In this document: positions 1 through 64,000 of the stretch, one piece after another
Layout of the letters: each line of letters starts with the position of its first letter
Numbering within the stretch: position 1 is the first letter of the stretch
NCBI GenBank assembly: GCA_016700095.1
Contig: CP065002.1
Location: forward strand, 304,463 to 368,462
Direction: 5' to 3'
Length of the DNA stretch: 64,000 bases
Origin: Candidatus Woesebacteria bacterium
Lineage (GTDB): Bacteria > Patescibacteriota > Microgenomatia > UBA8517
Translations under genes and position numbers: made by a program
Notes under the pieces: model-generated
The model's input: the letters and a program-made list of their open reading frames with translations, nothing else
What the model was told of the DNA's origin: nothing
The model's database searches: none

Positions 1-581
1 CAAAGCATGGGAGATAGATGGCAAAGTTAAGTGCAAAGTTGTAAAAGACAGTTTAGGCCAGATGGCAATAGTGTTTGACTCTCCAACCGATAAGATGGAA
101 GAAGTTAGATTGGTTTATGGCAAGTAAGGTATACTATAAGAAAAGTATACAGGGAAGCTTAAATGCGGTTATTAACGATACACAACATTGATTTATGTGA
201 GCTGGTAGCTTTGGTTTCAATACTTCTACGATGAGCTTTTATTGCAACTTCGAGTAATCAATATACTCATGAATACATTAGTGTTTTCGTATACTTCTTC
301 TGATATTAGTAAATAACACACATATCATTTTTGCATTTGTTTCTCGTTTGAATTTGTCCATAAACGTTACCAGTAAACCCTCGCAATATTAACCGCACTT
401 AACTTCAACGATGCAACAACTATGCAAACTATAAGATATTAATTCAATCTTTCTCGTATTTTGAAGTCGGTCGAGATATTTCCTTGCCTTGCATCCAACA
501 TAATAATTACTTGACATACGTTACCCACTAAGTGTTAACATTAATTACTCAGCCTAATTTACGCACGAGGTAAATATTAAA

Positions 582-3500
582 TTGTTAACACTGCCCATGA
601 GAACAAAATTAAATAGCTCCCAGAAAATAGATATTATAAATAGGGCTCTTTCGGGTGGATCAGTCACTGAAATCTGCAAAGATATAGGTATATCTAGGGT
701 TTTGTTCTATAGATTGCTTCAGAGATACAAAAAGTATGGAGAAAAAGGATTAGAAGAACGTAAAAAAGGTCGCCCCAGAAAGTATAGAGCACAAAAATTG
801 ACAACTAATATTCAAACAACAAACAATATTATCTCGGCTCATGAGAGATTGCGCATGGTAGAAGAAGTTGTTAATGAAGGAAGGCGTCCATCAGTGATTG
901 CAAAGAAGTATCAAGTTTCAAGACCAACGTTATATAAATGGATCAAAAGATATAAAAAGTCTCAACAAACAAGAATTCATGCTGTCGAAAACAAAACCCC
1001 CAAGTATTCGAGGTACTATAGGCAAGCTCCCGAATTATATGAAGATGCTGTTTTGTCACTGGTTACTAAGTTTCCTGAATATGGTGTAAGAAAAATCGTT
1101 GCCAATCTTCCTCAAATTGGTAAAAAACCAATTCTTGGGCATCATGGAGTACAAAACGTTTTACAGCGCCACAATTTATCAACTCTAGATAGGCGTATGG
1201 CGTATGCCAAATCTCAAGAGACTGTTATCACAAGTTCGATTTCTGGTGCTCTTTCCAAAATCAATAATTTCTTTGCTATTCCTTTGGAAACTCGACAAAA
1301 GGTTGTGCGCTTTTCGGCAGTGTTTTTTTTAACATCTTTTTTCACCGTAGTCCTTTTTGGCATGGGTGGAGCTGTTACGACTACTTTTATTGGAGTTCCG
1401 CTCGTAAAACAAATCGGTTTAACTCTTGCGTTAGTTGCTCTATTTATGGGGTCGGTATTTTTTGTATATTCACTTAAATACTATCTTACACTTGTCATTG
1501 TACTTTCGTTTTCTCAACAAGAAGATACCAATACGCGCCTGCGCGGAAACATTCTCCATAAATTATTAGGCTTAGTTGATGAAAACACCGATAAATCTAA
1601 ATTGGATCAAAAGCAAGCTGTAGGTTTAACTCCAAATTTAGACCATATCAAATTATCTCGTTACCCGTTTATTTCTGTTCAGATTCCTTTCTATAACGAA
1701 AAAAACGTAGCTGAGCGCGCAATTGCGGCAAGTACAAATTTTGATTACAAAGGTGATTATGAAGTTATTGTTTGCGATGATTCCACGGATGAAACTTTTG
1801 AAATAGTTAGAAATTACCAAAAACAGTACTTAGCAAAGAATTGCCAGTTAAAAATAAGTAAGGGTGATGGCTGGGATATGTCCGAAGTTGAAGTCAGACC
1901 CGGAGTAATTCTTAAACACCTTCACAGAACAACGCGGAGTGGATATAAAGGTGCTTCGTTAAAACTTGCATTGACCTTGGTTGATAAAAGAACTGAATTT
2001 GTAAGTATTTTCGATGCAGATTTCGTGCCGTATCCCGACAGTTTGGATTTATTTTTGAAATACTTTAAATCACAAAACGGTGGATCTGAAAATTACACTT
2101 CAAATAACATTGCCGCAGTCCAAGGATATCAATGGCATGTATTAAATAAATCAGAAAACTGGATAACAAGGGGAGTAAGAAGTGAATATGCAGGAAGTTA
2201 TGTAATAGAAAGAAGTGGTCAAGAAATTTATGGAGGATTAAAACACATTTCAGGAAGTGTATATATGATTAGGCGCGATGTGTTGGAAGAAGTAGGATGG
2301 AGATCTTCGATCACCGAAGATTATGAGCTTACGCTTCGGTTATACAATGCAGGATACAAAGTAGTATATACCCCATACATTCAGGCTCCAGCTGAGTGTG
2401 TTTCCACTTTGAAAAGGTTAATCAGACAAAGGATGAGGTGGGCAGAAGGACACAGTTTCAATGTCAAACTTATGTGGAAGAAATTATTAATTGGAAGATG
2501 GGAGTTGGCTAATAGTTCATCCACTGACTCGCATCAAGTTCATTCTTTGCATGGTACTAAAATGATGCGGGATGACAAAAAGGTATTCATTCCTAGTCCT
2601 CTAACCGTGGCTGAGAAAGTTGAATTTGTATTTAACATTCCTTACTACCTTCAAGCATTTCTATTTCTAATCGGGACTTTTGCCTGGTTACTCTCAGAGG
2701 CTGTATTCCAGGTAAGACTGCCTTTCTGGACTACTGTTTGGGGTTGGAGCCTCATCCTTACCAACATGTTTTCCTTGCCTTTGGTTAACGCAGTCGGCCT
2801 TTTCCTGGAAGAAAGTGAGGAAAGAGACTATCTTGGGCTTTTGTCATTTGTGGCACTTAGTTATATATTGGTTCCATTTCAGGCTTATTCGTCAGTTAAG
2901 GGTTTTATTCAAAAAGAAGAAGGGCCCTGGTTTAGAACTCCCAAAACTGGAAGAATTACAGACGTTTTCGCCCGAGGCAGGTTTTATCGTTTTATATCAG
3001 GAATTTTGCCGAAAAATTCAGGTAATAGAAATGAGGCACTAAGCGACAGTCTAAATACTGGTGCCTATTCACAAATGTCCAACTCGTATTTGTCGATGGT
3101 TACGGCAAACAATATTTTTAACACCTTTTCGATAAAACGAAAAACACAACGGTGGGTAGGTAAGCTTGCCTTGACTTCAATGGTTGCAGTTTCAATGTTG
3201 ATTGTGAGTTATGCACCGTATATCCCAAGCGGAAAGGTGAGTGTTGCAGCAGCTAATACGGGGGCAATACTGGCAGATAAAGCAATTGACAGCGACCAAC
3301 CAGTTGTGAATAAAGCAGGTAAAGCGCTCAATACAAATAATTTGGAAACAAATAAGGATGGTTTTACATTAACCTCTGACAATAAAGACTTCAAGATTAC
3401 AGATTCACCAAGTTTTCGTTTACAAGCCAGAACGAATTTCAAAGATAGGTTGGCAATAAATTTCGGCAACATCTTTAAAGGCAAAAATGAAAAGAAGGCG

Positions 3501-6500
3501 AGAATAATTAATGCTAAGGTAGTTAACCATAAAGGCAATGAATATGACGTTGGAATATTAGACGATAAGAATGGATATGAACTAGTTGTTGATTCCAATA
3601 ACTTGTCTCCGGGGTTATATGATTTAGTTGTTGAAGACAATCTGGGTAATAGTATTGCACAAGATTTTAGTTGGGGAGTGCTGGCAATTAACACCAACAA
3701 ATCGATTTACACGAAAGGGGAGAATGCCGAGTTGTCGTTTGCCGTACTCAATGAAGATGGGGAAATGGTATGTGATGCAAAATTAGAATTAGGAATTAGA
3801 AATTCGGAATTAGGAATCGATGAAACACTGTCAACCAATGACGGCTCAATACGTGTGACTCCCGGGTGCAATAGTAAAGAAATGTTATTAACTCCCGATT
3901 ATGAAGCGGAATATAAATTGGGGAGTATGGGTATTTATGAACTTACTTTGACTGCTACTACACATAATGGAAGCTATACAATTACTGACTCAATTGAGGT
4001 TCGAAAATCGGTAGAGTTTGACATAGAGCGTATTAGTGCGACACGTATTTATCCACTTTTAACGTACCCCGTGATATTTAATGTTATCCCGGAAAAGGAC
4101 TTTCAAGGAGTAATCACAGAAACGGTTCCTGCAGACTTTGCGATTGTTCGGATTACAGACGAAGAACTGAAAAATTATAGTACTAAAGAAAACAGCGTTG
4201 GTTCAAGTAAATTCTTAGACATCAAAAAACAGGGTGGTGTAGGGATAATTGAATGGCAGGTAAATTGGAAAAAAGGAGAAACTTATCATTTTGGCTATAA
4301 ATATGATGCTCCGGATAAAAGCCCAGCTCTTTACACTTTGGGTCCTTTGCAAATTGATGATTTTAGTGAAGCAAGAGTTTGGCAGATAGCGGTGGATGCA
4401 ATTTCAGGTATAACCGCCCGCAATTATGCGGTTGAAAATAGTAGTGATACAACCATAGCGGTATCTCCGGATGCTGCTATTACTGTCGGAAAAATTGCGA
4501 TCGTTTCGTGTGTGACTGATAATACAGCAACATCTGATGGGCCATCCACAGACCATTCATTGAGCGATACTGACGGGCATACTTGGAACAAGGTATTTGA
4601 AGAAACTGATTCTGCCGGTGCTGCTGCTGATGGTTCAACCACCTCATTGTGGTGGACGAAGGTTACAAGTGAAATCGGGACAGGTGATTCAATTACTTTG
4701 ACGTTAGGAACTGCCCGATCGGACAAGATTATTGCAATTGTAGAAGCTACTGTCGGAGCGGGTAATACCTTTGTCGCGATCCCTTCATCAGCTATCGATC
4801 ACTCAAATTCAGCTACCTCTTTGTCTGATGTTCAATCCGGGCTTACTAACCGGGAATATCTATTTTTTGGCTTGTTTGGAGCGGAAGGTGAAGACACTGC
4901 TAAAACTCCTATTGCCAACTATACCGAACAACACGACCGAGTGAGTACGACAACAGGTACAGCTGCCGTCAATGTGCAAATGCATGTCGGCACCCGAATC
5001 CTTACAGGGACTGGTGACACTTGGACAAGTTCGGCAGTCACTTTTACTAATGGTATCCAGTCTCTGACAGCATTTTATGAAGTTTCAAGTACCATAACTG
5101 TTTCCGGAAATGTATATAATTTTGGTACTTCGAGTGCTCTTACTGAATGTGATGCAAGTGGAGCAACACATGAATTAAGTTTGAGAGTTGGATCAACAAC
5201 CTATACCACAAGTTGTGATGCTTCAGATTCAGGTGCATATTCCTTCACTTCAGTTACACCTCCCTCGGGTGGATCGGGGATGGTGGTTTGGATTGATGAT
5301 GCCGAAGCTTCCGAGACAGATGGTGCAGCAGTTATTCAATACGATGGATCAGGTGATTCAACCGGAAATTCTTTTTACGATGATGCCGTGACTATTCTCA
5401 CTGATGATGGCAGTGGTGTCACGATTGATATGATGGATGCGTATGACAGTGGCGGTGATGCAGACATTCCCTATACTGCTACAAGTGGATCCCCCGATAC
5501 GCTTACGGTTTCCGATAATTATACATTGCTTATACCTTCTGGTGAGGTGTTTGCTCCGGGAGGGAATTTAAATAACGGTTCGGGAGCCGGAATAGATAAT
5601 ATTAATATATCAGGAACCTATACCGCAGCTACCGGGGAATCGATACTCGTTTCCGGTACCTGGACCCAGTCTGGTACCTTCACCTCAAGTACTTCCACTG
5701 TCACCTTTGATGCTCCTGGTGCTACAACTGAGGATATTGTTACAACAGGAAGTGGAGCATTTAACAATGTTGTCTTTAATGATGGGGAAGGTGGTGCCAC
5801 TTGGGAGATTGAAGATCCTCTGGATGTGGATGGTAACTTTACCATAACAGGTGGGACAGTGGATGTTGTAAGTGGAGAAGATAATCAGATTAACGTAGGA
5901 GGAAACTGGACCAATGATGATACTTTTGTGGAAAGAAGTGGAAAGGTAGTCTTTGATACTTCAACTACTGCTACCCTAGATAGTAACTGTTCCGATGTGG
6001 GTACTTGTACCAATGAGAATTTCTACGACCTGGAACTATCCAAAGCAAGTTCGGGGAATACCGTTACTTTGACTAACTTTGGTATACGGGTAACTAATAC
6101 CTTAACCCTCACTACGGGGACTTTGGTGCAAGGAGCATATAATGTCCGGGTTGAGGGGGCAACTGCAGTATCAGTAGCCTCAAATGGTATCTGGAGTAAT
6201 ACTTCAACAGGAGACGTGATCCTTGGTGGCTCCTTTGCCAATAGTGGCATAGTAACCATGCAGGGAACAACAAGCGCTTGCGGAGAAACTGATGCAATTT
6301 CAATCACCTCAACTTCAGGTGGAAGTCAAAGGAGTTGGACTAGTTTGGGAGGTACTTTCAACATGAATGATGTTTCGGTCCAGGACCAGGGAGGAAGTGC
6401 TGCAATTACAGTTTACTCTGGTACCAACGTCAGTGGTAACAATTCCAACTGGGTGTTTGAAGATTGTGTTACCAGTTCTACATCTTCTTCTGCTACAGGA

Positions 6501-8333
6501 CATTCATTCCAAAGAAAGACATTCTACGATGATGAAAATGAAACCTTCTGGAGGTTTTACCATGATGGTGATGAAGTTGACATAGAATATTCTAAAGATA
6601 GTGGTGATACCTGGAGTTCTACTACTGCCTTGGCATATGACACCAATGACTTTTCTGTCTGGTGGAAAGCAATCACGGTTGGAGAAACCACCACTGAATA
6701 TGTATGGATGGCAGTTACCACGTCAGATGATATCCTGGTCAGACGCGGGACATTAGGATCAACATCAGTCACCTGGGACAGTGAAGCCAATGTGGTTTCA
6801 CTTAATGGCACAGGAGCATCTGACACCTACTCATACCCATATATTTCGTTGGATGATGCAAACTATATGTGGGTGGGAGCAAGACATTACAATGGAACTA
6901 ACTATACGTATAAGACAGTAAGAAGTGATGCTTCTGACACCGGTAATGCCACCTGGAGTGGAGTAGGCTTTGGTTCTACTGTTCCCGTATCCCAAGTATC
7001 AGCTGACCAAACAAATGCAAATGTCTTTGGCAACATTGTTCCACTTAATGGCCAAGACATGTATGCAGCCTTTGTCAGTAACACTCTTCTTCAGGGTTGT
7101 GTCTGGGACCACAGTGACGCTGCCTGGGAAGATAGTGATGGGGCAAGTTGTGTTAGTACCGGTGGAAGTGCACCTGTATTTCGTGGAGAATCTTCTTCAA
7201 CTTTTACAACAGCAGCCAGCGTTGTGGTAAATAAACCGACAGGGACAGTCGATAACGACATTATGCTTGCAATTATTTATAAGGAAAATACCGCAGCAGT
7301 AACAGCACCATCAGGCTGGAATTATATTGATGGAGAAACACCGACGACTGATCATGATGTAATTGTTTACTGGAAAAGGGCGAGTTCGGAAGGTAGTAAC
7401 TACACCTGGAGTTGGACAGGAAGTACTTGGAGCGGGGGAGCGATTATGTCATATAGTGGTGCGATAACAACAGGAGATCCGGTAAATACTTATTCCGCCA
7501 ACAGCGCCTCATCAGGACAAACCTTGACCGCAACGGGTGTGACGACAAGTGTTGACAACACGACAATTGTTGCTTTGGGAGCACATTGGAATACGGGTAC
7601 GTATTCAGGACCAACCGGATATACTGTTCGAGCAACACCTCAATCTATGAGGCTTTCTGACAAAACCCAAGCCTCTGCGGGGGCTACAGGAGATGCTGTC
7701 ATGACAACATCTGCAAACAGTTCATCCTGGACTGCACATTTGGTTGCACTCAAACCTGCAGGTACACCCGGGAGTAGAGATGCAATTGATACTGTACCAA
7801 GTGGATTAAGCAAAAATATATCGGCCGTTGTTGATACTACCAATTACGATGTTCACCTTCTTTTTGTAGACGATGAATCAACAGATCAGGTAAGTTACAA
7901 AAGATGGGACAAGATAAACCAGGAATGGGATGTAACTGCAACCCTAGTTGCAGGTGGAACAAGTGATACCGATGCTTACGTATCCCTCTCGTATGATACG
8001 GATGCAAGTGATCTTTACGCAATCTGGATAGACACATCTACAAATCACATCTTCTACACAGCTTGTGACATATCAACACAGTGCAGTTTGGCCAGTGACT
8101 GGATAGTAGGAGTAGAAGAGGAGATAGACTGGCATACAGAAACACAACCAACCAACTTAACCAGTAACTACTCAAGTGGAACCAATGTCTTTGCTCAGTG
8201 GTCTGATGGATCAGGTTCACCATACTCTGTTGAGTGGGATATCATTGTGGTGCCGGAGTGGATTTGGTTAATTATTGTTGCCGGTCCGATTTTGCCACTT
8301 ATGGGTAAATTTAGAAAGAAAAGACATCAATGA
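582..8333 (+). CDS. Giant fusion protein (2583 aa): N-terminal transposase-like HTH modules, processive GT2 core, TM bundle, huge surface region, C-terminal VPE-hydrophobic-basic tail
   Basis: Uninterrupted 7.75 kb ORF. HTH motifs: 'GGSVTEICKDIGISRVLFYRLLQRYKKYG' and 'RRPSVIAKKYQVSRPTLYKWIKRYKK'. GT2 motifs: 'IVCDDSTDE' (DxD), 'FDADFVPYPD', 'ITEDYELTL' (TED), 'QRMRWAEGH' (QxxRW). TM helices before and after the GT domain. About 1700 aa T/S/G/D-rich C-terminal region. Tail 'VPEWIWLIIVAGPILPLMGKFRKKRHQ'. Confidence 0.85.
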   Translation: MLTLPMRTKLNSSQKIDIINRALSGGSVTEICKDIGISRVLFYRLLQRYKKYGEKGLEERKKGRPRKYRAQKLTTNIQTTNNIISAHERLRMVEEVVNEGRRPSVIAKKYQVSRPTLYKWIKRYKKSQQTRIHAVENKTPKYSRYYRQAPELYEDAVLSLVTKFPEYGVRKIVANLPQIGKKPILGHHGVQNVLQRHNLSTLDRRMAYAKSQETVITSSISGALSKINNFFAIPLETRQKVVRFSAVFFLTSFFTVVLFGMGGAVTTTFIGVPLVKQIGLTLALVALFMGSVFFVYSLKYYLTLVIVLSFSQQEDTNTRLRGNILHKLLGLVDENTDKSKLDQKQAVGLTPNLDHIKLSRYPFISVQIPFYNEKNVAERAIAASTNFDYKGDYEVIVCDDSTDETFEIVRNYQKQYLAKNCQLKISKGDGWDMSEVEVRPGVILKHLHRTTRSGYKGASLKLALTLVDKRTEFVSIFDADFVPYPDSLDLFLKYFKSQNGGSENYTSNNIAAVQGYQWHVLNKSENWITRGVRSEYAGSYVIERSGQEIYGGLKHISGSVYMIRRDVLEEVGWRSSITEDYELTLRLYNAGYKVVYTPYIQAPAECVSTLKRLIRQRMRWAEGHSFNVKLMWKKLLIGRWELANSSSTDSHQVHSLHGTKMMRDDKKVFIPSPLTVAEKVEFVFNIPYYLQAFLFLIGTFAWLLSEAVFQVRLPFWTTVWGWSLILTNMFSLPLVNAVGLFLEESEERDYLGLLSFVALSYILVPFQAYSSVKGFIQKEEGPWFRTPKTGRITDVFARGRFYRFISGILPKNSGNRNEALSDSLNTGAYSQMSNSYLSMVTANNIFNTFSIKRKTQRWVGKLALTSMVAVSMLIVSYAPYIPSGKVSVAAANTGAILADKAIDSDQPVVNKAGKALNTNNLETNKDGFTLTSDNKDFKITDSPSFRLQARTNFKDRLAINFGNIFKGKNEKKARIINAKVVNHKGNEYDVGILDDKNGYELVVDSNNLSPGLYDLVVEDNLGNSIAQDFSWGVLAINTNKSIYTKGENAELSFAVLNEDGEMVCDAKLELGIRNSELGIDETLSTNDGSIRVTPGCNSKEMLLTPDYEAEYKLGSMGIYELTLTATTHNGSYTITDSIEVRKSVEFDIERISATRIYPLLTYPVIFNVIPEKDFQGVITETVPADFAIVRITDEELKNYSTKENSVGSSKFLDIKKQGGVGIIEWQVNWKKGETYHFGYKYDAPDKSPALYTLGPLQIDDFSEARVWQIAVDAISGITARNYAVENSSDTTIAVSPDAAITVGKIAIVSCVTDNTATSDGPSTDHSLSDTDGHTWNKVFEETDSAGAAADGSTTSLWWTKVTSEIGTGDSITLTLGTARSDKIIAIVEATVGAGNTFVAIPSSAIDHSNSATSLSDVQSGLTNREYLFFGLFGAEGEDTAKTPIANYTEQHDRVSTTTGTAAVNVQMHVGTRILTGTGDTWTSSAVTFTNGIQSLTAFYEVSSTITVSGNVYNFGTSSALTECDASGATHELSLRVGSTTYTTSCDASDSGAYSFTSVTPPSGGSGMVVWIDDAEASETDGAAVIQYDGSGDSTGNSFYDDAVTILTDDGSGVTIDMMDAYDSGGDADIPYTATSGSPDTLTVSDNYTLLIPSGEVFAPGGNLNNGSGAGIDNINISGTYTAATGESILVSGTWTQSGTFTSSTSTVTFDAPGATTEDIVTTGSGAFNNVVFNDGEGGATWEIEDPLDVDGNFTITGGTVDVVSGEDNQINVGGNWTNDDTFVERSGKVVFDTSTTATLDSNCSDVGTCTNENFYDLELSKASSGNTVTLTNFGIRVTNTLTLTTGTLVQGAYNVRVEGATAVSVASNGIWSNTSTGDVILGGSFANSGIVTMQGTTSACGETDAISITSTSGGSQRSWTSLGGTFNMNDVSVQDQGGSAAITVYSGTNVSGNNSNWVFEDCVTSSTSSSATGHSFQRKTFYDDENETFWRFYHDGDEVDIEYSKDSGDTWSSTTALAYDTNDFSVWWKAITVGETTTEYVWMAVTTSDDILVRRGTLGSTSVTWDSEANVVSLNGTGASDTYSYPYISLDDANYMWVGARHYNGTNYTYKTVRSDASDTGNATWSGVGFGSTVPVSQVSADQTNANVFGNIVPLNGQDMYAAFVSNTLLQGCVWDHSDAAWEDSDGASCVSTGGSAPVFRGESSSTFTTAASVVVNKPTGTVDNDIMLAIIYKENTAAVTAPSGWNYIDGETPTTDHDVIVYWKRASSEGSNYTWSWTGSTWSGGAIMSYSGAITTGDPVNTYSANSASSGQTLTATGVTTSVDNTTIVALGAHWNTGTYSGPTGYTVRATPQSMRLSDKTQASAGATGDAVMTTSANSSSWTAHLVALKPAGTPGSRDAIDTVPSGLSKNISAVVDTTNYDVHLLFVDDESTDQVSYKRWDKINQEWDVTATLVAGGTSDTDAYVSLSYDTDASDLYAIWIDTSTNHIFYTACDISTQCSLASDWIVGVEEEIDWHTETQPTNLTSNYSSGTNVFAQWSDGSGSPYSVEWDIIVVPEWIWLIIVAGPILPLMGKFRKKRHQ

Positions 8334-8914
8334 ATCAGAAAAAAGTATTTAAAGATATATTGATTGTGACGGCAATTGTATTGTCGCTACTTCCCGTTAT
8401 TGTAACTTTTAGTGCAATACTAACCACGCTTTTCGACAAATTAAGTTGGTATGTGTGGCTGCAACGCGAAGTTGTACCCGTGGAATCCAGAATGGTTGCG
8501 GTATTGGTGAAGGTTGTCGGTATCGATGCTCAAATTACATCACATATTAATTTTTCCATGGTGTTAACCAGGGGTGAGACAATAATTCCAGTTCAATTGG
8601 AATGGAACTGTCTTGGTTGGCAAAGCATGATTTTACTTGTTACTACATTTGTAACAGGTTTGCGTGGGCGCTACAAATTGTCGTCGAAAATTGAAACAGT
8701 GATTATTGGCATACTCGGGACGTTTCTGTCAAACCTTTTTAGAATGGCTTTTATTGTTACCCTCGCTTATTACTGGAATAGCTTCGCAGCGATGATAATT
8801 CATGATTATTTCGCAAGCTTTATTGCCGTAGCTTGGATGCTATTTTTCTGGTGGTTTAGCTATAGCTATGTGCTTGATGAAAAAATAGAGAGTAACTTAA
8901 ACGAAGTGAAATAA
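8330..8914 (+). CDS. Mini exosortase/archaeosortase-domain membrane protein (194 aa), XrtG-like candidate
   Basis: Start overlaps the stop of the upstream giant (ATGA at 8330-8333). 4-5 predicted TM helices. Conserved with the 14085 paralog: 'WNCLGWQS' (Cys), 'GLRG(R/N)Y' (Arg), 'SNLFRMAF'/'INIFRLVF' (N-x-x-R), 'HDY/HNY', and C-terminal 'SYSYVL(D/E)EK'. Confidence 0.55.
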   Translation: MNQKKVFKDILIVTAIVLSLLPVIVTFSAILTTLFDKLSWYVWLQREVVPVESRMVAVLVKVVGIDAQITSHINFSMVLTRGETIIPVQLEWNCLGWQSMILLVTTFVTGLRGRYKLSSKIETVIIGILGTFLSNLFRMAFIVTLAYYWNSFAAMIIHDYFASFIAVAWMLFFWWFSYSYVLDEKIESNLNEVK

Positions 8915-9335
8915 CCCAAGTTAGTTTTCTATTCAACAATCTATATAATTTAAAGATTGATTTGAGGGTATTAGTGTGTACCCAAAAACTTCAAAGGATA
9001 TCTTACTGTGTCTTTTTAGCAGTGTGATATTAATAAACCAAACGAAGAAGTAGTAAATAATTTCTTTTGTTTTGTTTAATAATCACAAAATAACCAATTT
9101 AGTGATTGAAGTTAATATATTTAATGGTCTTATATATTTACTATATATTATTAGTTATATATATATTATACCTATAATATTAGTAAGTTTTTATAGTTTA
9201 ATTTGGGGGCAAATAAAAAAACGGAAATTGTTTATGGAATTTTGTAATTTGAGTAATTGCAAAAATATCTCAAAACAATATCTAGCTTAGTAATATATTT
9301 AACAGTTTTCAAACAACAAATAATACTAATTGTTT

Positions 9336-9941
9336 TCACTCAATACTTATGTAAACAATAATTAGTAATAAAATATCTATAACAATAAATATTACTAAAG
9401 AAATAATAAAGGGGAGTGGAACACCAAAATATTTTTTAGTTGCACTAATACTTTTTCGATTATTTGTGTTTGTATTTTCTAAATGATTATTTTGCGAATT
9501 TTCAGTAAATGTTTCTGCAGCATTTATGGAAATGGTTTTATTTGTAGATATATTATTTTGTGTTAGTGGAATATTTGAAGTTGTGGTGCTGGTAGTATGA
9601 CCCATATCTACTATGGGGCTATTTGTTACACCAGAAGGATTAAAGTTAGTTGTAACATTATCGGATAGTATAGATGTTTTACTAGATTCCTTTTTAATAT
9701 TTTGCTCATTATTAGACGATACAATATTTTCTGAACTGTTTATCGTTTTATCGGAAATAGCATGCACGTATTTATTGCCAAATAATTTATCGAGATCTTG
9801 TTTGGAAAAATACCTGTGTCCACCGGGAGAGCGATGTGTGTCAATTTTTCCTGACATCTCCCACCTTCTTAGAGTATCAACAGAAACCCCCAAGTATTTA
9901 GCGGATTTTCCTATTCCTAGCTTGTCTTCTGTAATTTGCAT
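9336..9941 (-). CDS. MerR/excisionase-type HTH protein with N/S/T-rich linker and C-terminal TM anchor (201 aa)
   Basis: N-terminal 'SAKYLGVSVDTLRRWEMSGKIDTHRSPGGHRYFSKQDLDKL' is a typical MerR-type HTH. It is followed by a low-complexity Asn/Ser/Thr region and a C-terminal hydrophobic helix 'FIISLVIFIVIDILLLIIVYI'. Divergent from the 10008 giant gene. Confidence 0.55.
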   Translation of the reverse strand: MQITEDKLGIGKSAKYLGVSVDTLRRWEMSGKIDTHRSPGGHRYFSKQDLDKLFGNKYVHAISDKTINSSENIVSSNNEQNIKKESSKTSILSDNVTTNFNPSGVTNSPIVDMGHTTSTTTSNIPLTQNNISTNKTISINAAETFTENSQNNHLENTNTNNRKSISATKKYFGVPLPFIISLVIFIVIDILLLIIVYISIE

Positions 9942-10007
9942 AGATATATATAGATTTGCATAGATATTGTCTTACTTAAAGATACTAATTGTCAATAACC
10001 TTGAAAT

Positions 10008-13000
10008 GTGGTGATACATTTGAAAAACAAAAGGCTATTGACCTTGGTCCCACATGGTGCTTACACTTTATATGAACCTAAAAATTGGTATATGCAAAAG
10101 ACTGCCCTAACCGCAAAACAAAGATTGGCATTAATGGAATTGGTTTATAAATATAATGAATCAGTTACGGTTTGTTGTAAGAAATTTGGTGTTTCAAGAT
10201 TTACGTTTTACAAATGGGCTAAGTTTTATAGTGTAGGGTTATCGAGAAATGAAAACTTAACCAATCTTCGAGATAAAAAACCAGCTACAGTATCTACTCT
10301 TAATGCAACTCCATACGAGGTACAAGAGCAAATAAAACGTATTGCTGCAGAGAAACCTGATTCTAGCAAATACGAGATTGCAAAAGAGCTTAGAGATCGT
10401 CTAGGAGAAAAAGCAGTTGGTGTTCATGGAGTATATAATGTATTAAAACGTTCAGACTTGACCACTCCTGAAGCAAGAAAGGAATGGCAGTTATTTGTTC
10501 AAGCGAAAAGTAATATTGTACTTACAGCACCCCAAAGGCTTGAAGTTATAACCAGATCAGAAAAATTAAACATCCCAGTAACTGTTGTTTGTCGTGATTT
10601 TGGAATTTCTAGACAAACATATTATAAATGGAAAAGAAGATGGGAAGAAGGAGGACAAGATATTGATACACTAAGAGATAAAAAACAGCAGTATGATCGT
10701 AGAAAATTTAGAATCGATAGAGAAAAAGAAAAAGCAATCCTTTCGGTAATAATAGAAACACCGGATTTATCAAAATATAAAATCGCAGAAAAATTAAGAG
10801 AACTTGGATATGCTGTTAGTCCTCACGGGATATACAATGTCCTCTTGAGGAACGGATTGAACTTACCTGAAGGCAGAATGAATTATGCAGCAAATCATTC
10901 GCAAACAATTGAAACTCCCTCAATTGAATGGACAAACCGCATTAAGTCATCGTTGGAACAGTTTTTGCCCACACTAGCGCCAGCGCCACCTCCAGTATTT
11001 AATATTATAATTAACTTCACTAAAACTTTTCTTGCTTCATCTGTCTTTGCCTTAGCCGTTTCTTATTCAAGTGTGTGGTGGTTGAATTTTTTACTAACCC
11101 AAACAACACATGTAGCTATTGGATTATTCTTTGCTACACTAGCTTTACTTACTGGATCGATATTTTTCCTTTATTCCTTAAAATACTATATAACCCTTGC
11201 GGTTGTACTTTCTTACTCGAAAGACCAAAATACTATCGGTATAGATAGTACAACTCCGTTAAAACAAAAAGGATTAATATCAAGGATAATCGGGTTTAAC
11301 AATAATACTAGTGTTGATGAAAATATTCCTGTTGGGTTAACATCGGATTTAAGTGGGATTAATATTTCTAAAAAACCATTTGTCTCAATACATATTCCTT
11401 TCTATAACGAAAAATATGTAGTAAGGCGATCAATCGAAACGGCTGTTAATTTTGATTATCAGGAGTATGAAATTATTTTATGCGATGACTCGACTGATGA
11501 TACTTCTACTATTATTAGAAACTATCAAATAGATCATTTACCAATTGGTGAAAAACTTGAAGTCGTTAGTGGTAAGGGATGGGAGATGGCAACAGTCGAA
11601 ATTCGTCCCGGTGTGTTTCTAAAACATCTTCATAGAATATCAAGGGGAGGATTTAAAGGCGGTGCATTAAAAATTGCCTTGGAATTGGTTGATCCAAGAT
11701 GTGAATTTATATCTGTATTTGACGCAGACTTTGTCCCATATCCAGATACTATAAACCTATTTCTTAAATACTTTAAAATACAAAACGGTATGTCGGAAGA
11801 CTATGCCAAAAGCGCAGTCGCCGCAGTCCAAGGCTATCAGTGGCATGTTCTTAACAAATCAGAAAACTGGATAACCAGGGGAGTAAGAAGTGAATATGCA
11901 GGAAGCTATGTAATTGAAAGAAGCGGTCAGGAAATTTACGGAGGCCTAAAGCATATCTCGGGAAGTGTATATATGATTAGAAGGGATGTATTAGAGAAAG
12001 TGGGTTGGAATACGTCTATTACCGAGGATTATGAATTAACACTTAGGCTTTATGATGCCGGTTACAAAGTAGTCTACACCCCATACATTCAAGCCCCAGC
12101 TGAATGTGTATCTACCTTAAAACGCCTAATCAGACAAAGAATGCGATGGGCAGAAGGACACAGTCACAATGTAAAACTGATGTGGAAGAAACTTCTATTT
12201 GGAAGCTGGGAAGAAACTGGTGGTTTATCTAACACTCCACACCAGGTTCTTGCTTCACAGACAACAAAATTGATGCGGGATGGCAATGCCGCTTATAGTA
12301 GTGTAGCGACATTGTCAAATTCTAGAAGTAGAATATTTGTTCCATCTCCACTTACCATTGCAGAAAAGATTGAATTTCTTTTCAATATGCCTTACTACCT
12401 TCAAGCATTTCTATTTCTAATCGGGACTTTTGCCTGGTTACTCTCAGAGGCTGTATTCCAGGTAAGACTGCCTTTCTGGACTACTGTTTGGGGTTGGAGC
12501 CTCATCCTTACCAACATGTTTTCCTTGCCTTTGGTTAACGCAGTCGGCCTTTTCCTGGAAGAAAGTGAGGAAAGAGACTATCTTGGGCTTTTGTCATTTG
12601 TGGCGCTTAGTTATATATTGGTTCCATTTCAGGCTTATGCTTCTATCAAAGGCTTTCTGGAAGACAAAGAAGGTGGGTGGTTTAGAACTCCTAAAACAGG
12701 AAGAATTACTGATGTATTTACAAGAGGCAGATTTTATAGGTTTATACAAGGAGTATTGCCCAGAAGAGGGGGTCAGCCTGCAGTAGCTGAAGCAGGTGTT
12801 TCTCAAGCTTATCTTGCACTTAATTCTGCCAACAATCAATTCAATTCATTTAGTATTAAACCCAAGAAAGTGTTCTGGTTAGGAAAAGCTTCGCTGGCTT
12901 TTGTTTTAATTGTTGTTATGTTATTGAACTCTCTGGCTTTTAGAGTAAAACCAGCTGAAGCTTGGTATGGTACAGAAGGTTGGTCGTATAGGATTAAACT

Positions 13001-14063
13001 GACTGTAAAAAACGGAAAAGTTGATGCAGATTTGTCAAACTTTCCGGTTTATGTAAATTTAGATGATTTGCCTGATGCTACTTTTTGGGCTCATGTTAAA
13101 TCTCTATGTGCTGATGTAAGAGTAACAAATTCTGGAGGATCAACAGAGCTTCCTATTGAAATTGTTTCCTGCGACACGACTGCAAAAACGGGTGAGATGT
13201 ATTTTAAAGCTGACAGTTTGGCAGATTCAACTGATACTGATTTTTATATTTATTATGGTAATTCGGGTGCTTCTTCCTATGAAGTTACCGACACCTATGG
13301 CAGAAATAACGTCTGGACTAATGGCTATGGTGGAGTTTGGCACATGGGCGGCGGAACATTGATCGATTCCAGCGGGAATGTCGGTAATTCAACAACACAA
13401 ACCGGTACGGAATATACGTCGGGAAAAGTAGGTATAGCAACAGATTATTCGGGATCACAGAGGTCAATTATGCCGACTGCCACGACAATAGACGAAGATG
13501 TATTGGATAGCTTAACTTATACCGTTTGGGTTAATAGTGATTCTACTTCGTGGGGCAGGCAAATGGAAAAAAGTAATCAATATTTTCTTTTGGGTAATTA
13601 CGCTGGGACTGGATCGGCCGGTCCTCTACTGAAAATTAGCGGCTCCAATCAGGTTGCGACTGTAGGTACTTTGAGTACCGGAACATGGTATCAGGTTGGT
13701 GGTAGATATTCTTATTCTGGCGGGACTACTGGAGTTCTTAACGCTATCTTGAATGGTAATATAAATGCTACAACAAGCAATCTATCTAATTACATAGATT
13801 CTGCAAATACTGGCCTGTATGTCGGTTCAGACGATTCAGGTGGTTATTTTAATGGTAAGATGGATGAGCTTCGAATTGCGTCTGTTGTTAGAACGACCAA
13901 TTGGCTATCAACCGAATACAACACTCTTAATGACACATCAACTTTTTATTCTCTTGAAGCGGAAGAGGAAGTGCCGGAGTTGGTTATTTTATTGCTGCCG
14001 TTAGCAATCTTGATTCCTTTTGTAGTTAAATATCATGAAAAAAGAAGGAGGCTAGTCGTATAA
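10008..14063 (+). CDS. Fusion protein paralog 2 (1351 aa): two transposase-like HTH, processive GT2, TM bundle, LamG-containing surface domain, VPE-CTERM-like tail
   Basis: HTH: 'VTVCCKKFGVSRFTFYKWAKFY' and 'VTVVCRDFGISRQTYYKWKRRWEEGG'. GT2: 'ILCDDSTDD', 'FDADFVPYPD', 'ITEDYELTL', 'QRMRWAEGH'. LamG signature: 'YFNGKMDELRIASVVRTTNWLSTEYN'. Tail: 'VPELVILLLPLAILIPFVVKYHEKRRRLVV'. The true start may be the downstream Met at ~10092. Confidence 0.85.
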   Translation: MVIHLKNKRLLTLVPHGAYTLYEPKNWYMQKTALTAKQRLALMELVYKYNESVTVCCKKFGVSRFTFYKWAKFYSVGLSRNENLTNLRDKKPATVSTLNATPYEVQEQIKRIAAEKPDSSKYEIAKELRDRLGEKAVGVHGVYNVLKRSDLTTPEARKEWQLFVQAKSNIVLTAPQRLEVITRSEKLNIPVTVVCRDFGISRQTYYKWKRRWEEGGQDIDTLRDKKQQYDRRKFRIDREKEKAILSVIIETPDLSKYKIAEKLRELGYAVSPHGIYNVLLRNGLNLPEGRMNYAANHSQTIETPSIEWTNRIKSSLEQFLPTLAPAPPPVFNIIINFTKTFLASSVFALAVSYSSVWWLNFLLTQTTHVAIGLFFATLALLTGSIFFLYSLKYYITLAVVLSYSKDQNTIGIDSTTPLKQKGLISRIIGFNNNTSVDENIPVGLTSDLSGINISKKPFVSIHIPFYNEKYVVRRSIETAVNFDYQEYEIILCDDSTDDTSTIIRNYQIDHLPIGEKLEVVSGKGWEMATVEIRPGVFLKHLHRISRGGFKGGALKIALELVDPRCEFISVFDADFVPYPDTINLFLKYFKIQNGMSEDYAKSAVAAVQGYQWHVLNKSENWITRGVRSEYAGSYVIERSGQEIYGGLKHISGSVYMIRRDVLEKVGWNTSITEDYELTLRLYDAGYKVVYTPYIQAPAECVSTLKRLIRQRMRWAEGHSHNVKLMWKKLLFGSWEETGGLSNTPHQVLASQTTKLMRDGNAAYSSVATLSNSRSRIFVPSPLTIAEKIEFLFNMPYYLQAFLFLIGTFAWLLSEAVFQVRLPFWTTVWGWSLILTNMFSLPLVNAVGLFLEESEERDYLGLLSFVALSYILVPFQAYASIKGFLEDKEGGWFRTPKTGRITDVFTRGRFYRFIQGVLPRRGGQPAVAEAGVSQAYLALNSANNQFNSFSIKPKKVFWLGKASLAFVLIVVMLLNSLAFRVKPAEAWYGTEGWSYRIKLTVKNGKVDADLSNFPVYVNLDDLPDATFWAHVKSLCADVRVTNSGGSTELPIEIVSCDTTAKTGEMYFKADSLADSTDTDFYIYYGNSGASSYEVTDTYGRNNVWTNGYGGVWHMGGGTLIDSSGNVGNSTTQTGTEYTSGKVGIATDYSGSQRSIMPTATTIDEDVLDSLTYTVWVNSDSTSWGRQMEKSNQYFLLGNYAGTGSAGPLLKISGSNQVATVGTLSTGTWYQVGGRYSYSGGTTGVLNAILNGNINATTSNLSNYIDSANTGLYVGSDDSGGYFNGKMDELRIASVVRTTNWLSTEYNTLNDTSTFYSLEAEEEVPELVILLLPLAILIPFVVKYHEKRRRLVV

Positions 14064-14084
14064 TGTCTAAGGCATAGTTTCTAT

Positions 14085-14657
14085 ATGAATAAAAATAATC
14101 AATTAACTAAAGATACTTTCAAACTATTATTAGTTTTATTGGTGATTGTTCTTTTAATATTACCCTTTGCGACGGCATTTAATGAATTTCTAACTGAGGT
14201 TGTGGAAAATATTGGATTTTATATGGTCATTCAAAGCACCCTTGTGCCGTACATGAGTATGCTAACGGCTGCAATATTGAATATTTTGCCCGGACTCGAA
14301 GTGGGAATATTACCTTATGGAGTGGTAGTTAACGGTATTGACGTGCGTATCACCTGGAATTGTTTGGGTTGGCAAAGCTTTTTGCTTTTTTTTGCATCTT
14401 TATTTGTAGGACTAAGGGGAAATTACTCTGGAAGTTCTAAAATTCAGGCTGTCTTGTTTGGTTTATTGGGTACATTTATCATCAATATTTTTCGTTTGGT
14501 ATTTACAGCCGCACTAGTTGTATGGTGGAGAGGATTGTTTGTTATTCTATTTCACAATTATTTTTCGACCTTTATCGCTATACTTTGGCTTATACTTTAT
14601 TGGTGGATTTCTTATAGCTATGTGTTGGAAGAGAAAGATGGGGAGATTAATAAATAA
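14085..14657 (+). CDS. Mini exosortase/archaeosortase-domain membrane protein paralog (190 aa)
   Basis: 21 bp downstream of the giant gene. Multi-TM. Shares 'ITWNCLGWQSFLL', 'GLRGNY' and 'NIFRLVF' with the 8330 paralog. Confidence 0.55.
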   Translation: MNKNNQLTKDTFKLLLVLLVIVLLILPFATAFNEFLTEVVENIGFYMVIQSTLVPYMSMLTAAILNILPGLEVGILPYGVVVNGIDVRITWNCLGWQSFLLFFASLFVGLRGNYSGSSKIQAVLFGLLGTFIINIFRLVFTAALVVWWRGLFVILFHNYFSTFIAILWLILYWWISYSYVLEEKDGEINK

Positions 14658-14861
14658 TTTAATGCATTTAGTACAATCACCAAAGCGTTAGTTGTGGGTG
14701 GCAATCACGCAATAAAAAGTTCAAGAAAAGCTACAGTCCTTTTAACTAGTAGATTCCTTGGCGCATGAGGCGTTTTGTAAATCCGTCATAATATATCATT
14801 ATATGTCAGTATCACACTAATTACGCACGACGGGGTTTTATAATTAATTTCAAGAGTATTT

Positions 14862-15167
14862 TTACAATAGACTTCGAAGTCGAAAGTCGGGAAAGAGTGT
14901 TTTTTGCAGATTTAGGTCATGACCTTTGGCTACCCTAATTGCTTCAAGAATTGTTTTTATGCCTGCGATGTTAAGTTTGCGTTCAAATGATAAATATTTA
15001 AGAAACTGCAAATCGTTAAGGTCTGCGACACTAAACATTCTTCGTTTGGTTTTGGTGCGGTGGGGAGTTAGAAGTCCCGCTTTTTCATAAGCCATGATAG
15101 TTCGTATATGCAATTCAAGCAGTTTTGCCGCTATGGAAATAGTCAGAATTGGTTGATCGTTATTCAT
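14862..15167 (-). CDS. MerR-family transcriptional regulator (101 aa)
   Basis: 'LTISIAAKLLELHIRTIMAYEKAGLLTPHRTKTKRRMFSVADLNDL' is a MerR-type HTH plus the start of a dimerisation helix. Confidence 0.6.
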   Translation of the reverse strand: MNNDQPILTISIAAKLLELHIRTIMAYEKAGLLTPHRTKTKRRMFSVADLNDLQFLKYLSFERKLNIAGIKTILEAIRVAKGHDLNLQKTLFPDFRLRSLL

Positions 15168-16113
15168 GTCGCAAAATATTATCCGTTACTTTTTTGGTTA
15201 ATATAATCATACTAACTTGATTACATAAAAGCGTCAAGAGAGTATTGATAAAACCGCTCTAATTGTTTACTGATTCCATGATAATACAATACATATTTGT
15301 TGATTACTTTTTATATACATATATTATATAAGTTAAGATTTATATACTTAGTATTCATATAATATTTTAGTCAGATATTATTATAGCTATATCCATTATA
15401 TCTTACATATAAATTATGTTATCTTTGCTATAAATACCTATATTAAGTTGCGTAGACAGCAGATATTTTTGTTTATCACACTTGATAAGTAACGGTAAAT
15501 ATTTAGCAATGGCAATATATGAGGCTGTTATATGAGTAAGGTTTATACCCAATTAGACATTTGAGATATTTCTGTAAGCATTAGGATGACTACAAATACT
15601 GACTTCGTAAAGACCTATATATATTTTTATCGTGAAAAATAGTTATCCACTTTAATGTGGAAAGTTTGTTTAGAAATAATACTAAGTAAATTGGTAATAT
15701 TTATGTGTAGCAGTTAGATATAAGTAGTCATTTGTAGCCACAGATGGCCTTTAGAATACAAATTAAGAAGATTCGAGTTTAAAAAGTATTCAAGAATTGG
15801 CAGTAGAAAGAGTAGTATCCAGCTTCAATAATCGACATAATCATCCAATTTAGAAAAATATCCGACAAATCGTGCCTAAAAATGTGCACACAATTGAAAA
15901 CACCCTATAATAGAATATAAAATATAACCTATAGATAATATAAATTTTTAAAAACTCGCTAAAATAAGGCTAATTGGATGTATTTTTTACTCAATAAAAT
16001 GCACATTAATTACCGCAAGAATTACCTTAGCTTTGACCTATATTCACCATTGACATGCGTTAGTATGGTTGGTAACAATATAGATAGTTAAATTAGCCAC
16101 GAAAGTTACACTT

Positions 16114-19100
16114 ATGTCTGCCCGATGTAAAAGTAAATATTCTCCAAGTGAAAAAGAAACAATAGTTCTGGAGTGCATTGGTAATAATAAATCAATAACA
16201 AAACTAGCCAAGAAGTATAAAGTGTCTAGGAAAACTTTATATTCGTGGCTGAAAAGATATAAAAACAGCGCAAATAGAAATAAAAATAAAGCCCTGGTGA
16301 ATGCTTATGTCAAAGGAAAAGATCATCCTAAAAGCAAAGTTAGTTCTATTAAATCTAAGGTTATTCGTATTGTAAGCGCACATCCAGAGTGGGGAGCGCG
16401 CTCTATAAGTAATGAACTAAAAAAGCAAGGCTGTGATATTGGATTTTTTGCAGTGCATACCTTTCTACAGTCGATGTCGATTGAAAGAAGAGATTTAAGA
16501 GAGAGTTTTGCCACTAATTATACAGGCCCCGGGAGATATATGCCTGATGTGAAGCTCGAGATTATTAACAAGTTTAGGCAGGGAGAAACTGTTTCCAGTC
16601 TTTCTGACAGTTACGCGATATCGCGAAAGACGCTTTATCAATGGATCAGAAAGATACAAAATATATCAGATGTTTCAAAATACGATTTGGCGGATGCTTA
16701 TGTATCGGGAGAGAAACATCCCTTCGCTGTTTATCCAAAAATCGAAGCTCACCTACTTAGTATTGTCAAAAAACACCCCGACTATTCGATTCACAAATTA
16801 GCCGAACTACTGCCTGTGTCGTCATGGACGGTTTGGTCGACGCTTAGCCGAAACGGTTTGTCTACTTATACAGAGCGTCAGCGGTTTGCAAACCAAGGTG
16901 GCGTGATAGGGAAGACGGACTATTCTCCACAGGTTAGAAGTACCCTGGAGCAGTTCATGCCCACTTTGGCACCGGCTCCGCCTCCGGTTTCTTCGTCCAG
17001 AATTAAAACGAATCTTAAACCATCATATAAACAACTTGCACGTCACTTCTTATTTTCCGCAATATCTTCGTTAATTGTTGCCTTAACTACTCGATACTGG
17101 GTGTCAATTTTAATATCTGCGAGCTCGTTTTCGGAAGGAATAGGCCTGGTACTGGCTACTGTTGCACTTTTCTCCGGAGGGATTTTCTTCCTCTACTCAC
17201 TGAAATATTATTTAACCTTAGCCGTTGTTCTTTCCTACTCGCAGGATGAGAAAGAAAATGCTGACGAGAAATCTCCCACTAAATTTATTTCATGGTTATT
17301 GGGGAAAAATGGGTCAAGCCATAATTTCGGCAAGAGTGGTTTAGAGCCGAACCTCGAGCATGTAAATCTAAAAAATCATCCTTACATCTCAGTCCAAATA
17401 CCATTTTTCAACGAGAAATATGTAGCCGAGCGTGCAATTAGTGCGGCAATTAATTTTGACTACAAGGGCGATTACGAGGTTTTGGTTTGTGACGACTCAA
17501 CCGATGAAACAACACAGATAATCAGGAGTCTTCAACAAAAATATTTACCCGACAACAAAAAACTAAAAATATTTATTAACAAAGAAGAAGGCTGGGAATT
17601 GTCAACAGTTGAGGTGAGACCGGGTGTCTTACTTAAACATTTACACAGGACAAGCAGGTCCGGATTTAAAGGAGGTGCTCTAAAAGTAGCGCTTAATTTA
17701 GTCGACCCAAGATGTGAATTTATTACCATTTTTGATGCCGACTTTGTACCATATCCCGATTCGCTTGATCTTTTCTTAAAGTACTTTAAGTTGCAAAACA
17801 ATGGCTCGGAGGATTATACACATAGTGATGTTGCTGCAGTTCAAGGATATCAGTGGCATGTTCTTAACAAATCAGAAAACTGGATAACCAGGGGAGTAAG
17901 AAGTGAATATGCAGGAAGCTATGTAATTGAAAGAAGTGGTCAAGAAATTTACGGAGGTTTAAAGCATATCTCGGGAAGTGTATATATGATTAGACGTGCG
18001 CCCTTAACCGAGGTTGGTTGGGATACTTCAATTACAGAAGATTATGAACTTACGCTTAAGCTTTACGAAAAAGGCTATCGAGTAGTCTACACCCCATATA
18101 TCCAAGCTCCGGCTGAATGCGTTTCCACCTTGAAACGCTTGATTAGACAAAGAATGCGATGGGCAGAAGGACACAGTCACAATGTAAAACTGATGTGGAA
18201 GAAACTTCTATTTGGGAGTTGGGAAGAGAAAGAGTCTGTTGGTAGTTCAAACAGCAAGTGTTTTGTCCCAAGTCCACTTACTGCGGCAGAAAAGATTGAA
18301 TTTCTTTTCAACATGCCTTACTACCTTCAGGCGTTTTTGTTTTTAATTGGAACATTTGCCTGGTTACTTTCGGAAACAGTTTTTCAAGCACGTCTTCCTT
18401 TCTGGACCGTTATTTGGGGTTGGAGCCTCATCCTTACCAACATGTTTTCCTTGCCTTTGGTTAACGCAGTTGGCCTTTTCTTGGAAGAAAGTGAAGATCG
18501 TGATTATGTCGGGTTGGTAAGTTTTACACTTCTTTCGTATATAGTTGTTCCATTCCAAGCATATGCATCATTAAAGGGATTCCTCGAGAAAGAAGAGGGT
18601 GGATGGTTTAGAACTCCTAAAACAGGAAGAATTACGGATGTGATTGCCAGAGGCAGATTTTATCGTTTTATATCCGGAATTTTGCCCGGCAAAGAAAATG
18701 TCAGTTCACTTGATACAAATTATTTGTCAATGGTTACGGCAAACAACATTTTCAACACCTTTTCAATAAAGCGAAAAACACAACGGTGGGTAGGTAAACT
18801 TGCCCTAACTTCGATGGTTGCGGTTTCTTTGTTAATTGTAAGTTTTGCACCATATATCCCTATCGGAAGAAACGGTGTTTTAGCGTTTGATGCAAACTCG
18901 ATTGTTTCACCTGGGGAGGCGAAACATACTTCGGATTTTTCTTTTGAAAATGAAACTAATAATTTTTCGATAACGGGACTTAGCCGTGATTTCAAAGTCG
19001 ACGAGGTACCGGGTTTTCATTTAGATGTAAAAACCGCACTTGTCGAACGCGTGCGTATTAACTTCAATCAAGTTATCGGTAAAGAGTTATCAAAAACAAT

Positions 19101-22100
19101 TCAAGCTAAAGTGTTGGATAAAAACGGAAACGAAGCATTAGACGTGGAAATAACGAAGGACACCGAAAGTAAATTTGATGTGACTATTAATCCTCAAGGT
19201 AGAGTCGTGCCGGGAGTTTACAGCTTGCATGTGAGTGACAATTTTGGCAACGTCATAGTCCAGGATTTTTCCTGGGGTGTACTGGTAATTAATACCAACA
19301 AATCAGTCTTTCACACAAACGAAGAAGCGAAAATCTCCATGGCGGTTCTCGATGAAAAAGGCGTGATGGTGTGTGATGCAAAACTGGAATTAGGAATTAG
19401 AAATTTGGAATTGGGGATAGATGAAACTCTGTCGACACAAAATGACAGGATCAAAGTGACGCCAGGGTGTGGAAAAAAGGACATGGTTCTAACACCTGAT
19501 TATGAAGCCGGTTTTACGGTATCTGGCAAGGGTGTGTATGAAATGATTTTGACTGCGGTAACGAAAAACGGCAGGTATTTAATTGCGGATAGCTTTGAGG
19601 TAAGGGATTATGTCGACTTTGATATAGAGAGGATGACGGCGACTAGAATTTATCCGGCTCTTGAATATCCTGTATTTATCCAAGTTGTCCCAACATCGTC
19701 TTTTTCGGGCATCGTCTCCGAAAGGGTTCCGGCTGATTTTGTTGTTTCCGAATTCACACATGAAGATTTCAGTGAATATCAAATGGGACAAAATGCCAGT
19801 TCTCAATTCTTGGGAACGAAGATGGCCGGCGATTATCAATATATTGAATGGTTAGTCAGCTGGGACAAGGGTGAAAAATATACGATTGGTTATAAATATG
19901 ATGCACCTGATATTAGCCCCGAGTACTATACGCTTGGGCCCGTTAGTATTGGTGGATTTACGGAAGGAAGAGAATGGCAAATTGCAGTTGATGCGATAAG
20001 TCCTGTGGTTGGATTTTTCACCAACACAACAAGAGCTTGGACTGTGGCTGAGGATACTGACTTAGATTTATCGCAACCCAATCCGATGGATGGGGATTTG
20101 ATGCTAGCAAGTATTGCAATAAGGCCTTCAGCTAGTACTGTAAATACACCCACTGGATGGACAGCAGCAGGATCATGGACGGGCACAGACAGTGCGGATC
20201 CTGAGGCAGACAATACAGGATCAGTAGGGCTTTATTGGTTTTATAAAGTAGCAGATGGTAGTGAGGGTGAGGCAACACAGAAATTTACCGAAAACGGTAC
20301 GACTTCTGTTTGGATGGGGGATATTATGCTGCTTCGGTCGGGAACAAAAGCATACAGCATTTCGGCAGGTGGTTATTCAATAAACGGCGATACGGGAACG
20401 TGGGGAGGAACATTGGACACCGATATAGGATTAACTAGTGGTGACATTGTACTTATTGCCGGAGCTCAGAATGGAAATCCTTCGGCGTCATCCGCCCAAA
20501 ACATTACAGCTACAGGTATTAATGTCAAAAGCACTGTTAGGGAACATGGTGAATTTGCAAGTACGACAGGTAATAATATCGAAGTTGACTTAGCCGAAAC
20601 GCAGATTTGGGAAGGTACAAATACAGATACTCCTGTAATTACTTTTACACAGGGGACGCCTGTTTCGGGTGCGGTGAGTGCTATTAGAATCCGCCAAGGA
20701 ACAGGCACAAGAAGGACGGATACATTTGTTCGGTCAAATGGTTTAGCTGCAGCTGGAACTGCTTCAGTATCTGTGCCATATCCGGATCATGATATTGGAG
20801 ACTTGCTTGTCATGATGATTTCAACTAGAGATGATGCTGAGGTTACTCCTACAACCCCAGCTACTTGGACTTCACTTGGAACATATAACGGTGGAGCAGG
20901 TTCATATGCTGCTGATTCGGGGAATGCGAGAATTACTGCTTTTTATAAACGCGCCGAAGCGAGATGGGCTGGGTCGCAGGTAGTTGCCATTTCTGGAGGC
21001 GATATGGCACTTGGAAGAATGGTGAGTATTCATATGGATGATGCTGGGTCATGGAACTTTGATGTGGATGGGGGAGCCGATAGTAGTGCGGGAACAGCAT
21101 GGCAAGTAGATGGTGAAGCAGGAATTGATGTAGACAGTGCAAATGGAGGTGATGTTGTTTTGGTTGCGTCAACCACTAACACGGATGCAAGAACTTACTC
21201 GGGATATGGATTAACAATAACCGGAGCAACAATTACAGGTTTTGGAGAAAACGCTGAAATAATTTCCTCAACTGGTAATGATCAAACGATGACTTTTGGA
21301 CATGGAGAAGTAACAGATGGGTCAGCAACTGGTGTTACACCAGTCTATACAATGACGGCAAATGGTACTTCTGGTAACAACCCCGCTGGAGTGAGCATGA
21401 TAATTAAAGTAATTGGTGTAGCTCAATCATTAGCTACAACACCTGTCATGGGATTCTTTTCACCAACTGCGACTTGGACGGCTGCTGCTGACACTTATTT
21501 GGATTTAAGACAACCCGATCCAAGAGAAGGGGACTTAATGTTGGCGAATATTGTGATTAGACCATCTACCAGCACAGTTGACACACCTACTGGCTGGACC
21601 AGCCTTGGTTCATGGACCGGTACAGATGGAGCAGATCCTGAAGCAGAAGATACGGGTTCTGTTAGAAATTATTGGTTTTATAAAGTTGCCGATGGATCGG
21701 AAGGAACTGCTACTCAGCGGTTTGAGGAACAAGGGACGACTTCCGTCGTAATGGGAACGATAACTCAAGTTAGGTCATCAACAAAAGCTTATAGTTTGTC
21801 GGCAGGGGGTTATTCGATAGATGGGGATGCGACAAATTGGAATGGGACATTGGACACAGATATTGGGCTAACTCAAGGAGATTTAGTATTGGTTTCTGCA
21901 TCGCAAAATGGAAATCTTAGCAATACATCAGCTTGGGATATTAATGCGACAGGCGTTAACTACAAGATGGAAGTGAGAGAGCATGGCGAATATGCCTCAA
22001 CAACAGGCAATGACGTAGAAGTGGGATTGGGTGTGACACTCATTTGGGAAGGAACAAATTCTGCTACACCTACTGTAAACTTAACACAATCAGCTGCAGC

Positions 22101-25100
22101 ATCAGGTGCAGTAGCGGCAGTCCGAATACGCCAAGGTACAGGCACTAATCGAACAGATACTTGGGTAAGATCAGCAGGTGCACAAATAGCGGGAACTACA
22201 ACTGTTGCGGTTCCATATCCCGAAAATGAAATCGGGGATATGTTAATTATGTTTGTTGGTAGCAGAAACACAGATAATACTACACCAGAAACGCCAACAG
22301 GTTGGACAAGTTTGGGAACATATACAGGTGGATCAGGTACATTCGGAGCTGATGCTGGTAATGCCAGGACGACTGCTTTTTATAAAGAGGTAGAAGAAAG
22401 AGCAAGCGGAACTCAGACTGTGGTCATACCATCGGGAACAACCTCTGTTGGACAAATGGTAAGTCTACACAAAGATGATGTTGATTCATGGACAATTGAT
22501 GCAGATGGAGGAAGTGATAATAGTGGTGGAACTGGTTGGTCGGCTCCAGGAACAGGAATTGATTTAAATGATGACGATTTGGTTATTGTTGGATCAACGA
22601 TGAATACTGATGCATATACTTATTCGGGGCACGCGATGGCGGCAACAAATGTCACATGGGGAGATGTAACGCAGTCTACAGCATTTAACTCAGGAACGGG
22701 AAACGACATGTCACTTGAAATTGTGACAGCAAGGGTTGATAGTATTGTTGGTGGATCGGTAACAAGTGCTCCGACTTTATCGTCAACAGCAAGCGGATCG
22801 ACAGCTAATGCCCCAACCGGTTCAAGCTTTTATGTAAAAATTTCAGGAAATGCTGCTTTAGACTTTTCCGGCATTATTTATACCGGCGAAGGCAGTTCTC
22901 CTTTGGATTGTTCGTCTGGCGGAAACAGGAATGTTGCTTTAAGGGTGGATGGAAGTGGGACATATAGCGCGGATTGTAGTTTGGATACAGGGGAGTGGGA
23001 AATTACGGGAGTTACGGCAGCCGCTGGTACAATTGTCACTGTCTTTTTGGATGGAGAAACTGAAAAGGCTGTGGTAATTACAGAATCATCAGGCGTAGGT
23101 TTAGACAATCTTGATCTTTACCAAAATCATGTGATTGTAAGACATGATAATTCGGGAAGTCTGACCATTGATGATATGAATCAATTTGACGGTGGAACAA
23201 CTGACTGCAGCTCGGGAACAGGTGACTCTGATGTGCAGTTTTGTGCAGTAAGTGGTACACCTGATACGTTGACGGTGGATGACGGTCAGGAACTTTACAT
23301 TTGGACAGGGAATTCTTTTGCTCCGGGAGGTACAGTTACAGTTGATGATATAAAAATTGTAGGTACATATACAGCTGCAGCAAGTGAGAGTATTACCGTT
23401 TCCGGTACCTGGACCCAGTCTGGTACCTTCACCTCAAGTACTTCCACTGTCACCTTTGATGCTCCTGGTGCTACAACTGAGGATATTGTTACAACAGGAA
23501 GTGGAGCATTTAACAATGTTGTCTTTAATGATGGGGAAGGTGGTGCCACTTGGGAGATTGAAGATCCTCTGGATGTGGATGGTAACTTTACCATAACAGG
23601 TGGGACAGTGGATGTTGTAAGTGGAGAAGATAATCAGATTAACGTAGGAGGAAACTGGACCAATGATGATACTTTTGTGGAAAGAAGTGGAAAGGTAGTC
23701 TTTGATACTTCAACTACTGCTACCCTAGATAGTAACTGTTCCGATGTGGGTACTTGTACCAATGAGAATTTCTACGACCTGGAACTATCCAAAGCAAGTT
23801 CGGGGAATACCGTTACTTTGACTAACTTTGGTATACGGGTAACTAATACCTTAACCCTCACTACGGGGACTTTGGTGCAAGGAGCATATAATGTCCGGGT
23901 TGAGGGGGCAACTGCAGTATCAGTAGCCTCAAATGGTATCTGGAGTAATACTTCAACAGGAGACGTGATCCTTGGTGGCTCCTTTGCCAATAGTGGCATA
24001 GTAACCATGCAGGGAACAACAAGCGCTTGCGGAGAAACTGATGCAATTTCAATCACCTCAACTTCAGGTGGAAGTCAAAGGAGTTGGACTAGTTTGGGAG
24101 GTACTTTCAACATGAATGATGTTTCGGTCCAGGACCAGGGAGGAAGTGCTGCAATTACAGTTTACTCTGGTACCAACGTCAGTGGTAACAATTCCAACTG
24201 GGTGTTTGAAGATTGTGTTACCAGTTCTACATCTTCTTCTGCTACAGGACATTCATTCCAAAGAAAGACATTCTACGATGATGAAAATGAAACCTTCTGG
24301 AGGTTTTACCATGATGGTGATGAAGTTGACATAGAATATTCTAAAGATAGTGGTGATACCTGGAGTTCTACTACTGCCTTGGCATATGACACCAATGACT
24401 TTTCTGTCTGGTGGAAAGCAATCACGGTTGGAGAAACCACCACTGAATATGTATGGATGGCAGTTACCACGTCAGATGATATCCTGGTCAGACGCGGGAC
24501 ATTAGGATCAACATCAGTCACCTGGGACAGTGAAGCCAATGTGGTTTCACTTAATGGCACAGGAGCATCTGACACCTACTCATACCCATATATTTCGTTG
24601 GATGATGCAAACTATATGTGGGTGGGAGCAAGACATTACAATGGAACTAACTATACGTATAAGACAGTAAGAAGTGATGCTTCTGACACCGGTAATGCCA
24701 CCTGGAGTGGAGTAGGCTTTGGTTCTACTGTTCCCGTATCCCAAGTATCAGCTGACCAAACAAATGCAAATGTCTTTGGCAACATTGTTCCACTTAATGG
24801 CCAAGACATGTATGCAGCCTTTGTCAGTAACACTCTTCTTCAGGGTTGTGTCTGGGACCACAGTGACGCTGCCTGGGAAGATAGTGATGGGGCAAGTTGT
24901 GTGGGTAGAAGTGATTGGCTTTCAGGATGGGATCAAAGACTTGAAATTACAGTTGACAATACTAACATAGACAGCAATCTTACACATTTTCCATTACTTT
25001 TAACTTTAGGATCATCCGTGGGAACGGAAAGCGATGATGTAAGTACTGTTTTTGATGAACTTGCAAGCGATGCCAATAGAAAAAAGATTGCCGTAACCAA

Positions 25101-26643
25101 ATCTGATGGTGTAAGCGAAATATATGTCGAGATCGAGAAATGGAATGATGCTAGTGAACAAGCTTGGCTTTGGGTGTCAAGCAGTACACTTACCCTTTCA
25201 AGTTCCGCAAATACAACGCTTTACCTTTACTATGATTCCTCCCATGCAGACAATACAACATATGTGGGAGATCCCAATTCTACTCCCGCAGAGAGTGTAT
25301 GGGATAGTAATTATGTAATGGTTCAACATTTTAGTGAAACAAGCGGAACACACTATGATAGTACAAGCAACAATAATGATTCCACTTCAATTACTGTTAC
25401 TACGCAAGGAACAACAGGACATATTGATGGATCTGATGATTTCAATCCAAGCGCTGACAAAGTGAATCTGGGTAGTAACAGTAGTATTGATGATATTATG
25501 AACGGTGGTGGAACTGTAACTGCTTGGATAAACCCAAATAATGCTGGTGAATTTGATAATGGACGCATAGTTGACAAAGGCGAAAATAATGATGCCGGCT
25601 GGACATTTTTGCTTGGAAACTCCTCAAGGAGACTTGAGTTTAGATATGGTTCCGCATCTGATTGGGCACAGTGGTATACATCATCTGCCACAGTACCCAC
25701 GGGCTCGTTTAGTTACGTCGGGTCGACATATGACTCGTCATCTGATACCAATAGTCCGTTGTTATTTATTGACGGACAGTCAGTTTCTGTAACTACGGGA
25801 GATGGTGCTTCTTGGGGATCACCGACTAGTGATGCAAGCGAACCTGTTGTAGTTGGAGCCCGTACTGATGGAGTCAGTTATGCTAGACAATTTGATGGAC
25901 TGATAGATGAGGTGCGTTTGTCGGATATTATTCGTTCTGCTGCCTGGCTTAAGGCTGACTACTACTCGTCGGATGACAATCTAATATCTTGGGGAAGTGA
26001 AGAAACTGGATCTAGTGGTAGTAAGGACAGCATTGATACTGTACCAAGTGGATTAAGCAAAAATATATCGGCCGTTGTTGATACTACCAATTACGATGTT
26101 CACCTTCTTTTTGTAGACGATGAATCAACAGATCAGGTAAGTTACAAAAGATGGGACAAGATAAACCAGGAATGGGATGTAACTGCAACCCTAGTTGCAG
26201 GTGGAACAAGTGATACCGATGCTTACGTATCCCTTTCGTATGATACGGATGCAAGTGATCTTTACGCAATCTGGATAGACACATCTACAAATCACATCTT
26301 CTACACAGCTTGTGACATATCAACACAGTGCAGTTTGGCCAGTGACTGGATAGTAGGAGTAGAAGAGGAGATAGACTGGCATACAGAAACACAACCAACC
26401 AACTTAACCAGTAACTACTCAAGTGGAACCAATGTCTTTGCTCAGTGGTCTGATGGATCAGGTTCACCATACTCTGTTGAGTGGGATATCATTGTGGTGC
26501 CGGAAAACATCTGGTTTCTAATGTTATTATCTCCGCTTTTTACCAAACCTAAGCATAGAAAAAAGATAAAAATGTGGATGATAAAGCTATGTAAAAAATT
26601 GTCCAAAAATTTGGTGACTAAGATTATCGGACAAAAACTCTAA
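16114..26643 (+). CDS. Giant fusion protein paralog 3 (3509 aa): three transposase-like HTH, processive GT2, TM bundle, ~2900 aa surface region with tandem modules and LamG, VPE-CTERM-like tail
   Basis: HTH: 'ITKLAKKYKVSRKTLYSWLKRYKN' and 'VSSLSDSYAISRKTLYQWIRKIQ'. GT2: 'LVCDDSTDE', 'FDADFVPYPD', 'ITEDYELTL', 'QRMRWAEGH'. LamG: 'FDGLIDEVRLSDIIRSAAWLKADYY'. Tail: 'VPENIWFLMLLSPLFTKPKHRKKIK...'. Confidence 0.85.
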   Translation: MSARCKSKYSPSEKETIVLECIGNNKSITKLAKKYKVSRKTLYSWLKRYKNSANRNKNKALVNAYVKGKDHPKSKVSSIKSKVIRIVSAHPEWGARSISNELKKQGCDIGFFAVHTFLQSMSIERRDLRESFATNYTGPGRYMPDVKLEIINKFRQGETVSSLSDSYAISRKTLYQWIRKIQNISDVSKYDLADAYVSGEKHPFAVYPKIEAHLLSIVKKHPDYSIHKLAELLPVSSWTVWSTLSRNGLSTYTERQRFANQGGVIGKTDYSPQVRSTLEQFMPTLAPAPPPVSSSRIKTNLKPSYKQLARHFLFSAISSLIVALTTRYWVSILISASSFSEGIGLVLATVALFSGGIFFLYSLKYYLTLAVVLSYSQDEKENADEKSPTKFISWLLGKNGSSHNFGKSGLEPNLEHVNLKNHPYISVQIPFFNEKYVAERAISAAINFDYKGDYEVLVCDDSTDETTQIIRSLQQKYLPDNKKLKIFINKEEGWELSTVEVRPGVLLKHLHRTSRSGFKGGALKVALNLVDPRCEFITIFDADFVPYPDSLDLFLKYFKLQNNGSEDYTHSDVAAVQGYQWHVLNKSENWITRGVRSEYAGSYVIERSGQEIYGGLKHISGSVYMIRRAPLTEVGWDTSITEDYELTLKLYEKGYRVVYTPYIQAPAECVSTLKRLIRQRMRWAEGHSHNVKLMWKKLLFGSWEEKESVGSSNSKCFVPSPLTAAEKIEFLFNMPYYLQAFLFLIGTFAWLLSETVFQARLPFWTVIWGWSLILTNMFSLPLVNAVGLFLEESEDRDYVGLVSFTLLSYIVVPFQAYASLKGFLEKEEGGWFRTPKTGRITDVIARGRFYRFISGILPGKENVSSLDTNYLSMVTANNIFNTFSIKRKTQRWVGKLALTSMVAVSLLIVSFAPYIPIGRNGVLAFDANSIVSPGEAKHTSDFSFENETNNFSITGLSRDFKVDEVPGFHLDVKTALVERVRINFNQVIGKELSKTIQAKVLDKNGNEALDVEITKDTESKFDVTINPQGRVVPGVYSLHVSDNFGNVIVQDFSWGVLVINTNKSVFHTNEEAKISMAVLDEKGVMVCDAKLELGIRNLELGIDETLSTQNDRIKVTPGCGKKDMVLTPDYEAGFTVSGKGVYEMILTAVTKNGRYLIADSFEVRDYVDFDIERMTATRIYPALEYPVFIQVVPTSSFSGIVSERVPADFVVSEFTHEDFSEYQMGQNASSQFLGTKMAGDYQYIEWLVSWDKGEKYTIGYKYDAPDISPEYYTLGPVSIGGFTEGREWQIAVDAISPVVGFFTNTTRAWTVAEDTDLDLSQPNPMDGDLMLASIAIRPSASTVNTPTGWTAAGSWTGTDSADPEADNTGSVGLYWFYKVADGSEGEATQKFTENGTTSVWMGDIMLLRSGTKAYSISAGGYSINGDTGTWGGTLDTDIGLTSGDIVLIAGAQNGNPSASSAQNITATGINVKSTVREHGEFASTTGNNIEVDLAETQIWEGTNTDTPVITFTQGTPVSGAVSAIRIRQGTGTRRTDTFVRSNGLAAAGTASVSVPYPDHDIGDLLVMMISTRDDAEVTPTTPATWTSLGTYNGGAGSYAADSGNARITAFYKRAEARWAGSQVVAISGGDMALGRMVSIHMDDAGSWNFDVDGGADSSAGTAWQVDGEAGIDVDSANGGDVVLVASTTNTDARTYSGYGLTITGATITGFGENAEIISSTGNDQTMTFGHGEVTDGSATGVTPVYTMTANGTSGNNPAGVSMIIKVIGVAQSLATTPVMGFFSPTATWTAAADTYLDLRQPDPREGDLMLANIVIRPSTSTVDTPTGWTSLGSWTGTDGADPEAEDTGSVRNYWFYKVADGSEGTATQRFEEQGTTSVVMGTITQVRSSTKAYSLSAGGYSIDGDATNWNGTLDTDIGLTQGDLVLVSASQNGNLSNTSAWDINATGVNYKMEVREHGEYASTTGNDVEVGLGVTLIWEGTNSATPTVNLTQSAAASGAVAAVRIRQGTGTNRTDTWVRSAGAQIAGTTTVAVPYPENEIGDMLIMFVGSRNTDNTTPETPTGWTSLGTYTGGSGTFGADAGNARTTAFYKEVEERASGTQTVVIPSGTTSVGQMVSLHKDDVDSWTIDADGGSDNSGGTGWSAPGTGIDLNDDDLVIVGSTMNTDAYTYSGHAMAATNVTWGDVTQSTAFNSGTGNDMSLEIVTARVDSIVGGSVTSAPTLSSTASGSTANAPTGSSFYVKISGNAALDFSGIIYTGEGSSPLDCSSGGNRNVALRVDGSGTYSADCSLDTGEWEITGVTAAAGTIVTVFLDGETEKAVVITESSGVGLDNLDLYQNHVIVRHDNSGSLTIDDMNQFDGGTTDCSSGTGDSDVQFCAVSGTPDTLTVDDGQELYIWTGNSFAPGGTVTVDDIKIVGTYTAAASESITVSGTWTQSGTFTSSTSTVTFDAPGATTEDIVTTGSGAFNNVVFNDGEGGATWEIEDPLDVDGNFTITGGTVDVVSGEDNQINVGGNWTNDDTFVERSGKVVFDTSTTATLDSNCSDVGTCTNENFYDLELSKASSGNTVTLTNFGIRVTNTLTLTTGTLVQGAYNVRVEGATAVSVASNGIWSNTSTGDVILGGSFANSGIVTMQGTTSACGETDAISITSTSGGSQRSWTSLGGTFNMNDVSVQDQGGSAAITVYSGTNVSGNNSNWVFEDCVTSSTSSSATGHSFQRKTFYDDENETFWRFYHDGDEVDIEYSKDSGDTWSSTTALAYDTNDFSVWWKAITVGETTTEYVWMAVTTSDDILVRRGTLGSTSVTWDSEANVVSLNGTGASDTYSYPYISLDDANYMWVGARHYNGTNYTYKTVRSDASDTGNATWSGVGFGSTVPVSQVSADQTNANVFGNIVPLNGQDMYAAFVSNTLLQGCVWDHSDAAWEDSDGASCVGRSDWLSGWDQRLEITVDNTNIDSNLTHFPLLLTLGSSVGTESDDVSTVFDELASDANRKKIAVTKSDGVSEIYVEIEKWNDASEQAWLWVSSSTLTLSSSANTTLYLYYDSSHADNTTYVGDPNSTPAESVWDSNYVMVQHFSETSGTHYDSTSNNNDSTSITVTTQGTTGHIDGSDDFNPSADKVNLGSNSSIDDIMNGGGTVTAWINPNNAGEFDNGRIVDKGENNDAGWTFLLGNSSRRLEFRYGSASDWAQWYTSSATVPTGSFSYVGSTYDSSSDTNSPLLFIDGQSVSVTTGDGASWGSPTSDASEPVVVGARTDGVSYARQFDGLIDEVRLSDIIRSAAWLKADYYSSDDNLISWGSEETGSSGSKDSIDTVPSGLSKNISAVVDTTNYDVHLLFVDDESTDQVSYKRWDKINQEWDVTATLVAGGTSDTDAYVSLSYDTDASDLYAIWIDTSTNHIFYTACDISTQCSLASDWIVGVEEEIDWHTETQPTNLTSNYSSGTNVFAQWSDGSGSPYSVEWDIIVVPENIWFLMLLSPLFTKPKHRKKIKMWMIKLCKKLSKNLVTKIIGQKL

Positions 26644-26669
26644 TTAGCGAAATCAACAAATATGAAAGC

Positions 26670-28094
26670 TTGCCAAATATATTTGAAACATATACCAATT
26701 GTGATAATGTAAGTAAACGTTTTGGTGCAGGAAATTATATGGAAAAAAGTGCTATACCCGAAGAAACTGAAACAATTGCCGCCAAAAGATCAAAAAGGCT
26801 GACGCAAAAAATACTTGAAGCACGACAAAAATTAAATCAACGCAAAGCCTGGTGGAGCAATGCTTTGGTTGAAATACTAATTGTAGGAATTGTTTTTGTG
26901 CTTAATGTTTATCTTGTGATTGAATACTTTGATACCTTTGCTTACGAGACTGCCTTTTCCGGACCTGTCATACCATTGACAATAAAACTTGTCCAAGTAT
27001 TTAATGTTTCGTATTTAAAGGCTTTGCAGTTGGTTAACATATTTTTCTTCATGTTTTTCCCAATTTCCATGTACGTATTTATTAGGCATTTCACAGAAAG
27101 AAAACTGGCGGCAGTAACGGGTATATTAATTATTTCACTTCCGTATTATCCATTTGCTGAGACGAGAATAAATGCGGCACTATTGGCACAAGATTCCGCG
27201 CACATGGCGTCACTTGTAATTATTCCTTTTGCTTTGATTACAATGCATAAGTTTATCAAAGAGGGGAAAACATCAAATTTGATATTTGTTTCTCTAACCA
27301 CTGCCTTGATTGCGTTGGCTTCACCATTTGGACTTCTTACTTATTTGATAATTTCTCTTGTGGTAACGTTTTCTGAAGTTTTATTGGGAAAAGGGCGCTT
27401 GAAACTGACGAGATTAATATTTGCGCTTATAATTGGTGCTGGCTTGACATCGTTTTGGTACAATCCCGGTTTTATATATTGGATAATTACCGGTCCGATG
27501 GGTTCGGACTTGAAAGGTACTTTGTCGAGATTGATACCCATGACCTTTTTTACTTTACCAATATTGGCCACCTTTGGCTATCTATTGTTTGATCGAAAAC
27601 CGCAATTGCAATCATTGTTTGTTTCCTTTTTCCTGCTTGTTTCTTTTTTGGTACTTTCAAGCGCCGGAGGTGGAATATTTTCTCTGCACCCAAGTAGATA
27701 TGTGCCGGAATTGGGAATTTCTTTGGCTTTTTTTATTGGTATTGTTTTTGTCCGAATTGGAGATTATATATCGATGCGTGAACTTAAAATCAATAAAGCA
27801 AAACCAGGCATTAATGGTAAAACACTAATCAGATCAGCAACCGTACTTGTGCTTGTTATGCTTATCGTTGGTGTGATTTTGGGAAAAGAGAATGTTTCTC
27901 AGCCCAGAAAAGTACTAGGATACTGGTCCCAAGTAGAAAAGAGTGAAATTTGGATGGCAAGGGATGAAGTGAGAGGATCGTTTGTTATACTTGGTTATAT
28001 AATTACGTTTTCAAGCGTATCGGCACTAGGATTTGTTTCGCTTGAGGCTAGAAAGGAACAGAAAAGCAAAATAGTTAAGAGTTATAAAGTTTGA
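26670..28094 (+). CDS. Polytopic integral membrane protein (474 aa), function unknown
   Basis: About 10 hydrophobic helices. Lies immediately after giant paralog 3. No mini-sortase motif. Confidence 0.5.
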   Translation: MPNIFETYTNCDNVSKRFGAGNYMEKSAIPEETETIAAKRSKRLTQKILEARQKLNQRKAWWSNALVEILIVGIVFVLNVYLVIEYFDTFAYETAFSGPVIPLTIKLVQVFNVSYLKALQLVNIFFFMFFPISMYVFIRHFTERKLAAVTGILIISLPYYPFAETRINAALLAQDSAHMASLVIIPFALITMHKFIKEGKTSNLIFVSLTTALIALASPFGLLTYLIISLVVTFSEVLLGKGRLKLTRLIFALIIGAGLTSFWYNPGFIYWIITGPMGSDLKGTLSRLIPMTFFTLPILATFGYLLFDRKPQLQSLFVSFFLLVSFLVLSSAGGGIFSLHPSRYVPELGISLAFFIGIVFVRIGDYISMRELKINKAKPGINGKTLIRSATVLVLVMLIVGVILGKENVSQPRKVLGYWSQVEKSEIWMARDEVRGSFVILGYIITFSSVSALGFVSLEARKEQKSKIVKSYKV

Positions 28095-28315
28095 CCCAAC
28101 GTGTATGTTATACCTATATAACTTATAAAATAATTGGATCCGAAGTTGAGAATATAGTTTAGTTAACTTCGGAATTTTTTTGGTCACTCAGGTTTTAAAA
28201 ACAATCCGAGGATATAGTTTATTTAAAAGCATTGCTTTAGGTTATTAAAGTATGTAGCGGGGAATATTACGGGTCGAAACGACATAGTAAGCGACATTTT
28301 GCTTAAATATGTCAT

Positions 28316-29605
28316 ATGGAAGTATTCATTCCTAGGGTGTACAGTTGCGATATGACAAATATAGAAAACAAGATTACAAGAAAGGTGGCAATATTTCATT
28401 GCGGCTTTATTTACTCGGGAGGTGGAGAAAGAATTGTATTGGAAGAAGCAATTGGGTTGAAAAAAAAAGAGTATGAAGTAGTTGTCTACGCACCGACATT
28501 GGATAATAAAAAATGTTTTCCACACATGGTGAGAGAGCTTGATGTAAGAACTTTCATATCACATCGAACGAGGTTTTTGCCGGGTGGATATGCACTTAAT
28601 TTGGTGCTCTCCAGTTTACTTGCACCATTTTTTGCCTACAATTTTCGGGATGTGGATATTTTTGTTGGAGCTAATCAACCATCTGCTTGGATAGCATTTT
28701 GCATAGCCAAGATACTTCGTAAACCATATATTGTTTATCTTAATCAACCAAACAGAGTCGTATATCCCAGACCTGTTGACCTGGAATATGGATGGGCGAC
28801 AACGGTCAAGGATTACCATAGGCTTTTTAAATTGTTTCACAAAGCTCTCAGGCCTGTTATATCTTGGCTTGATAAATCAAGCATTCAACACGCCGACAAC
28901 TTACTTGTTAATGGGAAATATATAGGTGATATTATTGAAAATATTTATGCCAAAAAGACGGTTGATGCACCTGCTGGCGCTTATGCGTATCCACTTAGTT
29001 TATTAACGACAAGTCCGCAAGTATATAAGGGAAGTATAAATATCGCCGGTCAAAAAATAAATAAACCATATGCTTTGATTACCAATAGACATGATCCACA
29101 AAAAAGATTTGATTATGTAATAGAAGCGCTTGCAATAGTTCTGAAAACTTACAAAAATGCTAAATTAGTGATTCCCGGACCATTTACAGATCATACTAAA
29201 AATCTAAAGATATTGGCAAAAAAACTTGGTATTGAAGACAAAGTAATATTTTTGGGACAGATAAAAGAGGACGATCTAAAAAAGCTATATCGCCATACAT
29301 CAGTTTATTGTTATCCGTCTCCCGAAGAAGATTTCGGACTTGGACCACTGGAAGCCGGTGGATGGGGAGTACCAACGGTTGCATGGAATCACGGTGGGCC
29401 GACAGTGACAGTGGACAATGGTGTTACCGGTCTTTTGGCTAAACCGTATGATATCAAAAATTATGCTAAACACATGCTGACCTTATTTAACGATCCGAGA
29501 TTGCGAGCAAGGATGGGGAAGGCGGCGTGGAAAAGAACAAAAAATGAGTTTAGTTGGGAGAAACACATCGACACGATTGAAAGTGTTATTAATGAGCTTA
29601 TTTAA
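28316..29605 (+). CDS. Glycosyltransferase family 1 (GT4-like), 429 aa
   Basis: C-terminal 'YPSPEEDFGLGPLEAGGWGVPTVAWNHGGP' is the GT-B/GT1 E-x7-E-type donor-binding motif. N-terminal 'FHCGFIYSGGGER' Gly-rich loop. Confidence 0.75.
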   Translation: MEVFIPRVYSCDMTNIENKITRKVAIFHCGFIYSGGGERIVLEEAIGLKKKEYEVVVYAPTLDNKKCFPHMVRELDVRTFISHRTRFLPGGYALNLVLSSLLAPFFAYNFRDVDIFVGANQPSAWIAFCIAKILRKPYIVYLNQPNRVVYPRPVDLEYGWATTVKDYHRLFKLFHKALRPVISWLDKSSIQHADNLLVNGKYIGDIIENIYAKKTVDAPAGAYAYPLSLLTTSPQVYKGSINIAGQKINKPYALITNRHDPQKRFDYVIEALAIVLKTYKNAKLVIPGPFTDHTKNLKILAKKLGIEDKVIFLGQIKEDDLKKLYRHTSVYCYPSPEEDFGLGPLEAGGWGVPTVAWNHGGPTVTVDNGVTGLLAKPYDIKNYAKHMLTLFNDPRLRARMGKAAWKRTKNEFSWEKHIDTIESVINELI

Positions 29606-29634
29606 TTCGAATTGATACACGAGTTCCATTAATG

Positions 29635-29737
29635 TCATTCCCGCTCCCTGTCTGTTATTCCCGCTCCCTGTCTGTTATTCCCGCTCCCTTTCTGTCATTC
29701 CCGCTCCCTGTCTGTCATTCCCGCGGACGCGGGAATC
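29635..29737. repeat. 20-bp direct tandem repeat, ~4.5 copies (tcattcccgctccctgtctg)
   Basis: Units at 29635, 29655, 29675 and 29695 with 1-2 mismatches. The fifth unit degenerates into the palindrome attcccgcggacgcgggaat. Confidence 0.9.
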
Positions 29738-29775
29738 CAGAAAAATACACTGGATCCCCGATCGTAGTCGGGGAT
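29717..29775. promoter_or_regulatory. Two adjacent perfect hairpins: attcccgcg-ga-cgcgggaat and atccccga-tcgtag-tcggggat
   Basis: Inverted repeats read directly from the sequence. They lie between the GT1 gene and the next gene. No canonical U-tract, so an intrinsic-terminator role is uncertain. Confidence 0.4.
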
Positions 29776-29872
29776 AACAAAAGAATAATACTGGATCTCA
29801 AATCCCACTTTACTTAACGCTCCGTATCACGTAAGTTGAATTTAATTTGCAACGAGGTGGTAGAATACGATT

Positions 29873-30730
29873 ATGAAAGAGAGAAGTGTAACAATTGGCT
29901 TAACAGAAGCAGCACAAATGGCTGCTGACAGAAGAAATTTCAGAAGACGATTAACCGAACGTATACATGATGCTCAAGTTATGGGTTATGAAGCTTATGA
30001 ACCAATACCTGGGTGGACGACTACTTTAGAAACCGTTTTTCTGTTACCGGTTCTAGATGAATACGATCGGTTTTATAGAAAGCATGAAATTCAAAGTCAT
30101 GTCGTTGCAGTGCACAGTCCATGGACACATGATAGATTAACTCATCCTGGTCCAGCTGCAAATGATACAGCGAAAGCATATTTGGGAAGATATCCTTTAA
30201 CACTTTCTACTTCAGTTCCGTTCTTGGGTATAGTTGCTGCCGAAAGGATTTGCCAAATAGCCGATGCTCAATTGGTAACACATTGGCCGCAGATTGAAGG
30301 TGGGATAAAAAATGCTACACCATGGCAAAACGCCGCCCGAAAGCATATTCAAAAGATTAATGACGGAATTACCCAAAAACAAACCGCTGAAATGCATGCG
30401 CTAATTGGAATGAGTGATGACGAAATTGCTCAATGGCTAGGAGAAAATGAACAAAGAAAGTTGGCAATCGTAAGCGGGAATGATGTGCGAAACCGGGTAT
30501 ATGGAAGAAAGTCAAGTGTAGATTGGAGGAAAAAAGCACAATTTGTCAATGGATTTTATGTTAAAGAAGGTTGGGATGAAGATACACTGAAAGGTGACTT
30601 GGAAACTGTGTTAAGTGTGACAAAAGAACCGATTTGGCTAATGGTTAATTACGCAGGTGGTGCAAACAGTAAAACAGCTGAGGAAATAGGAAGAGTAGTA
30701 AATAGTGTGTTAGAAGCAGGTGGTGACTAA
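29873..30730 (+). CDS. Hypothetical protein (285 aa)
   Basis: Long ORF with coding-like composition. No motif recognised. Confidence 0.5.
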   Translation: MKERSVTIGLTEAAQMAADRRNFRRRLTERIHDAQVMGYEAYEPIPGWTTTLETVFLLPVLDEYDRFYRKHEIQSHVVAVHSPWTHDRLTHPGPAANDTAKAYLGRYPLTLSTSVPFLGIVAAERICQIADAQLVTHWPQIEGGIKNATPWQNAARKHIQKINDGITQKQTAEMHALIGMSDDEIAQWLGENEQRKLAIVSGNDVRNRVYGRKSSVDWRKKAQFVNGFYVKEGWDEDTLKGDLETVLSVTKEPIWLMVNYAGGANSKTAEEIGRVVNSVLEAGGD

Positions 30731-30929
30731 AAATAAAATTAACATACACATTTTTTAATTTTCAGAAGTTTTGGACGAGCCCCCTGAAGATATTATTTAA
30801 TGGTTTCTGAAACAATTAACAATTAAAAAACTCAGGTAACAAAATTATCCAAACTAGATTTGTATGCCAATTCCGCAAACTCTAATCCTATCAATTAACT
30901 AAACCCTCCTCATCTGATATTATCTTTAT

Positions 30930-32576
30930 ATGCTCGGGAAAGTATTTGATAAGTTATTACATGAAAACGAAGAAGAGATCGTGGGACAACCGGTGAATGC
31001 ACATCATCCCGATCATAAAAATGAGATTATTAAGCCTAAAAAGTTCAATAGAAAAAACGTCCTCACAGCACTTGTTATTTTTTCTCTGGCTGTAGCAATT
31101 AGATTTTTAAGTTTATATTTCGTGACTGACCCTCAAAATGCAGGTGCCGAAGTTTGGTACTCAGACGTATATCATCATTGGCAAATTGCCTATTTATCCA
31201 AGACAATCGGTTTCGACAGGGGTTTTCTCAGGCTGTGGGATCTGAAGGGGATGGAATATTTCTGGGGTTTGATGCATCCTTTAATTGGAGCACTTCTTAT
31301 TACGTTAACCGGCTCGACAAGTATTTTGGTATTTCGCATCTTGTCGCTTGTTATGGGGTCATTTTCTGTCGTACTAATTTTTTTACTCGGAAGAAGGTAT
31401 TGGAATTATCAAGTCGGGCTCGCCGCCGCGGTTTTTGCACTCTTTAATCCTGTCGGTATATTTAATGACGCCTCGGGGATGGTAGAGCCCTTGGGGATTT
31501 TTCTAATGCTTTTGGGGATATATTTCTTACCTTTAATACCACTTCTTTCCGGATGTTTATTAGCGATGGCGTCGATGACACGAGCGGAATATTGGATATT
31601 AAGTCTGATTGTTCTAGTCGGGGCGATATTTCTAACTCACAAAAAACATCTGGGTGACAAAACATTTTTATTCATCGGTTATCTGATCCCGATAGTTTTT
31701 TATATGAAATATTTGTTAAATTGGACAGGCAACGCGATTTATCCGGTTTGGTGGAACTACTTAGGCAATGCCAAGGGCGATTGGCAGGCAAATATTCCAC
31801 CAACACTTGAGCAACTCATGGTTCAAAAGATCTACTGGGCAATTGCGATAGTTTCTTTATTTGGGCTTTTTGCGATACTTGTGAAACGACCTCGGTTTAC
31901 CCCGCTCGCATTATTTGGTTTGGGTAATTGGTTTATGTGGGGAGTCGTTATCGGCATGACGAAGTATCTCTTGTCGTATTTACCGAGATTCTGGGTGGAC
32001 AGAATTATGATTTGGCCGTATATGTTTCTTGGGCTAACGATTGCAGTTATCCTTTTTTATTTTCTACCGAAAAAAATACTTAAACATACTTCAATTTATA
32101 CTTCTGTTCTGGGATGGGGAATTGTTGTTGTCATTGTGTTTATTGCTCAGTTTGCATGGATGACTATTCATAAATATTATGATCCGACCCACAAATACTG
32201 GGATAATTTTGCGGCTATTGCTGATGAATTTTCACAAGTAGATACGAAAGATGGGAAAGTACTTCTGCCTCCGGATTATCCGCCGTTAGTATATATGCTT
32301 GTAGAAAAACAAGGTCTTACAGGTGACAGGATAGTCGGGCAGATGTTTGACCCGTTTTATTATTTGGAAAAGGACGTCTTTACCAACTGGACATATAACC
32401 GCGACAGCGTGCTTGATTGGTTTAGTGAAGAAGATATCAGGCTTGTATTTTTCTTTGGTAATAACGAAAATTATAAAAGATTAGTCAAAACGGAACCTGA
32501 AATATTTAATCTGGTTAAGTATGATGAAACGCGAAATTTAAGTTTTTATGAAGTCAGATTGGAAAATATCGATTAA
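30930..32576 (+). CDS. Polytopic membrane protein, GT-C-fold (PMT/ArnT-like) glycosyltransferase candidate (548 aa)
   Basis: About 12 TM helices with loops of the architecture seen in lipid-linked-sugar transferases. Assigned by topology only. Confidence 0.4.
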   Translation: MLGKVFDKLLHENEEEIVGQPVNAHHPDHKNEIIKPKKFNRKNVLTALVIFSLAVAIRFLSLYFVTDPQNAGAEVWYSDVYHHWQIAYLSKTIGFDRGFLRLWDLKGMEYFWGLMHPLIGALLITLTGSTSILVFRILSLVMGSFSVVLIFLLGRRYWNYQVGLAAAVFALFNPVGIFNDASGMVEPLGIFLMLLGIYFLPLIPLLSGCLLAMASMTRAEYWILSLIVLVGAIFLTHKKHLGDKTFLFIGYLIPIVFYMKYLLNWTGNAIYPVWWNYLGNAKGDWQANIPPTLEQLMVQKIYWAIAIVSLFGLFAILVKRPRFTPLALFGLGNWFMWGVVIGMTKYLLSYLPRFWVDRIMIWPYMFLGLTIAVILFYFLPKKILKHTSIYTSVLGWGIVVVIVFIAQFAWMTIHKYYDPTHKYWDNFAAIADEFSQVDTKDGKVLLPPDYPPLVYMLVEKQGLTGDRIVGQMFDPFYYLEKDVFTNWTYNRDSVLDWFSEEDIRLVFFFGNNENYKRLVKTEPEIFNLVKYDETRNLSFYEVRLENID

Positions 32577-32582
32577 TGAAAT

Positions 32583-33380
32583 ATGGCAAAGCAAGTGGTT
32601 AGAAATTGGGGAATAGAAAAGATTGAATTGTCACCGTGGTACTTCAATTCCCTTAGATTAAAATATGCACTCGAAGCAATAAAAGGTACAAAAGGAAAGC
32701 TTTTAGAAGTGGGGGCGGGTGCGGGAGCTTTTTCGAAGTCCATCAAAAAGCACTGTCCGGACTTGGAAGTAACTGCATCGGATATTGAGACATCACTTTT
32801 GGATTTAGGTAAGGGAATCTGCAACGAAATAAATTTTGTCAAAGCAGATGTGTGTAATCTTCCTTTCAAAAATAATGCCTTCCAAGCGATTGTATCCTTT
32901 GATGTCTTTGAACACATTGACAACCCACACAAGGCGATCAATGAAGTTTATAGAGTATTGGATCGAAAGGGAGTATTTCATTGCGCAACACCGATTGAGG
33001 GGAATATTCTGACTATTCACGGAATAGCTTCTAAATTGAAACTCAATCCCAAAGAAAAATACGCCGGACATGTTCAGCGATACGATACGACAAGTCTTAT
33101 TAAACATTTTTCTGATGCTGGATTTGAAAACATTAAAGTTAATTACAGTGGTCATTATTTTTATCAACTGATGGATTTTTCGTATTTTCTGACTTTAACT
33201 ATTTTCAAAAAGTTTCCCAACAATACCTTTGAAGGCTATATAGAAAATTTACCCAGTGGTACCGGAAAGTCTGGCATGTCGTTATTAAGATCGCTTCTTG
33301 CAACTGTCTGTTTTGTGGAATCATTAATCCTTAAAAACTTTCCCGGACAAATTGCTCATTACACTGCAAGTAAAAAATGA
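32583..33380 (+). CDS. Class I SAM-dependent methyltransferase (265 aa)
   Basis: Motif I 'LLEVGAGAGAFS'. Downstream 'VSFDVFEHIDNP'. Confidence 0.75.
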   Translation: MAKQVVRNWGIEKIELSPWYFNSLRLKYALEAIKGTKGKLLEVGAGAGAFSKSIKKHCPDLEVTASDIETSLLDLGKGICNEINFVKADVCNLPFKNNAFQAIVSFDVFEHIDNPHKAINEVYRVLDRKGVFHCATPIEGNILTIHGIASKLKLNPKEKYAGHVQRYDTTSLIKHFSDAGFENIKVNYSGHYFYQLMDFSYFLTLTIFKKFPNNTFEGYIENLPSGTGKSGMSLLRSLLATVCFVESLILKNFPGQIAHYTASKK

Positions 33381-36300
33381 AAAAAACTGCACATATAATT
33401 TATAAACTGACAAAGGGTGCTTGGGGTTTGGTGTTTTTTGTCGTTGGGGTTGTGATTGTGGCATTGACGGCATATTTTTTGGGTAATTCTTATTTAACCA
33501 ATGTAATGGGTAGTGATTCTTTTTATCATTTATCCAATATTTATTGGTTTGGTGAATATTTTCCTCATATACCCAAGTGGTATCCACTTCAAAACGGGGG
33601 AGTTGTTCCCGTTTGGGGATATCCCTATTTACCATATGCAATCGTGATACTTATTGAACGAATATCCTCACTTTCCTATGTCGGTGCGTACGAACTGTTG
33701 GGATTTTTGTCTATTCCCATTAGTGCAATTGGTTTGTATCTATTTGTTTGGCTGAGAATCAAAAGCCAACCAGCCGCCCTTATCTCATCCGTTCTTTATG
33801 TTTTAGCTCCCATTTCGTGGGTATTTCTTGTTGATTGGGGCTTTTACACCGAGGCAATTTCATTTATGTTTTTCTTCCCGACGTTACTATTTTTTGATTA
33901 CTATATATCAAGCTATGGTGGTAACAGAAAATGGTTACACAGGTTGGCTTTAGTCGGTACGGTTAAATTTCTTGCGTTAACATTTCTGACTCATCCAACC
34001 AGTTTTTTTGTACTTGTCTCGGTCATGGCTTCTTTGGCGTTTGTCAAACACAAAGCTCCAATCACAAAAATTTACCTTAAACTATTTGTATCAATTAAAA
34101 CTACGTTATTTATCGTTCTGCCAACCCTTATGCTTTTAGGGTTTATACTCATCGATTTTTATTCCTACTCAAGCAACACGCCTTTTGGAGGGCTTTCTAA
34201 TTATCGACAAGAAGAATTTCTGGCAACATATCCGACACCTGTTGATTCACTTTTGGGATTGGGCCAAATTCCTGTGACCGACTTTCGAATAGGGCATAGA
34301 AATATCGTAGTTCCACCTGTTGTTTGGGGACCTGCTCTTGTTGGAATATTTATTGCACTATTTTACTCAAACGCTATAGTTGTACTAGGTATATTGGCTT
34401 TTTTACCGGTAGTATTTTTCCGGTTTCCTTTACTTGCGTGGTATGTAATCAAGTATGTTCCATTTTCCGGTTTCGTTTTTCACCATCGGGCCATTTTAAT
34501 TTATATTCGCATGTTGACACCTGTAGTTGCAGGGTTTGGACTATGGGGAATTTTTTATCTGGTCTTTGATAAATCAACATTTTGGATACAAGGTAAAAAG
34601 AAAAGATTGCTTATTTCGCAAGTTGTTGCAGGAATGTCTGGAGTACTGTCTTTGGTTCTTGCTGTTTACTTAATAATCGCTCTTGCCAACAAACCGGTGA
34701 GTTTGTGGAAAAATTCGCACGTGCGGTACGGTCCTAACATAATTGATGCCCGCGATCCGTTTGCGAAAAATACGACAGTTGATTATTGTGAAATGTTACA
34801 ACCCGGTGATCCGGGTAGGCAAAAAGCATGTGACTTGAAATATGTAACGCAAAACTTGGACGTAAACAAAATGCTTGAGGCGTGTTTACAAAATAGCGAT
34901 ACGGAGTCGAATAATTTTTGTACATTGTTAGAAGAGGGAAAAATAAACGAAGCCGACGTTGAAAATTTCGTTCAAGAATGTAAAGCCGGTAAACATGCAA
35001 AGTTATGTGAACATTCGTATTTCCTTACAAGTAGCGAACAATTTTCAAAGATATATGATTTTCGAACATGGCCGCGAATTGCGATAAATAATAATTTGCC
35101 AAACCCGCTCAGCCGTTTTTCAAACTTTATCAAAGAAAACGATAACACCAATCTGCGAATCGACGTTTCTCCTTACTTGGGCGGAGTTGTGCAGACGATG
35201 AATCTTGAAAGTAAGATTAGCATGATCAATCTATATGCTATAACGCTTTCTAAACTTGGTCCGTATTGGGGTTATGAACAACAAGTGTTTTTCTCGGAAA
35301 ATGTAGGTAATACAGGCAATGTAAACAATCTCGCCGATTGGTTTGGTATTAAATATTTATTCCTTGAAGATAAATTAGACTTCATACCAAAATATGAAAA
35401 TGATTCCGACAGATGGGAAAAAGTTGATGATGCAGGGGTGTGGAAAAATAAACGTCCACTTGAGCTTTATTCATGGACAGTAGAAAAGCCAAGGATTTTG
35501 GTAATCGGATCGGCGGAAAAAAGAGCTTACGAACCGGTTTTCAGAACCGCTGTTGATGGTGGCTTTGATTACGAAGACGGTTGGTTGATACTTGGTAAGG
35601 AAAATATAGACGATTATTCCGAAAAAGAATTGGCGAAATTCGACACCGTTGTTTTGTATGGCTATAAGTACAAAAACAAAAACAAAGCCCACGCACTTTT
35701 AGATACATTTGTAAAAGAAGGCGGAAACGTGTTTATTAGTGGTGGATGGCAGTACGAAGATGCCGATTGGAATAGCGAAAATCTTCCCGATTTTTTTCCT
35801 GTTCACGGACTAATGTGGGAATCACATATTGATAAGACGAGTAAACTTAAAATCGTTGACAAAGAAATTGGCGGCGACTTGTCGGATGAAATTTTTTCAC
35901 CTTTAGTGTGGTCAAATGAATCGTGGGGAGTGTCTGTTCCAAGTGATATTCCCGGATGGGCAAAAGTAGTTTTGGAAGCCGACAACAAACCGTTAGTTGT
36001 GGCAGGGGAATATGGAGAAGGGAAGGTAATTTGGACAGGTATAAACTTACTGGGACACATTAATACTTACAAAAATTATGAGGAAGGACAATTTTTCGGC
36101 AACTTATTAAAATGGTTTGGCGAGGGAGATATCACCGAAGAGATATCGCAAACCAAAAACATCACCTTGGTCCGTACGGACCCGGACGAGGTTAATTTTA
36201 AGTTTACCGCTTCCACGGACAAAGAATCGACTTTATATTGGCGAGAAACAGAATACGAAAAATGGCAAGCAAATCTTATTAGAGCAAACGGAAAGAGGGA

Positions 36301-36586
36301 AAAAATTAATATCTACAGAGCAGGACCGGGATTTATGTTGATGGTTTTACCGGAAATTAAAGAAGGGGACGAGATCATTCTGAAGTTTTCAACCGGTTTA
36401 ACAACCATCGTGGGTATGTTACTGAGCAGTTGTGCAGTTTTGATACTCCTAATTTATTTATGTGTGGGAGAAAAGTTAAAACCCATAATCGATACGAAAC
36501 TAACACAAGTTAAACCCGGCATAGGACATAAAATTACAAATAGAAAGGTATTTACCAATAAGGTTAATGAGGATTTTGATTATTAA
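33377..36586 (+). CDS. Large YfhO-like ('6-pyruvoyl-tetrahydropterin-synthase-related') polytopic membrane protein, 1069 aa
   Basis: Start overlaps the methyltransferase stop (ATGA). About 430 aa N-terminal multi-TM region, ~580 aa soluble region, single C-terminal TM 'TIVGMLLSSCAVLILLIYLCV'. Paralogous to 36623..39616, e.g. 'VVLYGYKYKNKNKAHALLDTFVKEGGNVFISGGWQYEDADW'. Confidence 0.55.
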   Translation: MKKTAHIIYKLTKGAWGLVFFVVGVVIVALTAYFLGNSYLTNVMGSDSFYHLSNIYWFGEYFPHIPKWYPLQNGGVVPVWGYPYLPYAIVILIERISSLSYVGAYELLGFLSIPISAIGLYLFVWLRIKSQPAALISSVLYVLAPISWVFLVDWGFYTEAISFMFFFPTLLFFDYYISSYGGNRKWLHRLALVGTVKFLALTFLTHPTSFFVLVSVMASLAFVKHKAPITKIYLKLFVSIKTTLFIVLPTLMLLGFILIDFYSYSSNTPFGGLSNYRQEEFLATYPTPVDSLLGLGQIPVTDFRIGHRNIVVPPVVWGPALVGIFIALFYSNAIVVLGILAFLPVVFFRFPLLAWYVIKYVPFSGFVFHHRAILIYIRMLTPVVAGFGLWGIFYLVFDKSTFWIQGKKKRLLISQVVAGMSGVLSLVLAVYLIIALANKPVSLWKNSHVRYGPNIIDARDPFAKNTTVDYCEMLQPGDPGRQKACDLKYVTQNLDVNKMLEACLQNSDTESNNFCTLLEEGKINEADVENFVQECKAGKHAKLCEHSYFLTSSEQFSKIYDFRTWPRIAINNNLPNPLSRFSNFIKENDNTNLRIDVSPYLGGVVQTMNLESKISMINLYAITLSKLGPYWGYEQQVFFSENVGNTGNVNNLADWFGIKYLFLEDKLDFIPKYENDSDRWEKVDDAGVWKNKRPLELYSWTVEKPRILVIGSAEKRAYEPVFRTAVDGGFDYEDGWLILGKENIDDYSEKELAKFDTVVLYGYKYKNKNKAHALLDTFVKEGGNVFISGGWQYEDADWNSENLPDFFPVHGLMWESHIDKTSKLKIVDKEIGGDLSDEIFSPLVWSNESWGVSVPSDIPGWAKVVLEADNKPLVVAGEYGEGKVIWTGINLLGHINTYKNYEEGQFFGNLLKWFGEGDITEEISQTKNITLVRTDPDEVNFKFTASTDKESTLYWRETEYEKWQANLIRANGKREKINIYRAGPGFMLMVLPEIKEGDEIILKFSTGLTTIVGMLLSSCAVLILLIYLCVGEKLKPIIDTKLTQVKPGIGHKITNRKVFTNKVNEDFDY

Positions 36587-36622
36587 ATAAATGAGAAAGT
36601 GCGACCTGACAAAACGCCTTAA

Positions 36623-39616
36623 ATGGTATACGGGAATAATATGCGAATACTTAAAAAAATAATACTAAATATTTCGTCGGTTGGTGTATTTTGTATTGCC
36701 GTTTGTGCAATCTTTATCGTCGCCGATGCTTTTGCGAGGCCAATTCTGACCGGCAAAGCGGGCGAAAACGTTAATCAATTAATTGGTAACGATAGTGGTT
36801 TTGCGTTGTCTTTGGTTTATTGGTTTAACCGCTTTTATCCCGAAATTCCAATTTGGTATCCGCTTCAAGGAATGGGCGTGAGTCTTTTCTACAGCTATCC
36901 GATGTTGACAACATTTTCGATAATTATTATCGATAGATTTAGTGATCTATCGGCTGTGCAAGTCTTTAGATTGCTAAGTTTTCTTGCATTTCCACTTACC
37001 GCGATTGGTGTATATTTTTTTACTTGGACTAGATTTAAAAATTCGGTGATATCCTTTGCTGCTGCAATATTTTATTTAATTTCTCAGGCTGTGTGGTTAT
37101 TCCAAACACTGCATGGAATTTTTGCTCAGAGTTTTTCGATGGTTTTTGTTCCCGTTACCCTGGCGTTCTTTGGGCTATATCTGGATAAAACCTTACAGTA
37201 TAAGTCAACAAGCTATCAAAAAAGACTGTTTTTTGCAATAACCTGTCTTTTATTGGCGGTAACTTTTCTGACCCATGTCGTTACGGGAACACTTGTATCT
37301 TTGACGATTCTTGTTTGGGGAACGGTAAGATATATGTTACGTAGCCAACAAGTACGACTCCGAGAAGCAATTGTGAACGCTGTTGGTGGACTAAGTCGTT
37401 CACTGCCCGTTGTTGTTTTGGGGGTTGGTGTTTCAGCTTTCTGGTTTATTCCCTTTAGTTCATATACCGCCCTTGCGAACAAAGAAGGTTTAAATACGAT
37501 GGGCGTATCCCAGTTGCAAGAAGTATCACTTAAAATTTCAACCTTACTTGGTATGGGTGCAATGGGGCAGGGAGATTTGCGGTATGACTTTTTCTTTTTT
37601 GCTTCTCCAGTCTTAATATTTTTTGTCGTAGGCAGTATTTCTGCGGTACTGCTAAAAAAGAAAACACTTATTGTATTAAGTCTTATTGCAATATTTTTTG
37701 TTAGTCTTACAACTATCCCGCTTTACTTACCCGGGCTTGTCGGTTTGTTTAAGTACTTTTTTACCGGTGTTTATTTCAGGGGTTTGATTCCCGTTTTTAT
37801 ACTTTTACCCATCGTAGCCGCCTGGGGAGTTTGGTCGGTGTTTGAAATTCTAATTGCACTACCAATAGATAGGTTCAATCGAATGTTGCCCCAAAATGCG
37901 GGAACGAAAATATTAGCGAAATTTATTGCAGTTTTTGGAAAAGTATCTCAGTACTTTTTGACGATACTCGTTGTTACTTTGTCAATATTGCATTTAGGGC
38001 ATACACCACCACCCGGCAAATATCAATTTCAACCATACGGACCGGCTTTGACTAATGATTTTGATAATTTGTTGGATAACCCGGTTAATTATCTGTCAAG
38101 TATAAGTAAATCAGAAATAAATCCGGCAGGTTTAGAAAAGAAAGCGAATTTGAACGACGAAATTGATAAAATACTGGAAATTGACGACCGCACTGTTTTA
38201 GATGTTTCTCCCTTTGCGGCGGGTGGAGCCATAGTTCAAGGAGCAGGCTTAACAAGTGACACTAGGTGGGCGAACCTTTACCATTATTATGCGTCACTAA
38301 TTCATGGCATGTGGGGTTATCAAGCAGGAGTCTTTTTTGGTCAAGAACCTTTATATAAAGCTAAGAATTTACTGGAGGACTTGTCCCACTGGTATGGGTT
38401 CAAGTATGTTGTCGTCGTCGACGGGTTTGATCCGATTCAAGAAAAGTACGAACCTTTGGGCTGGAAGCGTGTTAGTATTTTTAGTGACAGAAACGGTGAA
38501 ATTTGGGAAAATCCCGCAGCAGAAGGACTTTACACTTTAACTTCACGTCCAAGTGTATTGGTTATTACTAATGAGAAAAAGGGTGGTTATGATCAAGTTT
38601 TTAGATCTGCAAATTTGGGTGCTCTGAGTTACGAGAATGCTATAATAATTAAAGGTGATAGTAATAGGATTGATGATTACACCTTGGAGGATCTGGCAAA
38701 ATTTTCAGGTATAATCGCGCACGGATATTCATATAAAAATAAATCACGAGCATGGTCACTTCTAAATGACTACGTAGAAAGCGGTGGATTTTTATTCATC
38801 GATACAGGCTGGCAATATGTGGCTCGGGATTGGGAATCGGTATCCGACATTAGTAAGTTCCAACCCAATTTGCTACCTGTGACCGACACGGCGTTAGGTG
38901 AGGTGGGAACTGATTGGAACACTATACATGTTGCACGCAACATAACTTATAATTCGACCGATTTTGATCCTCTGGTTTGGGATAAAAATCCTTGGGGGAT
39001 ATCCTTAGCGGATAAAATAGATTTGGCTCAGGATTCCGAGGCTTTGATTTGGACAGACGACAAAGTACTTATGGCCAAAAGAAAGGTTGGTAAAGGAACC
39101 GTTGTCTGGTCTGGTATGAATATATTTTCTCACATAACGCAAAAAATGAACGAAGATGAAGCCGATATGCTGAAAAGTATTTTGGCGGAAATATATGCGG
39201 GCAAAGAAAACATTACTTACGAGAATGTTGGGTATACAAGGAATAATCCCGACACGATAGAATTTGATTTGCCGAAAACGGATAAGCCGGCGTGGTTAAT
39301 TTTTCGAGAGAGTGTCAGTCCGTACTGGAAAATTGAAAATAACGATGAAAAGGTGGATTACTTTACTGGAGGTCCGGGTTTTGTTGTCGTTTATGTTCCA
39401 CAGTCGTCATTAAATCAAAAAATTGATCTGATGGTAAAACTTAATTTCAAAGACGGAATCTTTGCAAAAAGCGTAACCTTATCATCGCTAATAATATTAT
39501 GTCTATATTTATTTATTGGCGATAAATTTAAGCTGCCCGGTGGAGAGAAAGTAAAAAAACATGCCACGAGTATTCGAAAACATATCGGCAATAATAGCGA
39601 GGAGGACGAATATTGA
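36623..39616 (+). CDS. YfhO-like polytopic membrane protein paralog, 997 aa
   Basis: Same topology as the 33377 paralog. 'IIAHGYSYKNKSRAWSLLNDYVESGGFLFIDTGWQYVARDW'. C-terminal TM 'LSSLIILCLYLFIG'. Confidence 0.55.
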   Translation: MVYGNNMRILKKIILNISSVGVFCIAVCAIFIVADAFARPILTGKAGENVNQLIGNDSGFALSLVYWFNRFYPEIPIWYPLQGMGVSLFYSYPMLTTFSIIIIDRFSDLSAVQVFRLLSFLAFPLTAIGVYFFTWTRFKNSVISFAAAIFYLISQAVWLFQTLHGIFAQSFSMVFVPVTLAFFGLYLDKTLQYKSTSYQKRLFFAITCLLLAVTFLTHVVTGTLVSLTILVWGTVRYMLRSQQVRLREAIVNAVGGLSRSLPVVVLGVGVSAFWFIPFSSYTALANKEGLNTMGVSQLQEVSLKISTLLGMGAMGQGDLRYDFFFFASPVLIFFVVGSISAVLLKKKTLIVLSLIAIFFVSLTTIPLYLPGLVGLFKYFFTGVYFRGLIPVFILLPIVAAWGVWSVFEILIALPIDRFNRMLPQNAGTKILAKFIAVFGKVSQYFLTILVVTLSILHLGHTPPPGKYQFQPYGPALTNDFDNLLDNPVNYLSSISKSEINPAGLEKKANLNDEIDKILEIDDRTVLDVSPFAAGGAIVQGAGLTSDTRWANLYHYYASLIHGMWGYQAGVFFGQEPLYKAKNLLEDLSHWYGFKYVVVVDGFDPIQEKYEPLGWKRVSIFSDRNGEIWENPAAEGLYTLTSRPSVLVITNEKKGGYDQVFRSANLGALSYENAIIIKGDSNRIDDYTLEDLAKFSGIIAHGYSYKNKSRAWSLLNDYVESGGFLFIDTGWQYVARDWESVSDISKFQPNLLPVTDTALGEVGTDWNTIHVARNITYNSTDFDPLVWDKNPWGISLADKIDLAQDSEALIWTDDKVLMAKRKVGKGTVVWSGMNIFSHITQKMNEDEADMLKSILAEIYAGKENITYENVGYTRNNPDTIEFDLPKTDKPAWLIFRESVSPYWKIENNDEKVDYFTGGPGFVVVYVPQSSLNQKIDLMVKLNFKDGIFAKSVTLSSLIILCLYLFIGDKFKLPGGEKVKKHATSIRKHIGNNSEEDEY

Positions 39617-40776
39617 TGAAAAAACCAACTCTGGTCGTTCTTAGGGGTGTGTGTCCTCGGATGTCGGAAATTTTTTATTATTCAAAGTTTTCTAATTTCA
39701 ACATCATTTTTGCAGGGGACAGCTCAACCGGTTGGATAGTAAAAAGTAAAATTCCAAGCAATATTAGTTTTGTTGATTTGAAACTTAAACCACGGTGGGG
39801 ATGGGATCCGGTTACGAGTATTTTGGGAAAATCTCACGTTCACAGGTCGTGGCAAATATCTGATCAGCTGGATAAATATATTAAAACTGCCGATATTGTA
39901 AATATTTCCGACACTTTTTATTTTTATTGCGGTCAGAGTGCAAATTACTGCAGGAAGTATGGAAAAAAACTTGTTCCAATTGTTTGGGAAACTGTACCCA
40001 AGCATTTATCGACATACTTACCACCGTATTCGTGGAATGTAAGAAGTGTTCTGGCTAATAGCAATCATTTTGTCGCCCGAAGCATTAAAGCCAAAAAGTA
40101 CTTGGAAAGTATCGGAGTTGGTGCGCAAAAGATTACCGTAGTTTACAAGGGAATAGATACTCATCATTTTAAACCTGTAAAACGCCCTAAGGGTAGAATT
40201 AGGTTTTTGTACGTTGGGCAATTAATCAAAGAAAAGGGGTTGGTTGAATTGATCGAAGCTTTTGAGATGTTGGCGAGAGAAAGAAATGATATCGAATTAT
40301 TTTTGGCTGGAAAGGCAAACGGGGGACCGCTAACACAATTAATTAATGACAAGAAAAAAACACTTCCTTTAATTGTTAAATCGGAAATCGAATATCACAA
40401 AATGAATAAAGTCTATCAGGATGCCGATATCTACTGCCATTTAAGCCAAGATTGGAGATATGCCGGATTGTTTGCGGGAGGAAACGACTGGTTTCCGTAT
40501 GCCGTAATTGAGGCGATGGCGACGGGGCTTCCTGTTGTTTCAACTGGGGTTGGCGGTATTCCTGAGCAGTTGGGAAATATGGGAAATATTATTGTTAAAC
40601 AAAAAAATATCCTTGATACATATAACGGTATGAAAAAAATTCTTGACGACGAAAAACTTAGGCGAAAATTGGCTCTGCTAAATAGAGATAGAGCAGTTAA
40701 AATGTTTAATATAAAAAAGCAGGCGGCGATCCAGGAGAAGATATTTTTGCAAGTAATTAGTAAACACACGTCTTGA
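39613..40776 (+). CDS. Glycosyltransferase family 1 (387 aa)
   Basis: ATGA overlap with the upstream gene. 'VIEAMATGLPVVSTGVGGIPEQLG' is a GT1 C-terminal motif. Confidence 0.75.
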   Translation: MMKKPTLVVLRGVCPRMSEIFYYSKFSNFNIIFAGDSSTGWIVKSKIPSNISFVDLKLKPRWGWDPVTSILGKSHVHRSWQISDQLDKYIKTADIVNISDTFYFYCGQSANYCRKYGKKLVPIVWETVPKHLSTYLPPYSWNVRSVLANSNHFVARSIKAKKYLESIGVGAQKITVVYKGIDTHHFKPVKRPKGRIRFLYVGQLIKEKGLVELIEAFEMLARERNDIELFLAGKANGGPLTQLINDKKKTLPLIVKSEIEYHKMNKVYQDADIYCHLSQDWRYAGLFAGGNDWFPYAVIEAMATGLPVVSTGVGGIPEQLGNMGNIIVKQKNILDTYNGMKKILDDEKLRRKLALLNRDRAVKMFNIKKQAAIQEKIFLQVISKHTS

Positions 40777-40837
40777 GGGTCGTGGTGAATTGCATTTACA
40801 CTTTGGCAAATGATAAAGGTTGGGTATAAGTTAAATA

Positions 40838-41467
40838 ATGAAAAGCAACAACGCGGTAAAAAAATATTACGCAGGGTGTCATGATAAATGGGACAAAAAA
40901 ACCGAGATTGTATGGAAACTACGAGCGCTCCCATCGAGTATTTACCAGAAAAAAAGATTAATTGATACGGTACGAATACTATATACACTTGATCTTGGAA
41001 CTCCCATTCTTGATGCTCCGTGCGGTGATGGTTATGTTCTCATGCATTTGCCGATGGGGAGTATCGGGATTGATATTGATAAACATCAAGCGGGAATTGC
41101 ACAAAAAAGAGCGCCAAAATCAAAGGTTGTTGTAGGGGACATGGAGAAAATGAAGTTTACGAGAAATTACTTTACGGCAGTAATTACGGCTGAGTTTTTC
41201 GAACATGTTCCCGATGCATCCGGTTATATACGGGAATTATGGCGGGTTTTGAAAAAAGATGGCCTATTTGTCGTTACTGTGCCCAAGTGCCACTTTCTGT
41301 GGAAATTACGAGGTCTGGCAAGCCCGATAGCAAAAACCGAACCGCAGTGTTTAACTTTTACCGAGGAAAAAGTGTATAACCTTTTTTCAGGCTTAAAATA
41401 CAAAAAAATAATGATGCAAGAAATCGCTTGGGGATTAAATTACTTAGTGGTAATAAAAAAGTTATGA
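40838..41467 (+). CDS. Class I SAM-dependent methyltransferase (209 aa)
   Basis: 'ILDAPCGDGYVLMHL' (motif I). 'VITAEFFEHVPD'. Confidence 0.7.
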   Translation: MKSNNAVKKYYAGCHDKWDKKTEIVWKLRALPSSIYQKKRLIDTVRILYTLDLGTPILDAPCGDGYVLMHLPMGSIGIDIDKHQAGIAQKRAPKSKVVVGDMEKMKFTRNYFTAVITAEFFEHVPDASGYIRELWRVLKKDGLFVVTVPKCHFLWKLRGLASPIAKTEPQCLTFTEEKVYNLFSGLKYKKIMMQEIAWGLNYLVVIKKL

Positions 41468-42270
41468 TGAATATTTATGAACATAAATTATGGGGAACAA
41501 ACGAAAGGAAGATTAACCTAACAAGCGGTAGCTATTTGTCGCTAAAATATCTATTTCCTAATTTAACAAACAAAAAATCTAAACTTCTTGATATCGGGTG
41601 TGCCGCAGGAGCCTACACCGCAAGTATTAAAAAATATTTTCCCAAAGTAGATACAACAGGAATTGACATAAGTACGAATTGCATTAAATACGCAAAGAAT
41701 AATTTTCCTAATAACCATTTCGTTATAGGAAACATTGAAAAAATGCCTTTTGCTAAAAATAGCTTTAAATATGTAACGGCAAACCATATTTTAGAACACA
41801 CAAAAAACCCTAAGGATGTAATTTGTGAAGTAAAAAGAGTACTAACGACAAGCGGAATATTTTATTCGGTGACGCCAACGGAGGGAAGTATTTTGACAAT
41901 TATCGGATGGTTAAGAAAGTTTCCCTTCTTTGACAATAATAGAATTAATTACCTTGGACATGTACAAAAATTTACTAAAGAATCATTAATTCAACTGCTT
42001 GAAAATAACGGTTTTGAAATAATTGAAACGAAATGGAGTTGTCACTTTAGTTATCAAATAATTGACGCCTTTTACTATCCGTTTCTGTATTTAATAAATA
42101 AAAACACTCACTTTATGGGAGAAACGCATTTTGGAAAATCAGAAAGTAGGTTAACTAGGAAATTGTTTTGGGCAACTAAAGCATGTTTAAATATACTTTC
42201 AAATTTTGAAAGTATACTTTTGTCACGCGTTCCGGGATTTGCAATTCACATAACGGCAGTAAAGCAATAA
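41464..42270 (+). CDS. Class I SAM-dependent methyltransferase (~268 aa)
   Basis: 'LLDIGCAAGAYTASI' (motif I). 'VTANHILEHTKNP'. Start ATG at 41464 overlaps the upstream stop. The ORF track begins at 41428. Confidence 0.7.
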   Translation: MMNIYEHKLWGTNERKINLTSGSYLSLKYLFPNLTNKKSKLLDIGCAAGAYTASIKKYFPKVDTTGIDISTNCIKYAKNNFPNNHFVIGNIEKMPFAKNSFKYVTANHILEHTKNPKDVICEVKRVLTTSGIFYSVTPTEGSILTIIGWLRKFPFFDNNRINYLGHVQKFTKESLIQLLENNGFEIIETKWSCHFSYQIIDAFYYPFLYLINKNTHFMGETHFGKSESRLTRKLFWATKACLNILSNFESILLSRVPGFAIHITAVKQ

Positions 42271-42272
42271 TT

Positions 42273-43097
42273 ATGAAAAGTTCACTTATAGAAAGACAAA
42301 ACCCCAAAGAATACATGCGAAGATACCTGAAGGTTGCTCCATTGGCACTTGCGATATTTAGGTCAATTGAGGCCAAAAATATATCAAGTGTAAAAATAGA
42401 AAAGCCAATTCTCGATGTCGGATGTGGCTTTGGTGAGTTTGCGGGAGTATTTTTTGACAGAAAAGTCGAAATGGGTCTGGATATTTCATGGAAGGAGCTC
42501 GTGACAGCTCAAAAATCACATAAGTATAAGAAGCTAACTTGGGTAGATGCAAGAGAAATGCCTTTTGCCGATAATCACTTTGGGACGGTTTTGTCGGTTT
42601 CTGTTTTGGAGCATATCAAAAACGTCGAACCGGTAATAAAAGAAATTTATAGAGTACTTAAAAAGGGAAACTTGTTTGTGTTTACGACCAACACCAATAA
42701 AATTAATAACTACTTATTTTGGCCTGAAAAATTTACAACTTGGGGTTATCCAAAACTGGCAAAGAAATATATTAAAATTTATCACAAGGTTTTTAAGCAC
42801 GAAACCTTGTGGACGAAGGATAAATGGCAGAAAGTATTGGAAAGAAACGGATTTGAAATTGTTGAAATAAGAGAAATAATATCTCCCGAGGCGACAAAGA
42901 TGTTTGATTTTTTTATCATGACTTCATGGCCATTTCAAATAATTAAAATAATTACCGGTAAACGTATGTCATGGCGCCCCAAGTGGTTTAGGGAAATGCT
43001 TGTTAAGCGTTTTGCTTACCTTGTGGAACAGGAGGAAACGGAGGGGAGTAATCTCTTTGTTGTGGCAAGAAAGAAGGGATTGGGCACTAGACAATAG
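42273..43097 (+). CDS. Class I SAM-dependent methyltransferase (274 aa)
   Basis: 'ILDVGCGFGEFAGVF' (motif I). 'VLSVSVLEHIKN'. 2 bp after the upstream stop. Confidence 0.7.
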   Translation: MKSSLIERQNPKEYMRRYLKVAPLALAIFRSIEAKNISSVKIEKPILDVGCGFGEFAGVFFDRKVEMGLDISWKELVTAQKSHKYKKLTWVDAREMPFADNHFGTVLSVSVLEHIKNVEPVIKEIYRVLKKGNLFVFTTNTNKINNYLFWPEKFTTWGYPKLAKKYIKIYHKVFKHETLWTKDKWQKVLERNGFEIVEIREIISPEATKMFDFFIMTSWPFQIIKIITGKRMSWRPKWFREMLVKRFAYLVEQEETEGSNLFVVARKKGLGTRQ

Positions 43098-43504
43098 GGA
43101 TTAGGAACCAGAATTGTGAATTATGTATCATGTATTACGAATAATGAATTGAGGGTTTCGTCGATAAATAAACTCGTTAATTTTCCTTTTACTAATTAAA
43201 ACCCATTAGAAAATACATTTCCCATTATGCGAGACGCTTTTGAAATATCAATACAAATACCTTCAAGTGTAAAAGCTATTCTTTTACATAATATGAGTAT
43301 TGGTATTAAAAATTTAGAGAGCATCCACGGGAATCCTACTTTTTTCTTGGACGAGCAAGAAATGAAGAATAATAATAAATAAAATTTAAACTTAAAGCTC
43401 CATCTGCCATCTGATGCCTTACATATTTCATTTGTTGGTAAGTAAGAGGTGATTTGTTATAATACAAATCCAGTTTAGATTAAAGTGCAATTTTAAGAAT
43501 AAAA

Positions 43505-43513
43505 AGGAGGTGA
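43505..43513 (+). promoter_or_regulatory. Shine-Dalgarno sequence AGGAGGTGA
   Basis: 7 nt upstream of the ATG at 43520. Confidence 0.6.
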
Positions 43514-43519
43514 TTATTT

Positions 43520-43765
43520 ATGAGTAAAGAAGACAAAAGACAGACATCGAAATTGGCTGCTACCGTGGGTTATTTGATAATACAAAATACTGGTGTACAA
43601 GTGATAGATCCAGGTCCTTATGCGGATAATAATCCTCCAATAATCGGACCAAGTAATACAAGAAGATGGAGTTCTGATGGAACAGAATTACCAAAATTAG
43701 TCGACCCATGGGATGCCTATAGTGAGGAAACAAAAAGGCTTGAAGAGGAAAGGAAAGCAGGATAA
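43520..43765 (+). CDS. Small hypothetical protein (81 aa)
   Basis: Strong RBS. Hydrophilic. Ends in the K/E-rich 'EETKRLEEERKAG'. Confidence 0.5.
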   Translation: MSKEDKRQTSKLAATVGYLIIQNTGVQVIDPGPYADNNPPIIGPSNTRRWSSDGTELPKLVDPWDAYSEETKRLEEERKAG

Positions 43766-43808
43766 AAACAATAAGAAATATAACATTAAGCAAATATTTA
43801 ATGATTAT

Positions 43809-43885
43809 GTCCTATCTTCCATATTGACCGCGTGGGCTTGTAGTGAGACAGTTATTATATGAGTGAGAAGAGTATTTTAGTGCTC
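43809..43885 (+). repeat. Duplicated ~75-bp leader and 5' end segment (copy 1) of the response-regulator gene
   Basis: 'gtcctatcttccatattgaccgcgtgggcttgtagtgagacagtta..atgagtgagaag.gtatttt' recurs at 44580..44656. There it forms the start of the REC gene. Confidence 0.8.
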
Positions 43886-44579
43886 AAAAGATACTTAAGT
43901 ACTCGTTCATGGTTTTACTTGGCACTAGATGTTTAATACTAAACATCTAGTGTTGGAGATCAGAGATTATCGGAAACTAGAGCACATAAATTGAATCCCA
44001 ATTTCCAAAATTAGATGATGTGGTTATCTATGTTTTGTTTGTTGTCAAAAAGCGACTTCGAGATTATAATCTAAAATCTCTAGGTTGAGGGTGCTAACAA
44101 TCAGATGTTTTTATTTTTTTGTTTAGTATAAAAAGCTATGAGTGAAATTACTAAGTTTGTTATTGGTACACGTTTTGTTCAGGATAGATTTGCAGAAATC
44201 CGAAGGGCGCGCGAGACTGAAGATACTTGGATTAGGGCAGTAGATGGTGAATATGGGATCCACAAAAACAGGATAAATGCAGGAAAAATGATGCAAGAAG
44301 AGTTGCGCAGCGTTGAAAAATGGACTCGCAGTTAAACGATGCTTTTTCATTATTAAAACTCTAACGCCTTTTTTCAAACACATCTTAAATACTCCGATAT
44401 AGAATTATATTTCTTTCCCAAGTTTTAGTTTTGTCATTCCTGACAGGATTAATAAATCTGGTGGAGTCAGTCTGAAGTAACAGCTTTGCAGACTGGAAAG
44501 ATGTAACCCGGCTAGTGAGGCAAGCACGGAAATGATAATTGTGCAATTATGGTTATTGAAACTCGTGTTCTTTAATTTA

Positions 44580-44656
44580 GTCCTATCTTACATATTGACC
44601 GCGTGGGCTTGTAGTGAGACAGTTAGTGTATGAGTGAGAAGTGTATTTTGGTGGCG
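44580..44656 (+). repeat. Duplicated leader and 5' end segment (copy 2, functional start of the REC gene)
   Basis: Near-identical to 43809..43885, with about 5 mismatches. Confidence 0.8.
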
Positions 44657-45004
44657 GAAGATGAAGACGCGCTGGCATATGCTTTAAAACTCAAACTCAA
44701 CCAGGCGGGTTTTAAGGTAAGGCTGGTTACCACAGGGGATGATGTATTGAAAGCTCTTGAAGAGCGGGAATATGATTTGTTACTTCTTGATATTCTGATG
44801 CCCGGCAAAAACGGTTTCGAGGTTATGGAAATCATGCGGGAAAAAGCTTACAAGACACCTGTTGTTATTTCGACGAATTTAAGTGATGACCGCGATATGG
44901 CACTTGCAAAGAAACTGGGCGCGAAAGCTTACTTGATCAAAACCGATTATAGTTTGGATGAAATCGTTGAAAAAATTGAAAAATGCCTAATAAAATGCGA
45001 TTAG
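44630..45004 (+). CDS. Stand-alone response-regulator receiver (REC/CheY-like) domain protein, 124 aa
   Basis: 'ILVAEDEDALAYAL...YDLLLLDILMPGKNGFEVMEIMREK...KAYLIK' shows the acidic pocket, the phospho-Asp in 'LLLLDI', and the T/K positions. Confidence 0.8.
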   Translation: MSEKCILVAEDEDALAYALKLKLNQAGFKVRLVTTGDDVLKALEEREYDLLLLDILMPGKNGFEVMEIMREKAYKTPVVISTNLSDDRDMALAKKLGAKAYLIKTDYSLDEIVEKIEKCLIKCD

Positions 45005-45017
45005 AAGGACTTGTAAA

Positions 45018-46139
45018 ATGAAGGTCAAGAAGTTAAAAAAATTACTCGTATCCATATCGGAATTTAGCGCCAAAAGATTAAATCTTGCCTTGGCGATTAC
45101 CTCCGGAATATTTTTAGTTGTCGCCTCGGGTCTTTATGTGTGGTCGCATTATAGTGCCGATAAAGCTTTAACGAACCAAATGCTTCACCGCCAACAAGTA
45201 ATTGCGCGGTCGGGAGCGGAGTCGATTGAGCATTTGTTTAGAGCAACGATCGACTCGATTACACTTTTGTCCGAAAGAGAAGAGCTACTTACTCCAACGG
45301 AAAGACAAAGTGCTTTGGACAGATATCTTGCGAACTGGAAGCATTTTTCTATCGTCGGGGTGTTTTTGACCGATGAGGACGGAACGATCGTCGTTAATTC
45401 AAGCAACGTCGGATCAAAGCTGGTCGGACAATCCATATCGGAAAGAGATTATTTCAAGCAAGCAATTAGAGAACCAAAAGGTGAGGTGTTTGTGAGTAAA
45501 CCATTTATTTCAGAAATAGGAAATGTTGCCGGAGATACTATTTTGACGTTTAGCATCCAGGTATATGATGAAAATGGTGACTTCACAGGCATTCTTACAT
45601 CGGTGTTTTTACTTAACGACGTTGTTAACGCATATCTTGATCCACTTCGAATATCGGATGCAACTCGGATTTCTTTGCTTGCCCCCAATGGCGATTTTTG
45701 GTACTCGCAAAATATCGATTTGATCGACAAGAATATCTATGCTGTCTTGGATAATTTTAACTTTCCAGGGAAAAGCGTATTTATATCAAAATTGACGAGC
45801 GGTTTGAACCAACTCACCGAAGGTAAATTAGACATCGTACGTCCTCTGGAGGAAAGTGAAGGCGTAGTGATTGAAAGGTCGCTAATTGCATACAGCCCGA
45901 TTAACTATCAACACGACAATTACCTTTATCTAATCGTGTCTAATCCGGCAGATGAGGCTTTTCAGTTTGATTCGACGTATAAAGCGATGAATTTCTGGAT
46001 GGTTATTGTAGTTGTTGCAGTCGTCCTTGCCTTTTCATTTTTTGTCGTCCTTGTAGTTCGCGTTGCGCAACGCGATTCCTACATAGAAGGGTATATTTAC
46101 GGACGAGACCAAATGGTTCATAAACCCAAAGAAAAATAA
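45018..46139 (+). CDS. Membrane-anchored Cache-like extracytoplasmic sensor protein without output domain (373 aa)
   Basis: N-terminal TM 'LALAITSGIFLVVASGLYVW', ~290 aa extracytoplasmic region, C-terminal TM 'FWMVIVVVAVVLAFSFFVVLVV'. No kinase or GGDEF domain. Confidence 0.5.
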   Translation: MKVKKLKKLLVSISEFSAKRLNLALAITSGIFLVVASGLYVWSHYSADKALTNQMLHRQQVIARSGAESIEHLFRATIDSITLLSEREELLTPTERQSALDRYLANWKHFSIVGVFLTDEDGTIVVNSSNVGSKLVGQSISERDYFKQAIREPKGEVFVSKPFISEIGNVAGDTILTFSIQVYDENGDFTGILTSVFLLNDVVNAYLDPLRISDATRISLLAPNGDFWYSQNIDLIDKNIYAVLDNFNFPGKSVFISKLTSGLNQLTEGKLDIVRPLEESEGVVIERSLIAYSPINYQHDNYLYLIVSNPADEAFQFDSTYKAMNFWMVIVVVAVVLAFSFFVVLVVRVAQRDSYIEGYIYGRDQMVHKPKEK

Positions 46140-46145
46140 ACTAAT

Positions 46146-46502
46146 ATGCCAATAATTACTTCTTTCGAATCACAGGAAAATTCTCCACAAAATATAATTT
46201 CTTCAATCTACCGAGGTCTTATACCAATAATTATTCTGATAGGTGGCATAACACTACTTTCCCTGAATTTACCCGGATGGAGTACGATAATCGGCTTGCC
46301 GACTACCATAATTGGTGCGGTTTTACTTATTTATGAATATGACAATTTCGTTACCAAAAAAGTAGTTTTGCCAAACGAAGAGAAAGTGCGATGTGACAGG
46401 TGTGGAAGATTAACTAGGCCATCGATAAACAGAACCTTGCATGATGGCGTGCTTTGTCCGTACTGTGTGTGGGAGGAAAAAAATTCCAAGAAAGTGAAAT
46501 AA
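46146..46502 (+). CDS. Small membrane protein with C-terminal CxxC...CxxC zinc-ribbon (118 aa)
   Basis: Two TM helices, then 'CDRCGRL...CPYC'. Confidence 0.5.
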   Translation: MPIITSFESQENSPQNIISSIYRGLIPIIILIGGITLLSLNLPGWSTIIGLPTTIIGAVLLIYEYDNFVTKKVVLPNEEKVRCDRCGRLTRPSINRTLHDGVLCPYCVWEEKNSKKVK

Positions 46503-46652
46503 ACCCGCTTCAAGCCTAGATTAATGTAATTATAATACCCTTACAATACAATGCCCGGGTGTATGGCTTATCAGTAGTTAATGGCAACATGCCTTGTGGG
46601 TGAGCTGGTGAGCTATAGATTGCAAGTTAACCCGAGTAAATTTTATAACCCA

Positions 46653-48788
46653 TTAGGGATTAATGGTGGGTGAGAGGACGGGCGTAATGCTTGGACTGGC
46701 ATCGCCTTGATTTTCCTCGACTACGGGTTCAGGTGGCGCATCGGTTTCGTTAAGATCAACCGGTGGAACAAGTATTTGTTCTTGACTTTCCGCAGGAGGT
46801 ACAAGGTTTTGAGACTCTTCTGGCGGTGTTTCAGCTACGGGTTTTGATGCAATCTGTGCTTCAATTTCTTCAAGAGCTTTTCTCGCCACTTCGTAGTCAT
46901 TTGAATTTTTGTCAACCAAAGACATGACTTGTGTAAGTTGAGTTCTTGCCTCTGTTAACTTGTTTTGTTGTTTATATGCAAACGCAAGGTTGTATCGGGC
47001 ATTGGCAAAATCTGGTTTCGTGCGAACTGCTAATTCAAAAAGTTGCTGTGCATTTGCATAATCACCCGCGGCGTAATGGATACCTCCTCTAGCCAGTCGC
47101 AGGTTGGGATTATACGGATCAAGAGCAATTGCCTGGGCAAAAGACTGAGATGCAAAGGTATCGGCACCTTTGGCAAGCGGGATAATGGTTTGATAAGTCC
47201 GAGCTAAAAGTTCCCAATTGCCTGCTCTTGTAGGATTAATAATTACGGTATTTCTTGCTTCACGGATTGCCTGCTGAATAAGTTGTGTAATTCTTTGTCG
47301 ATCTTCTTCGGATAGTTGACCGTTGTTTTGTGATGCCGTAGCCGCCATGGAATTGGCAATTGCCAAATTTACTTGCGAGTATCTGGCGTGATATCTATCA
47401 TCGTAAGGATTTTGGCCAATCGTTTTTTGCAACTGAGAATATGCCTCAACTCCTTGATTGTTGGCGATGAAATCAAGAGATTTTTTAAATGAATACTCGG
47501 CGGATATCAAACCAAACGAACGGAAAAATATCAACCCGACACCGATAAAAACAGGAAGTGAAAGTACTATAGCCGGAGCTCGGGAACTAATACTTTTACC
47601 GGCAGCACCCATCAAATGTACTTCACTGTGCGTTGTGAGTGAGAAACCGGTACTACTTGTTGTCGTAACCAAAGCAAGATAGAAAAATAAAAGCACGGCT
47701 AACAGTTCGGTCGATGGCAGAACGAGCATTAAGATGAGAAGTATCAGCGCCGAAATTAAGCGTCCAAACATTTCCTTGTCGGCTAAGTGTTCATGCTTTT
47801 TACTAATGCTCTCGCGGACAAATTTAATAGCGACGAAAAGTAAAAGAATCGTTGCCGCAACACCCAACATGCCTGTTTCCGCTATAGTTGTCAAGAAATA
47901 AGACGATGCAGTATTGAACTTAATAGTCCAATTATCAGTGTTGTTAAAGGATATTGGTCGATATCGGTTGAAAGCAGTCAGATAATTTCCTGGTCCAACG
48001 CCCATGAGAGGTGATTCCTTAAGTGAATCAACGGCAATTGTCCAACTGGTTTTTGTACTCGGTAATCTAAGTTGAGTTTGTTGTCCGGGCATTAATCTAT
48101 AAATTGATGCCATAAACGCAAATGCGACTACAACACTGCTTGTCCCAAGTAATATTTTCTTTGCTATATTTTTTTCGGTAATGAAAAGCATTACACCAAT
48201 AGGCAAAACAGAGAATAAAAAGATCGCACTCGGTAGATACCCACCAGCAGGGGTAAAGTATTTACTTTGCAAATAAGTAGGTAATCCCTTTGCGCTTGCG
48301 AAAACTCCTGTAAGTGCAATTAGAAGTATCAAAGAAAATACGATTCCAGATACGAAAAGTGATAAGGTTGTTATTTTCTTCCCTTTTTTATCCAACTGGT
48401 TAATCAAGAAATAAAGAAGTGACCCGCCAATTGCCGCCGTTGCCGTACCCGGAATTAGAAAAGCTTCCATTTTACTGGGACTTTTGAAATAAGCTCCAAT
48501 AAGATATACAAAGCCAAAAAGAAGGACGGGAAAATCAAATTTTCCGATAGACCAGGTGAGTTTTCCGTCTGTTATGGTTACTAAAGCTTTTAGAATGATC
48601 ATTAATCCGACACCTATAACCAAAATTAATAGTTTTGTCGGAATCCACGGGTTAGGGGAAAGCGGCGAAAATGCTATAGGCAATAAAAACACTAATCCGA
48701 CAGCTGTATATAAATATGATTTTTCTAGAATATTTTTCATTGTTAGCGATCTAGATACTATGTAATCCTTTTTACCCCAAAAAGTCAA
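46653..48788 (-). CDS. O-antigen ligase/polymerase-like (Wzy_C) membrane protein fused to TPR repeats and a Pro-rich C-terminal tail (711 aa)
   Basis: About 12 TM helices in the N-terminal 430 aa. TPR-like 'AQAIALDPYNPNLRLARGGIHYAAGDYANAQQLFELAVRTKPDFANARYNLAFAYKQQNKLTEA'. C-terminal 'PVAETPPEESQNLVPPAESQEQILVPP'. Confidence 0.65.
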   Translation of the reverse strand: MTFWGKKDYIVSRSLTMKNILEKSYLYTAVGLVFLLPIAFSPLSPNPWIPTKLLILVIGVGLMIILKALVTITDGKLTWSIGKFDFPVLLFGFVYLIGAYFKSPSKMEAFLIPGTATAAIGGSLLYFLINQLDKKGKKITTLSLFVSGIVFSLILLIALTGVFASAKGLPTYLQSKYFTPAGGYLPSAIFLFSVLPIGVMLFITEKNIAKKILLGTSSVVVAFAFMASIYRLMPGQQTQLRLPSTKTSWTIAVDSLKESPLMGVGPGNYLTAFNRYRPISFNNTDNWTIKFNTASSYFLTTIAETGMLGVAATILLLFVAIKFVRESISKKHEHLADKEMFGRLISALILLILMLVLPSTELLAVLLFFYLALVTTTSSTGFSLTTHSEVHLMGAAGKSISSRAPAIVLSLPVFIGVGLIFFRSFGLISAEYSFKKSLDFIANNQGVEAYSQLQKTIGQNPYDDRYHARYSQVNLAIANSMAATASQNNGQLSEEDRQRITQLIQQAIREARNTVIINPTRAGNWELLARTYQTIIPLAKGADTFASQSFAQAIALDPYNPNLRLARGGIHYAAGDYANAQQLFELAVRTKPDFANARYNLAFAYKQQNKLTEARTQLTQVMSLVDKNSNDYEVARKALEEIEAQIASKPVAETPPEESQNLVPPAESQEQILVPPVDLNETDAPPEPVVEENQGDASPSITPVLSPTINP

Positions 48789-48928
48789 GGGTGTTTTAGA
48801 ACAAAGTAAATCTCAATCAAACTCAACATATACTAATATGTATTAATGTATATTATGATATAGAAAGATATCTTACTATAGATAGTATAGACACTTCTAA
48901 TTTTCAATTTTTATTAAGTGTTTGATGA

Positions 48929-49480
48929 TCAAACTTGATTAACTCTATTTGATAGTTTCCGGCTTTGGTACATCCTTTCTGTAAATCCACCTTTTTCAAG
49001 AAAATCGTTCTCAAGTTTGTTAACTAGTTGATCGAGAAGATAATTGGTTTGGTGGATGAGGCAGATGATAGTATTAGCTGTATTCTCTGCGTTATCAAAA
49101 AAACTTGCATATGTCTCATAGGTCTTATCGGACTTATAGGCCAGTTTGCGGATGAATTGAGCTTTAGAAGTATTTTTGTTCCACAATTCGTGTTTATTTT
49201 GGCGCAGATAGTCTTGATAATCCAACAGCAATTCCTCAAGACTACCTCTGGCATTTTGAATTAGTTTAAGTTCCAGTTTTTTGCTTGTAGAATTAATGCT
49301 GTCTTCAGCGATACATTGTTTACATGAACGGGCAGCTCCATTTAATTGACTTGCAAGTTTGTAGTCTTTAATCCACTTATTATAAAAGTAGTAAGTTGCA
49401 TCGGCGATAATTTCTGAGTTTTGGTAACTTTTGAGATTTTTATAGCCTCCGTGAGGAGGAATTAGGTTTGTGTTATTCAT
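48929..49480 (-). CDS. Four-helix-bundle family protein (TIGR02436-like) with N-terminal extension, 183 aa
   Basis: 'SQLNGAARSCKQCIAEDS' and 'NARGSLEELLLDYQDYL' resemble the conserved Q..RAA.S...NIAEG / ..A.GS..E family signature. Confidence 0.45.
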   Translation of the reverse strand: MNNTNLIPPHGGYKNLKSYQNSEIIADATYYFYNKWIKDYKLASQLNGAARSCKQCIAEDSINSTSKKLELKLIQNARGSLEELLLDYQDYLRQNKHELWNKNTSKAQFIRKLAYKSDKTYETYASFFDNAENTANTIICLIHQTNYLLDQLVNKLENDFLEKGGFTERMYQSRKLSNRVNQV

Positions 49481-49508
49481 ATTTATTTAAAATTAAAAAT
49501 TAAAACAC

Positions 49509-52500
49509 TTACGGCGCTCCTTCAGCCGGACCAAAGTATGCACTTCCAAAGTTCATTATTTGTCTTATTTGATCTTCTGACAGGACGTAGTTATAAATAC
49601 GCACATCATCTATTTGCCCATCGAAATAATTTGTCCCGTCGTAGCCGATGAGAAAATTTGTTGCATTATTTGCACCTATTCCTGCGGTATCGGTACCTGT
49701 TAATATCCCATCTACGTAATATTTAGTTGTCGTATCGTTATTTGTCACTGCAATATGGTGCCATGAACCTGTTAGTACCTTGGCGGAAGCATCGTCTTCG
49801 GTTGTACTTCCGTTATACCAGTAAACGTCGCCGTCTGCATTTATGCCAAGTTCATATTGAGTGCCTTTGGATACAACTACATTGTCCGCTTCGTTGCCGC
49901 CGGTTTTTACCCACGCTGAAATACTAATGTTATTGGGAAGATCCAATACTTCGTCGTCGGTTATCGACACCAAGTCATCCGTATCGTCAAAATCCAAACT
50001 CGCATGATATTTTCCGGTCGTACCGTTATCCCACATCTCATCACCATTTCCGCTGCTACATGTTCCAACTCCGCCACTGTTTGTTCCGCTTCCTCCTTCG
50101 GTTATGGTTCCATTGTTGCCATTTCCACTTGCATCGTTGGCGGTTGATCCTTGGCATTCGTCCAGTCTCCACCAACCGACTGGCTTGCCTCGGTTGTAGT
50201 CGTAGGCTATTTGGGCTGGAGTACGAATGTAATTATAAAACTTTACTTCATCGATAAGCCCGTCGAAGTATTGCGACAATCCAAAACGACTTCTAAATCC
50301 AACTTCAAAGTCACCGCCATTGCTACCAAAGGTGTTGGTTATTGCGTGAGTCGAATCAAGTCGACCGTCAATGTAGATGTTTAGTGTAGTGTAGTTGTAA
50401 GTTGCAGCAACATGATACCATCTACCCGGTGCTAATACTGTTGTGGAGGATTTACTGCTGACAAAGTCTTCGAATTCTAGTGTTCCATCGGTTGCTACTG
50501 AGAATGTCCATTCGTCTCCTACACCGTTGACATATCCGACAATTGTCATTTCATCACTTCCGTTTATTGCGTCGATATTTATCCACGCTTGAGCTGTAAA
50601 TGCGGCGACGTTGGTCGGATCTGTAGTTAAAGATATATATTGAGAACTGTCTCTTTCGAAATCAAGAGCGCTTCCATATTTGCCGGGCACCCAACTTCCT
50701 TCCGTAAAATTAGTGAGTGTTCCATGATATTGATTTGATCCCTTGTTGTAAGTTGTGGTAGTGCCGGTGTTTTCATCAAATGTGTAGTATACGACAGGAG
50801 TGGCATCCGCACCGTCTTCCAATTGGTCTTGTTCGTCATATCCGGTACCGAAATTGACCGCTGCATTTGCATTAACAATTAAGTTCATCTGGTCTTGGGT
50901 GAGTACGGAAGAAAATATCTGCACATCATCGAGAAGTCCGTCAAACGGTCCTGATGAAATATCGTTTGCATCGCCAATTACAAAAGTATCTGCTGTTGCT
51001 GAAGTCATGCTACTTTCTGCGGCGGTTGCTTCGAGACGGCCATTTAGGTATAGATTTATCGTGGTACCGTTATAAGTTAAAAACGCATGATACCAAGTAT
51101 TGGGTGAAAGAACGGTTGTTCCTTCGACTGCATTGTTTGCGCCATCGTGCCAAAGCATGCCAAGTCTGTTGTTGTCTAAGCCTACTGTTAGCCGTGGATT
51201 ATTTGCCGACCTTCTTTGTGTGACCATGTACTGTGTCAGATTTGCCGAATTACCCATACTTCCGGCATCGTGCGAATAAAACCACAAAGAGATACTTACA
51301 TTTGAAGTCACGTTACTGGGGATAGTTGAATCGATCCAGTCGTTACTTCCATCAAATTCCATGGATGAATTTATTTTTCCTTCTGTATTCCATGTTGGGC
51401 AGTCGGACACACCAGCTTGAGGGCAGGCGACACCTGAACCTGCCAGATTACCATTGTAACTTCCAACAGCATCGTAGGAATAATCGCCGGACATTTCGTC
51501 GAAACGGTAACGGGCAATTTGGCTTCCTATTGGGGAACCGCCGATCGGATGTCCACCATTTAAATCTTCCACTATTTGTGAAGCAGTTCTTGCGTAATTA
51601 TAAATTCTGATATCGTCAATTGTGCCTTCCAGGTAATTTGTATCAGCGGTTCTGCCTATTTCAAAATTACTGGCGTTTTCGGCAGTTGCCGTTGTTACCG
51701 CAACGTGTTGCCAGACACCTGCAGTAAGTGTCGTCCCTTGAACACCGTTTATGTAAATGGTTGGACCCGAAAGTCCAGTTGCACTTATTGTTCCACCGGA
51801 TGCGGATATTAAATCGGTGGTGGATGTTAAATTGACGAAATATTCGGTAGTGGTTACCGGTTTTACCCAAAAAGCGACAGTGTTTACTTTGGTTGGGCCA
51901 GTTCCGATATCGATAAAATCAGCGCTGCCGTCTAGGTAAAGACCGGAGCCATAATTTCCCGGCACCCAAGAGTTTTCTGTGATACTTGTCAGCGTTCCGG
52001 TAAAACCATTTGCGGATTTATCACCAACTGAGGTTGTGCCCGTGTTTTCATCCAGAGGATAATAGGCAACAGGACCCGGTGCCCAGTTGTAGAGATTTTG
52101 AATGTCGGCAGGGGAAAGTGTGCGGTTATATATTCTAACATCGTCAATATGTCCGTCGAAATAATTTGCCGCAGAATCATCTGCTCCAATTACGGTTTCA
52201 CCGGCATTATCGTTAATTGATGATGGTATTGTACCTGACTGTGTACTTGGTATTTCAACGCCGTTTGCATATATTTTTAGAGTTTGACTCTCTGCGTTGT
52301 AAGTACCGACGACGTGTGTGAAAATATTTGCCGTTATATCCAGCGCTGTAGTTGCCTGATAATTGCTGGCAGAATCAATGTACATTCGCACCTCGTTTCC
52401 TTCGAGAGCTAATAAATAACTGGTGTTTGTACCATCCCATTTTCCGACAATGTTTTGTGATCCGGTTGTGTCATCGGGATTAATCCAAGCGCTCAAAGTG

Positions 52501-55286
52501 AGACTACCTGTTACCGACAAATGTGCGCTGTCCGCAGCTTCAAAATACTGACTTGTTCCATTAAGTTCACCCGAATTACCAAATTTAGCCGCAGTAAAAG
52601 CTGTAGAGTTGTTATTAGTTAGAGTTGTCGAATTGCCACTTTTATCACTAGGATTTCCCGTCGTCTCATCCATCGGCCAGTAACCGACAAGTCCCTGGAT
52701 TAGAAAGTCTTTGCTTTGTTGACCAAGTATTGCAATAGAACCACTTGCAGCCGTATTTTTGATTGCATCAGATTTAACTTGCTCCGATGTCCTCTCGTAG
52801 TTGTAGGCTTTGAAAGTATCAATAAAACCATGGTAATTGGCAGTGGTAGTACCACCAAGCAACAAATCACTACCGCCTTCGACAGCCGGAGTGGGGTTGA
52901 TGGCAACCAGTGCTGAGTGTTGAGCGCTCAGTGTCCCCGTTGATCCAAAAGCACCTGGATTTTCACTTGATGCTTCGTATTCCCTCTGCGCAGACGACAA
53001 ACGGACATGATTGGTGCTTGTGTTACTTGCCGCCGATTCGGCAGTTATAATACTTAAATAATCAGTTGGTGCTGTCAAAGTATTATCTGTTCGTCTTGTA
53101 TTTGCCATTGCGAGCCACAATATTTTTGACGAACCCCAACCGGGATCGAGACTGGCAGGATCCAGGGTATTGGTTGATGCAAAGACACCGTCGATGGGAT
53201 CAGAAGTATCGTGACCTGTAATCCGGTAGCTATTATGGGCTGAAGCTCTACCCGCTGCGGTTGTTATGTCGACGGTAGCTCCTTCCGAGCCGGCTGCTGT
53301 TTTCCAAAAGATTGTCGTTCTACCTGTTGAGTCACGGGTAGACAATGTGTTCCAGCCGCTTAGTGTGTGAGTGGTTGAGGTTGCCCCCGTCCGAAAGAAA
53401 ATAACAAGTAAATCGCCAGAAGAGATGCCAGAAGGAAGTGATACGGTATGCGTTGTGGCTGAAGTTGATGTTGTTGCACTTATGTTGGTTGCTTGAACTA
53501 TTGGATATGTTTCGGGAGATGCACCTTCTTCGGTTGGTGATCCCGATCCATTAATGCTTGTACCTCGAAGAATACCGTCGATGTAAATAGATATTTCATC
53601 ATCGCCGTCATCGGTGTAACTCATAGAAATATGGTGCCAAGTATTTAATGCAATTGCGTCATCGATTGTCAAAGTCGCGCTATTACCGCTTAGGGAAAGT
53701 GATGCTTGGATATCGGTGACTCCCGAACTTGAGCCCGCAGCAAGTCTTAAATATGTTGCACTACCTTTGTAAAATAATTGACCGTTACTACTTTCTCCTA
53801 GTGAATTTGGTTTGTACCAACCTTGAACTGTGAACCCGTTTGTCAATTGATTGCCGAGATTTAGTGATTCGGAAGTGGTGATGGTTGCAACGTCATCCGT
53901 TCCATCAAACCAGATGCATTTGCCACTTACACACATGTCTTCATTTTGCCAAGTCGGCGCGGCGGTTGTGCTACCAAAAGCCGCGCTGTTTCTATTGACC
54001 GTTGAATCACAAGCGTCGCTTGTGCCGTCAAAACATGTGTTTGATACACCTTCGTCGAATTTCAAAAAGGCTACGGGTGTAGCTCCTTTCTCTTGAGTTC
54101 CCGCAGAAAGATATGTGGCTGGTGCGTTTTGATTACGATATTCGGTTGTGATCCAATCGGTTGAGCGATTGGTGTTGGAAAACCGAAGTTCATCTAAACG
54201 ACCGGCAAAGTATGTATCTTCGTATGGATTATCACTTCTTCCAAGTAAAAAGCTCCCCGCTGAATTAGTAACATTTTGTCCGTTGTCGTCTGTCAGGTCT
54301 AATGCTCCATTATCGTAAATACTTATTGCGGTACCGTTTTTTACGATTGTAAAATAAACCCAAGCATTGCCGTCGAAGGTAAAATAATTACTCGGATGAT
54401 CGGAGTCGTTCATAGAATAATTAATACGTCCATCGTCTAATACATCAATCCACCAACCGTCAGATGCATCCGATGTATTGGAATGTTGCATTACTCCGAT
54501 ATTTGTGTCTGTGGAATAAATCCATCCCGATAGTGTCATATTTCCTGTTCCAATATCAAAACTAGGGGAGTCGGCAATAGTAAAATAATCATTACTGCCA
54601 TCCATATCCATTGCATTACCCACTTTCCCCGCGATTAAATCGGCAGTTGTCATGGTGCCGTTGGCATCGGCGTCGTTACTGTTTTCAGTTGAATCGCATA
54701 GTTCTTTAGTGCCACCTCCGCAGTCGCCGTCGGTTGTAATAGAAGGATCTTCTGACATATGCCAAACACCTTGGTAACTATTCGACCATACACCTTTAGG
54801 ATTTTCTTGATTGGAGGCTCCGGGATTTCCGTAATAGATATATATTTCGGTATCGGCAGCATAAGCAAGAGTTGGAATTTTTACCCAGCTAACCAAAGTT
54901 CCACTCGAAAAGTATTCTATTTCATGATCTAATTTAGTGCCATCTGACGATGTAAAAAATATATCATCACCATCTGTTTGGGCTGCCGTTATATCTGCAT
55001 CGGTTGTCAAACTGATAAGAACGGGAAAATTTGTTAAATCCGATGAACCACTCACCATCGCGTTATCAATCGTTATCGTTTTCCGATAAGCCCAATTTTC
55101 ATCAAACCAAGCAGCCTGAGTATCTTTGGGTTTAATAAATTCCCAGATACGTATGGAAAACAAAATTAAAACTATACTAAGAAAAACAGCAAGTGCTTTG
55201 CGTCGATTCTTTCGAGTGTTAGACATCAGACGACCTATTGTTGTAACTACTTTTTTGATTAACGTATTGTTTCTCATACTACTCAT
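49509..55286 (-). CDS. Giant type-II-anchored surface protein with six LamG (concanavalin-A-like) domains, 1925 aa
   Basis: N-terminal signal anchor 'ALAVFLSIVLILFSIRIW'. Six copies of the LamG C-terminal signature: 'FAGRLDELRFSNTNRS', 'FDGHIDDVRIYNRTLS', 'LEGTIDDIRIYNYART', 'FDGLLDDVQIFSSVLT', 'FDGLIDEVKFYNYIRT', 'FDGQIDDVRIYNYVLS'. Confidence 0.8.
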   Translation of the reverse strand: MSSMRNNTLIKKVVTTIGRLMSNTRKNRRKALAVFLSIVLILFSIRIWEFIKPKDTQAAWFDENWAYRKTITIDNAMVSGSSDLTNFPVLISLTTDADITAAQTDGDDIFFTSSDGTKLDHEIEYFSSGTLVSWVKIPTLAYAADTEIYIYYGNPGASNQENPKGVWSNSYQGVWHMSEDPSITTDGDCGGGTKELCDSTENSNDADANGTMTTADLIAGKVGNAMDMDGSNDYFTIADSPSFDIGTGNMTLSGWIYSTDTNIGVMQHSNTSDASDGWWIDVLDDGRINYSMNDSDHPSNYFTFDGNAWVYFTIVKNGTAISIYDNGALDLTDDNGQNVTNSAGSFLLGRSDNPYEDTYFAGRLDELRFSNTNRSTDWITTEYRNQNAPATYLSAGTQEKGATPVAFLKFDEGVSNTCFDGTSDACDSTVNRNSAAFGSTTAAPTWQNEDMCVSGKCIWFDGTDDVATITTSESLNLGNQLTNGFTVQGWYKPNSLGESSNGQLFYKGSATYLRLAAGSSSGVTDIQASLSLSGNSATLTIDDAIALNTWHHISMSYTDDGDDEISIYIDGILRGTSINGSGSPTEEGASPETYPIVQATNISATTSTSATTHTVSLPSGISSGDLLVIFFRTGATSTTHTLSGWNTLSTRDSTGRTTIFWKTAAGSEGATVDITTAAGRASAHNSYRITGHDTSDPIDGVFASTNTLDPASLDPGWGSSKILWLAMANTRRTDNTLTAPTDYLSIITAESAASNTSTNHVRLSSAQREYEASSENPGAFGSTGTLSAQHSALVAINPTPAVEGGSDLLLGGTTTANYHGFIDTFKAYNYERTSEQVKSDAIKNTAASGSIAILGQQSKDFLIQGLVGYWPMDETTGNPSDKSGNSTTLTNNNSTAFTAAKFGNSGELNGTSQYFEAADSAHLSVTGSLTLSAWINPDDTTGSQNIVGKWDGTNTSYLLALEGNEVRMYIDSASNYQATTALDITANIFTHVVGTYNAESQTLKIYANGVEIPSTQSGTIPSSINDNAGETVIGADDSAANYFDGHIDDVRIYNRTLSPADIQNLYNWAPGPVAYYPLDENTGTTSVGDKSANGFTGTLTSITENSWVPGNYGSGLYLDGSADFIDIGTGPTKVNTVAFWVKPVTTTEYFVNLTSTTDLISASGGTISATGLSGPTIYINGVQGTTLTAGVWQHVAVTTATAENASNFEIGRTADTNYLEGTIDDIRIYNYARTASQIVEDLNGGHPIGGSPIGSQIARYRFDEMSGDYSYDAVGSYNGNLAGSGVACPQAGVSDCPTWNTEGKINSSMEFDGSNDWIDSTIPSNVTSNVSISLWFYSHDAGSMGNSANLTQYMVTQRRSANNPRLTVGLDNNRLGMLWHDGANNAVEGTTVLSPNTWYHAFLTYNGTTINLYLNGRLEATAAESSMTSATADTFVIGDANDISSGPFDGLLDDVQIFSSVLTQDQMNLIVNANAAVNFGTGYDEQDQLEDGADATPVVYYTFDENTGTTTTYNKGSNQYHGTLTNFTEGSWVPGKYGSALDFERDSSQYISLTTDPTNVAAFTAQAWINIDAINGSDEMTIVGYVNGVGDEWTFSVATDGTLEFEDFVSSKSSTTVLAPGRWYHVAATYNYTTLNIYIDGRLDSTHAITNTFGSNGGDFEVGFRSRFGLSQYFDGLIDEVKFYNYIRTPAQIAYDYNRGKPVGWWRLDECQGSTANDASGNGNNGTITEGGSGTNSGGVGTCSSGNGDEMWDNGTTGKYHASLDFDDTDDLVSITDDEVLDLPNNISISAWVKTGGNEADNVVVSKGTQYELGINADGDVYWYNGSTTEDDASAKVLTGSWHHIAVTNNDTTTKYYVDGILTGTDTAGIGANNATNFLIGYDGTNYFDGQIDDVRIYNYVLSEDQIRQIMNFGSAYFGPAEGAP

Positions 55287-58200
55287 TTAAAGCGTCAACT
55301 ATCCACCAGTTGAATTCGATATCTTGGGTGAGAACTCCATCAATTCCAACTACAAATGTGTTGGTGCATTCATTTTCTCCACTTTCGTCTAGGTTGGAAA
55401 TCTCCTTTTGCAAAAGATCGGAACCTTCACATATGAGTTTTCCTTTGACATACAGAACTTTGTTGAGAGTAGAGGATGTCGGGGTGATATAGATTAAACT
55501 ATTTTGTGTTAGTTGTTTTGTTTTTATTTCGACAGAGTTTGTTCCTGCTAACACTATTGCAGATCCGATTGATGCACTTGACTCAGCTGATGCAACTTCA
55601 GGTACAGAAACTGTATCATTGTTTTCAACTGGTTGAGCGATGTCAGCATTTGATATAGTTAGTTTGTCTGTGGTAACTTCCTGTGCAGTTACTTGTCCTT
55701 CGACTTCTAAATTGCCTGCAATTGTGACGTTGCCTTCGGTATCAATATTAACCTTTCCTGCCATCAGATAAAGCGGTTGTGTTCCGGTTGCTTGAATCGA
55801 AAGGGGAGCATCAAGTGTGCTTATCGCGTTAACAGCATTTCCGGTTGATTCACTTATTGTTGCACTTATTACGATATCGTTTCCCAGCACCAACGATTTA
55901 TTAATGGATAGACTTTCAACTGTCGCAAGCCCTGTTACATAAATATTTTCGACACCGAGATTGGAAATGGATACATCACCATCGGTATTTTCCATTTCCC
56001 AACCAAGTGAAGACTTCATCGTATTTTGGTCTTCCACGATATCCAAAAGTAGATTTTCGATTGATTCGATCGAAACCGAAGTATCGCTTGGGTCAACAAC
56101 ATCGTTGTCGATAGTTATACTTTCTTGATTGCTTGGTGAATTATTAGCAAGGTCGCTAGAGAGATTGACCGAATTATCGATAAATACAAGTATTGTTTCT
56201 GATGGATTAGCAGGATCCCACTTTTCAAGGGCACTTCCGATGGAATAACCAGTTTGATTTGCTTTCATTGCCATTCCAGGAACATCGGATGAGGCAAGTC
56301 TGTCTCCTTCGTGTATTTCATCCGAAGCAGGATCAATCTTGACGGGTACTCTGCCTGCCAGCGCAACCGGTAAAGCATAGTCAGCCCACTCAAGTACATC
56401 TTCGCCCATAATTTGATGTGCTTGCGAGGAAACGATACCGATAACTTTATCACCATATTTTTGATTGGATTTAGTTACCCCGAAGGTATTTTCATTTATG
56501 GGATTACCTATTTGCACAATATCTCCTGCCTGCGGGATATCTTCATTTCCGATTACAGGGTACCATTCTGCAAGATCGGCGGGATTAGGATTACATTCGA
56601 CTAATTGATAAACGGGATCGCCGTTAACACTTGTCGACTGGAAACATAGGTTGCCTGAAGTTTCGGGAGTGTTGTCGGTTTGTTCGGCGATACTGCCAAC
56701 ATACGTATTGCCTTCATTATCCACCACAAATTTATTTTCACCGGAGGACAGAGCGGCAATTAGATTATCGGCATGTGTGTCAACAATTAGTTCACCATCA
56801 ACATTGACGTTGCCATTTAATGATATATTCTGACTGGTTAAATCTAAGTTTGTATTATTTCCGGAAAGGAGAGTGTTGCCCGACCCGTCTTTAATTGTAA
56901 TGTCACCTGATCCATCGAGCGCAATTAGGGTTTGCGGATCGTAATAGCCGGGATTAATAAATACTAATATTTGGCCGATTGAATCCGGATCGGCATTTTC
57001 ATATCTGGCAAGAGCGGTCCCCAAAATCATTCCCGCTTGATTGGCTTTCGCGGCTACACCGGCGATAGAGCTTGTTGTAACCATATCTCCCGGTTCAATT
57101 GTTCCGTTTTGGCTGGACACATTTACCAGAATACGTCCGGAAAGTGCTACCGCCACTTCTTTGACACTCCGTGGATCATTTGCTTGCTTCCATCCGCCAA
57201 GAAGTACTCCTGGTTTAGTTGAAATTGCTCCGATTAATTTACTTCTATCTGTATTGGTAGCTTTCTTGACAAATTCTTCTTCAAATCTATCTGAATCCAT
57301 ACCTTGGGGTACAGGGTTAAAATCAAGAGATACGACGTCTCCTGCAACTATATTTATATCTGAGGTTGGGAAATTTTCTGCAATATCGTCAACAGTAAAA
57401 CTAGACGAAATTCCATATACAGTTCCTGCACTTCTTGCCGCATCTATACAGTCGTCAGCCGTATTAAGAGTATCATCTGCGCAAATTGCTCCGTATGCCA
57501 GAAGTCCCGACCCGCCAATATTTGTAGCATCGGTAGCTCCAAGTACCACGTCAGCCGTGTCGGTTATTATTCCGACACTTGCTCCGTCATTGTTAAATAC
57601 GAAATCTCCTGTGCCATATGTTTTCAGAGTTAAATTATTATTTTCAAAACTCTCTCCGGATTCTATTGTTAGTGGACCATAACTTTCTATCTTGCTTGTT
57701 GTTTGGTTGGTTAACACGATATCGTAAGCTATGGATACATCACCCGAAGCTGTAAAGGCATGTGGCAAGGCGGATGTGATCAAGGATTGGCTAACTGTAA
57801 ATACATCACTTCCGTTATCTGACAGGGCCATTATATTTCCGATATTTCCATACTGTCCGACATTTAAGCTGAAAAGATCACCGGTTGCATATATTTCTGT
57901 AGAACCTGAAGGTGCCCATTCCAAGTCAATCAAGCTACCCGTTGTAAGTGTTGTTGATGTGGATTGTAAATAGATAGCATCACCTGAAGTCAGAGCGTCT
58001 GCAGATAAATCGATACCCTTTCCTTCCGTAATCGTGTCGGCATTTAAGCCTAATAGTTTTCCGGTTGTAATTCCACTACTTGCAGTTGTCAAATCAAATA
58101 AGGTGTCTGCCGCATCGGTTGAACCGTCAAAAGTCAGATAGGTATTTGTACCGTCACCGAGCGTGAATGCAGTTGTTGAGGTAGAGTCAAGATCGAGATA

Positions 58201-61200
58201 GTTATCAAGGTTTATTCCGCCACCCGTAAAGTTAAATTCGTCTGTGTCAAGATAACTTATGCTTCCCGAATTGGTTGCATCCGAGGCATAGAAGGTGAGT
58301 GTCGGATCATTTGTATCATTTGCTCCATCACCAATTCTTACAGTATTTGTACTTACATCTACCGAGAACGGAGCAACTAATGAGTCTGCACCGGTTATAC
58401 CGATAGACAAATCTGTAGCTGCTGAACTTGGACTTAAAGTATTGGTTGTCAAAACCCATTCGGTACTGCCACCTGTGGCTACATCACCCCAATTAGTCCC
58501 ATCAAAAACTTGCAATTTGTTATCGTCAGTATCCCAGGCCAGATATCCCTCACCGCCACCTGTTATGGCTGTTAGGGCTGTCGTTTGTGGAAGCTTTAGT
58601 CCTTGTGCGGTTGCGTCATTATGTATTATTGCCGACAAGTCAAGCAATGCTCCGTCTGCAAATGTAGCTGTGCTTGCAAAAGTTGCAACACCATCAATAT
58701 CGAGCGTTCCGTCGACTTCTAAAATATCTTCAATATATAAATCATCATCACTTGATGCAGTTGTGGCAGTTCCACTATCACTTATCGCGTTATAAGCAGT
58801 TCCTGTGATTCCGCCTATATTAAATACGTTTGTGTTAGCAAACACGATTTGTCCACCGGCTGCCGTAAGGTTAACATCTGCTGCTGATGTTATGTTCACA
58901 TCACCTGTTGTAGTTGTTGAGAGAGTGAGATTTCCGCTTGCCGCAGTAACGTTACTTGCACCTGTTCCATCAATCGAGAAGGTTCCTGTTGATAGCATAT
59001 CGAATGTACCTGTGACATCAATATCTAGATTTGCGGCGGCGTTTATATCAATTAGTCCTGCAGAGGTGAGATCGAGTTCGCCTGAGGTAATTGTTGAAAT
59101 TTGTAATTGTCCACCAGTTACACTCACGTTGCTTGCTAATGCTCCATCTATCGAGAAGGCTCCACCTGCATCTAAGGTTAGTGCATCATTTGCATCTATA
59201 TCTATATCTCCGCCTGTACCTGTTGCATTTATGTCAATCGCGGCAGTACCTGTGCCATTACTATTTAGGCTTAGAGTTGCACTAGTTCCGCCACTAACAG
59301 TAAGTGCCAAAGCGTCAGCTGCAACTTCACTTGATATAATGTTAACTCCACCTGTACCTGTTACATCAATATCTTCAGTGCTTGCCGTTGTTATGTCTAT
59401 TCCGCCGGTATCAGATGATATGACTATTGAATCGGCTACGTTTTCACCGCTTGAAAGAATTAAAGATCCAGCTGCGGAATCAAGAGTTAGGTCGCCAGCC
59501 GTTGTGCTCCAAACACTAGTTGCGTTTCCGGTAAGAGTTATTGCTTGTGAAGTACCGGCAATTACGGAAAGTGCTCCACCTGCAGGTCCCGTTATGGAAG
59601 CAGCTCCATCAGCATCCACAAAAGTAAGGTCTCCTGTTGTACCTATGTTTAAGTAATCAGTTTGGCCAAGTCTTGTAGTTCCATCATTAAGGAAAGTTGC
59701 AAAGGCAGTTCCATTATCTTCAATTGTGAAATCACCTGTCGTGGTTAGATCAAAGGCGAGTCCACTTGCATCATCAATCTCCATATTTACATCCACTGCA
59801 GTGAGGGAGAAAGCATATACATTGTCAAATGTAGGTTGTGCACCAGCTACTGTTGTCCATCCGCAGTTGGTTTCAGAAACATCGCAGACCAAATCATCTC
59901 CCCAGTACAGATCTCCCGATGCACTTCCTGCTGAAGCTGCATTGAAGCCAAAGACATTGTCAGTATCTGCATCATCATTAAGGCCTAAGGTGGTGCCATC
60001 AACAGACAAATTGCCTGTGATATTAACATCACCTACATTGGCATTATCTGTAATGGTCATTAGATCATTACCCGAGGTATCTTCAAAGGTTAGAGTACCT
60101 GTTGTACTTTCAAACATCCTTACTCCATCAAAGAGTAAAAAGTTTGCATCAAGGTCAAGTGCTGTAACAATATCAGTATCACTTAAATCAATACCTGTTG
60201 TTATCCCTCCTGCTTCACTTACAAAGGAGAGACCAGTTGCTACTGCCGTATCCGTATCTGAATTATCAAGGACAAGTAGAGCTTCGGTTGCCCCACTACT
60301 TGCTGCATTATCAATTACCAATCCGTTTTGAGTACCACTTGAGCTGGCATTGGTTAAAGTAAGGGTAGTGGAGTTGGCATTTGCTGTTCCACTAAGAGCC
60401 TGGTTTACTGCGAGTAAACTATCCGAATCAAGAGTAATTGTCAGGTCGTCGGTTCCAGCCGGTGTAAACCCTACATTACCTGTAAAGGTAAAATCATAGT
60501 CCTGGTTAACAGCAACATCATCTGCATTAACGGTAATGCCATTACCTGCTCCAACGGTAAAGGTGGTATCACCATCTGCACCGACAAGGACATTATCTGC
60601 TCCACCTGTAAGGCCACTTCCTGCAACTGCGTCACCTAGTAGCCTTACTGTAAAGTCAAGGTTTTCATCACCATCATCACCGTTAGTTAGATTGGTTAGT
60701 ATATTGCCATCACTACTGGTGAACCTTAAGATGTTGGCATCCACAACAGAGTAGGTATCAGTATCATCATCGGCTATCGTCCAGGAAGAGAAAGCACTTA
60801 CACTGGTTGTCCATCCGCAGTTGGTTTCAGAAACATCGCAGACCAAATCATCTCCCCAGTACAGATCTCCCGATGCACTTCCTGCTGAAGCTGCATTGAA
60901 GCTAAAGACATTGTCAGTATCTGCATCATCATTAAGGCCTAAGGTGGTGCCATCAACAGACAAATTGCCTGTGATATTAACATCACCCACATTGGCATTA
61001 TCTGTAATGGTCATTAGATCATTACCCGAGGTATCTTCAAAGGTTAGAGTACCTGTTGTACTTTCAAACATCCTTACTCCATCAAAGAGTAAAAAGTTTG
61101 CATCAAGGTCAAGTGCTGTAACAATATCAGTATCACTTAAATCAATACCTGTTGTTATCCCTCCTGCTTCACTTACAAAGGAGAGACCAGTTGCTACTGC

Positions 61201-61347
61201 CGTATCCGTATCTGAATTATCAAGGACAAGTAGAGCTTCGGTTGCCCCACTACTTGCTGCATTATCAATTACCAATCCGTTTTGAGTACCACTTGAGCTG
61301 GCATTGGTTAAAGTAAAGGGTAGTGGAGTTGGCATTTGCTGTTCCAC
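55279..61347 (-). CDS. C-terminal part of a giant repeat adhesin-like surface protein (2022 aa in this frame). The N-terminal region consists of 318-aa tandem repeats. The C-terminal ~1400 aa is non-repetitive and T/S/G/D/N-rich.
   Basis: Overlaps the downstream LamG gene by 8 nt. Repeat unit 'TLTLTNASSSGTQNGLVIDNAASSG...DLYWGDDLVCDVSETNCGWTT...'. The apparent start at 61347 is an artefact of the frameshift at ~61317. Confidence 0.75.
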   Translation of the reverse strand: MEQQMPTPLPFTLTNASSSGTQNGLVIDNAASSGATEALLVLDNSDTDTAVATGLSFVSEAGGITTGIDLSDTDIVTALDLDANFLLFDGVRMFESTTGTLTFEDTSGNDLMTITDNANVGDVNITGNLSVDGTTLGLNDDADTDNVFSFNAASAGSASGDLYWGDDLVCDVSETNCGWTTSVSAFSSWTIADDDTDTYSVVDANILRFTSSDGNILTNLTNGDDGDENLDFTVRLLGDAVAGSGLTGGADNVLVGADGDTTFTVGAGNGITVNADDVAVNQDYDFTFTGNVGFTPAGTDDLTITLDSDSLLAVNQALSGTANANSTTLTLTNASSSGTQNGLVIDNAASSGATEALLVLDNSDTDTAVATGLSFVSEAGGITTGIDLSDTDIVTALDLDANFLLFDGVRMFESTTGTLTFEDTSGNDLMTITDNANVGDVNITGNLSVDGTTLGLNDDADTDNVFGFNAASAGSASGDLYWGDDLVCDVSETNCGWTTVAGAQPTFDNVYAFSLTAVDVNMEIDDASGLAFDLTTTGDFTIEDNGTAFATFLNDGTTRLGQTDYLNIGTTGDLTFVDADGAASITGPAGGALSVIAGTSQAITLTGNATSVWSTTAGDLTLDSAAGSLILSSGENVADSIVISSDTGGIDITTASTEDIDVTGTGGVNIISSEVAADALALTVSGGTSATLSLNSNGTGTAAIDINATGTGGDIDIDANDALTLDAGGAFSIDGALASNVSVTGGQLQISTITSGELDLTSAGLIDINAAANLDIDVTGTFDMLSTGTFSIDGTGASNVTAASGNLTLSTTTTGDVNITSAADVNLTAAGGQIVFANTNVFNIGGITGTAYNAISDSGTATTASSDDDLYIEDILEVDGTLDIDGVATFASTATFADGALLDLSAIIHNDATAQGLKLPQTTALTAITGGGEGYLAWDTDDNKLQVFDGTNWGDVATGGSTEWVLTTNTLSPSSAATDLSIGITGADSLVAPFSVDVSTNTVRIGDGANDTNDPTLTFYASDATNSGSISYLDTDEFNFTGGGINLDNYLDLDSTSTTAFTLGDGTNTYLTFDGSTDAADTLFDLTTASSGITTGKLLGLNADTITEGKGIDLSADALTSGDAIYLQSTSTTLTTGSLIDLEWAPSGSTEIYATGDLFSLNVGQYGNIGNIMALSDNGSDVFTVSQSLITSALPHAFTASGDVSIAYDIVLTNQTTSKIESYGPLTIESGESFENNNLTLKTYGTGDFVFNNDGASVGIITDTADVVLGATDATNIGGSGLLAYGAICADDTLNTADDCIDAARSAGTVYGISSSFTVDDIAENFPTSDINIVAGDVVSLDFNPVPQGMDSDRFEEEFVKKATNTDRSKLIGAISTKPGVLLGGWKQANDPRSVKEVAVALSGRILVNVSSQNGTIEPGDMVTTSSIAGVAAKANQAGMILGTALARYENADPDSIGQILVFINPGYYDPQTLIALDGSGDITIKDGSGNTLLSGNNTNLDLTSQNISLNGNVNVDGELIVDTHADNLIAALSSGENKFVVDNEGNTYVGSIAEQTDNTPETSGNLCFQSTSVNGDPVYQLVECNPNPADLAEWYPVIGNEDIPQAGDIVQIGNPINENTFGVTKSNQKYGDKVIGIVSSQAHQIMGEDVLEWADYALPVALAGRVPVKIDPASDEIHEGDRLASSDVPGMAMKANQTGYSIGSALEKWDPANPSETILVFIDNSVNLSSDLANNSPSNQESITIDNDVVDPSDTSVSIESIENLLLDIVEDQNTMKSSLGWEMENTDGDVSISNLGVENIYVTGLATVESLSINKSLVLGNDIVISATISESTGNAVNAISTLDAPLSIQATGTQPLYLMAGKVNIDTEGNVTIAGNLEVEGQVTAQEVTTDKLTISNADIAQPVENNDTVSVPEVASAESSASIGSAIVLAGTNSVEIKTKQLTQNSLIYITPTSSTLNKVLYVKGKLICEGSDLLQKEISNLDESGENECTNTFVVGIDGVLTQDIEFNWWIVDALNE

Positions 61348-64000
61348 TAAGAGCCTGGTTTACTGCGAGTAAACTATCCGAATCAAGAGTAATTGTCAGG
61401 TCGTCGGTTCCAGCCGGTGTAAACCCTACATTACCTGTAAAGGTAAAATCATAGTCCTGGTTAACAGCAACATCATCTGCATTAACGGTAATGCCATTAC
61501 CTGCTCCAACGGTAAAGGTGGTATCACCATCTGCACCGACAAGGACATTATCTGCTCCACCTGTAAGGCCACTTCCTGCAACTGCGTCACCTAGTAGCCT
61601 TACTGTAAAGTCAAGGTTTTCATCACCATCATCACCGTTAGTTAGATTGGTTAGTATATTGCCATCACTACTGGTGAACCTTAAGATGTTGGCATCCACA
61701 ACAGAGTAGGTATCAGTATCATCATCGGCTATCGTCCAGGAAGAGAAAGCACTTACACTGGTTGTCCATCCGCAGTTGGTTTCAGAAACATCGCAGACCA
61801 AATCATCTCCCCAGTACAGATCTCCCGATGCACTTCCTGCTGAAGCTGCATTGAAGCTAAAGACATTGTCAGTATCTGCATCATCATTAAGGCCTAAGGT
61901 GGTGCCATCAACAGACAAATTGCCTGTGATATTAACATCACCCACATTGGCATTATCTGTAATGGTCATTAGATCATTACCCGAGGTATCTTCAAAGGTT
62001 AGAGTACCTGTTGTACTTTCAAACATCCTTACTCCATCAAAGAGTAAAAAGTTTGCATCAAGGTCAAGTGCTGTAACAATATCAGTATCACTTAAATCAA
62101 TACCTGTTGTTATCCCTCCTGCTTCACTTACAAAGGAGAGACCAGTTGCTACTGCCGTATCCGTATCTGAATTATCAAGGACAAGTAGAGCTTCGGTTGC
62201 CCCACTACTTGCTGCATTATCAATTACCAATCCGTTTTGAGTACCACTTGAGCTGGCATTGGTTAAAGTAAGGGTAGTGGAGTTGGCATTTGCTGTTCCA
62301 CTAAGAGCCTGGTTTACTGCGAGTAAACTATCCGAATCAAGAGTAATTGTCAGGTCGTCGGTTCCAGCCGGTGTAAACCCTACATTACCTGTAAAGGTAA
62401 AATCATAGTCCTGGTTAACAGCAACATCATCTGCATTAACGGTAATGCCATTACCTGCTCCAACGGTAAAGGTGGTATCACCATCTGCACCGACAAGGAC
62501 ATTATCTGCTCCACCTGTAAGGCCACTTCCTGCAACTGCGTCACCTAGTAGCCTTACTGTAAAGTCAAGGTTTTCATCACCATCATCACCGTTAGTTAGA
62601 TTGGTTAGTATATTGCCATCACTACTGGTGAACCTTAAGATGTTGGCATCCACAACAGAGTAGGTATCAGTATCATCATCGGCTATCGTCCAGGAAGAGA
62701 AAGCACTTACACTGGTTGTCCATCCGCAGTTGGTTTCAGAAACATCGCAGACCAAATCATCTCCCCAGTACAGATCTCCCGATGCACTTCCTGCTGAAGC
62801 TGCATTGAAGCCAAAGACATTGTCAGTATCTGCATCATCATTAAGGCCTAAGGTGGTGCCATCAACAGACAAATTGCCTGTGATATTAACATCACCCACA
62901 TTGGCATTATCTGTAATGGTCATTAGATCATTACCCGAGGTATCTTCAAAGGTTAGAGTACCTGTTGTACTTTCAAACATCCTTACTCCATCAAAGAGTA
63001 AAAAGTTTGCATCAAGGTCAAGTGCTGTAACAATATCAGTATCACTTAAATCAATACCTGTTGTTATCCCTCCTGCTTCACTTACAAAGGAGAGACCAGT
63101 TGCTACTGCCGTATCCGTATCTGAATTATCAAGGACAAGTAGAGCTTCGGTTGCCCCACTACTTGCTGCATTATCAATTACCAATCCGTTTTGAGTACCA
63201 CTTGAGCTGGCATTGGTTAAAGTAAGGGTAGTGGAGTTGGCATTTGCTGTTCCACTAAGAGCCTGGTTTACTGCGAGTAAACTATCCGAATCAAGAGTAA
63301 TTGTCAGGTCATCGGTTCCAGCCGGTGTAAACCCTACATTACCTGTAAAGGTAAAATCATAGTCCTGGTTAACAGCAACATCATCTGCATTAACGGTAAT
63401 GCCATTACCTGCTCCAACGGTAAAGGTGGTATCACCATCTGCACCGACAAGGACATTATCTGCTCCACCTGTAAGGCCACTTCCTGCAACTGCGTCACCT
63501 AGTAGCCTTACTGTAAAGTCAAGGTTTTCATCACCATCATCACCGTTAGTTAGATTGGTTAGTATATTGCCATCACTACTGGTGAACCTTAAGATGTTGG
63601 CATCCACAACAGAGTAGGTATCAGTATCATCATCGGCTATCGTCCAGGAAGAGAAAGCACTTACACTGGTTGTCCATCCGCAGTTGGTTTCAGAAACATC
63701 GCAGACCAAATCATCTCCCCAGTACAGATCTCCCGATGCACTTCCTGCTGAAGCTGCATTGAAGCCAAAGACATTGTCAGTATCTGCATCATCATTAAGG
63801 CCTAAGGTGGTGCCATCAACAGACAAATTGCCTGTGATATTAACATCACCTACATTGGCATTATCTGTAATGGTCATTAGATCATTACCCGAGGTATCTT
63901 CAAAGGTTAGAGTACCTGTTGTACTTTCAAACATCCTTACTCCATCAAAGAGTAAAAAGTTTGCATCAAGGTCAAGTGCTGTAACAATATCAGTATCACT
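59850..64000. repeat. Tandem array of 954-bp (318-codon) repeats, at least 4.3 copies, nearly identical. It runs off the window.
   Basis: Identical antisense ORFs start at 60536, 61491, 62445 and 63399 (spacing 955/954/954). Another set starts at 59867, 60821, 61776 and 62730. Confidence 0.9.
61265..64000 (-). pseudogene. Upstream part of the same giant repeat adhesin gene, disconnected by a +1 frameshift. It continues beyond the window end.
   Basis: Same 318-aa repeats, with 889 aa visible. Its C-terminal 'TLYFNQCQLKWYSKRIGN' diverges from the repeat consensus 'TLTLTNASSSGTQ' exactly where one repeat copy has 'gtaaaggg' instead of 'gtaaggg'. Confidence 0.6.

Follow-up and report, generated by a model that had tools for sequence, protein, structure and literature searches.

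The C-terminal signals of the exosortase/archaeosortase family have a tripartite format, in which a short motif, a transmembrane (TM) stretch and a basic cluster follow one another. The criteria by which Haft recognizes such signals include a hydrophobic TM segment with a basic cluster after it (criteria 4 and 5) and an N-terminal signal peptide (criterion 6); criteria 2, 7 and 8 describe many unrelated targets per genome, whereas in dedicated systems the enzyme and its target are instead encoded by consecutive genes. The putative catalytic triad of the family is Cys/Arg/His (Haft). The member with experimental support is archaeosortase A, which belongs with the PGF-CTERM signal of the Haloferax volcanii S-layer glycoprotein, and there the C-terminal helix is swapped for a lipid anchor (Haft); whether an archaeosortase is a one-step transpeptidase is debated (Haft 2023 preprint). 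The XrtG system combines an exosortase, a GT2 protein and a PF10131 membrane protein (PMC12854382).

The window, by which we mean the whole 64-kb stretch of Woesebacteria (CPR) DNA analyzed here, encodes three giant proteins on the + strand, each of which ends in [V]VPE, a hydrophobic stretch of 12-16 residues and a Lys/Arg cluster. Pfam and NCBIfam domains give giant 1 (582..8333, 2583 aa) the order tandem transposase-like HTH domains, TM helices, processive GT2 (PgaC/CelA-like), more TM helices, an extracytoplasmic region of ~1670 aa and the candidate sorting tail. Giant 3 (16114..26643, 3509 aa) shares this architecture, as does giant 2 (10008..14063, 1351 aa), in which the surface region is shorter (DUF2341/LamG-like). 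Tail 1 (8247..8333, +) consists of VVPE (8247-8258), WIWLIIVAGPILPLMG (8259-8306) and KFRKKRHQ with the stop codon (8307-8333); tail 2 (13968..14063, +) of EVPE (13968-13979), LVILLLPLAILIPFVV (13980-14027) and KYHEKRRRLVV with the stop codon (14028-14063); and tail 3 (26494..26643, +) of VVPE (26494-26505), the shorter hydrophobic NIWFLMLLSPLF (26506-26541), TKPKHRKKIK (26542-26571) and a further 23 aa (26572-26643). From the start of the motif to the end of the protein there are 27, 30 and 48 residues, the corresponding distance in related loci being mostly 26-70. The initial annotation had described VPE, a hydrophobic helix and a Lys/Arg cluster on all three giants as the tripartite format of exosortase and archaeosortase signals; the translations agree, all three parts are present, and the positions it gave were right to within a few bases. 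The extra 23 residues of tail 3 might be what is left of a lost sortase gene, an idea that we rejected on their score of -1.7 bits against a profile of sortase N-termini.

Giants 1 and 3 have two near-identical DNA tracts in common. It had been noticed earlier that an identical cassette in these two paralogs ends at the VVPE codons, and BLASTN places the end of that tract (7785-8257 = 26032-26504, 99.8%) one base short of the end of the Glu codon. The further suggestion, that the end of the cassette marks a functional junction, fares less well: the tract end is real, but a single gene-conversion event is weak evidence for such a junction.

A tail HMM trained on 50 tails, all from other genomes, and scanned against the 601 open reading frames (ORFs) of the window picks out just the three giant C-termini (E = 1.9e-6, 1.5e-4 and 2.5e-7 for tails 1, 2 and 3), the next best match having E = 0.49, and no comparable tail was found on any other window ORF of at least 150 aa. 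Judged by sequence, the tail is a conserved homology domain and not a product of chance. The comparison covered 51 genome loci picked via the sortase and 77 metagenome loci picked via the GT2 domain. Of 54 tails chosen by a regular expression, 47 have V or I at position -1, and P and E occur in every recognized tail, PE being required by the expression itself; the PE motif is also seen in an unselected list of C-termini upstream of sortases, and a few tails carry APE or TPE as variants. In the same 54 tails the third motif residue is most commonly N, K, Y or R, Pro falling outside the six most frequent; Pro stands at +11 in 34 and at +14 in 33, and K/R follow at +18 to +24. Related tails have 12-19 uncharged residues and then 3-8 K/R, in a cluster that is Lys-rich and not Arg-rich, and short hydrophobic stretches of the kind seen in tail 3, with Lys at +15, are common in the family. 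Identity from tail to tail across the family is only 20-40%. The tails thus show the motif position, the motif conservation, and the TM segment with basic cluster that Haft's criteria describe.

Two small proteins in the window are exosortase-family members by profile score and conserved residues, with a predicted endopeptidase/transpeptidase activity. Mini-exosortase 1 (8330..8914, +, 194 aa) lies directly after giant 1, whose stop codon overlaps its start as ATGA, and mini-exosortase 2 (14085..14657, +, 190 aa) directly after giant 2; they score 41.0 and 37.0 bits, respectively, with TIGR04178, the NCBIfam signature model for the exosortase/archaeosortase family, against a cut-off of 23. The triad codons are those of Cys94 (8609-8611), Arg138 (8741-8743) and His158 (8801-8803) in the first and Cys93 (14361-14363), Arg137 (14493-14495) and His157 (14553-14555) in the second, and C94, R138 and H158 are invariant in 20 sequences, as also in 29 when fusions are included. 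The AlphaFold2 (AF2) model of mini-exosortase 1 has a mean pLDDT of 79.8; among solved structures there was no sequence match, and no Foldseek match better than E = 0.39. Among the models of named subfamilies the window enzymes score highest with ArtC, where 28.6 bits fall far short of the cut-off of 100.

There is no third sortase in the window. Adjacent mini-sortases had been ascribed to all three giants, which holds for giants 1 and 2; giant 3 has none of its own and is followed directly instead by a gene for a PF10131 (PTPS_related)-like polytopic membrane protein (26670..28094, +, 474 aa; Pfam 25.4 bits against a cut-off of 26.4). In many loci a homologue of this protein comes after the sortase or after a second giant: right after the sortase in L017, L019, L027, L036 and L048, and after the second giant in L014; since the succession of a second giant and a PF10131 protein recurs in L014, it is a regular layout. 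Two large PF10131 (PTPS_related) membrane proteins (33377..39616, +; 1069 and 997 aa; 31.1 and 44.8 bits against the same cut-off) are encoded within the same glycan-biosynthesis island as the giants.

Enrichment of the tail alongside the mini-sortase, which the initial annotation had itself named as the test of its proposal, is borne out: the coupling spans about 128 independent loci as well as natural gene fusions. In the sortase-selected genome loci together with the window, 40 of 54 tail ORFs stop no more than 150 nt from a sortase ORF and another 9 do so within 3.5 kb, each on the strand of its sortase; in the GT2-selected metagenome loci the figures are 32 of 61 tails within 150 nt and 16 more within 1.5 kb, again on the same strand. 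These are the consecutive enzyme and target genes of Haft's dedicated systems, and ATGA stop/start overlaps between tail and sortase ORFs are frequent. None of the 77 GT2-selected loci has a complete GT2 homologue without a PE-type tail. Twenty-three of them show neither tail nor sortase; 17 of these have ORFs that run off the contig edge, 3 have variant 'VPEIPKK...ELPV' tails and 3 have a truncated GT2. It counts against a dedicated signal that some giants have no sortase of their own, namely giant 3 of the window and the second giants of L008 and L014. In five loci (L006, L011, L012, L021 and L025) a GT2 gene and a separate tail gene might be taken for independent small substrates; we rejected this reading, since the pieces overlap in different frames and are read as frameshifts or assembly errors.

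Tail identity is correlated with the identity of the adjacent sortases (Mantel r = 0.29, reached in 0 of 2000 permutations), a correlation that linkage alone could produce, and for each pair in the window one and the same locus supplies the nearest relative of both tail and sortase, that of pair 2 being L028. Three homologues carry the coupling into one chain. P0191, whose ORF was verified on its contig, and P0231 join GT2, surface domain, 'VPEN' tail, basic cluster and sortase domain in a single polypeptide, and P0195 joins surface domain, tail and sortase; TIGR04178 scores are 36.7 bits for P0191 and 41.1 bits for P0195. In the AF2 model of P0195 the pLDDT is below 50 over the motif, and there is no confident docking at the Cys.

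Classical exosortases serve many substrates, and the 64 kb inspected here belong to a genome of 1.27 Mb, so that the mini-exosortases might be thought to process proteins encoded elsewhere, in a one-to-many fashion, with their adjacency to the giants reflecting nothing but a shared cell-envelope operon. We regard this as very improbable. In about 1.6 Mb of related loci the tail is confined to giants or their fragments, with a single and likely spurious regular-expression match among the 1381 ORFs of the sortase-selected loci, and the enzyme is linked to this very C-terminus of the giant both by overlapping stop and start codons and by fusion in frame.

We therefore think it likely that the tails are a dedicated PEP-CTERM-like '[V/I]-P-E-x' sorting signal, with the GT2 giant as substrate and the mini-exosortase encoded directly downstream as enzyme. 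The dedicated processing system predicted earlier is upheld as to enzyme family, triad and tail-sortase coupling; it does not extend to a sortase for each giant, giant 3 lacking its own, and the cleavage itself is argued from homology. At their N-termini the giants carry cytoplasmic HTH domains and then the GT2 membrane domain, with no signal peptide; hence export would have to come from an internal signal-anchor helix. In the sequence of events that we envisage, the giant would enter the membrane through its GT2 TM domain, and the helix after a gating-loop-like WFRTPK motif would act as a signal anchor (N-in, C-out), with the result that the large variable region would be exported. The tail helix would then serve as a stop-transfer anchor and leave the Lys/Arg cluster in the cytoplasm. 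The co-translated mini-exosortase (Cys94/Arg138/His158) would recognize both [VI]PE, on the outer face of the membrane, and the helix with its prolines (Pro +11, +14), and would cleave at the motif or just after it. The new C-terminus would probably be handed to another anchor, lipid or glycan, by analogy with ArtA and PGF-CTERM, while at its N-terminal end the surface region would remain attached to the synthase. Giant 3 would probably be processed in trans by one of the two window sortases.

The proposed topology, derived only from a crude hydropathy scan and the positive-inside rule, is consistent with that rule: the TM at 859-875 of giant 1 has four K/R before it and one after, the tail TM none before and five after. 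A rival account would make the tail an ordinary stop-transfer anchor, perhaps the last TM helix of a BcsA/PgaC-type synthase, ahead of which the surface region would be inserted as a giant loop, and the mini-exosortase homologue a non-cleaving partner subunit or a protein that acts on something else in glycan export. In the giants one TM comes after the WFRTPK motif, then the surface region, then the tail TM, which is how the BcsA architecture would have the last two helices of a processive GT2 arranged; the tail helix could correspond to the final helix of BcsA-type synthases. Moreover, the giant would be membrane-bound with or without a cleavage that we infer, and that a cleaved giant would still be held by its GT2 domain counts against a clear benefit of 'sorting'. 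We nevertheless judge this account unlikely, because a plain anchor has no need of an invariant Pro-Glu at its outer edge or of prolines fixed in register, kept across tails only 20-40% identical, and because every sortase member retains the full Cys/Arg/His triad and the gene fusions put the tail directly before the sortase.

Where the motif lies also bears on what cleavage would accomplish. It comes at the very C-terminus of the surface region, 1670, 345 and roughly 2550 residues (giants 1, 2 and 3) past the TM that joins this region to GT2, so that a cut there would remove only the anchor, about 25-48 residues, and the surface region would stay joined to the GT2. The suggestion in the initial annotation that processing cuts the surface domain away from the synthase thus finds no support; such release would need a second cleavage, none is indicated, and the tail HMM detects no second VPE-type site near the GT2-joining TM. 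With nothing in its favor beyond the presence of a protease homologue, we consider release of the surface domain by processing at the motif scarcely credible.

A bolder form of the sorting-signal reading, to which we allow only a slim chance, is that the mini-exosortase is a transpeptidase whose acceptor for the exported C-terminus is either the glycan that the chain's own GT2 domain produces or a lipid-linked intermediate that the PF10131 proteins handle. If that were true, the locus would be a self-contained 'synthase + cargo + sortase' module, with protein covalently coupled to polysaccharide on the surface of a CPR bacterium; the single-chain fusions of GT2, cargo, VPEN tail and sortase would be its autoprocessing versions; and the whole would offer a minimal, genetically compact system in which to ask what exosortases attach their substrates to.

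Since the tails are almost always encoded beside a miniature exosortase, the pair has the look of a known protein-sorting system in a form not described before, with one enzyme for one substrate. In the searchable literature we found no paper joining exosortase and Patescibacteria, and for Microgenomates sortases only classical LPXTG sortases are discussed. The finding concerns the cell surface of Microgenomates (CPR), in which the giants are plausible host-contact or envelope-building proteins. It also bears on the acceptor chemistry of exosortases, for which the system of this clade is unusually small and explicit: the enzyme measures about 190 aa, its one substrate is encoded next to it and is at times covalently fused with it, and the chain of the substrate includes a polysaccharide synthase. 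Such a combination recommends the system for reconstitution and structural studies. About 470 database clusters bear no label beyond 'exosortase/archaeosortase family protein'; a cognate signal can be defined for them, and it could be made into an annotation model.

Scans of 3 and then 34 tails with NCBIfam and Pfam, at E up to 10, matched no CTERM domain model, the PEP-CTERM models (TIGR02595/PF07589) included, though HMMER filters may hide very weak matches; the tail is therefore not a catalogued signal. Stray single-tail matches to three PEP-CTERM protein models had E of 0.06-0.34, and no named curated model reaches its cut-off for tail, sortase or GT2. Many unrelated targets are not found, because all targets are GT2 giants, and the system departs from Haft's criteria 6 and 7 because its substrates have no N-terminal signal peptide and are all of one architecture.

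With the PEP-CTERM/exosortase (XrtA-type) system the giants share a tripartite signal in which a V-P-E start abuts the TM helix without a spacer and a basic cluster follows, as well as the enzyme family, the Cys/Arg/His triad and the setting in polysaccharide biosynthesis loci. They differ in the third residue (Pro there, N/K/Y/R/W in the giants' tails), in the enzyme (at least eight TM helices in exosortases [Haft], about 190 aa here), in a relation that is one-to-many there and one-to-one or one-to-few here, in a host that is a monoderm-type CPR bacterium, and in substrates that have no signal peptide and are themselves polytopic GT2 synthases. For the JDVT-CTERM signal and its CPBP protease, a dedicated one-to-one system, the reasoning runs along the same lines: each enzyme has one target, the two genes are adjacent in one operon, and residues conserved within the TM helix point to intramembrane recognition. 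There, however, the protease is of an unrelated, glutamic family (CPBP), and the motif is built on Cys.

The XrtG system of Firmicutes, which from the descriptions of TIGR03110-03112 we take to comprise XrtG, a Firmicu-CTERM protein and two associated glycosyltransferases, likewise pairs a miniature exosortase (about 190 aa) with a dedicated target encoded next to it, in a host without an outer membrane and in an operon that includes a GT2. PF10131-type membrane proteins occur in the window's island, so that alongside a mini-exosortase and its adjacent CTERM target the window has both a GT2 and a membrane protein of the PF10131 type. The window sortases nonetheless reach only 16.6 bits against the TIGR03110 cut-off of 102.75, and the GT2 22.9 bits against 363.95 for TIGR03111, and here target and GT2 are one polypeptide, with N-terminal HTH domains as well. 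We take this to mean that the window system resembles XrtG in how it works, with no membership in XrtG implied. The archaeosortase A/PGF-CTERM system has a PGF motif, a larger enzyme and a substrate with a normal signal peptide that serves as S-layer; it operates, as the mini-sortases would, in a single-membrane cell, and by analogy it is the best mechanistic model for how they may act.

The three giant GT2 proteins of the window, all on the forward strand (giant 1, 582-8333, 2583 aa; giant 2, 10008-14063, 1351 aa; giant 3, 16114-26643, 3509 aa), share one architecture by Pfam and NCBIfam: tandem transposase-like HTH domains, TM helices, a GT2 domain of the processive family 2, kin to PgaC and cellulose synthase, further helices, a large variable region in which DUF2341 (LamG-like) is the sole Pfam domain recognised, and a C-terminal tail. 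The tail, a [V/I]PE motif followed by a hydrophobic helix and a Lys/Arg cluster, lies at 8247-8333, 13968-14063 and 26494-26643 and reads in all three exactly as the initial annotation gave it; no other window ORF of at least 150 aa ends in this way. The two HTH domains (HTH_28/HTH_23/HTH_Tnp_1, like the N-termini of IS481/IS630) precede the first membrane helix in each giant (582-1300, 10008-10900 and 16114-17000), and their fusion to the GT2 synthase is kept in at least 20 related loci; a polysaccharide synthase with a tethered DNA-binding domain is an odd combination.

The predicted enrichment of the tail beside mini-exosortase genes is borne out in two samples, one selected through the sortase and the other through GT2. 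In 51 genome loci fetched via the mini-sortase, the majority of ORFs lying just upstream of a sortase, taken with no motif imposed, finish with [V/I]PE followed by a hydrophobic stretch and then a K/R cluster. These loci and the window together contain 1381 ORFs of at least 80 aa; a pattern search through the whole set found the tail in 37, every one on the sortase strand and, one likely spurious regex match aside, belonging to GT2 giants or their pieces. With a relaxed pattern the same loci and window yield 54 tail ORFs and 62 sortase ORFs; the tail stop falls within 150 nt of a sortase ORF in 40 of the 54, and for a further nine the distance is up to 3.5 kb, usually across one intervening gene, often for a TPR protein. 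Nearly all the sortases lacking an upstream tail are at contig edges. The register is fixed, with V/I at -1 in 47/54 tails, PE (required by the pattern) at 0/+1, proline at +11 in 34/54 and at +14 in 33/54, and K/R at +18 to +24. Trained on 50 tails from outside the window, an HMM retrieved just the three giants among 601 window ORFs (E = 2.5e-7, 1.9e-6 and 1.5e-4; next match 0.49). The giant 3 tail has a shorter hydrophobic stretch and Lys at +15, both of them usual variation for the family.

Several loci have a large TPR-like protein, with '...NPDQP...' C-termini, between the tail-bearing giant and the sortase (L003, 8059-9996; L026, 1453-4431; L032, 7092-10004); in some metagenome loci the intervening gene instead encodes a protein of ~260-325 aa. 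Certain MAG loci (L006, L011, L012, L021, L025) split the giant into overlapping ORFs in different frames, a GT2 piece and a tail piece, explained perhaps by frameshifts in the assembly, by pseudogenes or by real recoding. At L050 2-685, on a contig labelled Dormiibacterota, a distant sortase relative has a different tail upstream, '...LAESPLPAAGLALLAPLAAAALLGRRRRRQM'. Many of the 'binchicken' MAGs with the CPR-type module are titled 'uncultured Gammaproteobacteria' (L001, L006-L008 and others), probably a mislabel.

The second, independent sample comprises 77 metagenome loci chosen via the GT2 domain (957 kb, 3693 ORFs). It yielded 61 tail ORFs of 150 aa or more and 62 sortase ORFs, every one of them on the GT2 strand. 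Measured from the tail stop, the nearest downstream sortase is within 150 nt for 32 of the 61, 151-1500 nt away for 16 and more than 1500 nt away for 6; the locus holds no downstream sortase for 4, and for 3 the downstream sequence is too short to be informative. Loci called as having a sortase only carry variant tails (APE...) scoring under the tail HMM threshold. Among the 23 loci with neither call, the GT2 ORF runs off the contig in 17 and is truncated in 3, and the other 3 have a variant 'VPEIPKK, TM, basic, ...ELPV' tail. Since no complete member of the GT2 subfamily without a PE-type tail was seen among the 77 loci, GT2 subfamily, tail and mini-sortase travel together. One tail sub-variant, at the C-termini of GT2 ORFs in L054, L075, L077 and L108, has 'I[TV]VPEIP[KR]K', the TM helix, the basic cluster and then a cytoplasmic extension of ~35 aa ending in a conserved '(D/E)(E/Q)LPV'; in L075 the sole sortase is ~4 kb downstream.

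Mini-exosortases 1 (8330-8914, 194 aa) and 2 (14085-14657, 190 aa) score 41 and 37 bits against TIGR04178, the NCBIfam exosortase/archaeosortase signature, and exceed its cut-off of 23 bits. No named subfamily model came near its cut-off (ArtC 28.6 vs 100, XrtG 16.6 vs 102.75; XrtY and CrtC scored below these). Across 20 aligned homologues Cys94 (within WNCLGWQS), Arg138 and His158, which Haft names as the family's putative catalytic triad, never vary. The clade is small: among 1.84 billion cluster representatives a profile search gave just 470 relatives of the mini-sortase (169 at E <= 1e-10). No solved structure of any relative was found. The stop of giant 1 overlaps the start of mini-exosortase 1 in ATGA, and 21 nt separate giant 2 from mini-exosortase 2. 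The initial annotation put mini-sortases beside the giants, which is right for giants 1 and 2; giant 3 has no sortase of its own, and 26 nt past it lies a 474 aa polytopic protein scoring slightly below the PF10131 (PTPS_related) threshold.

Under Haft's published rule, a dedicated sorting system has a tripartite domain at the C-terminus, and the genes for target and enzyme regularly follow one another; tail and mini-exosortase are paired in just this way. We consider it probable, from sequence comparison, that the neighbouring mini-exosortase uses the tail as its signal for recognition and cleavage. This would take off the tail helix and basic cluster, and another anchor may replace them, by analogy with ArtA; giant 3, and likewise the 'second giants' of L008 and L014, would depend on a sortase acting in trans. 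Comparative evidence argues strongly for the dedicated processing system that had been proposed for the giants. The accompanying suggestion that the surface domain is freed from the synthase does not follow, because the motif stands at the distal end of that domain and cleavage there would leave its N-terminal end still joined to the GT2 membrane part. A crude hydropathy scan, read with the positive-inside rule, gives 4-5 K/R ahead of the helix that precedes the variable region and 1-2 behind it, against 0 ahead of the tail helix and 5-6 behind; this distribution should put the variable region on the outer side of the cell membrane and the Lys/Arg cluster on the inner side.

Three of the 470 relatives are gene fusions. 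P0191 (946 aa) and P0231 (1227 aa) each join GT2, surface domain, 'FPIEVPEN', TM helix, basic cluster, short linker and sortase domain; in P0195 (338 aa) the tail and the sortase follow the last part of a surface domain. P0191 was verified as a continuous ORF on its contig and matches both the GT2 and the exosortase models; the locus given with the fusion proteins is L052 3331-6171. In a fusion the tail helix (out to in) continues directly to the first helix of the sortase (in to out), which agrees with the topology inferred for the separate proteins. P0191 and P0231 are Ala/Gly-rich (high-GC) and lack HTH domains; P0191 has an HTH_45 protein as its neighbour, a possible hint of an archaeal host.

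Sequence identity between tails tracks that between their adjacent sortases (Mantel r = 0.29, reached in 0 of 2000 permutations), which is consistent with co-evolution; linkage alone would produce this too. The two window pairs come from different old lineages, the first being nearest to L004 for both sortase (60%) and tail (39%), the second to L028 (64% and 50%). Giants 1 and 3 share a 1510-nt tract (5644-7153 and 23394-24902) at 99.9% identity and a 473-nt cassette (7785-8257 and 26032-26504) at 99.8%, whereas their GT2 parts are just 76-79% identical; this difference indicates recent gene conversion or cassette exchange in the surface regions. The cassette does end at the VVPE codons, as reported earlier, its last base being the second base of the Glu codon.

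Between the giant/sortase modules, on the opposite strand, are small MerR-type HTH genes (9336-9941, which also encodes a C-terminal membrane helix, and 14862-15167) that may be local regulators. Downstream of the 474 aa protein come another two PF10131 proteins, along with a pair of GT4 enzymes and one methyltransferase. The ORF at 30930-32576 specifies a 548 aa polytopic membrane protein with no Pfam match, its sole NCBIfam match being a weak one (E = 0.0015, 17 bits) to the archaeosortase-A-system-associated STT3 oligosaccharyltransferase; a role as a GT-C enzyme in that envelope pathway is possible. Three more very large ORFs on the minus strand (49509-63934; 1925, 2022 and 889+ aa) all lack a VPE tail. 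Identical shadow ORFs every 954-955 nt in this region (starts 60755, 61710, 62664) suggest a long tandem repeat within a gene, and the C-terminus of the 1925 aa protein is LamG-like in appearance.

In function the system resembles PEP-CTERM/exosortase in its V-P-E start and the absence of a spacer ahead of the helix. The Firmicutes XrtG system is a closer functional likeness: its mini-exosortase has ~190 aa, its dedicated target is encoded next to it, and glycosyltransferases are associated with the pair (PMC12854382). No CTERM model in NCBIfam 20.0 or Pfam matched the tails, and the enzyme and GT2 of the window score far below the cut-offs of the curated XrtG-system models; by such models the system is a member of neither. 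Our literature search found no paper tying exosortases to Patescibacteria, and the CPR/Microgenomates papers it returned mention classical sortase alone. The system is not of a categorically new kind, and its interest is for research on protein sorting and on the CPR cell surface. What is unusual is that a polytopic polysaccharide synthase, carrying cytoplasmic HTH domains but lacking a signal peptide, serves as the substrate; target and GT2 are on one chain, to which in some lineages the sortase is fused as well.

Follow-up and report, generated by a model that had tools for sequence, protein, structure and literature searches.

The window analyzed here, a 64,000-nucleotide stretch of a contig from a metagenome-assembled Candidatus Woesebacteria genome, ends inside a giant gene on the minus strand, which is followed by a gene encoding a large LamG-domain protein (Table 1). 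In the deposited genome, the giant gene appears as two adjacent accessions on the same 1,274,238-bp contig, QQS39313.1 (P0130; 3,881 aa, beginning off-window) and QQS39312.1 (P0010; 2,018 aa). The off-window part was read as protein only, from P0130, and the full gene is P0130 and P0010 joined; with the frameshift repaired, it encodes 5,876 aa. The overlapping LamG gene, whose 1,925-aa product contains a signal-anchor helix, DUF2341 and 8 LamG (Laminin_G_3) domains, is probably co-expressed with the giant gene. The other neighbors encode glycosyltransferases, methyltransferases, PTPS-related membrane proteins and an O-antigen-ligase-like protein, that is, envelope and glycosylation functions, not phage functions; given that no phage structural genes are found among the neighbors, we rejected a tail fiber or tailspike that is a virion component as the identity of the product.

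Table 1. Features of the giant gene and its downstream neighbor, in window coordinates
Feature	Position	Strand	Remarks
Downstream (LamG) gene	49509..55286	-	start overlaps the stop of the giant gene by 8 nt (ATGAGTAG)
Unique 1,523-aa C-terminal region	55279..59850	-	ends with the motif EFNWWIVD
Downstream ORF made by the frameshift	55279..61347	-	ORF listing: GTG start, 2,022 aa
Second Peptidase_G2-like domain	56161..56673	-	aa ~5413-5583; D-L-A-E-W-Y-P
First Peptidase_G2-like domain (chaperone/self-cleavage type)	56938..57465	-	aa ~5149-5324; D-I-A-E-N-F-P
In-window tandem array, U9 to partial U5	59851..64000	-	repeat search, offset comparison, aligned copies
Cys-loop tail of the last unit, DLYWGDDLVCDVSETNCGWTT	59851..59913	-	Cys at unit residues 307 and 314
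U9	59851-60804	-	954 bp = 318 aa
U8	60805-61759	-	carries one additional base
Premature stop of the upstream ORF	61265..61267	-	closes the frameshifted tail ...STTLYFNQCQLKWYSKRIGN
A-run of 3 (2 in the other copies)	61315..61317	-	1-nt insertion in U8, ~aa 3865 of the repaired protein
U7	61760-62713	-	954 bp = 318 aa
U6	62714-63667	-	954 bp = 318 aa
U5, partial	63668-64000	-	C-terminal 111 codons

The tandem array of 954-bp units

The repeat search of the window detected 4.35 head-to-tail copies of a 954-bp unit, from position 59851 to the window end, with 99-100% identity between copies, which agrees with the sequence-only reading of at least four near-perfect tandem copies; in an offset self-comparison, the identity begins at 59847-59852 and extends to the window end. 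Tandem Repeats Finder reported no array because its maximum period, 500, is shorter than the unit. The start-to-start spacings are 954, 955, 954 and 954 bp, so that the periodicity, described as exact, holds for all copies except one, where a single inserted base breaks the ORF. With this base removed, the in-window copies differ at 4 of the 954 positions, three of these differences being synonymous and the fourth changing Gly to Ser at unit codon 286, a near-identity far beyond chance. The identical ORFs seen on the plus strand (60821-61285, 61776-62240 and 62730-63194) are antisense shadows of the repeat; in the minus-strand gene, the units are, as had been proposed, in-frame modules of a giant protein (954 = 3 x 318).

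The array continues off-window, as predicted: P0130 and the upstream frame of the window stop at exactly the same place and share their frameshifted tail. As assembled, the whole gene contains 7 tandem and 2 dispersed full copies of the unit, together with 3 extra Cys-loop tails, and the near-identical tandem span is at least 6.7 kb, or 10.7 kb with the dispersed copies. The units lie in three contexts, each of them unique (aa 840, 1541 and 2128-4353), and two-allele variants are common to several copies (pattern G G G S S S S G G S S G), a distribution that fits recombination between real copies. No match to an exact 35-mer spanning a unit junction was found in JGI metagenome contigs.

Near-identical 954-bp repeats are hard to resolve in metagenome assemblies, and a single assembly underlies the copy number given here; the assembler might have made or distorted the array or the number of its units, the true count being one or some other value. 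We consider this highly improbable in view of the three distinct unique contexts, of variants that are shared and recombining rather than random noise, and of near-identical repeats of a similar kind in independent homologs from other assemblies. Furthermore, an assembler is far more likely to collapse a tandem repeat than to invent one. A complete artifact is very unlikely, and a miscount of units is possible.

The extra base in U8 and the split gene

The 955-bp spacing is due to an extra A in U8, which converts GTAAGGG to GTAAAGGG (on the sense strand, CCCTTAC to CCCTTTAC); the initial reading of the sequence reported the 954-955 bp spacing and overlooked both this base and its effect on the frame. 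The insertion accounts for the two genes in the deposited annotation: the upstream frame runs uninterrupted from 64000 until the stop at 61267-61265, and the downstream frame from 61359 until the stop at 55281-55279. The downstream ORF comprises 1.5 units plus the unique C-terminal region, with neither a signal nor an anchor of its own. Programmed frameshifting is an unlikely explanation: a +1 shift would be required at CUU-U, a sequence similar to the prfB slip codon, but the site lacks both a stop codon and a stimulator, and for a -1 slip at CCCUUUA, the phase is unsuitable and the direction is wrong for restoring the frame.

Two origins are conceivable for the extra A: an error in the consensus, or a genuine mutation that inactivates the gene. 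Because the gene is broken as assembled, this population may not produce the full-length protein. If the base is real, the locus would be a pseudogene or a switched-off gene, with a product of at most 3,881 aa that ends at the premature stop and has neither the C-terminal domains of the chaperone type nor the tip; recombination with a neighboring copy could, in addition, delete the mutated unit and restore the frame, a crude on/off switch. This is quite possible, if not the outcome we would bet on. The insertion is present in one of nine otherwise near-identical copies, both halves are separate genes in the deposited genome, and no uninterrupted near-identical protein was found among 1.84 billion representatives; moreover, a run extended from two to three bases is not the classic context of Nanopore errors, which is long homopolymers. 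Conversely, Nanopore reads polished with short reads are the probable basis of the assembly (to judge from a study link that we infer); short reads that map to several near-identical repeats correct them poorly, which makes errors of one base in the consensus plausible. Neither frame contains further stops or signs of decay over 17.6 kb, which argues against an old pseudogene.

Architecture of the giant protein

The repaired protein consists of an N-terminal MerR-type helix-turn-helix (HTH) domain (aa 13-49), a basic linker, a single hydrophobic, transmembrane helix (aa ~100-120) and ~5,750 extracellular-type residues, which encompass an acidic, T/D/G-rich ectodomain and the unique C-terminus; there are 867 D/E against 116 K/R. 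The HTH domain scores 40.5 bits with PF00376 (cut-off, 28.2) and 32.7 bits with PF13411 (cut-off, 21.6), the MerR_1 match covering only positions 2-46 of the 69 in the profile. Regulators of the MerR family are soluble dimers with a C-terminal coiled coil and an effector-binding domain; QQS39313.1, which is annotated as one, contains the HTH domain without this soluble C-terminal layout. The three giant glycosyltransferases encoded in the window likewise open with an HTH domain and transmembrane helices.

The 318-aa unit is rich in T, D, G, S and N (14.5, 14.2, 11.3, 8.8 and 8.5%, respectively) and ends with a two-Cys tail, both as originally described. This tail recurs every 954 bp upstream of the last unit, with 12 occurrences in the whole gene. 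The Cys pair belongs to an LYWG..C-x6-CG motif that is conserved in 10 other proteins, and all Cys residues of the giant protein come in pairs within the predicted extracellular region; therefore, the earlier suggestion of a disulfide fits, and the Cys-x6-Cys loop probably forms one.

About six smaller sub-modules make up the mosaic unit, and they also occur singly in other proteins. AlphaFold2 modeling of the unit from a 54-sequence alignment yielded a pLDDT of 77 (above 87 for residues ~90-260) and a pTM of 0.64, with almost no secondary structure by DSSP; from the single sequence, pLDDT was 43 and no usable model was obtained. A structure prediction had been suggested to look for an Ig-like or beta-helix fold in the unit, and the model confirmed neither. 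The structural neighbor search with this model returned nothing significant, the top weak matches being the trimeric phage fibers HylP, gp37 and gp34; the fold match to the AtaA stalk was insignificant as well (E 9). Neither a set of 50,697 phage genomes (tblastn) nor IMG/VR contained a relative of the unit, and PHROGs gave no match. Weak Pfam scores for DUF5807, PLipase_C_C and Big_2 were sums over identical copies, with no single stretch passing, and were discarded.

The C-terminal region is conserved in more than 200 proteins, mostly from CPR/Patescibacteria, and contains two Peptidase_G2-like domains. The second of these shows 40% identity over 106 aa to a virion/baseplate protein of PA5oct-like Pseudomonas jumbo phages (tblastn E 1e-5). 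The Pfam Peptidase_G2 profile (PF11962) matches 7 of 17 homologous domains, with a best E of 1e-7, and gives the giant protein itself 19.4 bits, under the gathering cut-off of 25. A profile of the twin-domain family produced marginal matches to the autochaperone domain D4 of phi29 gp12 (3gqh, E 7e-4; 6qz9, E 8e-4) and a match to the tailspike chaperone domain Dpo31 D4 (E 7e-3). The alignment to 3gqh opens exactly where the released domain begins (DFAEYF), and D-x-A-E is invariant in the family alignment (D33, A35, E36) and retained in both copies here (DIAENF and DLAEWY); in gp12, the conserved Asp and Glu of D-F-A-E belong to the self-cleavage site. A phmmer search of the C-terminus against PDB found nothing, nor did searches of PHROGs with the C-terminus or of NCBIfam, and the grappling-hook protein of Aureispira (5,898 aa) reached no better than E 8.4 among the PDB matches.

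Taken together, these observations lead us to favor, with moderate confidence, an interpretation of the 318-aa units as shaft modules, amplified recently, of a giant, tail-fiber-like surface adhesin that is probably trimeric. The G2 domain folds trimeric fibers in phages, which makes a tail-fiber-like appendage the most likely product. In the proposed arrangement, the HTH domain would remain in the cytoplasm, the transmembrane helix would anchor the N-terminus, and the acidic residues that follow would project outward; the G2-type domains would drive folding of a long, probably trimeric appendage, as they do in phages, and the distal, unique C-terminal region might contact a host or substrate surface, perhaps together with the lectin-like LamG partner. 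The units would set the length of the fiber, and the array could have been made, homogenized and changed in copy number by exchanges between its copies, through either unequal homologous recombination or slippage during replication. The adhesin role is suggested by analogy, and the trimer, the disulfide, the length-setting role and the recombination mechanism are likewise deductions.

The protein could also be a monomeric repetitive adhesin or matrix protein, shaped as beads on a string or a solenoid, in which the G2-like domains are adopted modules without a trimer. The confident monomer model for part of the unit and the abundance of giant repetitive adhesins in bacteria are compatible with this possibility, which we nevertheless find rather doubtful: none of the Ig-like, cadherin, VCBS or RTX domains reaches its threshold singly, the model is almost devoid of intrachain secondary structure, and the only recognizable extracellular domains belong to a family whose characterized members fold trimeric fibers.

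Homologs, related systems and biological implications

The CPR/Patescibacteria giants of the same layout are true homologs. This HTH-transmembrane layout is found in 10 homologs (P0016, P0052, P0059, P0074, P0109, P0111, P0136, P0159, P0168 and P0194, of which P0074 carries S74) and in L001 from a WWE3 genome, whereas other homologs contain integrase SAM-like DNA-binding domains instead of the MerR HTH. The giants share the MerR HTH, the transmembrane helix and the T/D/G-rich mosaic, and many have the twin domain, but their modules have diverged; near-identical long repeats occur only in P0131 (292-aa period) and P0132 (405-aa period), both independent homologs. In the closest relative, L001, the architecture is the same and the modules are 67% identical to the unit at the amino acid level, with at most 86% nucleotide identity among themselves. 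The presence of none but diverged modules in this relative bears out the view of the expansion or homogenization as recent or lineage-specific.

In giant repetitive adhesins of the staphylococcal, streptococcal and Bap/LapA types, long, near-identical repeats form a stalk, and the copy number is prone to recombination. The present protein differs from these in that it shows no sequence similarity to them, no Ig-like, cadherin or RTX modules and no LPXTG or type I secretion (T1SS) signal, and is anchored by an N-terminal transmembrane helix behind a DNA-binding-type domain; a classical giant repeat adhesin was rejected because no LPXTG Pfam domain, or any of the domains listed above, passes singly. 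A trimeric autotransporter adhesin was rejected as well, given the N-terminal anchor and the lack of a YadA-type beta-barrel Pfam domain. The Giant1-5 proteins of Apilactobacillus kunkeei provide another set of large repetitive surface proteins for comparison (PMC12863079).

The mosaic adhesive trimer (MAT) fibers of Bdellovibrio bacteriovorus are cell-encoded surface fibers resembling phage tail fibers. Their modules are arranged as mosaics and vary at the C-terminal end; some of the fibers carry a self-cleaving chaperone domain, and the fibers have been proposed to recognize prey or host surfaces (PMC10769870). They are ~1,000 aa long, with a chaperone of the S74 type, a conserved N-terminal domain and no transmembrane anchor (PMC10769870). 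The giant protein, a putative trimer with a predicted surface location, resembles them as a cell-encoded, tail-fiber-like mosaic with a variable C-terminal end, from a bacterium that likewise lives on other bacteria, and differs in its size (~5,900 aa), HTH-transmembrane N-terminus, two G2-type domains and recent tandem amplification. In phi29 gp12 (Peptidase_G2; PDB 3gqh, 3suc and 6qz9), the C-terminal domain is similar, with D-x-A-E aligned to the released domain, but the similarity is marginal (E ~1e-3), the present protein has two copies of the domain and ~290 further residues after them, the gp12 beta-helix body has no match, and there is no virion context.

The protein represents an extreme yet recognizable form of repetitive surface protein, encoded by a bacterium of ultra-small size (CPR/Woesebacteria); the repeat on its own is ordinary biology, and the HTH-transmembrane-fiber architecture is the less expected part. 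A long shot, in our estimate, is that the HTH domain is functional, as part of a membrane-tethered transcription factor with the giant fiber as an "antenna", so that attachment, tension or cleavage would alter the state or release of the HTH domain. If so, host contact would be coupled directly to gene expression in a bacterium with very few conventional regulators, and the unit copy number would tune how far the sensor reaches. Proteins that join a DNA-binding domain to a transmembrane helix and a giant ectodomain recur, and this pattern deserves to be tested.

The locus also illustrates how a single base in a repeat can divide a gene, thereby hiding giant genes from catalogs, and how a 3,881-aa surface protein can carry the label "MerR family transcriptional regulator". 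Attachment to other microbes is the probable way of life of CPR/Patescibacteria, and few of the molecules that make this contact have been identified. The 5,876-aa protein is a concrete and complete candidate for such a contact structure, with an anchor, an extendable shaft, folding domains of the phage type and a lectin-like partner, and its shaft can be extended in steps of 318 aa over very short evolutionary timescales.

The repeat array and a gene split, as assembled, by one extra base

Within the window, a repeat search and an offset self-comparison identified 4.35 head-to-tail copies of the 954-bp (318-aa) unit at 59851-64000. In the repeat search, these copies are 99-100% identical and spaced by 954, 955, 954 and 954 bp; base-by-base offset comparison sets the proximal boundary of the array at 59847-59852, from where identity extends to the window end. 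Tandem Repeats Finder reported no array, the longest period searched (500) being shorter than 954. Among the aligned copies, 4 of the 954 positions vary, three synonymously and one replacing Gly with Ser at unit codon 286; copy-specific SNPs lie at unit positions 99, 184 and 598. The lone 955-bp spacing results from an extra A in copy U8 (60805-61759), where GTAAGGG becomes GTAAAGGG (A-run at 61315-61317). The periodicity that the sequence-only reading called exact is therefore not so in its effects, since this base splits the assembled gene into two. The coding strand is the minus strand; the 154-aa ORFs recurring on the plus strand with the repeat period are its antisense shadows.

As assembled, one minus-strand frame extends uninterrupted from the window end as far as a stop at 61267-61265, and another from 61359 as far as a stop at 55281-55279; deletion of the extra base yields a single uninterrupted frame of 2,906 codons inside the window. 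The unique C-terminus is 100% identical to QQS39312.1 (P0010; 2,018 aa, “hypothetical protein IPM62_01735”, Candidatus Woesebacteria bacterium, 1,274,238-bp contig), and one unit, used as the query of an exhaustive search, retrieved QQS39313.1 (P0130; 3,881 aa, 11 matched stretches), the next accession in order. The end of the latter, ...STTLYFNQCQLKWYSKRIGN, is identical to the frameshifted tail that the window encodes at 61325-61268, so that QQS39313.1 is the off-window part and the array indeed runs on beyond the window, as originally suggested. Joined over the frameshift, the two records give a repaired protein of 5,876 aa, in which the window starts at aa 2971; owing to the one-base frameshift, the downstream half was annotated as a “hypothetical protein” of its own. 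With the dispersed units included, the repeated region covers at least 10.7 kb, and the tandem block 6.7 kb.

The extra A may be a real frameshift, although we lean against this; the cell would then make an N-terminal part of up to 3,881 aa, lacking both the tip and the chaperone-type domains. In favor of a real mutation, the base is confined to one copy of the unit and sits in a run of only 2 to 3 bases. However, short-read polishing is least reliable in repeats, such that the extra A may be a consensus error, and there is no further stop in 17.6 kb, which argues against an old pseudogene. The source genome probably comes from a study of Danish activated sludge in which closed genomes of Patescibacteria were built from Nanopore reads, with polishing by Racon, medaka and Illumina reads (PMC8012365). 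Programmed frameshifting across the extra A was considered unlikely. Recombination between adjacent units could remove the mutated copy, restoring the frame.

Duplication of the copies by the assembler is argued against by the placement of units in three distinct unique contexts and by two alleles that are common to the copies but occur in differing combinations. Furthermore, the independent homologues P0131 and P0132, with periods of 292 and 405 aa, contain internal repeats that are at least 95% identical. An exact 35-mer search of JGI metagenome contigs found no match to the unit-junction sequence in any other sample. In the closest relative, a WWE3 genome (L001), an ORF exceeding 4,629 aa has the same layout (helix-turn-helix, HTH; transmembrane segment, TM; giant protein) and many unit-like modules, but these are at most 86% identical to one another in nucleotide sequence, with 67% amino acid identity to the unit. 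Given this divergence, the near-identity of the repeats is lineage-specific and young, or else upheld by gene conversion.

The repeat unit

The unit matches no model in Pfam, NCBIfam or PHROGs; DUF5807, PLipase_C_C and Big_2 were rejected because their scores were summed over many identical copies and no single stretch passes. It is rare, being detected in only 9 proteins by an indexed search and in 109 of 1.84 billion representatives at E <= 1e-3. Most matches are partial, covering residues roughly 1-110, 100-280 or 240-318, which indicates that the unit is a mosaic of smaller modules found separately in other proteins. One of the homologues, P0131 (1,599 aa), contains the first sub-module within a 292-aa repeat present in five near-identical copies, and its start lies within an intein splicing domain (PF14890, 38.5 bits, aa 28-83); some giant fibres of this family thus appear to carry inteins. 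The terminal LYWG..C-x6-CG motif is kept, including both cysteines, in 10 other proteins and fits a putative disulfide-closed loop. A separate Cys-loop tail precedes every block of units, and along the 12 tails altogether, the Gly/Ser variant reads G G G S S S S G G S S G.

AlphaFold2 modeled the unit with a pLDDT of 43 without an alignment, and with a pLDDT of 77 and pTM of 0.64 (residues about 90-240 above 87) from a 54-sequence alignment; DSSP secondary structure is nearly absent from the latter model. For this model, the best Foldseek E values, 0.9 in PDB and 0.04 in BFVD, were not significant, and neither the Ig-like nor the beta-helix fold originally proposed for examination was confirmed. 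The top non-significant matches are trimeric phage fibres, namely, the HylP triple-stranded beta-helix, the gp37 and gp34 tail fibres and S74 proteins, a weak resemblance of the model that is suggestive only.

Architecture of the repaired protein

Features of the repaired protein and of neighbouring genes
Feature	Position	Strand	Details
MerR-type HTH	aa 13-57		Pfam, 40.5 bits (cut-off 28.2)
Lys/Arg-rich linker	directly after HTH
Strongly hydrophobic segment	aa about 100-120		sole one in protein
Full dispersed units	aa 840-1157; aa 1541-1858		each flanked by unique stretches
Tandem block	aa 2128-4353		seven units, as counted in one assembly
First G2-type domain	aa about 5149-5324		about 170 aa; paralogue of second
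Second G2-type domain	aa about 5413-5583		about 170 aa; paralogue of first
LamG gene, downstream	49509-55286	minus	1,925 aa, signal-anchored; DUF2341 and eight LamG (Laminin_G_3) domains
Giant GT2 proteins	582-8333; 10008-14063; 16114-26643	+	2,583, 1,351 and 3,509 aa
Small MerR HTH protein	9336-9941	minus	201 aa; N-terminal HTH, highly hydrophobic segment at C-terminus (hydropathy 3.4 near aa 178)
Three paralogous PTPS_related membrane proteins	26670-28094; 33377-36586; 36623-39616	+

Beyond the N-terminal part of the protein, acidic residues far outnumber basic ones (867 Asp+Glu vs 116 Lys+Arg), and Thr, Asp, Gly and Ser are abundant; all 32 cysteines occur in pairs. From the charge distribution and the single helix, the N-terminus is predicted to be cytoplasmic and the remainder to lie outside the cell. 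The order of MerR HTH (one or two copies), TM and giant ectodomain recurs in ten homologues (P0016, P0052, P0059, P0074, P0109, P0111, P0136, P0159, P0168 and P0194) and in the WWE3 genome (L001:7028-20915), whereas in P0141, P0149 and P0026, a phage-integrase SAM-like N-terminal domain replaces the HTH. QQS39313.1, predicted to be mostly extracellular, was named “MerR family DNA-binding transcriptional regulator” from the 45-aa HTH, a misleading name because the repaired protein shares this domain with MerR regulators but lacks their architecture.

The unique C-terminal region (1,523 aa) has more than 200 homologues, mainly from Patescibacteria or unnamed metagenome proteins. A 17-sequence family profile of the G2-type domain matches the autochaperone domain of gp12, the pre-neck appendage of phi29 (3gqh, E 7e-4; 6qz9, E 8e-4), with the alignment starting at residue 1 of the released domain, DFAEYF, as well as chaperone domain D4 from a tailspike (E 7e-3). 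D-x-A-E is invariant across the family (D-I-A-E and D-L-A-E in the two domains of the giant protein), 7 of the 17 members match Pfam Peptidase_G2 (best E 1e-7), and the giant protein alone scores 19.4 bits against a cut-off of 25; at the motif and profile level, kinship with Peptidase_G2 is thus supported, as a putative assignment below the curated threshold for the giant protein. The second domain additionally shows 40% identity over 106 aa (E 1e-5) to a virion or baseplate protein from PA5oct-like jumbo phages. In characterised members, the phi29 gp12-type domain helps trimeric fibres to fold, after which it is removed by cleavage, and it is mainly for this reason that we regard the giant protein as a probably trimeric fibre.

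The locus and known surface fibres

The start of the LamG gene overlaps the stop of the giant gene by 8 nt (ATGAGTAG), which suggests translational coupling; the LamG protein partially matches the NCBIfam TafC fimbrial protein family, far under the cut-off. Elsewhere in the window lie genes for giant HTH-TM-GT2 proteins, methyltransferases and GT4 enzymes, for PTPS-related membrane proteins and an O-antigen-ligase-like TPR protein, and for a response regulator and a Cache-domain protein. The 64 kb contain neither phage genes nor tRNAs, and no Rfam family at gathering threshold, and the unit has no relative among phage genomes or IMG/VR; the locus is a cell-envelope island rather than a prophage. 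The PTPS_related proteins are interspersed with GT4 glycosyltransferases and at least 4 class-I methyltransferases, and this cluster, adjoining the giant fibre gene, resembles an island for surface-glycan or glycoprotein modification.

The three giant GT2 proteins each start with HTH domains of transposase type (HTH_28, HTH_23, HTH_Tnp_1), followed by hydrophobic helices, GT2 and a long C-terminus, which in two of the three contains DUF2341; they share with the repeat gene the order of DNA-binding domain, membrane and giant protein. The small MerR HTH protein, encoded amid two of these genes, resembles a miniature of the HTH-plus-membrane layout. Cumulative GC skew keeps climbing until about 47-48 kb, after which it drops (window about 46000-49000), exactly where gene orientation changes from plus to minus; this could be a replication landmark or mere coding-strand bias. 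No ORFs of at least 120 aa are present in 14657-16114 or 43097-44630.

The defining features of Ig/RTX adhesin families and of trimeric autotransporters were sought in the giant protein, and those of a phage virion gene set at the locus, and none were found. The closest likeness is to the Bdellovibrio MAT fibres, cell-encoded, phage-tail-fibre-like adhesins (PMC10769870), and we found no description in the literature of an HTH-TM-fibre-G2 architecture in CPR bacteria. The giant protein can also be likened to giant repeat adhesins, in which stalk length varies with repeat number. The repeat array is a well-known phenomenon, here in a new host protein, which we interpret as a membrane-anchored, probably trimeric, tail-fibre-like surface protein with an extendable shaft.

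Follow-up and report, generated by a model that had tools for sequence, protein, structure and literature searches.

The extra adenine that splits a giant repeat-containing gene in the Candidatus Woesebacteria genome CP065002 is probably (at roughly 0.7) a residual consensus or polishing error of a Nanopore-based metagenome-assembled genome (MAG), the gene being intact in the organism. This reading is built on the indel itself, the identity of its flanks, the source of the genome and the way in which it was assembled, and the presence of a single break in frame over the whole window, i.e. the stretch of 64,000 nucleotides analysed here. From these we infer that sequencing reads derived from the affected repeat unit carry AA.

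A single extra base in a tandem array

The sequence GGTTAAAGTAAAGGGTAGTGG is unique in the window, where it is found on the plus strand at 61306-61326. The version that is one A shorter, GGTTAAAGTAAGGGTAGTGG, occurs at three sites, namely: 60352, 62261 and 63215 (exact searches in each case). The claim of the earlier note that one copy reads AAA and every other copy AA therefore holds, 'every other copy' being the three copies within the window. The single 955-bp period that it described is likewise borne out by the unit anchors (59852, 60806, 61761, 62715 and 63669), whose start-to-start spacings are 954, 955, 954 and 954. The features of the gene and of its surroundings are collected in Table 1.

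Comparison of the 4.35 units shows that their variation amounts to three substitution sites and the single indel. At two of the three substitution sites, the variant recurs in two units each. Such recurrent substitutions look real, and the assembler would thus have resolved true differences between units. The flanks of the AAA site are identical to those of the 62261 copy over at least 954 bp to the left and 540 bp to the right. Further copies of the unit probably lie beyond position 64000. The array, which makes up about 7% of the coding sequence of the window, was not detected by Tandem Repeats Finder, a program with a maximum period of 500.

The earlier note also described two overlapping minus-strand ORFs in different frames. 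Both are present; the upstream one does not start at 63934 and is instead open to the end of the window, and the 5′ end of the gene therefore lies outside it. This missing part would be expected, from the homologs, to encode a helix-turn-helix (HTH) domain and a transmembrane (TM) helix. If AAA is read as is, the upstream frame stops 17 codons past the extra base and the truncated product ends in ...NSTTLYFNQCQLKWYSKRIGN. A query with this frame returned no corresponding protein from the collection, and P0001 (1.5 identical units) was likewise not returned. With one A removed, the two frames fuse into a gene in which 4.35 repeat units precede a unique C-terminal region (~1,520 aa). This region ends in ...IEFNWWIVDALNE, and the C-terminus is the same as that of intact homologs. 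The peptide across the junction is NSTTLTLTNASS in the full-length protein and NSTTLYFNQCQLK in the truncated one.

The downstream frame is 100% identical to the database protein QQS39312.1 (IPM62_01735) of a Candidatus Woesebacteria bacterium. The ATG from which this protein is annotated is present in the shifted frame only. Its residues 1-7 (MPTPLPF) are an out-of-frame translation of the repeat and do not belong to the true protein under any explanation of the extra base.

Table 1. Coordinates of the features discussed, given for the window unless another contig is named.
Feature	Position	Strand	Remarks
AAA run	61315..61317	-	TTT on coding strand, mRNA ...ACC CUU UAC U...; frameshifting indel; other copies AA
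In-frame AA allele, neighbouring copy	60352..60371	-	homologous site
In-frame AA allele, next copy	62261..62280	-	homologous site; flanks match those of the AAA site
In-frame AA allele, fourth copy	63215..63234	-	homologous site
Tandem array of 954-bp (318-aa) units	59835 (approx.)..64000	-	99.7-100% identical; array cut at window end
Upstream reading frame	61265..64000	-	open from window end; stop at 61267-61265
Downstream reading frame, 2,022 codons	55279..61347	-	QQS39312.1 / IPM62_01735, 2,018 aa, annotated from ATG 61335
Fused gene, one A removed	55279..64000	-	2,906 codons in window, no internal stop
Confident C-terminal domain	56161..56580	-	model residues 441-580, pLDDT 84-97
LamG-rich gene, 1,925 aa	49509..55286	-	own Met, N-terminal membrane anchor, seven LamG/ConA-like domains
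+1 sites of ERZ25039554 contig_16900	9983-10008 and 13569-13594		identical sites, both reading ACTCTTGTCC

The gene family and its surroundings

Intact homologs of 2,300-3,300 aa have an N-terminal MerR-type HTH, one TM helix, Thr/Gly/Asp-rich repeats and a conserved C-terminus of ~600 aa, which ends in ...F(N/D)WWIV... exactly as the window gene does. Since these homologs share one architecture, the normal form of the family is a single polypeptide. The downstream fragment alone is devoid of an anchor or signal.

The family (window 55279-64000; homologs P0042, P0007 and P0008) joins a MerR/HTH_17-type fold to a giant ectodomain of 2,000-3,000 aa or more, and it is because of this N-terminal fold that several database entries are titled 'MerR family transcriptional regulator'. 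The topology is similar to that of a ToxR-like membrane-bound regulator, but with an enormous ectodomain. 'Adhesin' as a label for the giant gene is a reasonable guess.

Searches of the repeat unit and the C-terminal region gave no match among PDB sequences, NCBIfam or PHROGs and only weak ones in Pfam. The AlphaFold2 model of a single repeat unit is uninformative (mean pLDDT 52), while that of the last 873 aa has a pLDDT of 51 overall and contains two confident domains. For the C-terminal domain listed in Table 1, which belongs to a model that is poor as a whole (pLDDT 51), Foldseek returned 3suc (E 5.6e-4) and 3gqh_A (E 9.4e-4, TM(target) 0.51), and phage capsid decoration proteins score equal to or above phi29 gp12. 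The fold match to phi29 gp12 fits a sub-threshold match to Peptidase_G2 (PF11962), for which the window protein does not reach the gathering score (23.3 vs. 25 bits, with 39 residues covered); two homologs carry a precomputed PF11962 match. Thus the likeness to phi29 gp12 consists of the autochaperone fold match and the weak PF11962 match, both located C-terminally in a protein that is long and rich in beta structure. The two proteins differ in that their identity is about 16% and that the window protein is cellular and membrane-anchored, its cleavage and trimerisation being putative. The phage-like autochaperone module at the C-terminus hints at a trimeric fibre.

Periscope proteins are surface proteins with highly identical tandem repeats, the number of which varies between strains by recombination; their stalk is a monomeric rod in which each repeat domain folds independently, and multimeric stalks are excluded from the class (PMC9704523). 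The window gene has highly identical tandem DNA repeats, with three variable sites in all among its 4.35 units of 954 bp. It resembles periscope proteins in having at least 4.35 such tandem units of 99.7-100% DNA identity and in encoding a very long, probably surface-anchored protein. It differs from them in its anchor, which by homology is an N-terminal HTH with one TM helix and not a C-terminal cell-wall motif, and in that the protein may be a trimeric fibre, as the C-terminal module hints.

The neighbouring downstream gene is rich in LamG domains and overlaps the stop of the giant gene by 8 nt, an arrangement that suggests co-expression of the two. We rejected it as a third fragment of the giant gene in view of its separate start and membrane anchor. 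Against NCBIfam, it scores weakly with the TafC fimbrial protein family (108 bits vs. a cut-off of 410).

Elsewhere in the window, three giant paralogs on the plus strand (582-8333, 10008-14063 and 16114-26643, encoding 2,583, 1,351 and 3,509 aa, respectively) each carry a transposase-type HTH at the N-terminus (HTH_28/HTH_23), together with a GT2 glycosyltransferase domain and a long tail. Their common DNA segments are 72-97% identical, and after each paralog comes an ORF that is small or encodes a membrane protein (8330-8914, 14085-14657 and 26670-28094). Broken genes were sought in the ORF-poor stretches at 14.7-16.1 kb and 43.1-45.0 kb, and complete small genes were found there instead, namely a MerR regulator and a response regulator. 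In addition, a low-GC stretch of ~1.5 kb (43097-44630) has no ORF >90 aa, tRNA or Rfam match and is located upstream of a gene pair encoding a response regulator (44630-45004) and a dCache protein (45018-46139). No tRNA gene or Rfam match was found in the 64-kb window.

Origin of the extra base

CP065002 is the circular MAG Kalu_18-Q3-R12-55_MAXAC.182_cln (1,274,238 bp) from an activated sludge metagenome, placed in Patescibacteria; Microgenomatia; GWA2-44-7; UBA8517 (Candidatus Woesebacteria in SILVA), with a low polymorphism rate and depths of 21.9x for Nanopore and 21.0x for Illumina (PMC8012365, Singleton et al. 2021, supplementary file 5). It was assembled with CANU and polished with Racon (Nanopore reads), with two rounds of medaka 0.6.5 and with one round of Racon using Illumina reads (2x150-bp, insert 300-400 bp) aligned with minimap2 (PMC8012365). 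The genome is thus an error-prone long-read assembly polished with short reads at one alignment per read. The identity between the flanks of the AAA site and those of the 62261 copy extends beyond the short-read fragment, i.e. beyond the 300-400 bp insert, and therefore no 150-bp read or 400-bp fragment is assignable to the affected unit. Exact DNA scans of genome, metagenome and viral collections, with either allele permitted, matched no second assembly of the organism.

We propose that, in one of the units of a perfect tandem repeat, the ~22x Nanopore consensus would have had the length of one homopolymer wrong or, alternatively, that the final Racon round would have introduced the extra A. 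During short-read polishing, every Illumina read would be assigned one best position, and reads with the true AA would align gap-free to the neighbouring identical units. The erroneous unit would be left uncovered, or outvoted at that base, so that AAA would survive polishing.

This corresponds closely to errors described for repeats, in which reads prefer the error-free instance and leave the error uncovered, and where most post-polishing errors are found (PMC8812927, Wick and Holt). Racon with short reads left >100 errors per genome in that work and added errors to 100 of the 100 error-free test genomes. Both there and here, a homopolymer indel occurs in one repeat instance, the others being error-free, the result is a frameshift in coding sequence, and the setting is a Nanopore-based assembly polished with one alignment per read. 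The match is circumstantial. The present case differs in being a metagenome at ~21x and not an isolate, and a tandem intragenic array and not dispersed IS or rRNA copies.

The rest of the window points in the same direction. The extra A is the sole frame break in 64 kb, of which about 55 kb is coding. Long ORFs of 3,509, 2,583, 1,925, 1,351, 1,069 and 997 aa are intact, and none of them is broken by any of the 30 homopolymers of 7-9 nt, all of which lie outside the giant gene. Homopolymers of this length are the hardest context for Nanopore. Since the long ORFs stay open across all 30, polishing worked wherever reads could be placed. Furthermore, the 2,022 codons downstream of the break are open throughout, and both the same repeat and the conserved C-terminus of the family are encoded in them; therefore nothing has decayed.

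Some points speak against an artefact. The change from two to three A concerns a short homopolymer, whereas Nanopore errors are found mainly in longer runs. Genuine mutations, too, have much room to arise in a gene so large and repetitive, and the assembler appears to have resolved real between-unit differences. Since three of the four identical contexts are free of the extra A, a systematic basecalling bias is unlikely and the error would be either stochastic or introduced in polishing. A context-specific basecalling error (e.g. one linked to methylation) was rejected as the sole cause, given the three identical contexts that are unaffected.

An independent contig of a relative has a similarly split gene. 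In contig_16900 of ENA ERZ25039554, two +1 insertions within near-identical repeats divide the homolog into three ORFs (1,456, 1,199 and 6,632 aa), and the periods there are 1156 and 1216 as against 1155 and 1215. The six copies at this site read ACTTTGTCC (three copies), ACTCTTTCC (one copy) and ACTCTTGTCC (two copies). The 10-nt ACTCTTGTCC is a hybrid of two in-frame 9-nt alleles, ACT-TTGTCC and ACTCTT-TCC, which is the signature that would be expected of a consensus mixing reads from different repeat copies.

In another contig (ENA ERZ25072999 ctg309260_2x_l, 1-18253), the homolog is spread over about 18 ORFs (56-1,670 aa) that follow one another on the same strand. Low-coverage long-read errors have probably broken up a single giant gene here, the contig being labelled 2x.

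Three alternatives had been offered in the earlier note: a homopolymer error, an inactivating mutation and a slipped-strand on/off switch. The error is the best supported of them, in view of the polished Nanopore assembly and of a repeat that exceeds the insert. As for a mutation, the extra base is present in the deposited consensus, and a real, very recent +1 frameshift at high frequency in the population is possible, if unlikely. The low polymorphism rate of the MAG makes a mixed population not obvious, and a context-driven sequencing error should strike all four identical contexts, of which one was struck. Loss-of-function selection often acts on giant surface proteins, for instance in escape from phage or host. 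Against a real mutation, there is no second lesion in the 6 kb downstream, and the single break falls exactly inside the 7% of the coding sequence that is out of reach of polishing, where a random real mutation would land about 1 time in 14. In addition, the assembly method is known both to leave and to create such errors (PMC8812927), and the relative in contig_16900 repeats this pattern and bears the clear signature of an artefact. The other form of inactivation, an old fixed pseudogene, was rejected in view of the 2,022 intact codons downstream. Were the frameshift real, an N-terminal stump would be made, and 1.4 repeats together with the 1,520-aa C-terminal region would either not be expressed or, for want of a membrane anchor, not be exported; by analogy with phi29 gp12, the lost region may be needed for folding. 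Reversion could then take place if recombination with the identical units next to it removed or converted the mutant unit, a process distinct from homopolymer slippage. That the base is real and reversible in this way, with unequal recombination or gene conversion between units deleting or overwriting the frameshifted unit, is in our estimate quite improbable.

The slipped-strand switch, by which the A tract would often gain or lose a base as the DNA is replicated and turn the surface protein off or on, is not supported and is very improbable. The change is indeed one of homopolymer length within a frame that probably encodes a surface protein, with a truncated product, as in the contingency loci of Campylobacter, Neisseria and Haemophilus (PMC6321876). 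However, the tract of 2-3 nt is far below the cut-offs of >=7 G/C or >=10 A/T that were drawn from experimental data for homopolymer phase variation (PMC6321876), and it is thus no hypermutable tract of the kind that characterizes SSR-mediated contingency genes. No homopolymer of >=7 nt is present anywhere in 55279-64000, and the identical A2 sites of the other copies are unshifted. The site also lies >2.7 kb into the visible gene and not near its 5′ end, and homologs have no tract there.

A programmed +1 ribosomal frameshift that gives the full-length protein is scarcely credible. The mRNA (ACC CUU UAC U) would allow tRNA-Leu to slip by +1 from CUU to UUU and restore the frame. CUU-U is the slippery sequence of prfB. 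The other elements of the prfB type are all absent: the A-site UAC is an ordinary Tyr codon with 239 uses in the genes of the window, neither a stop nor rare; no Shine-Dalgarno-like stimulator lies upstream (GCCAACUCCACUACC); and the site is unconserved even within the gene, whose three other copies are without the extra base and are read in frame. Transcriptional slippage was likewise rejected on stimulators, tract length and conservation.

Implications for giant repeat genes

If the base were real, a Woesebacteria population would carry a null allele of a major surface fibre, which would be of moderate interest for attachment to a partner. If it were also reversible, a giant surface fibre would be switched by repeat dynamics and not by homopolymer slippage in an ultra-small, probably episymbiotic Patescibacteria cell, and contig_16900 would be a second instance.

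Most likely, the extra A is no real biological feature. CP065002 would then hold a spurious 2,018-aa 'hypothetical protein', QQS39312.1, which in fact corresponds to the C-terminal two-thirds of a far larger gene. Giant repeat genes in Nanopore-based genomes of uncultivated bacteria appear prone to such splits: contig_16900 has the same signature and ctg309260_2x_l a gene broken up in a similar way, a Nanopore origin being presumed for both. Splits of this kind bear on the counts of pseudogenes, on gene sizes and on 'phase-variable' loci in these lineages.
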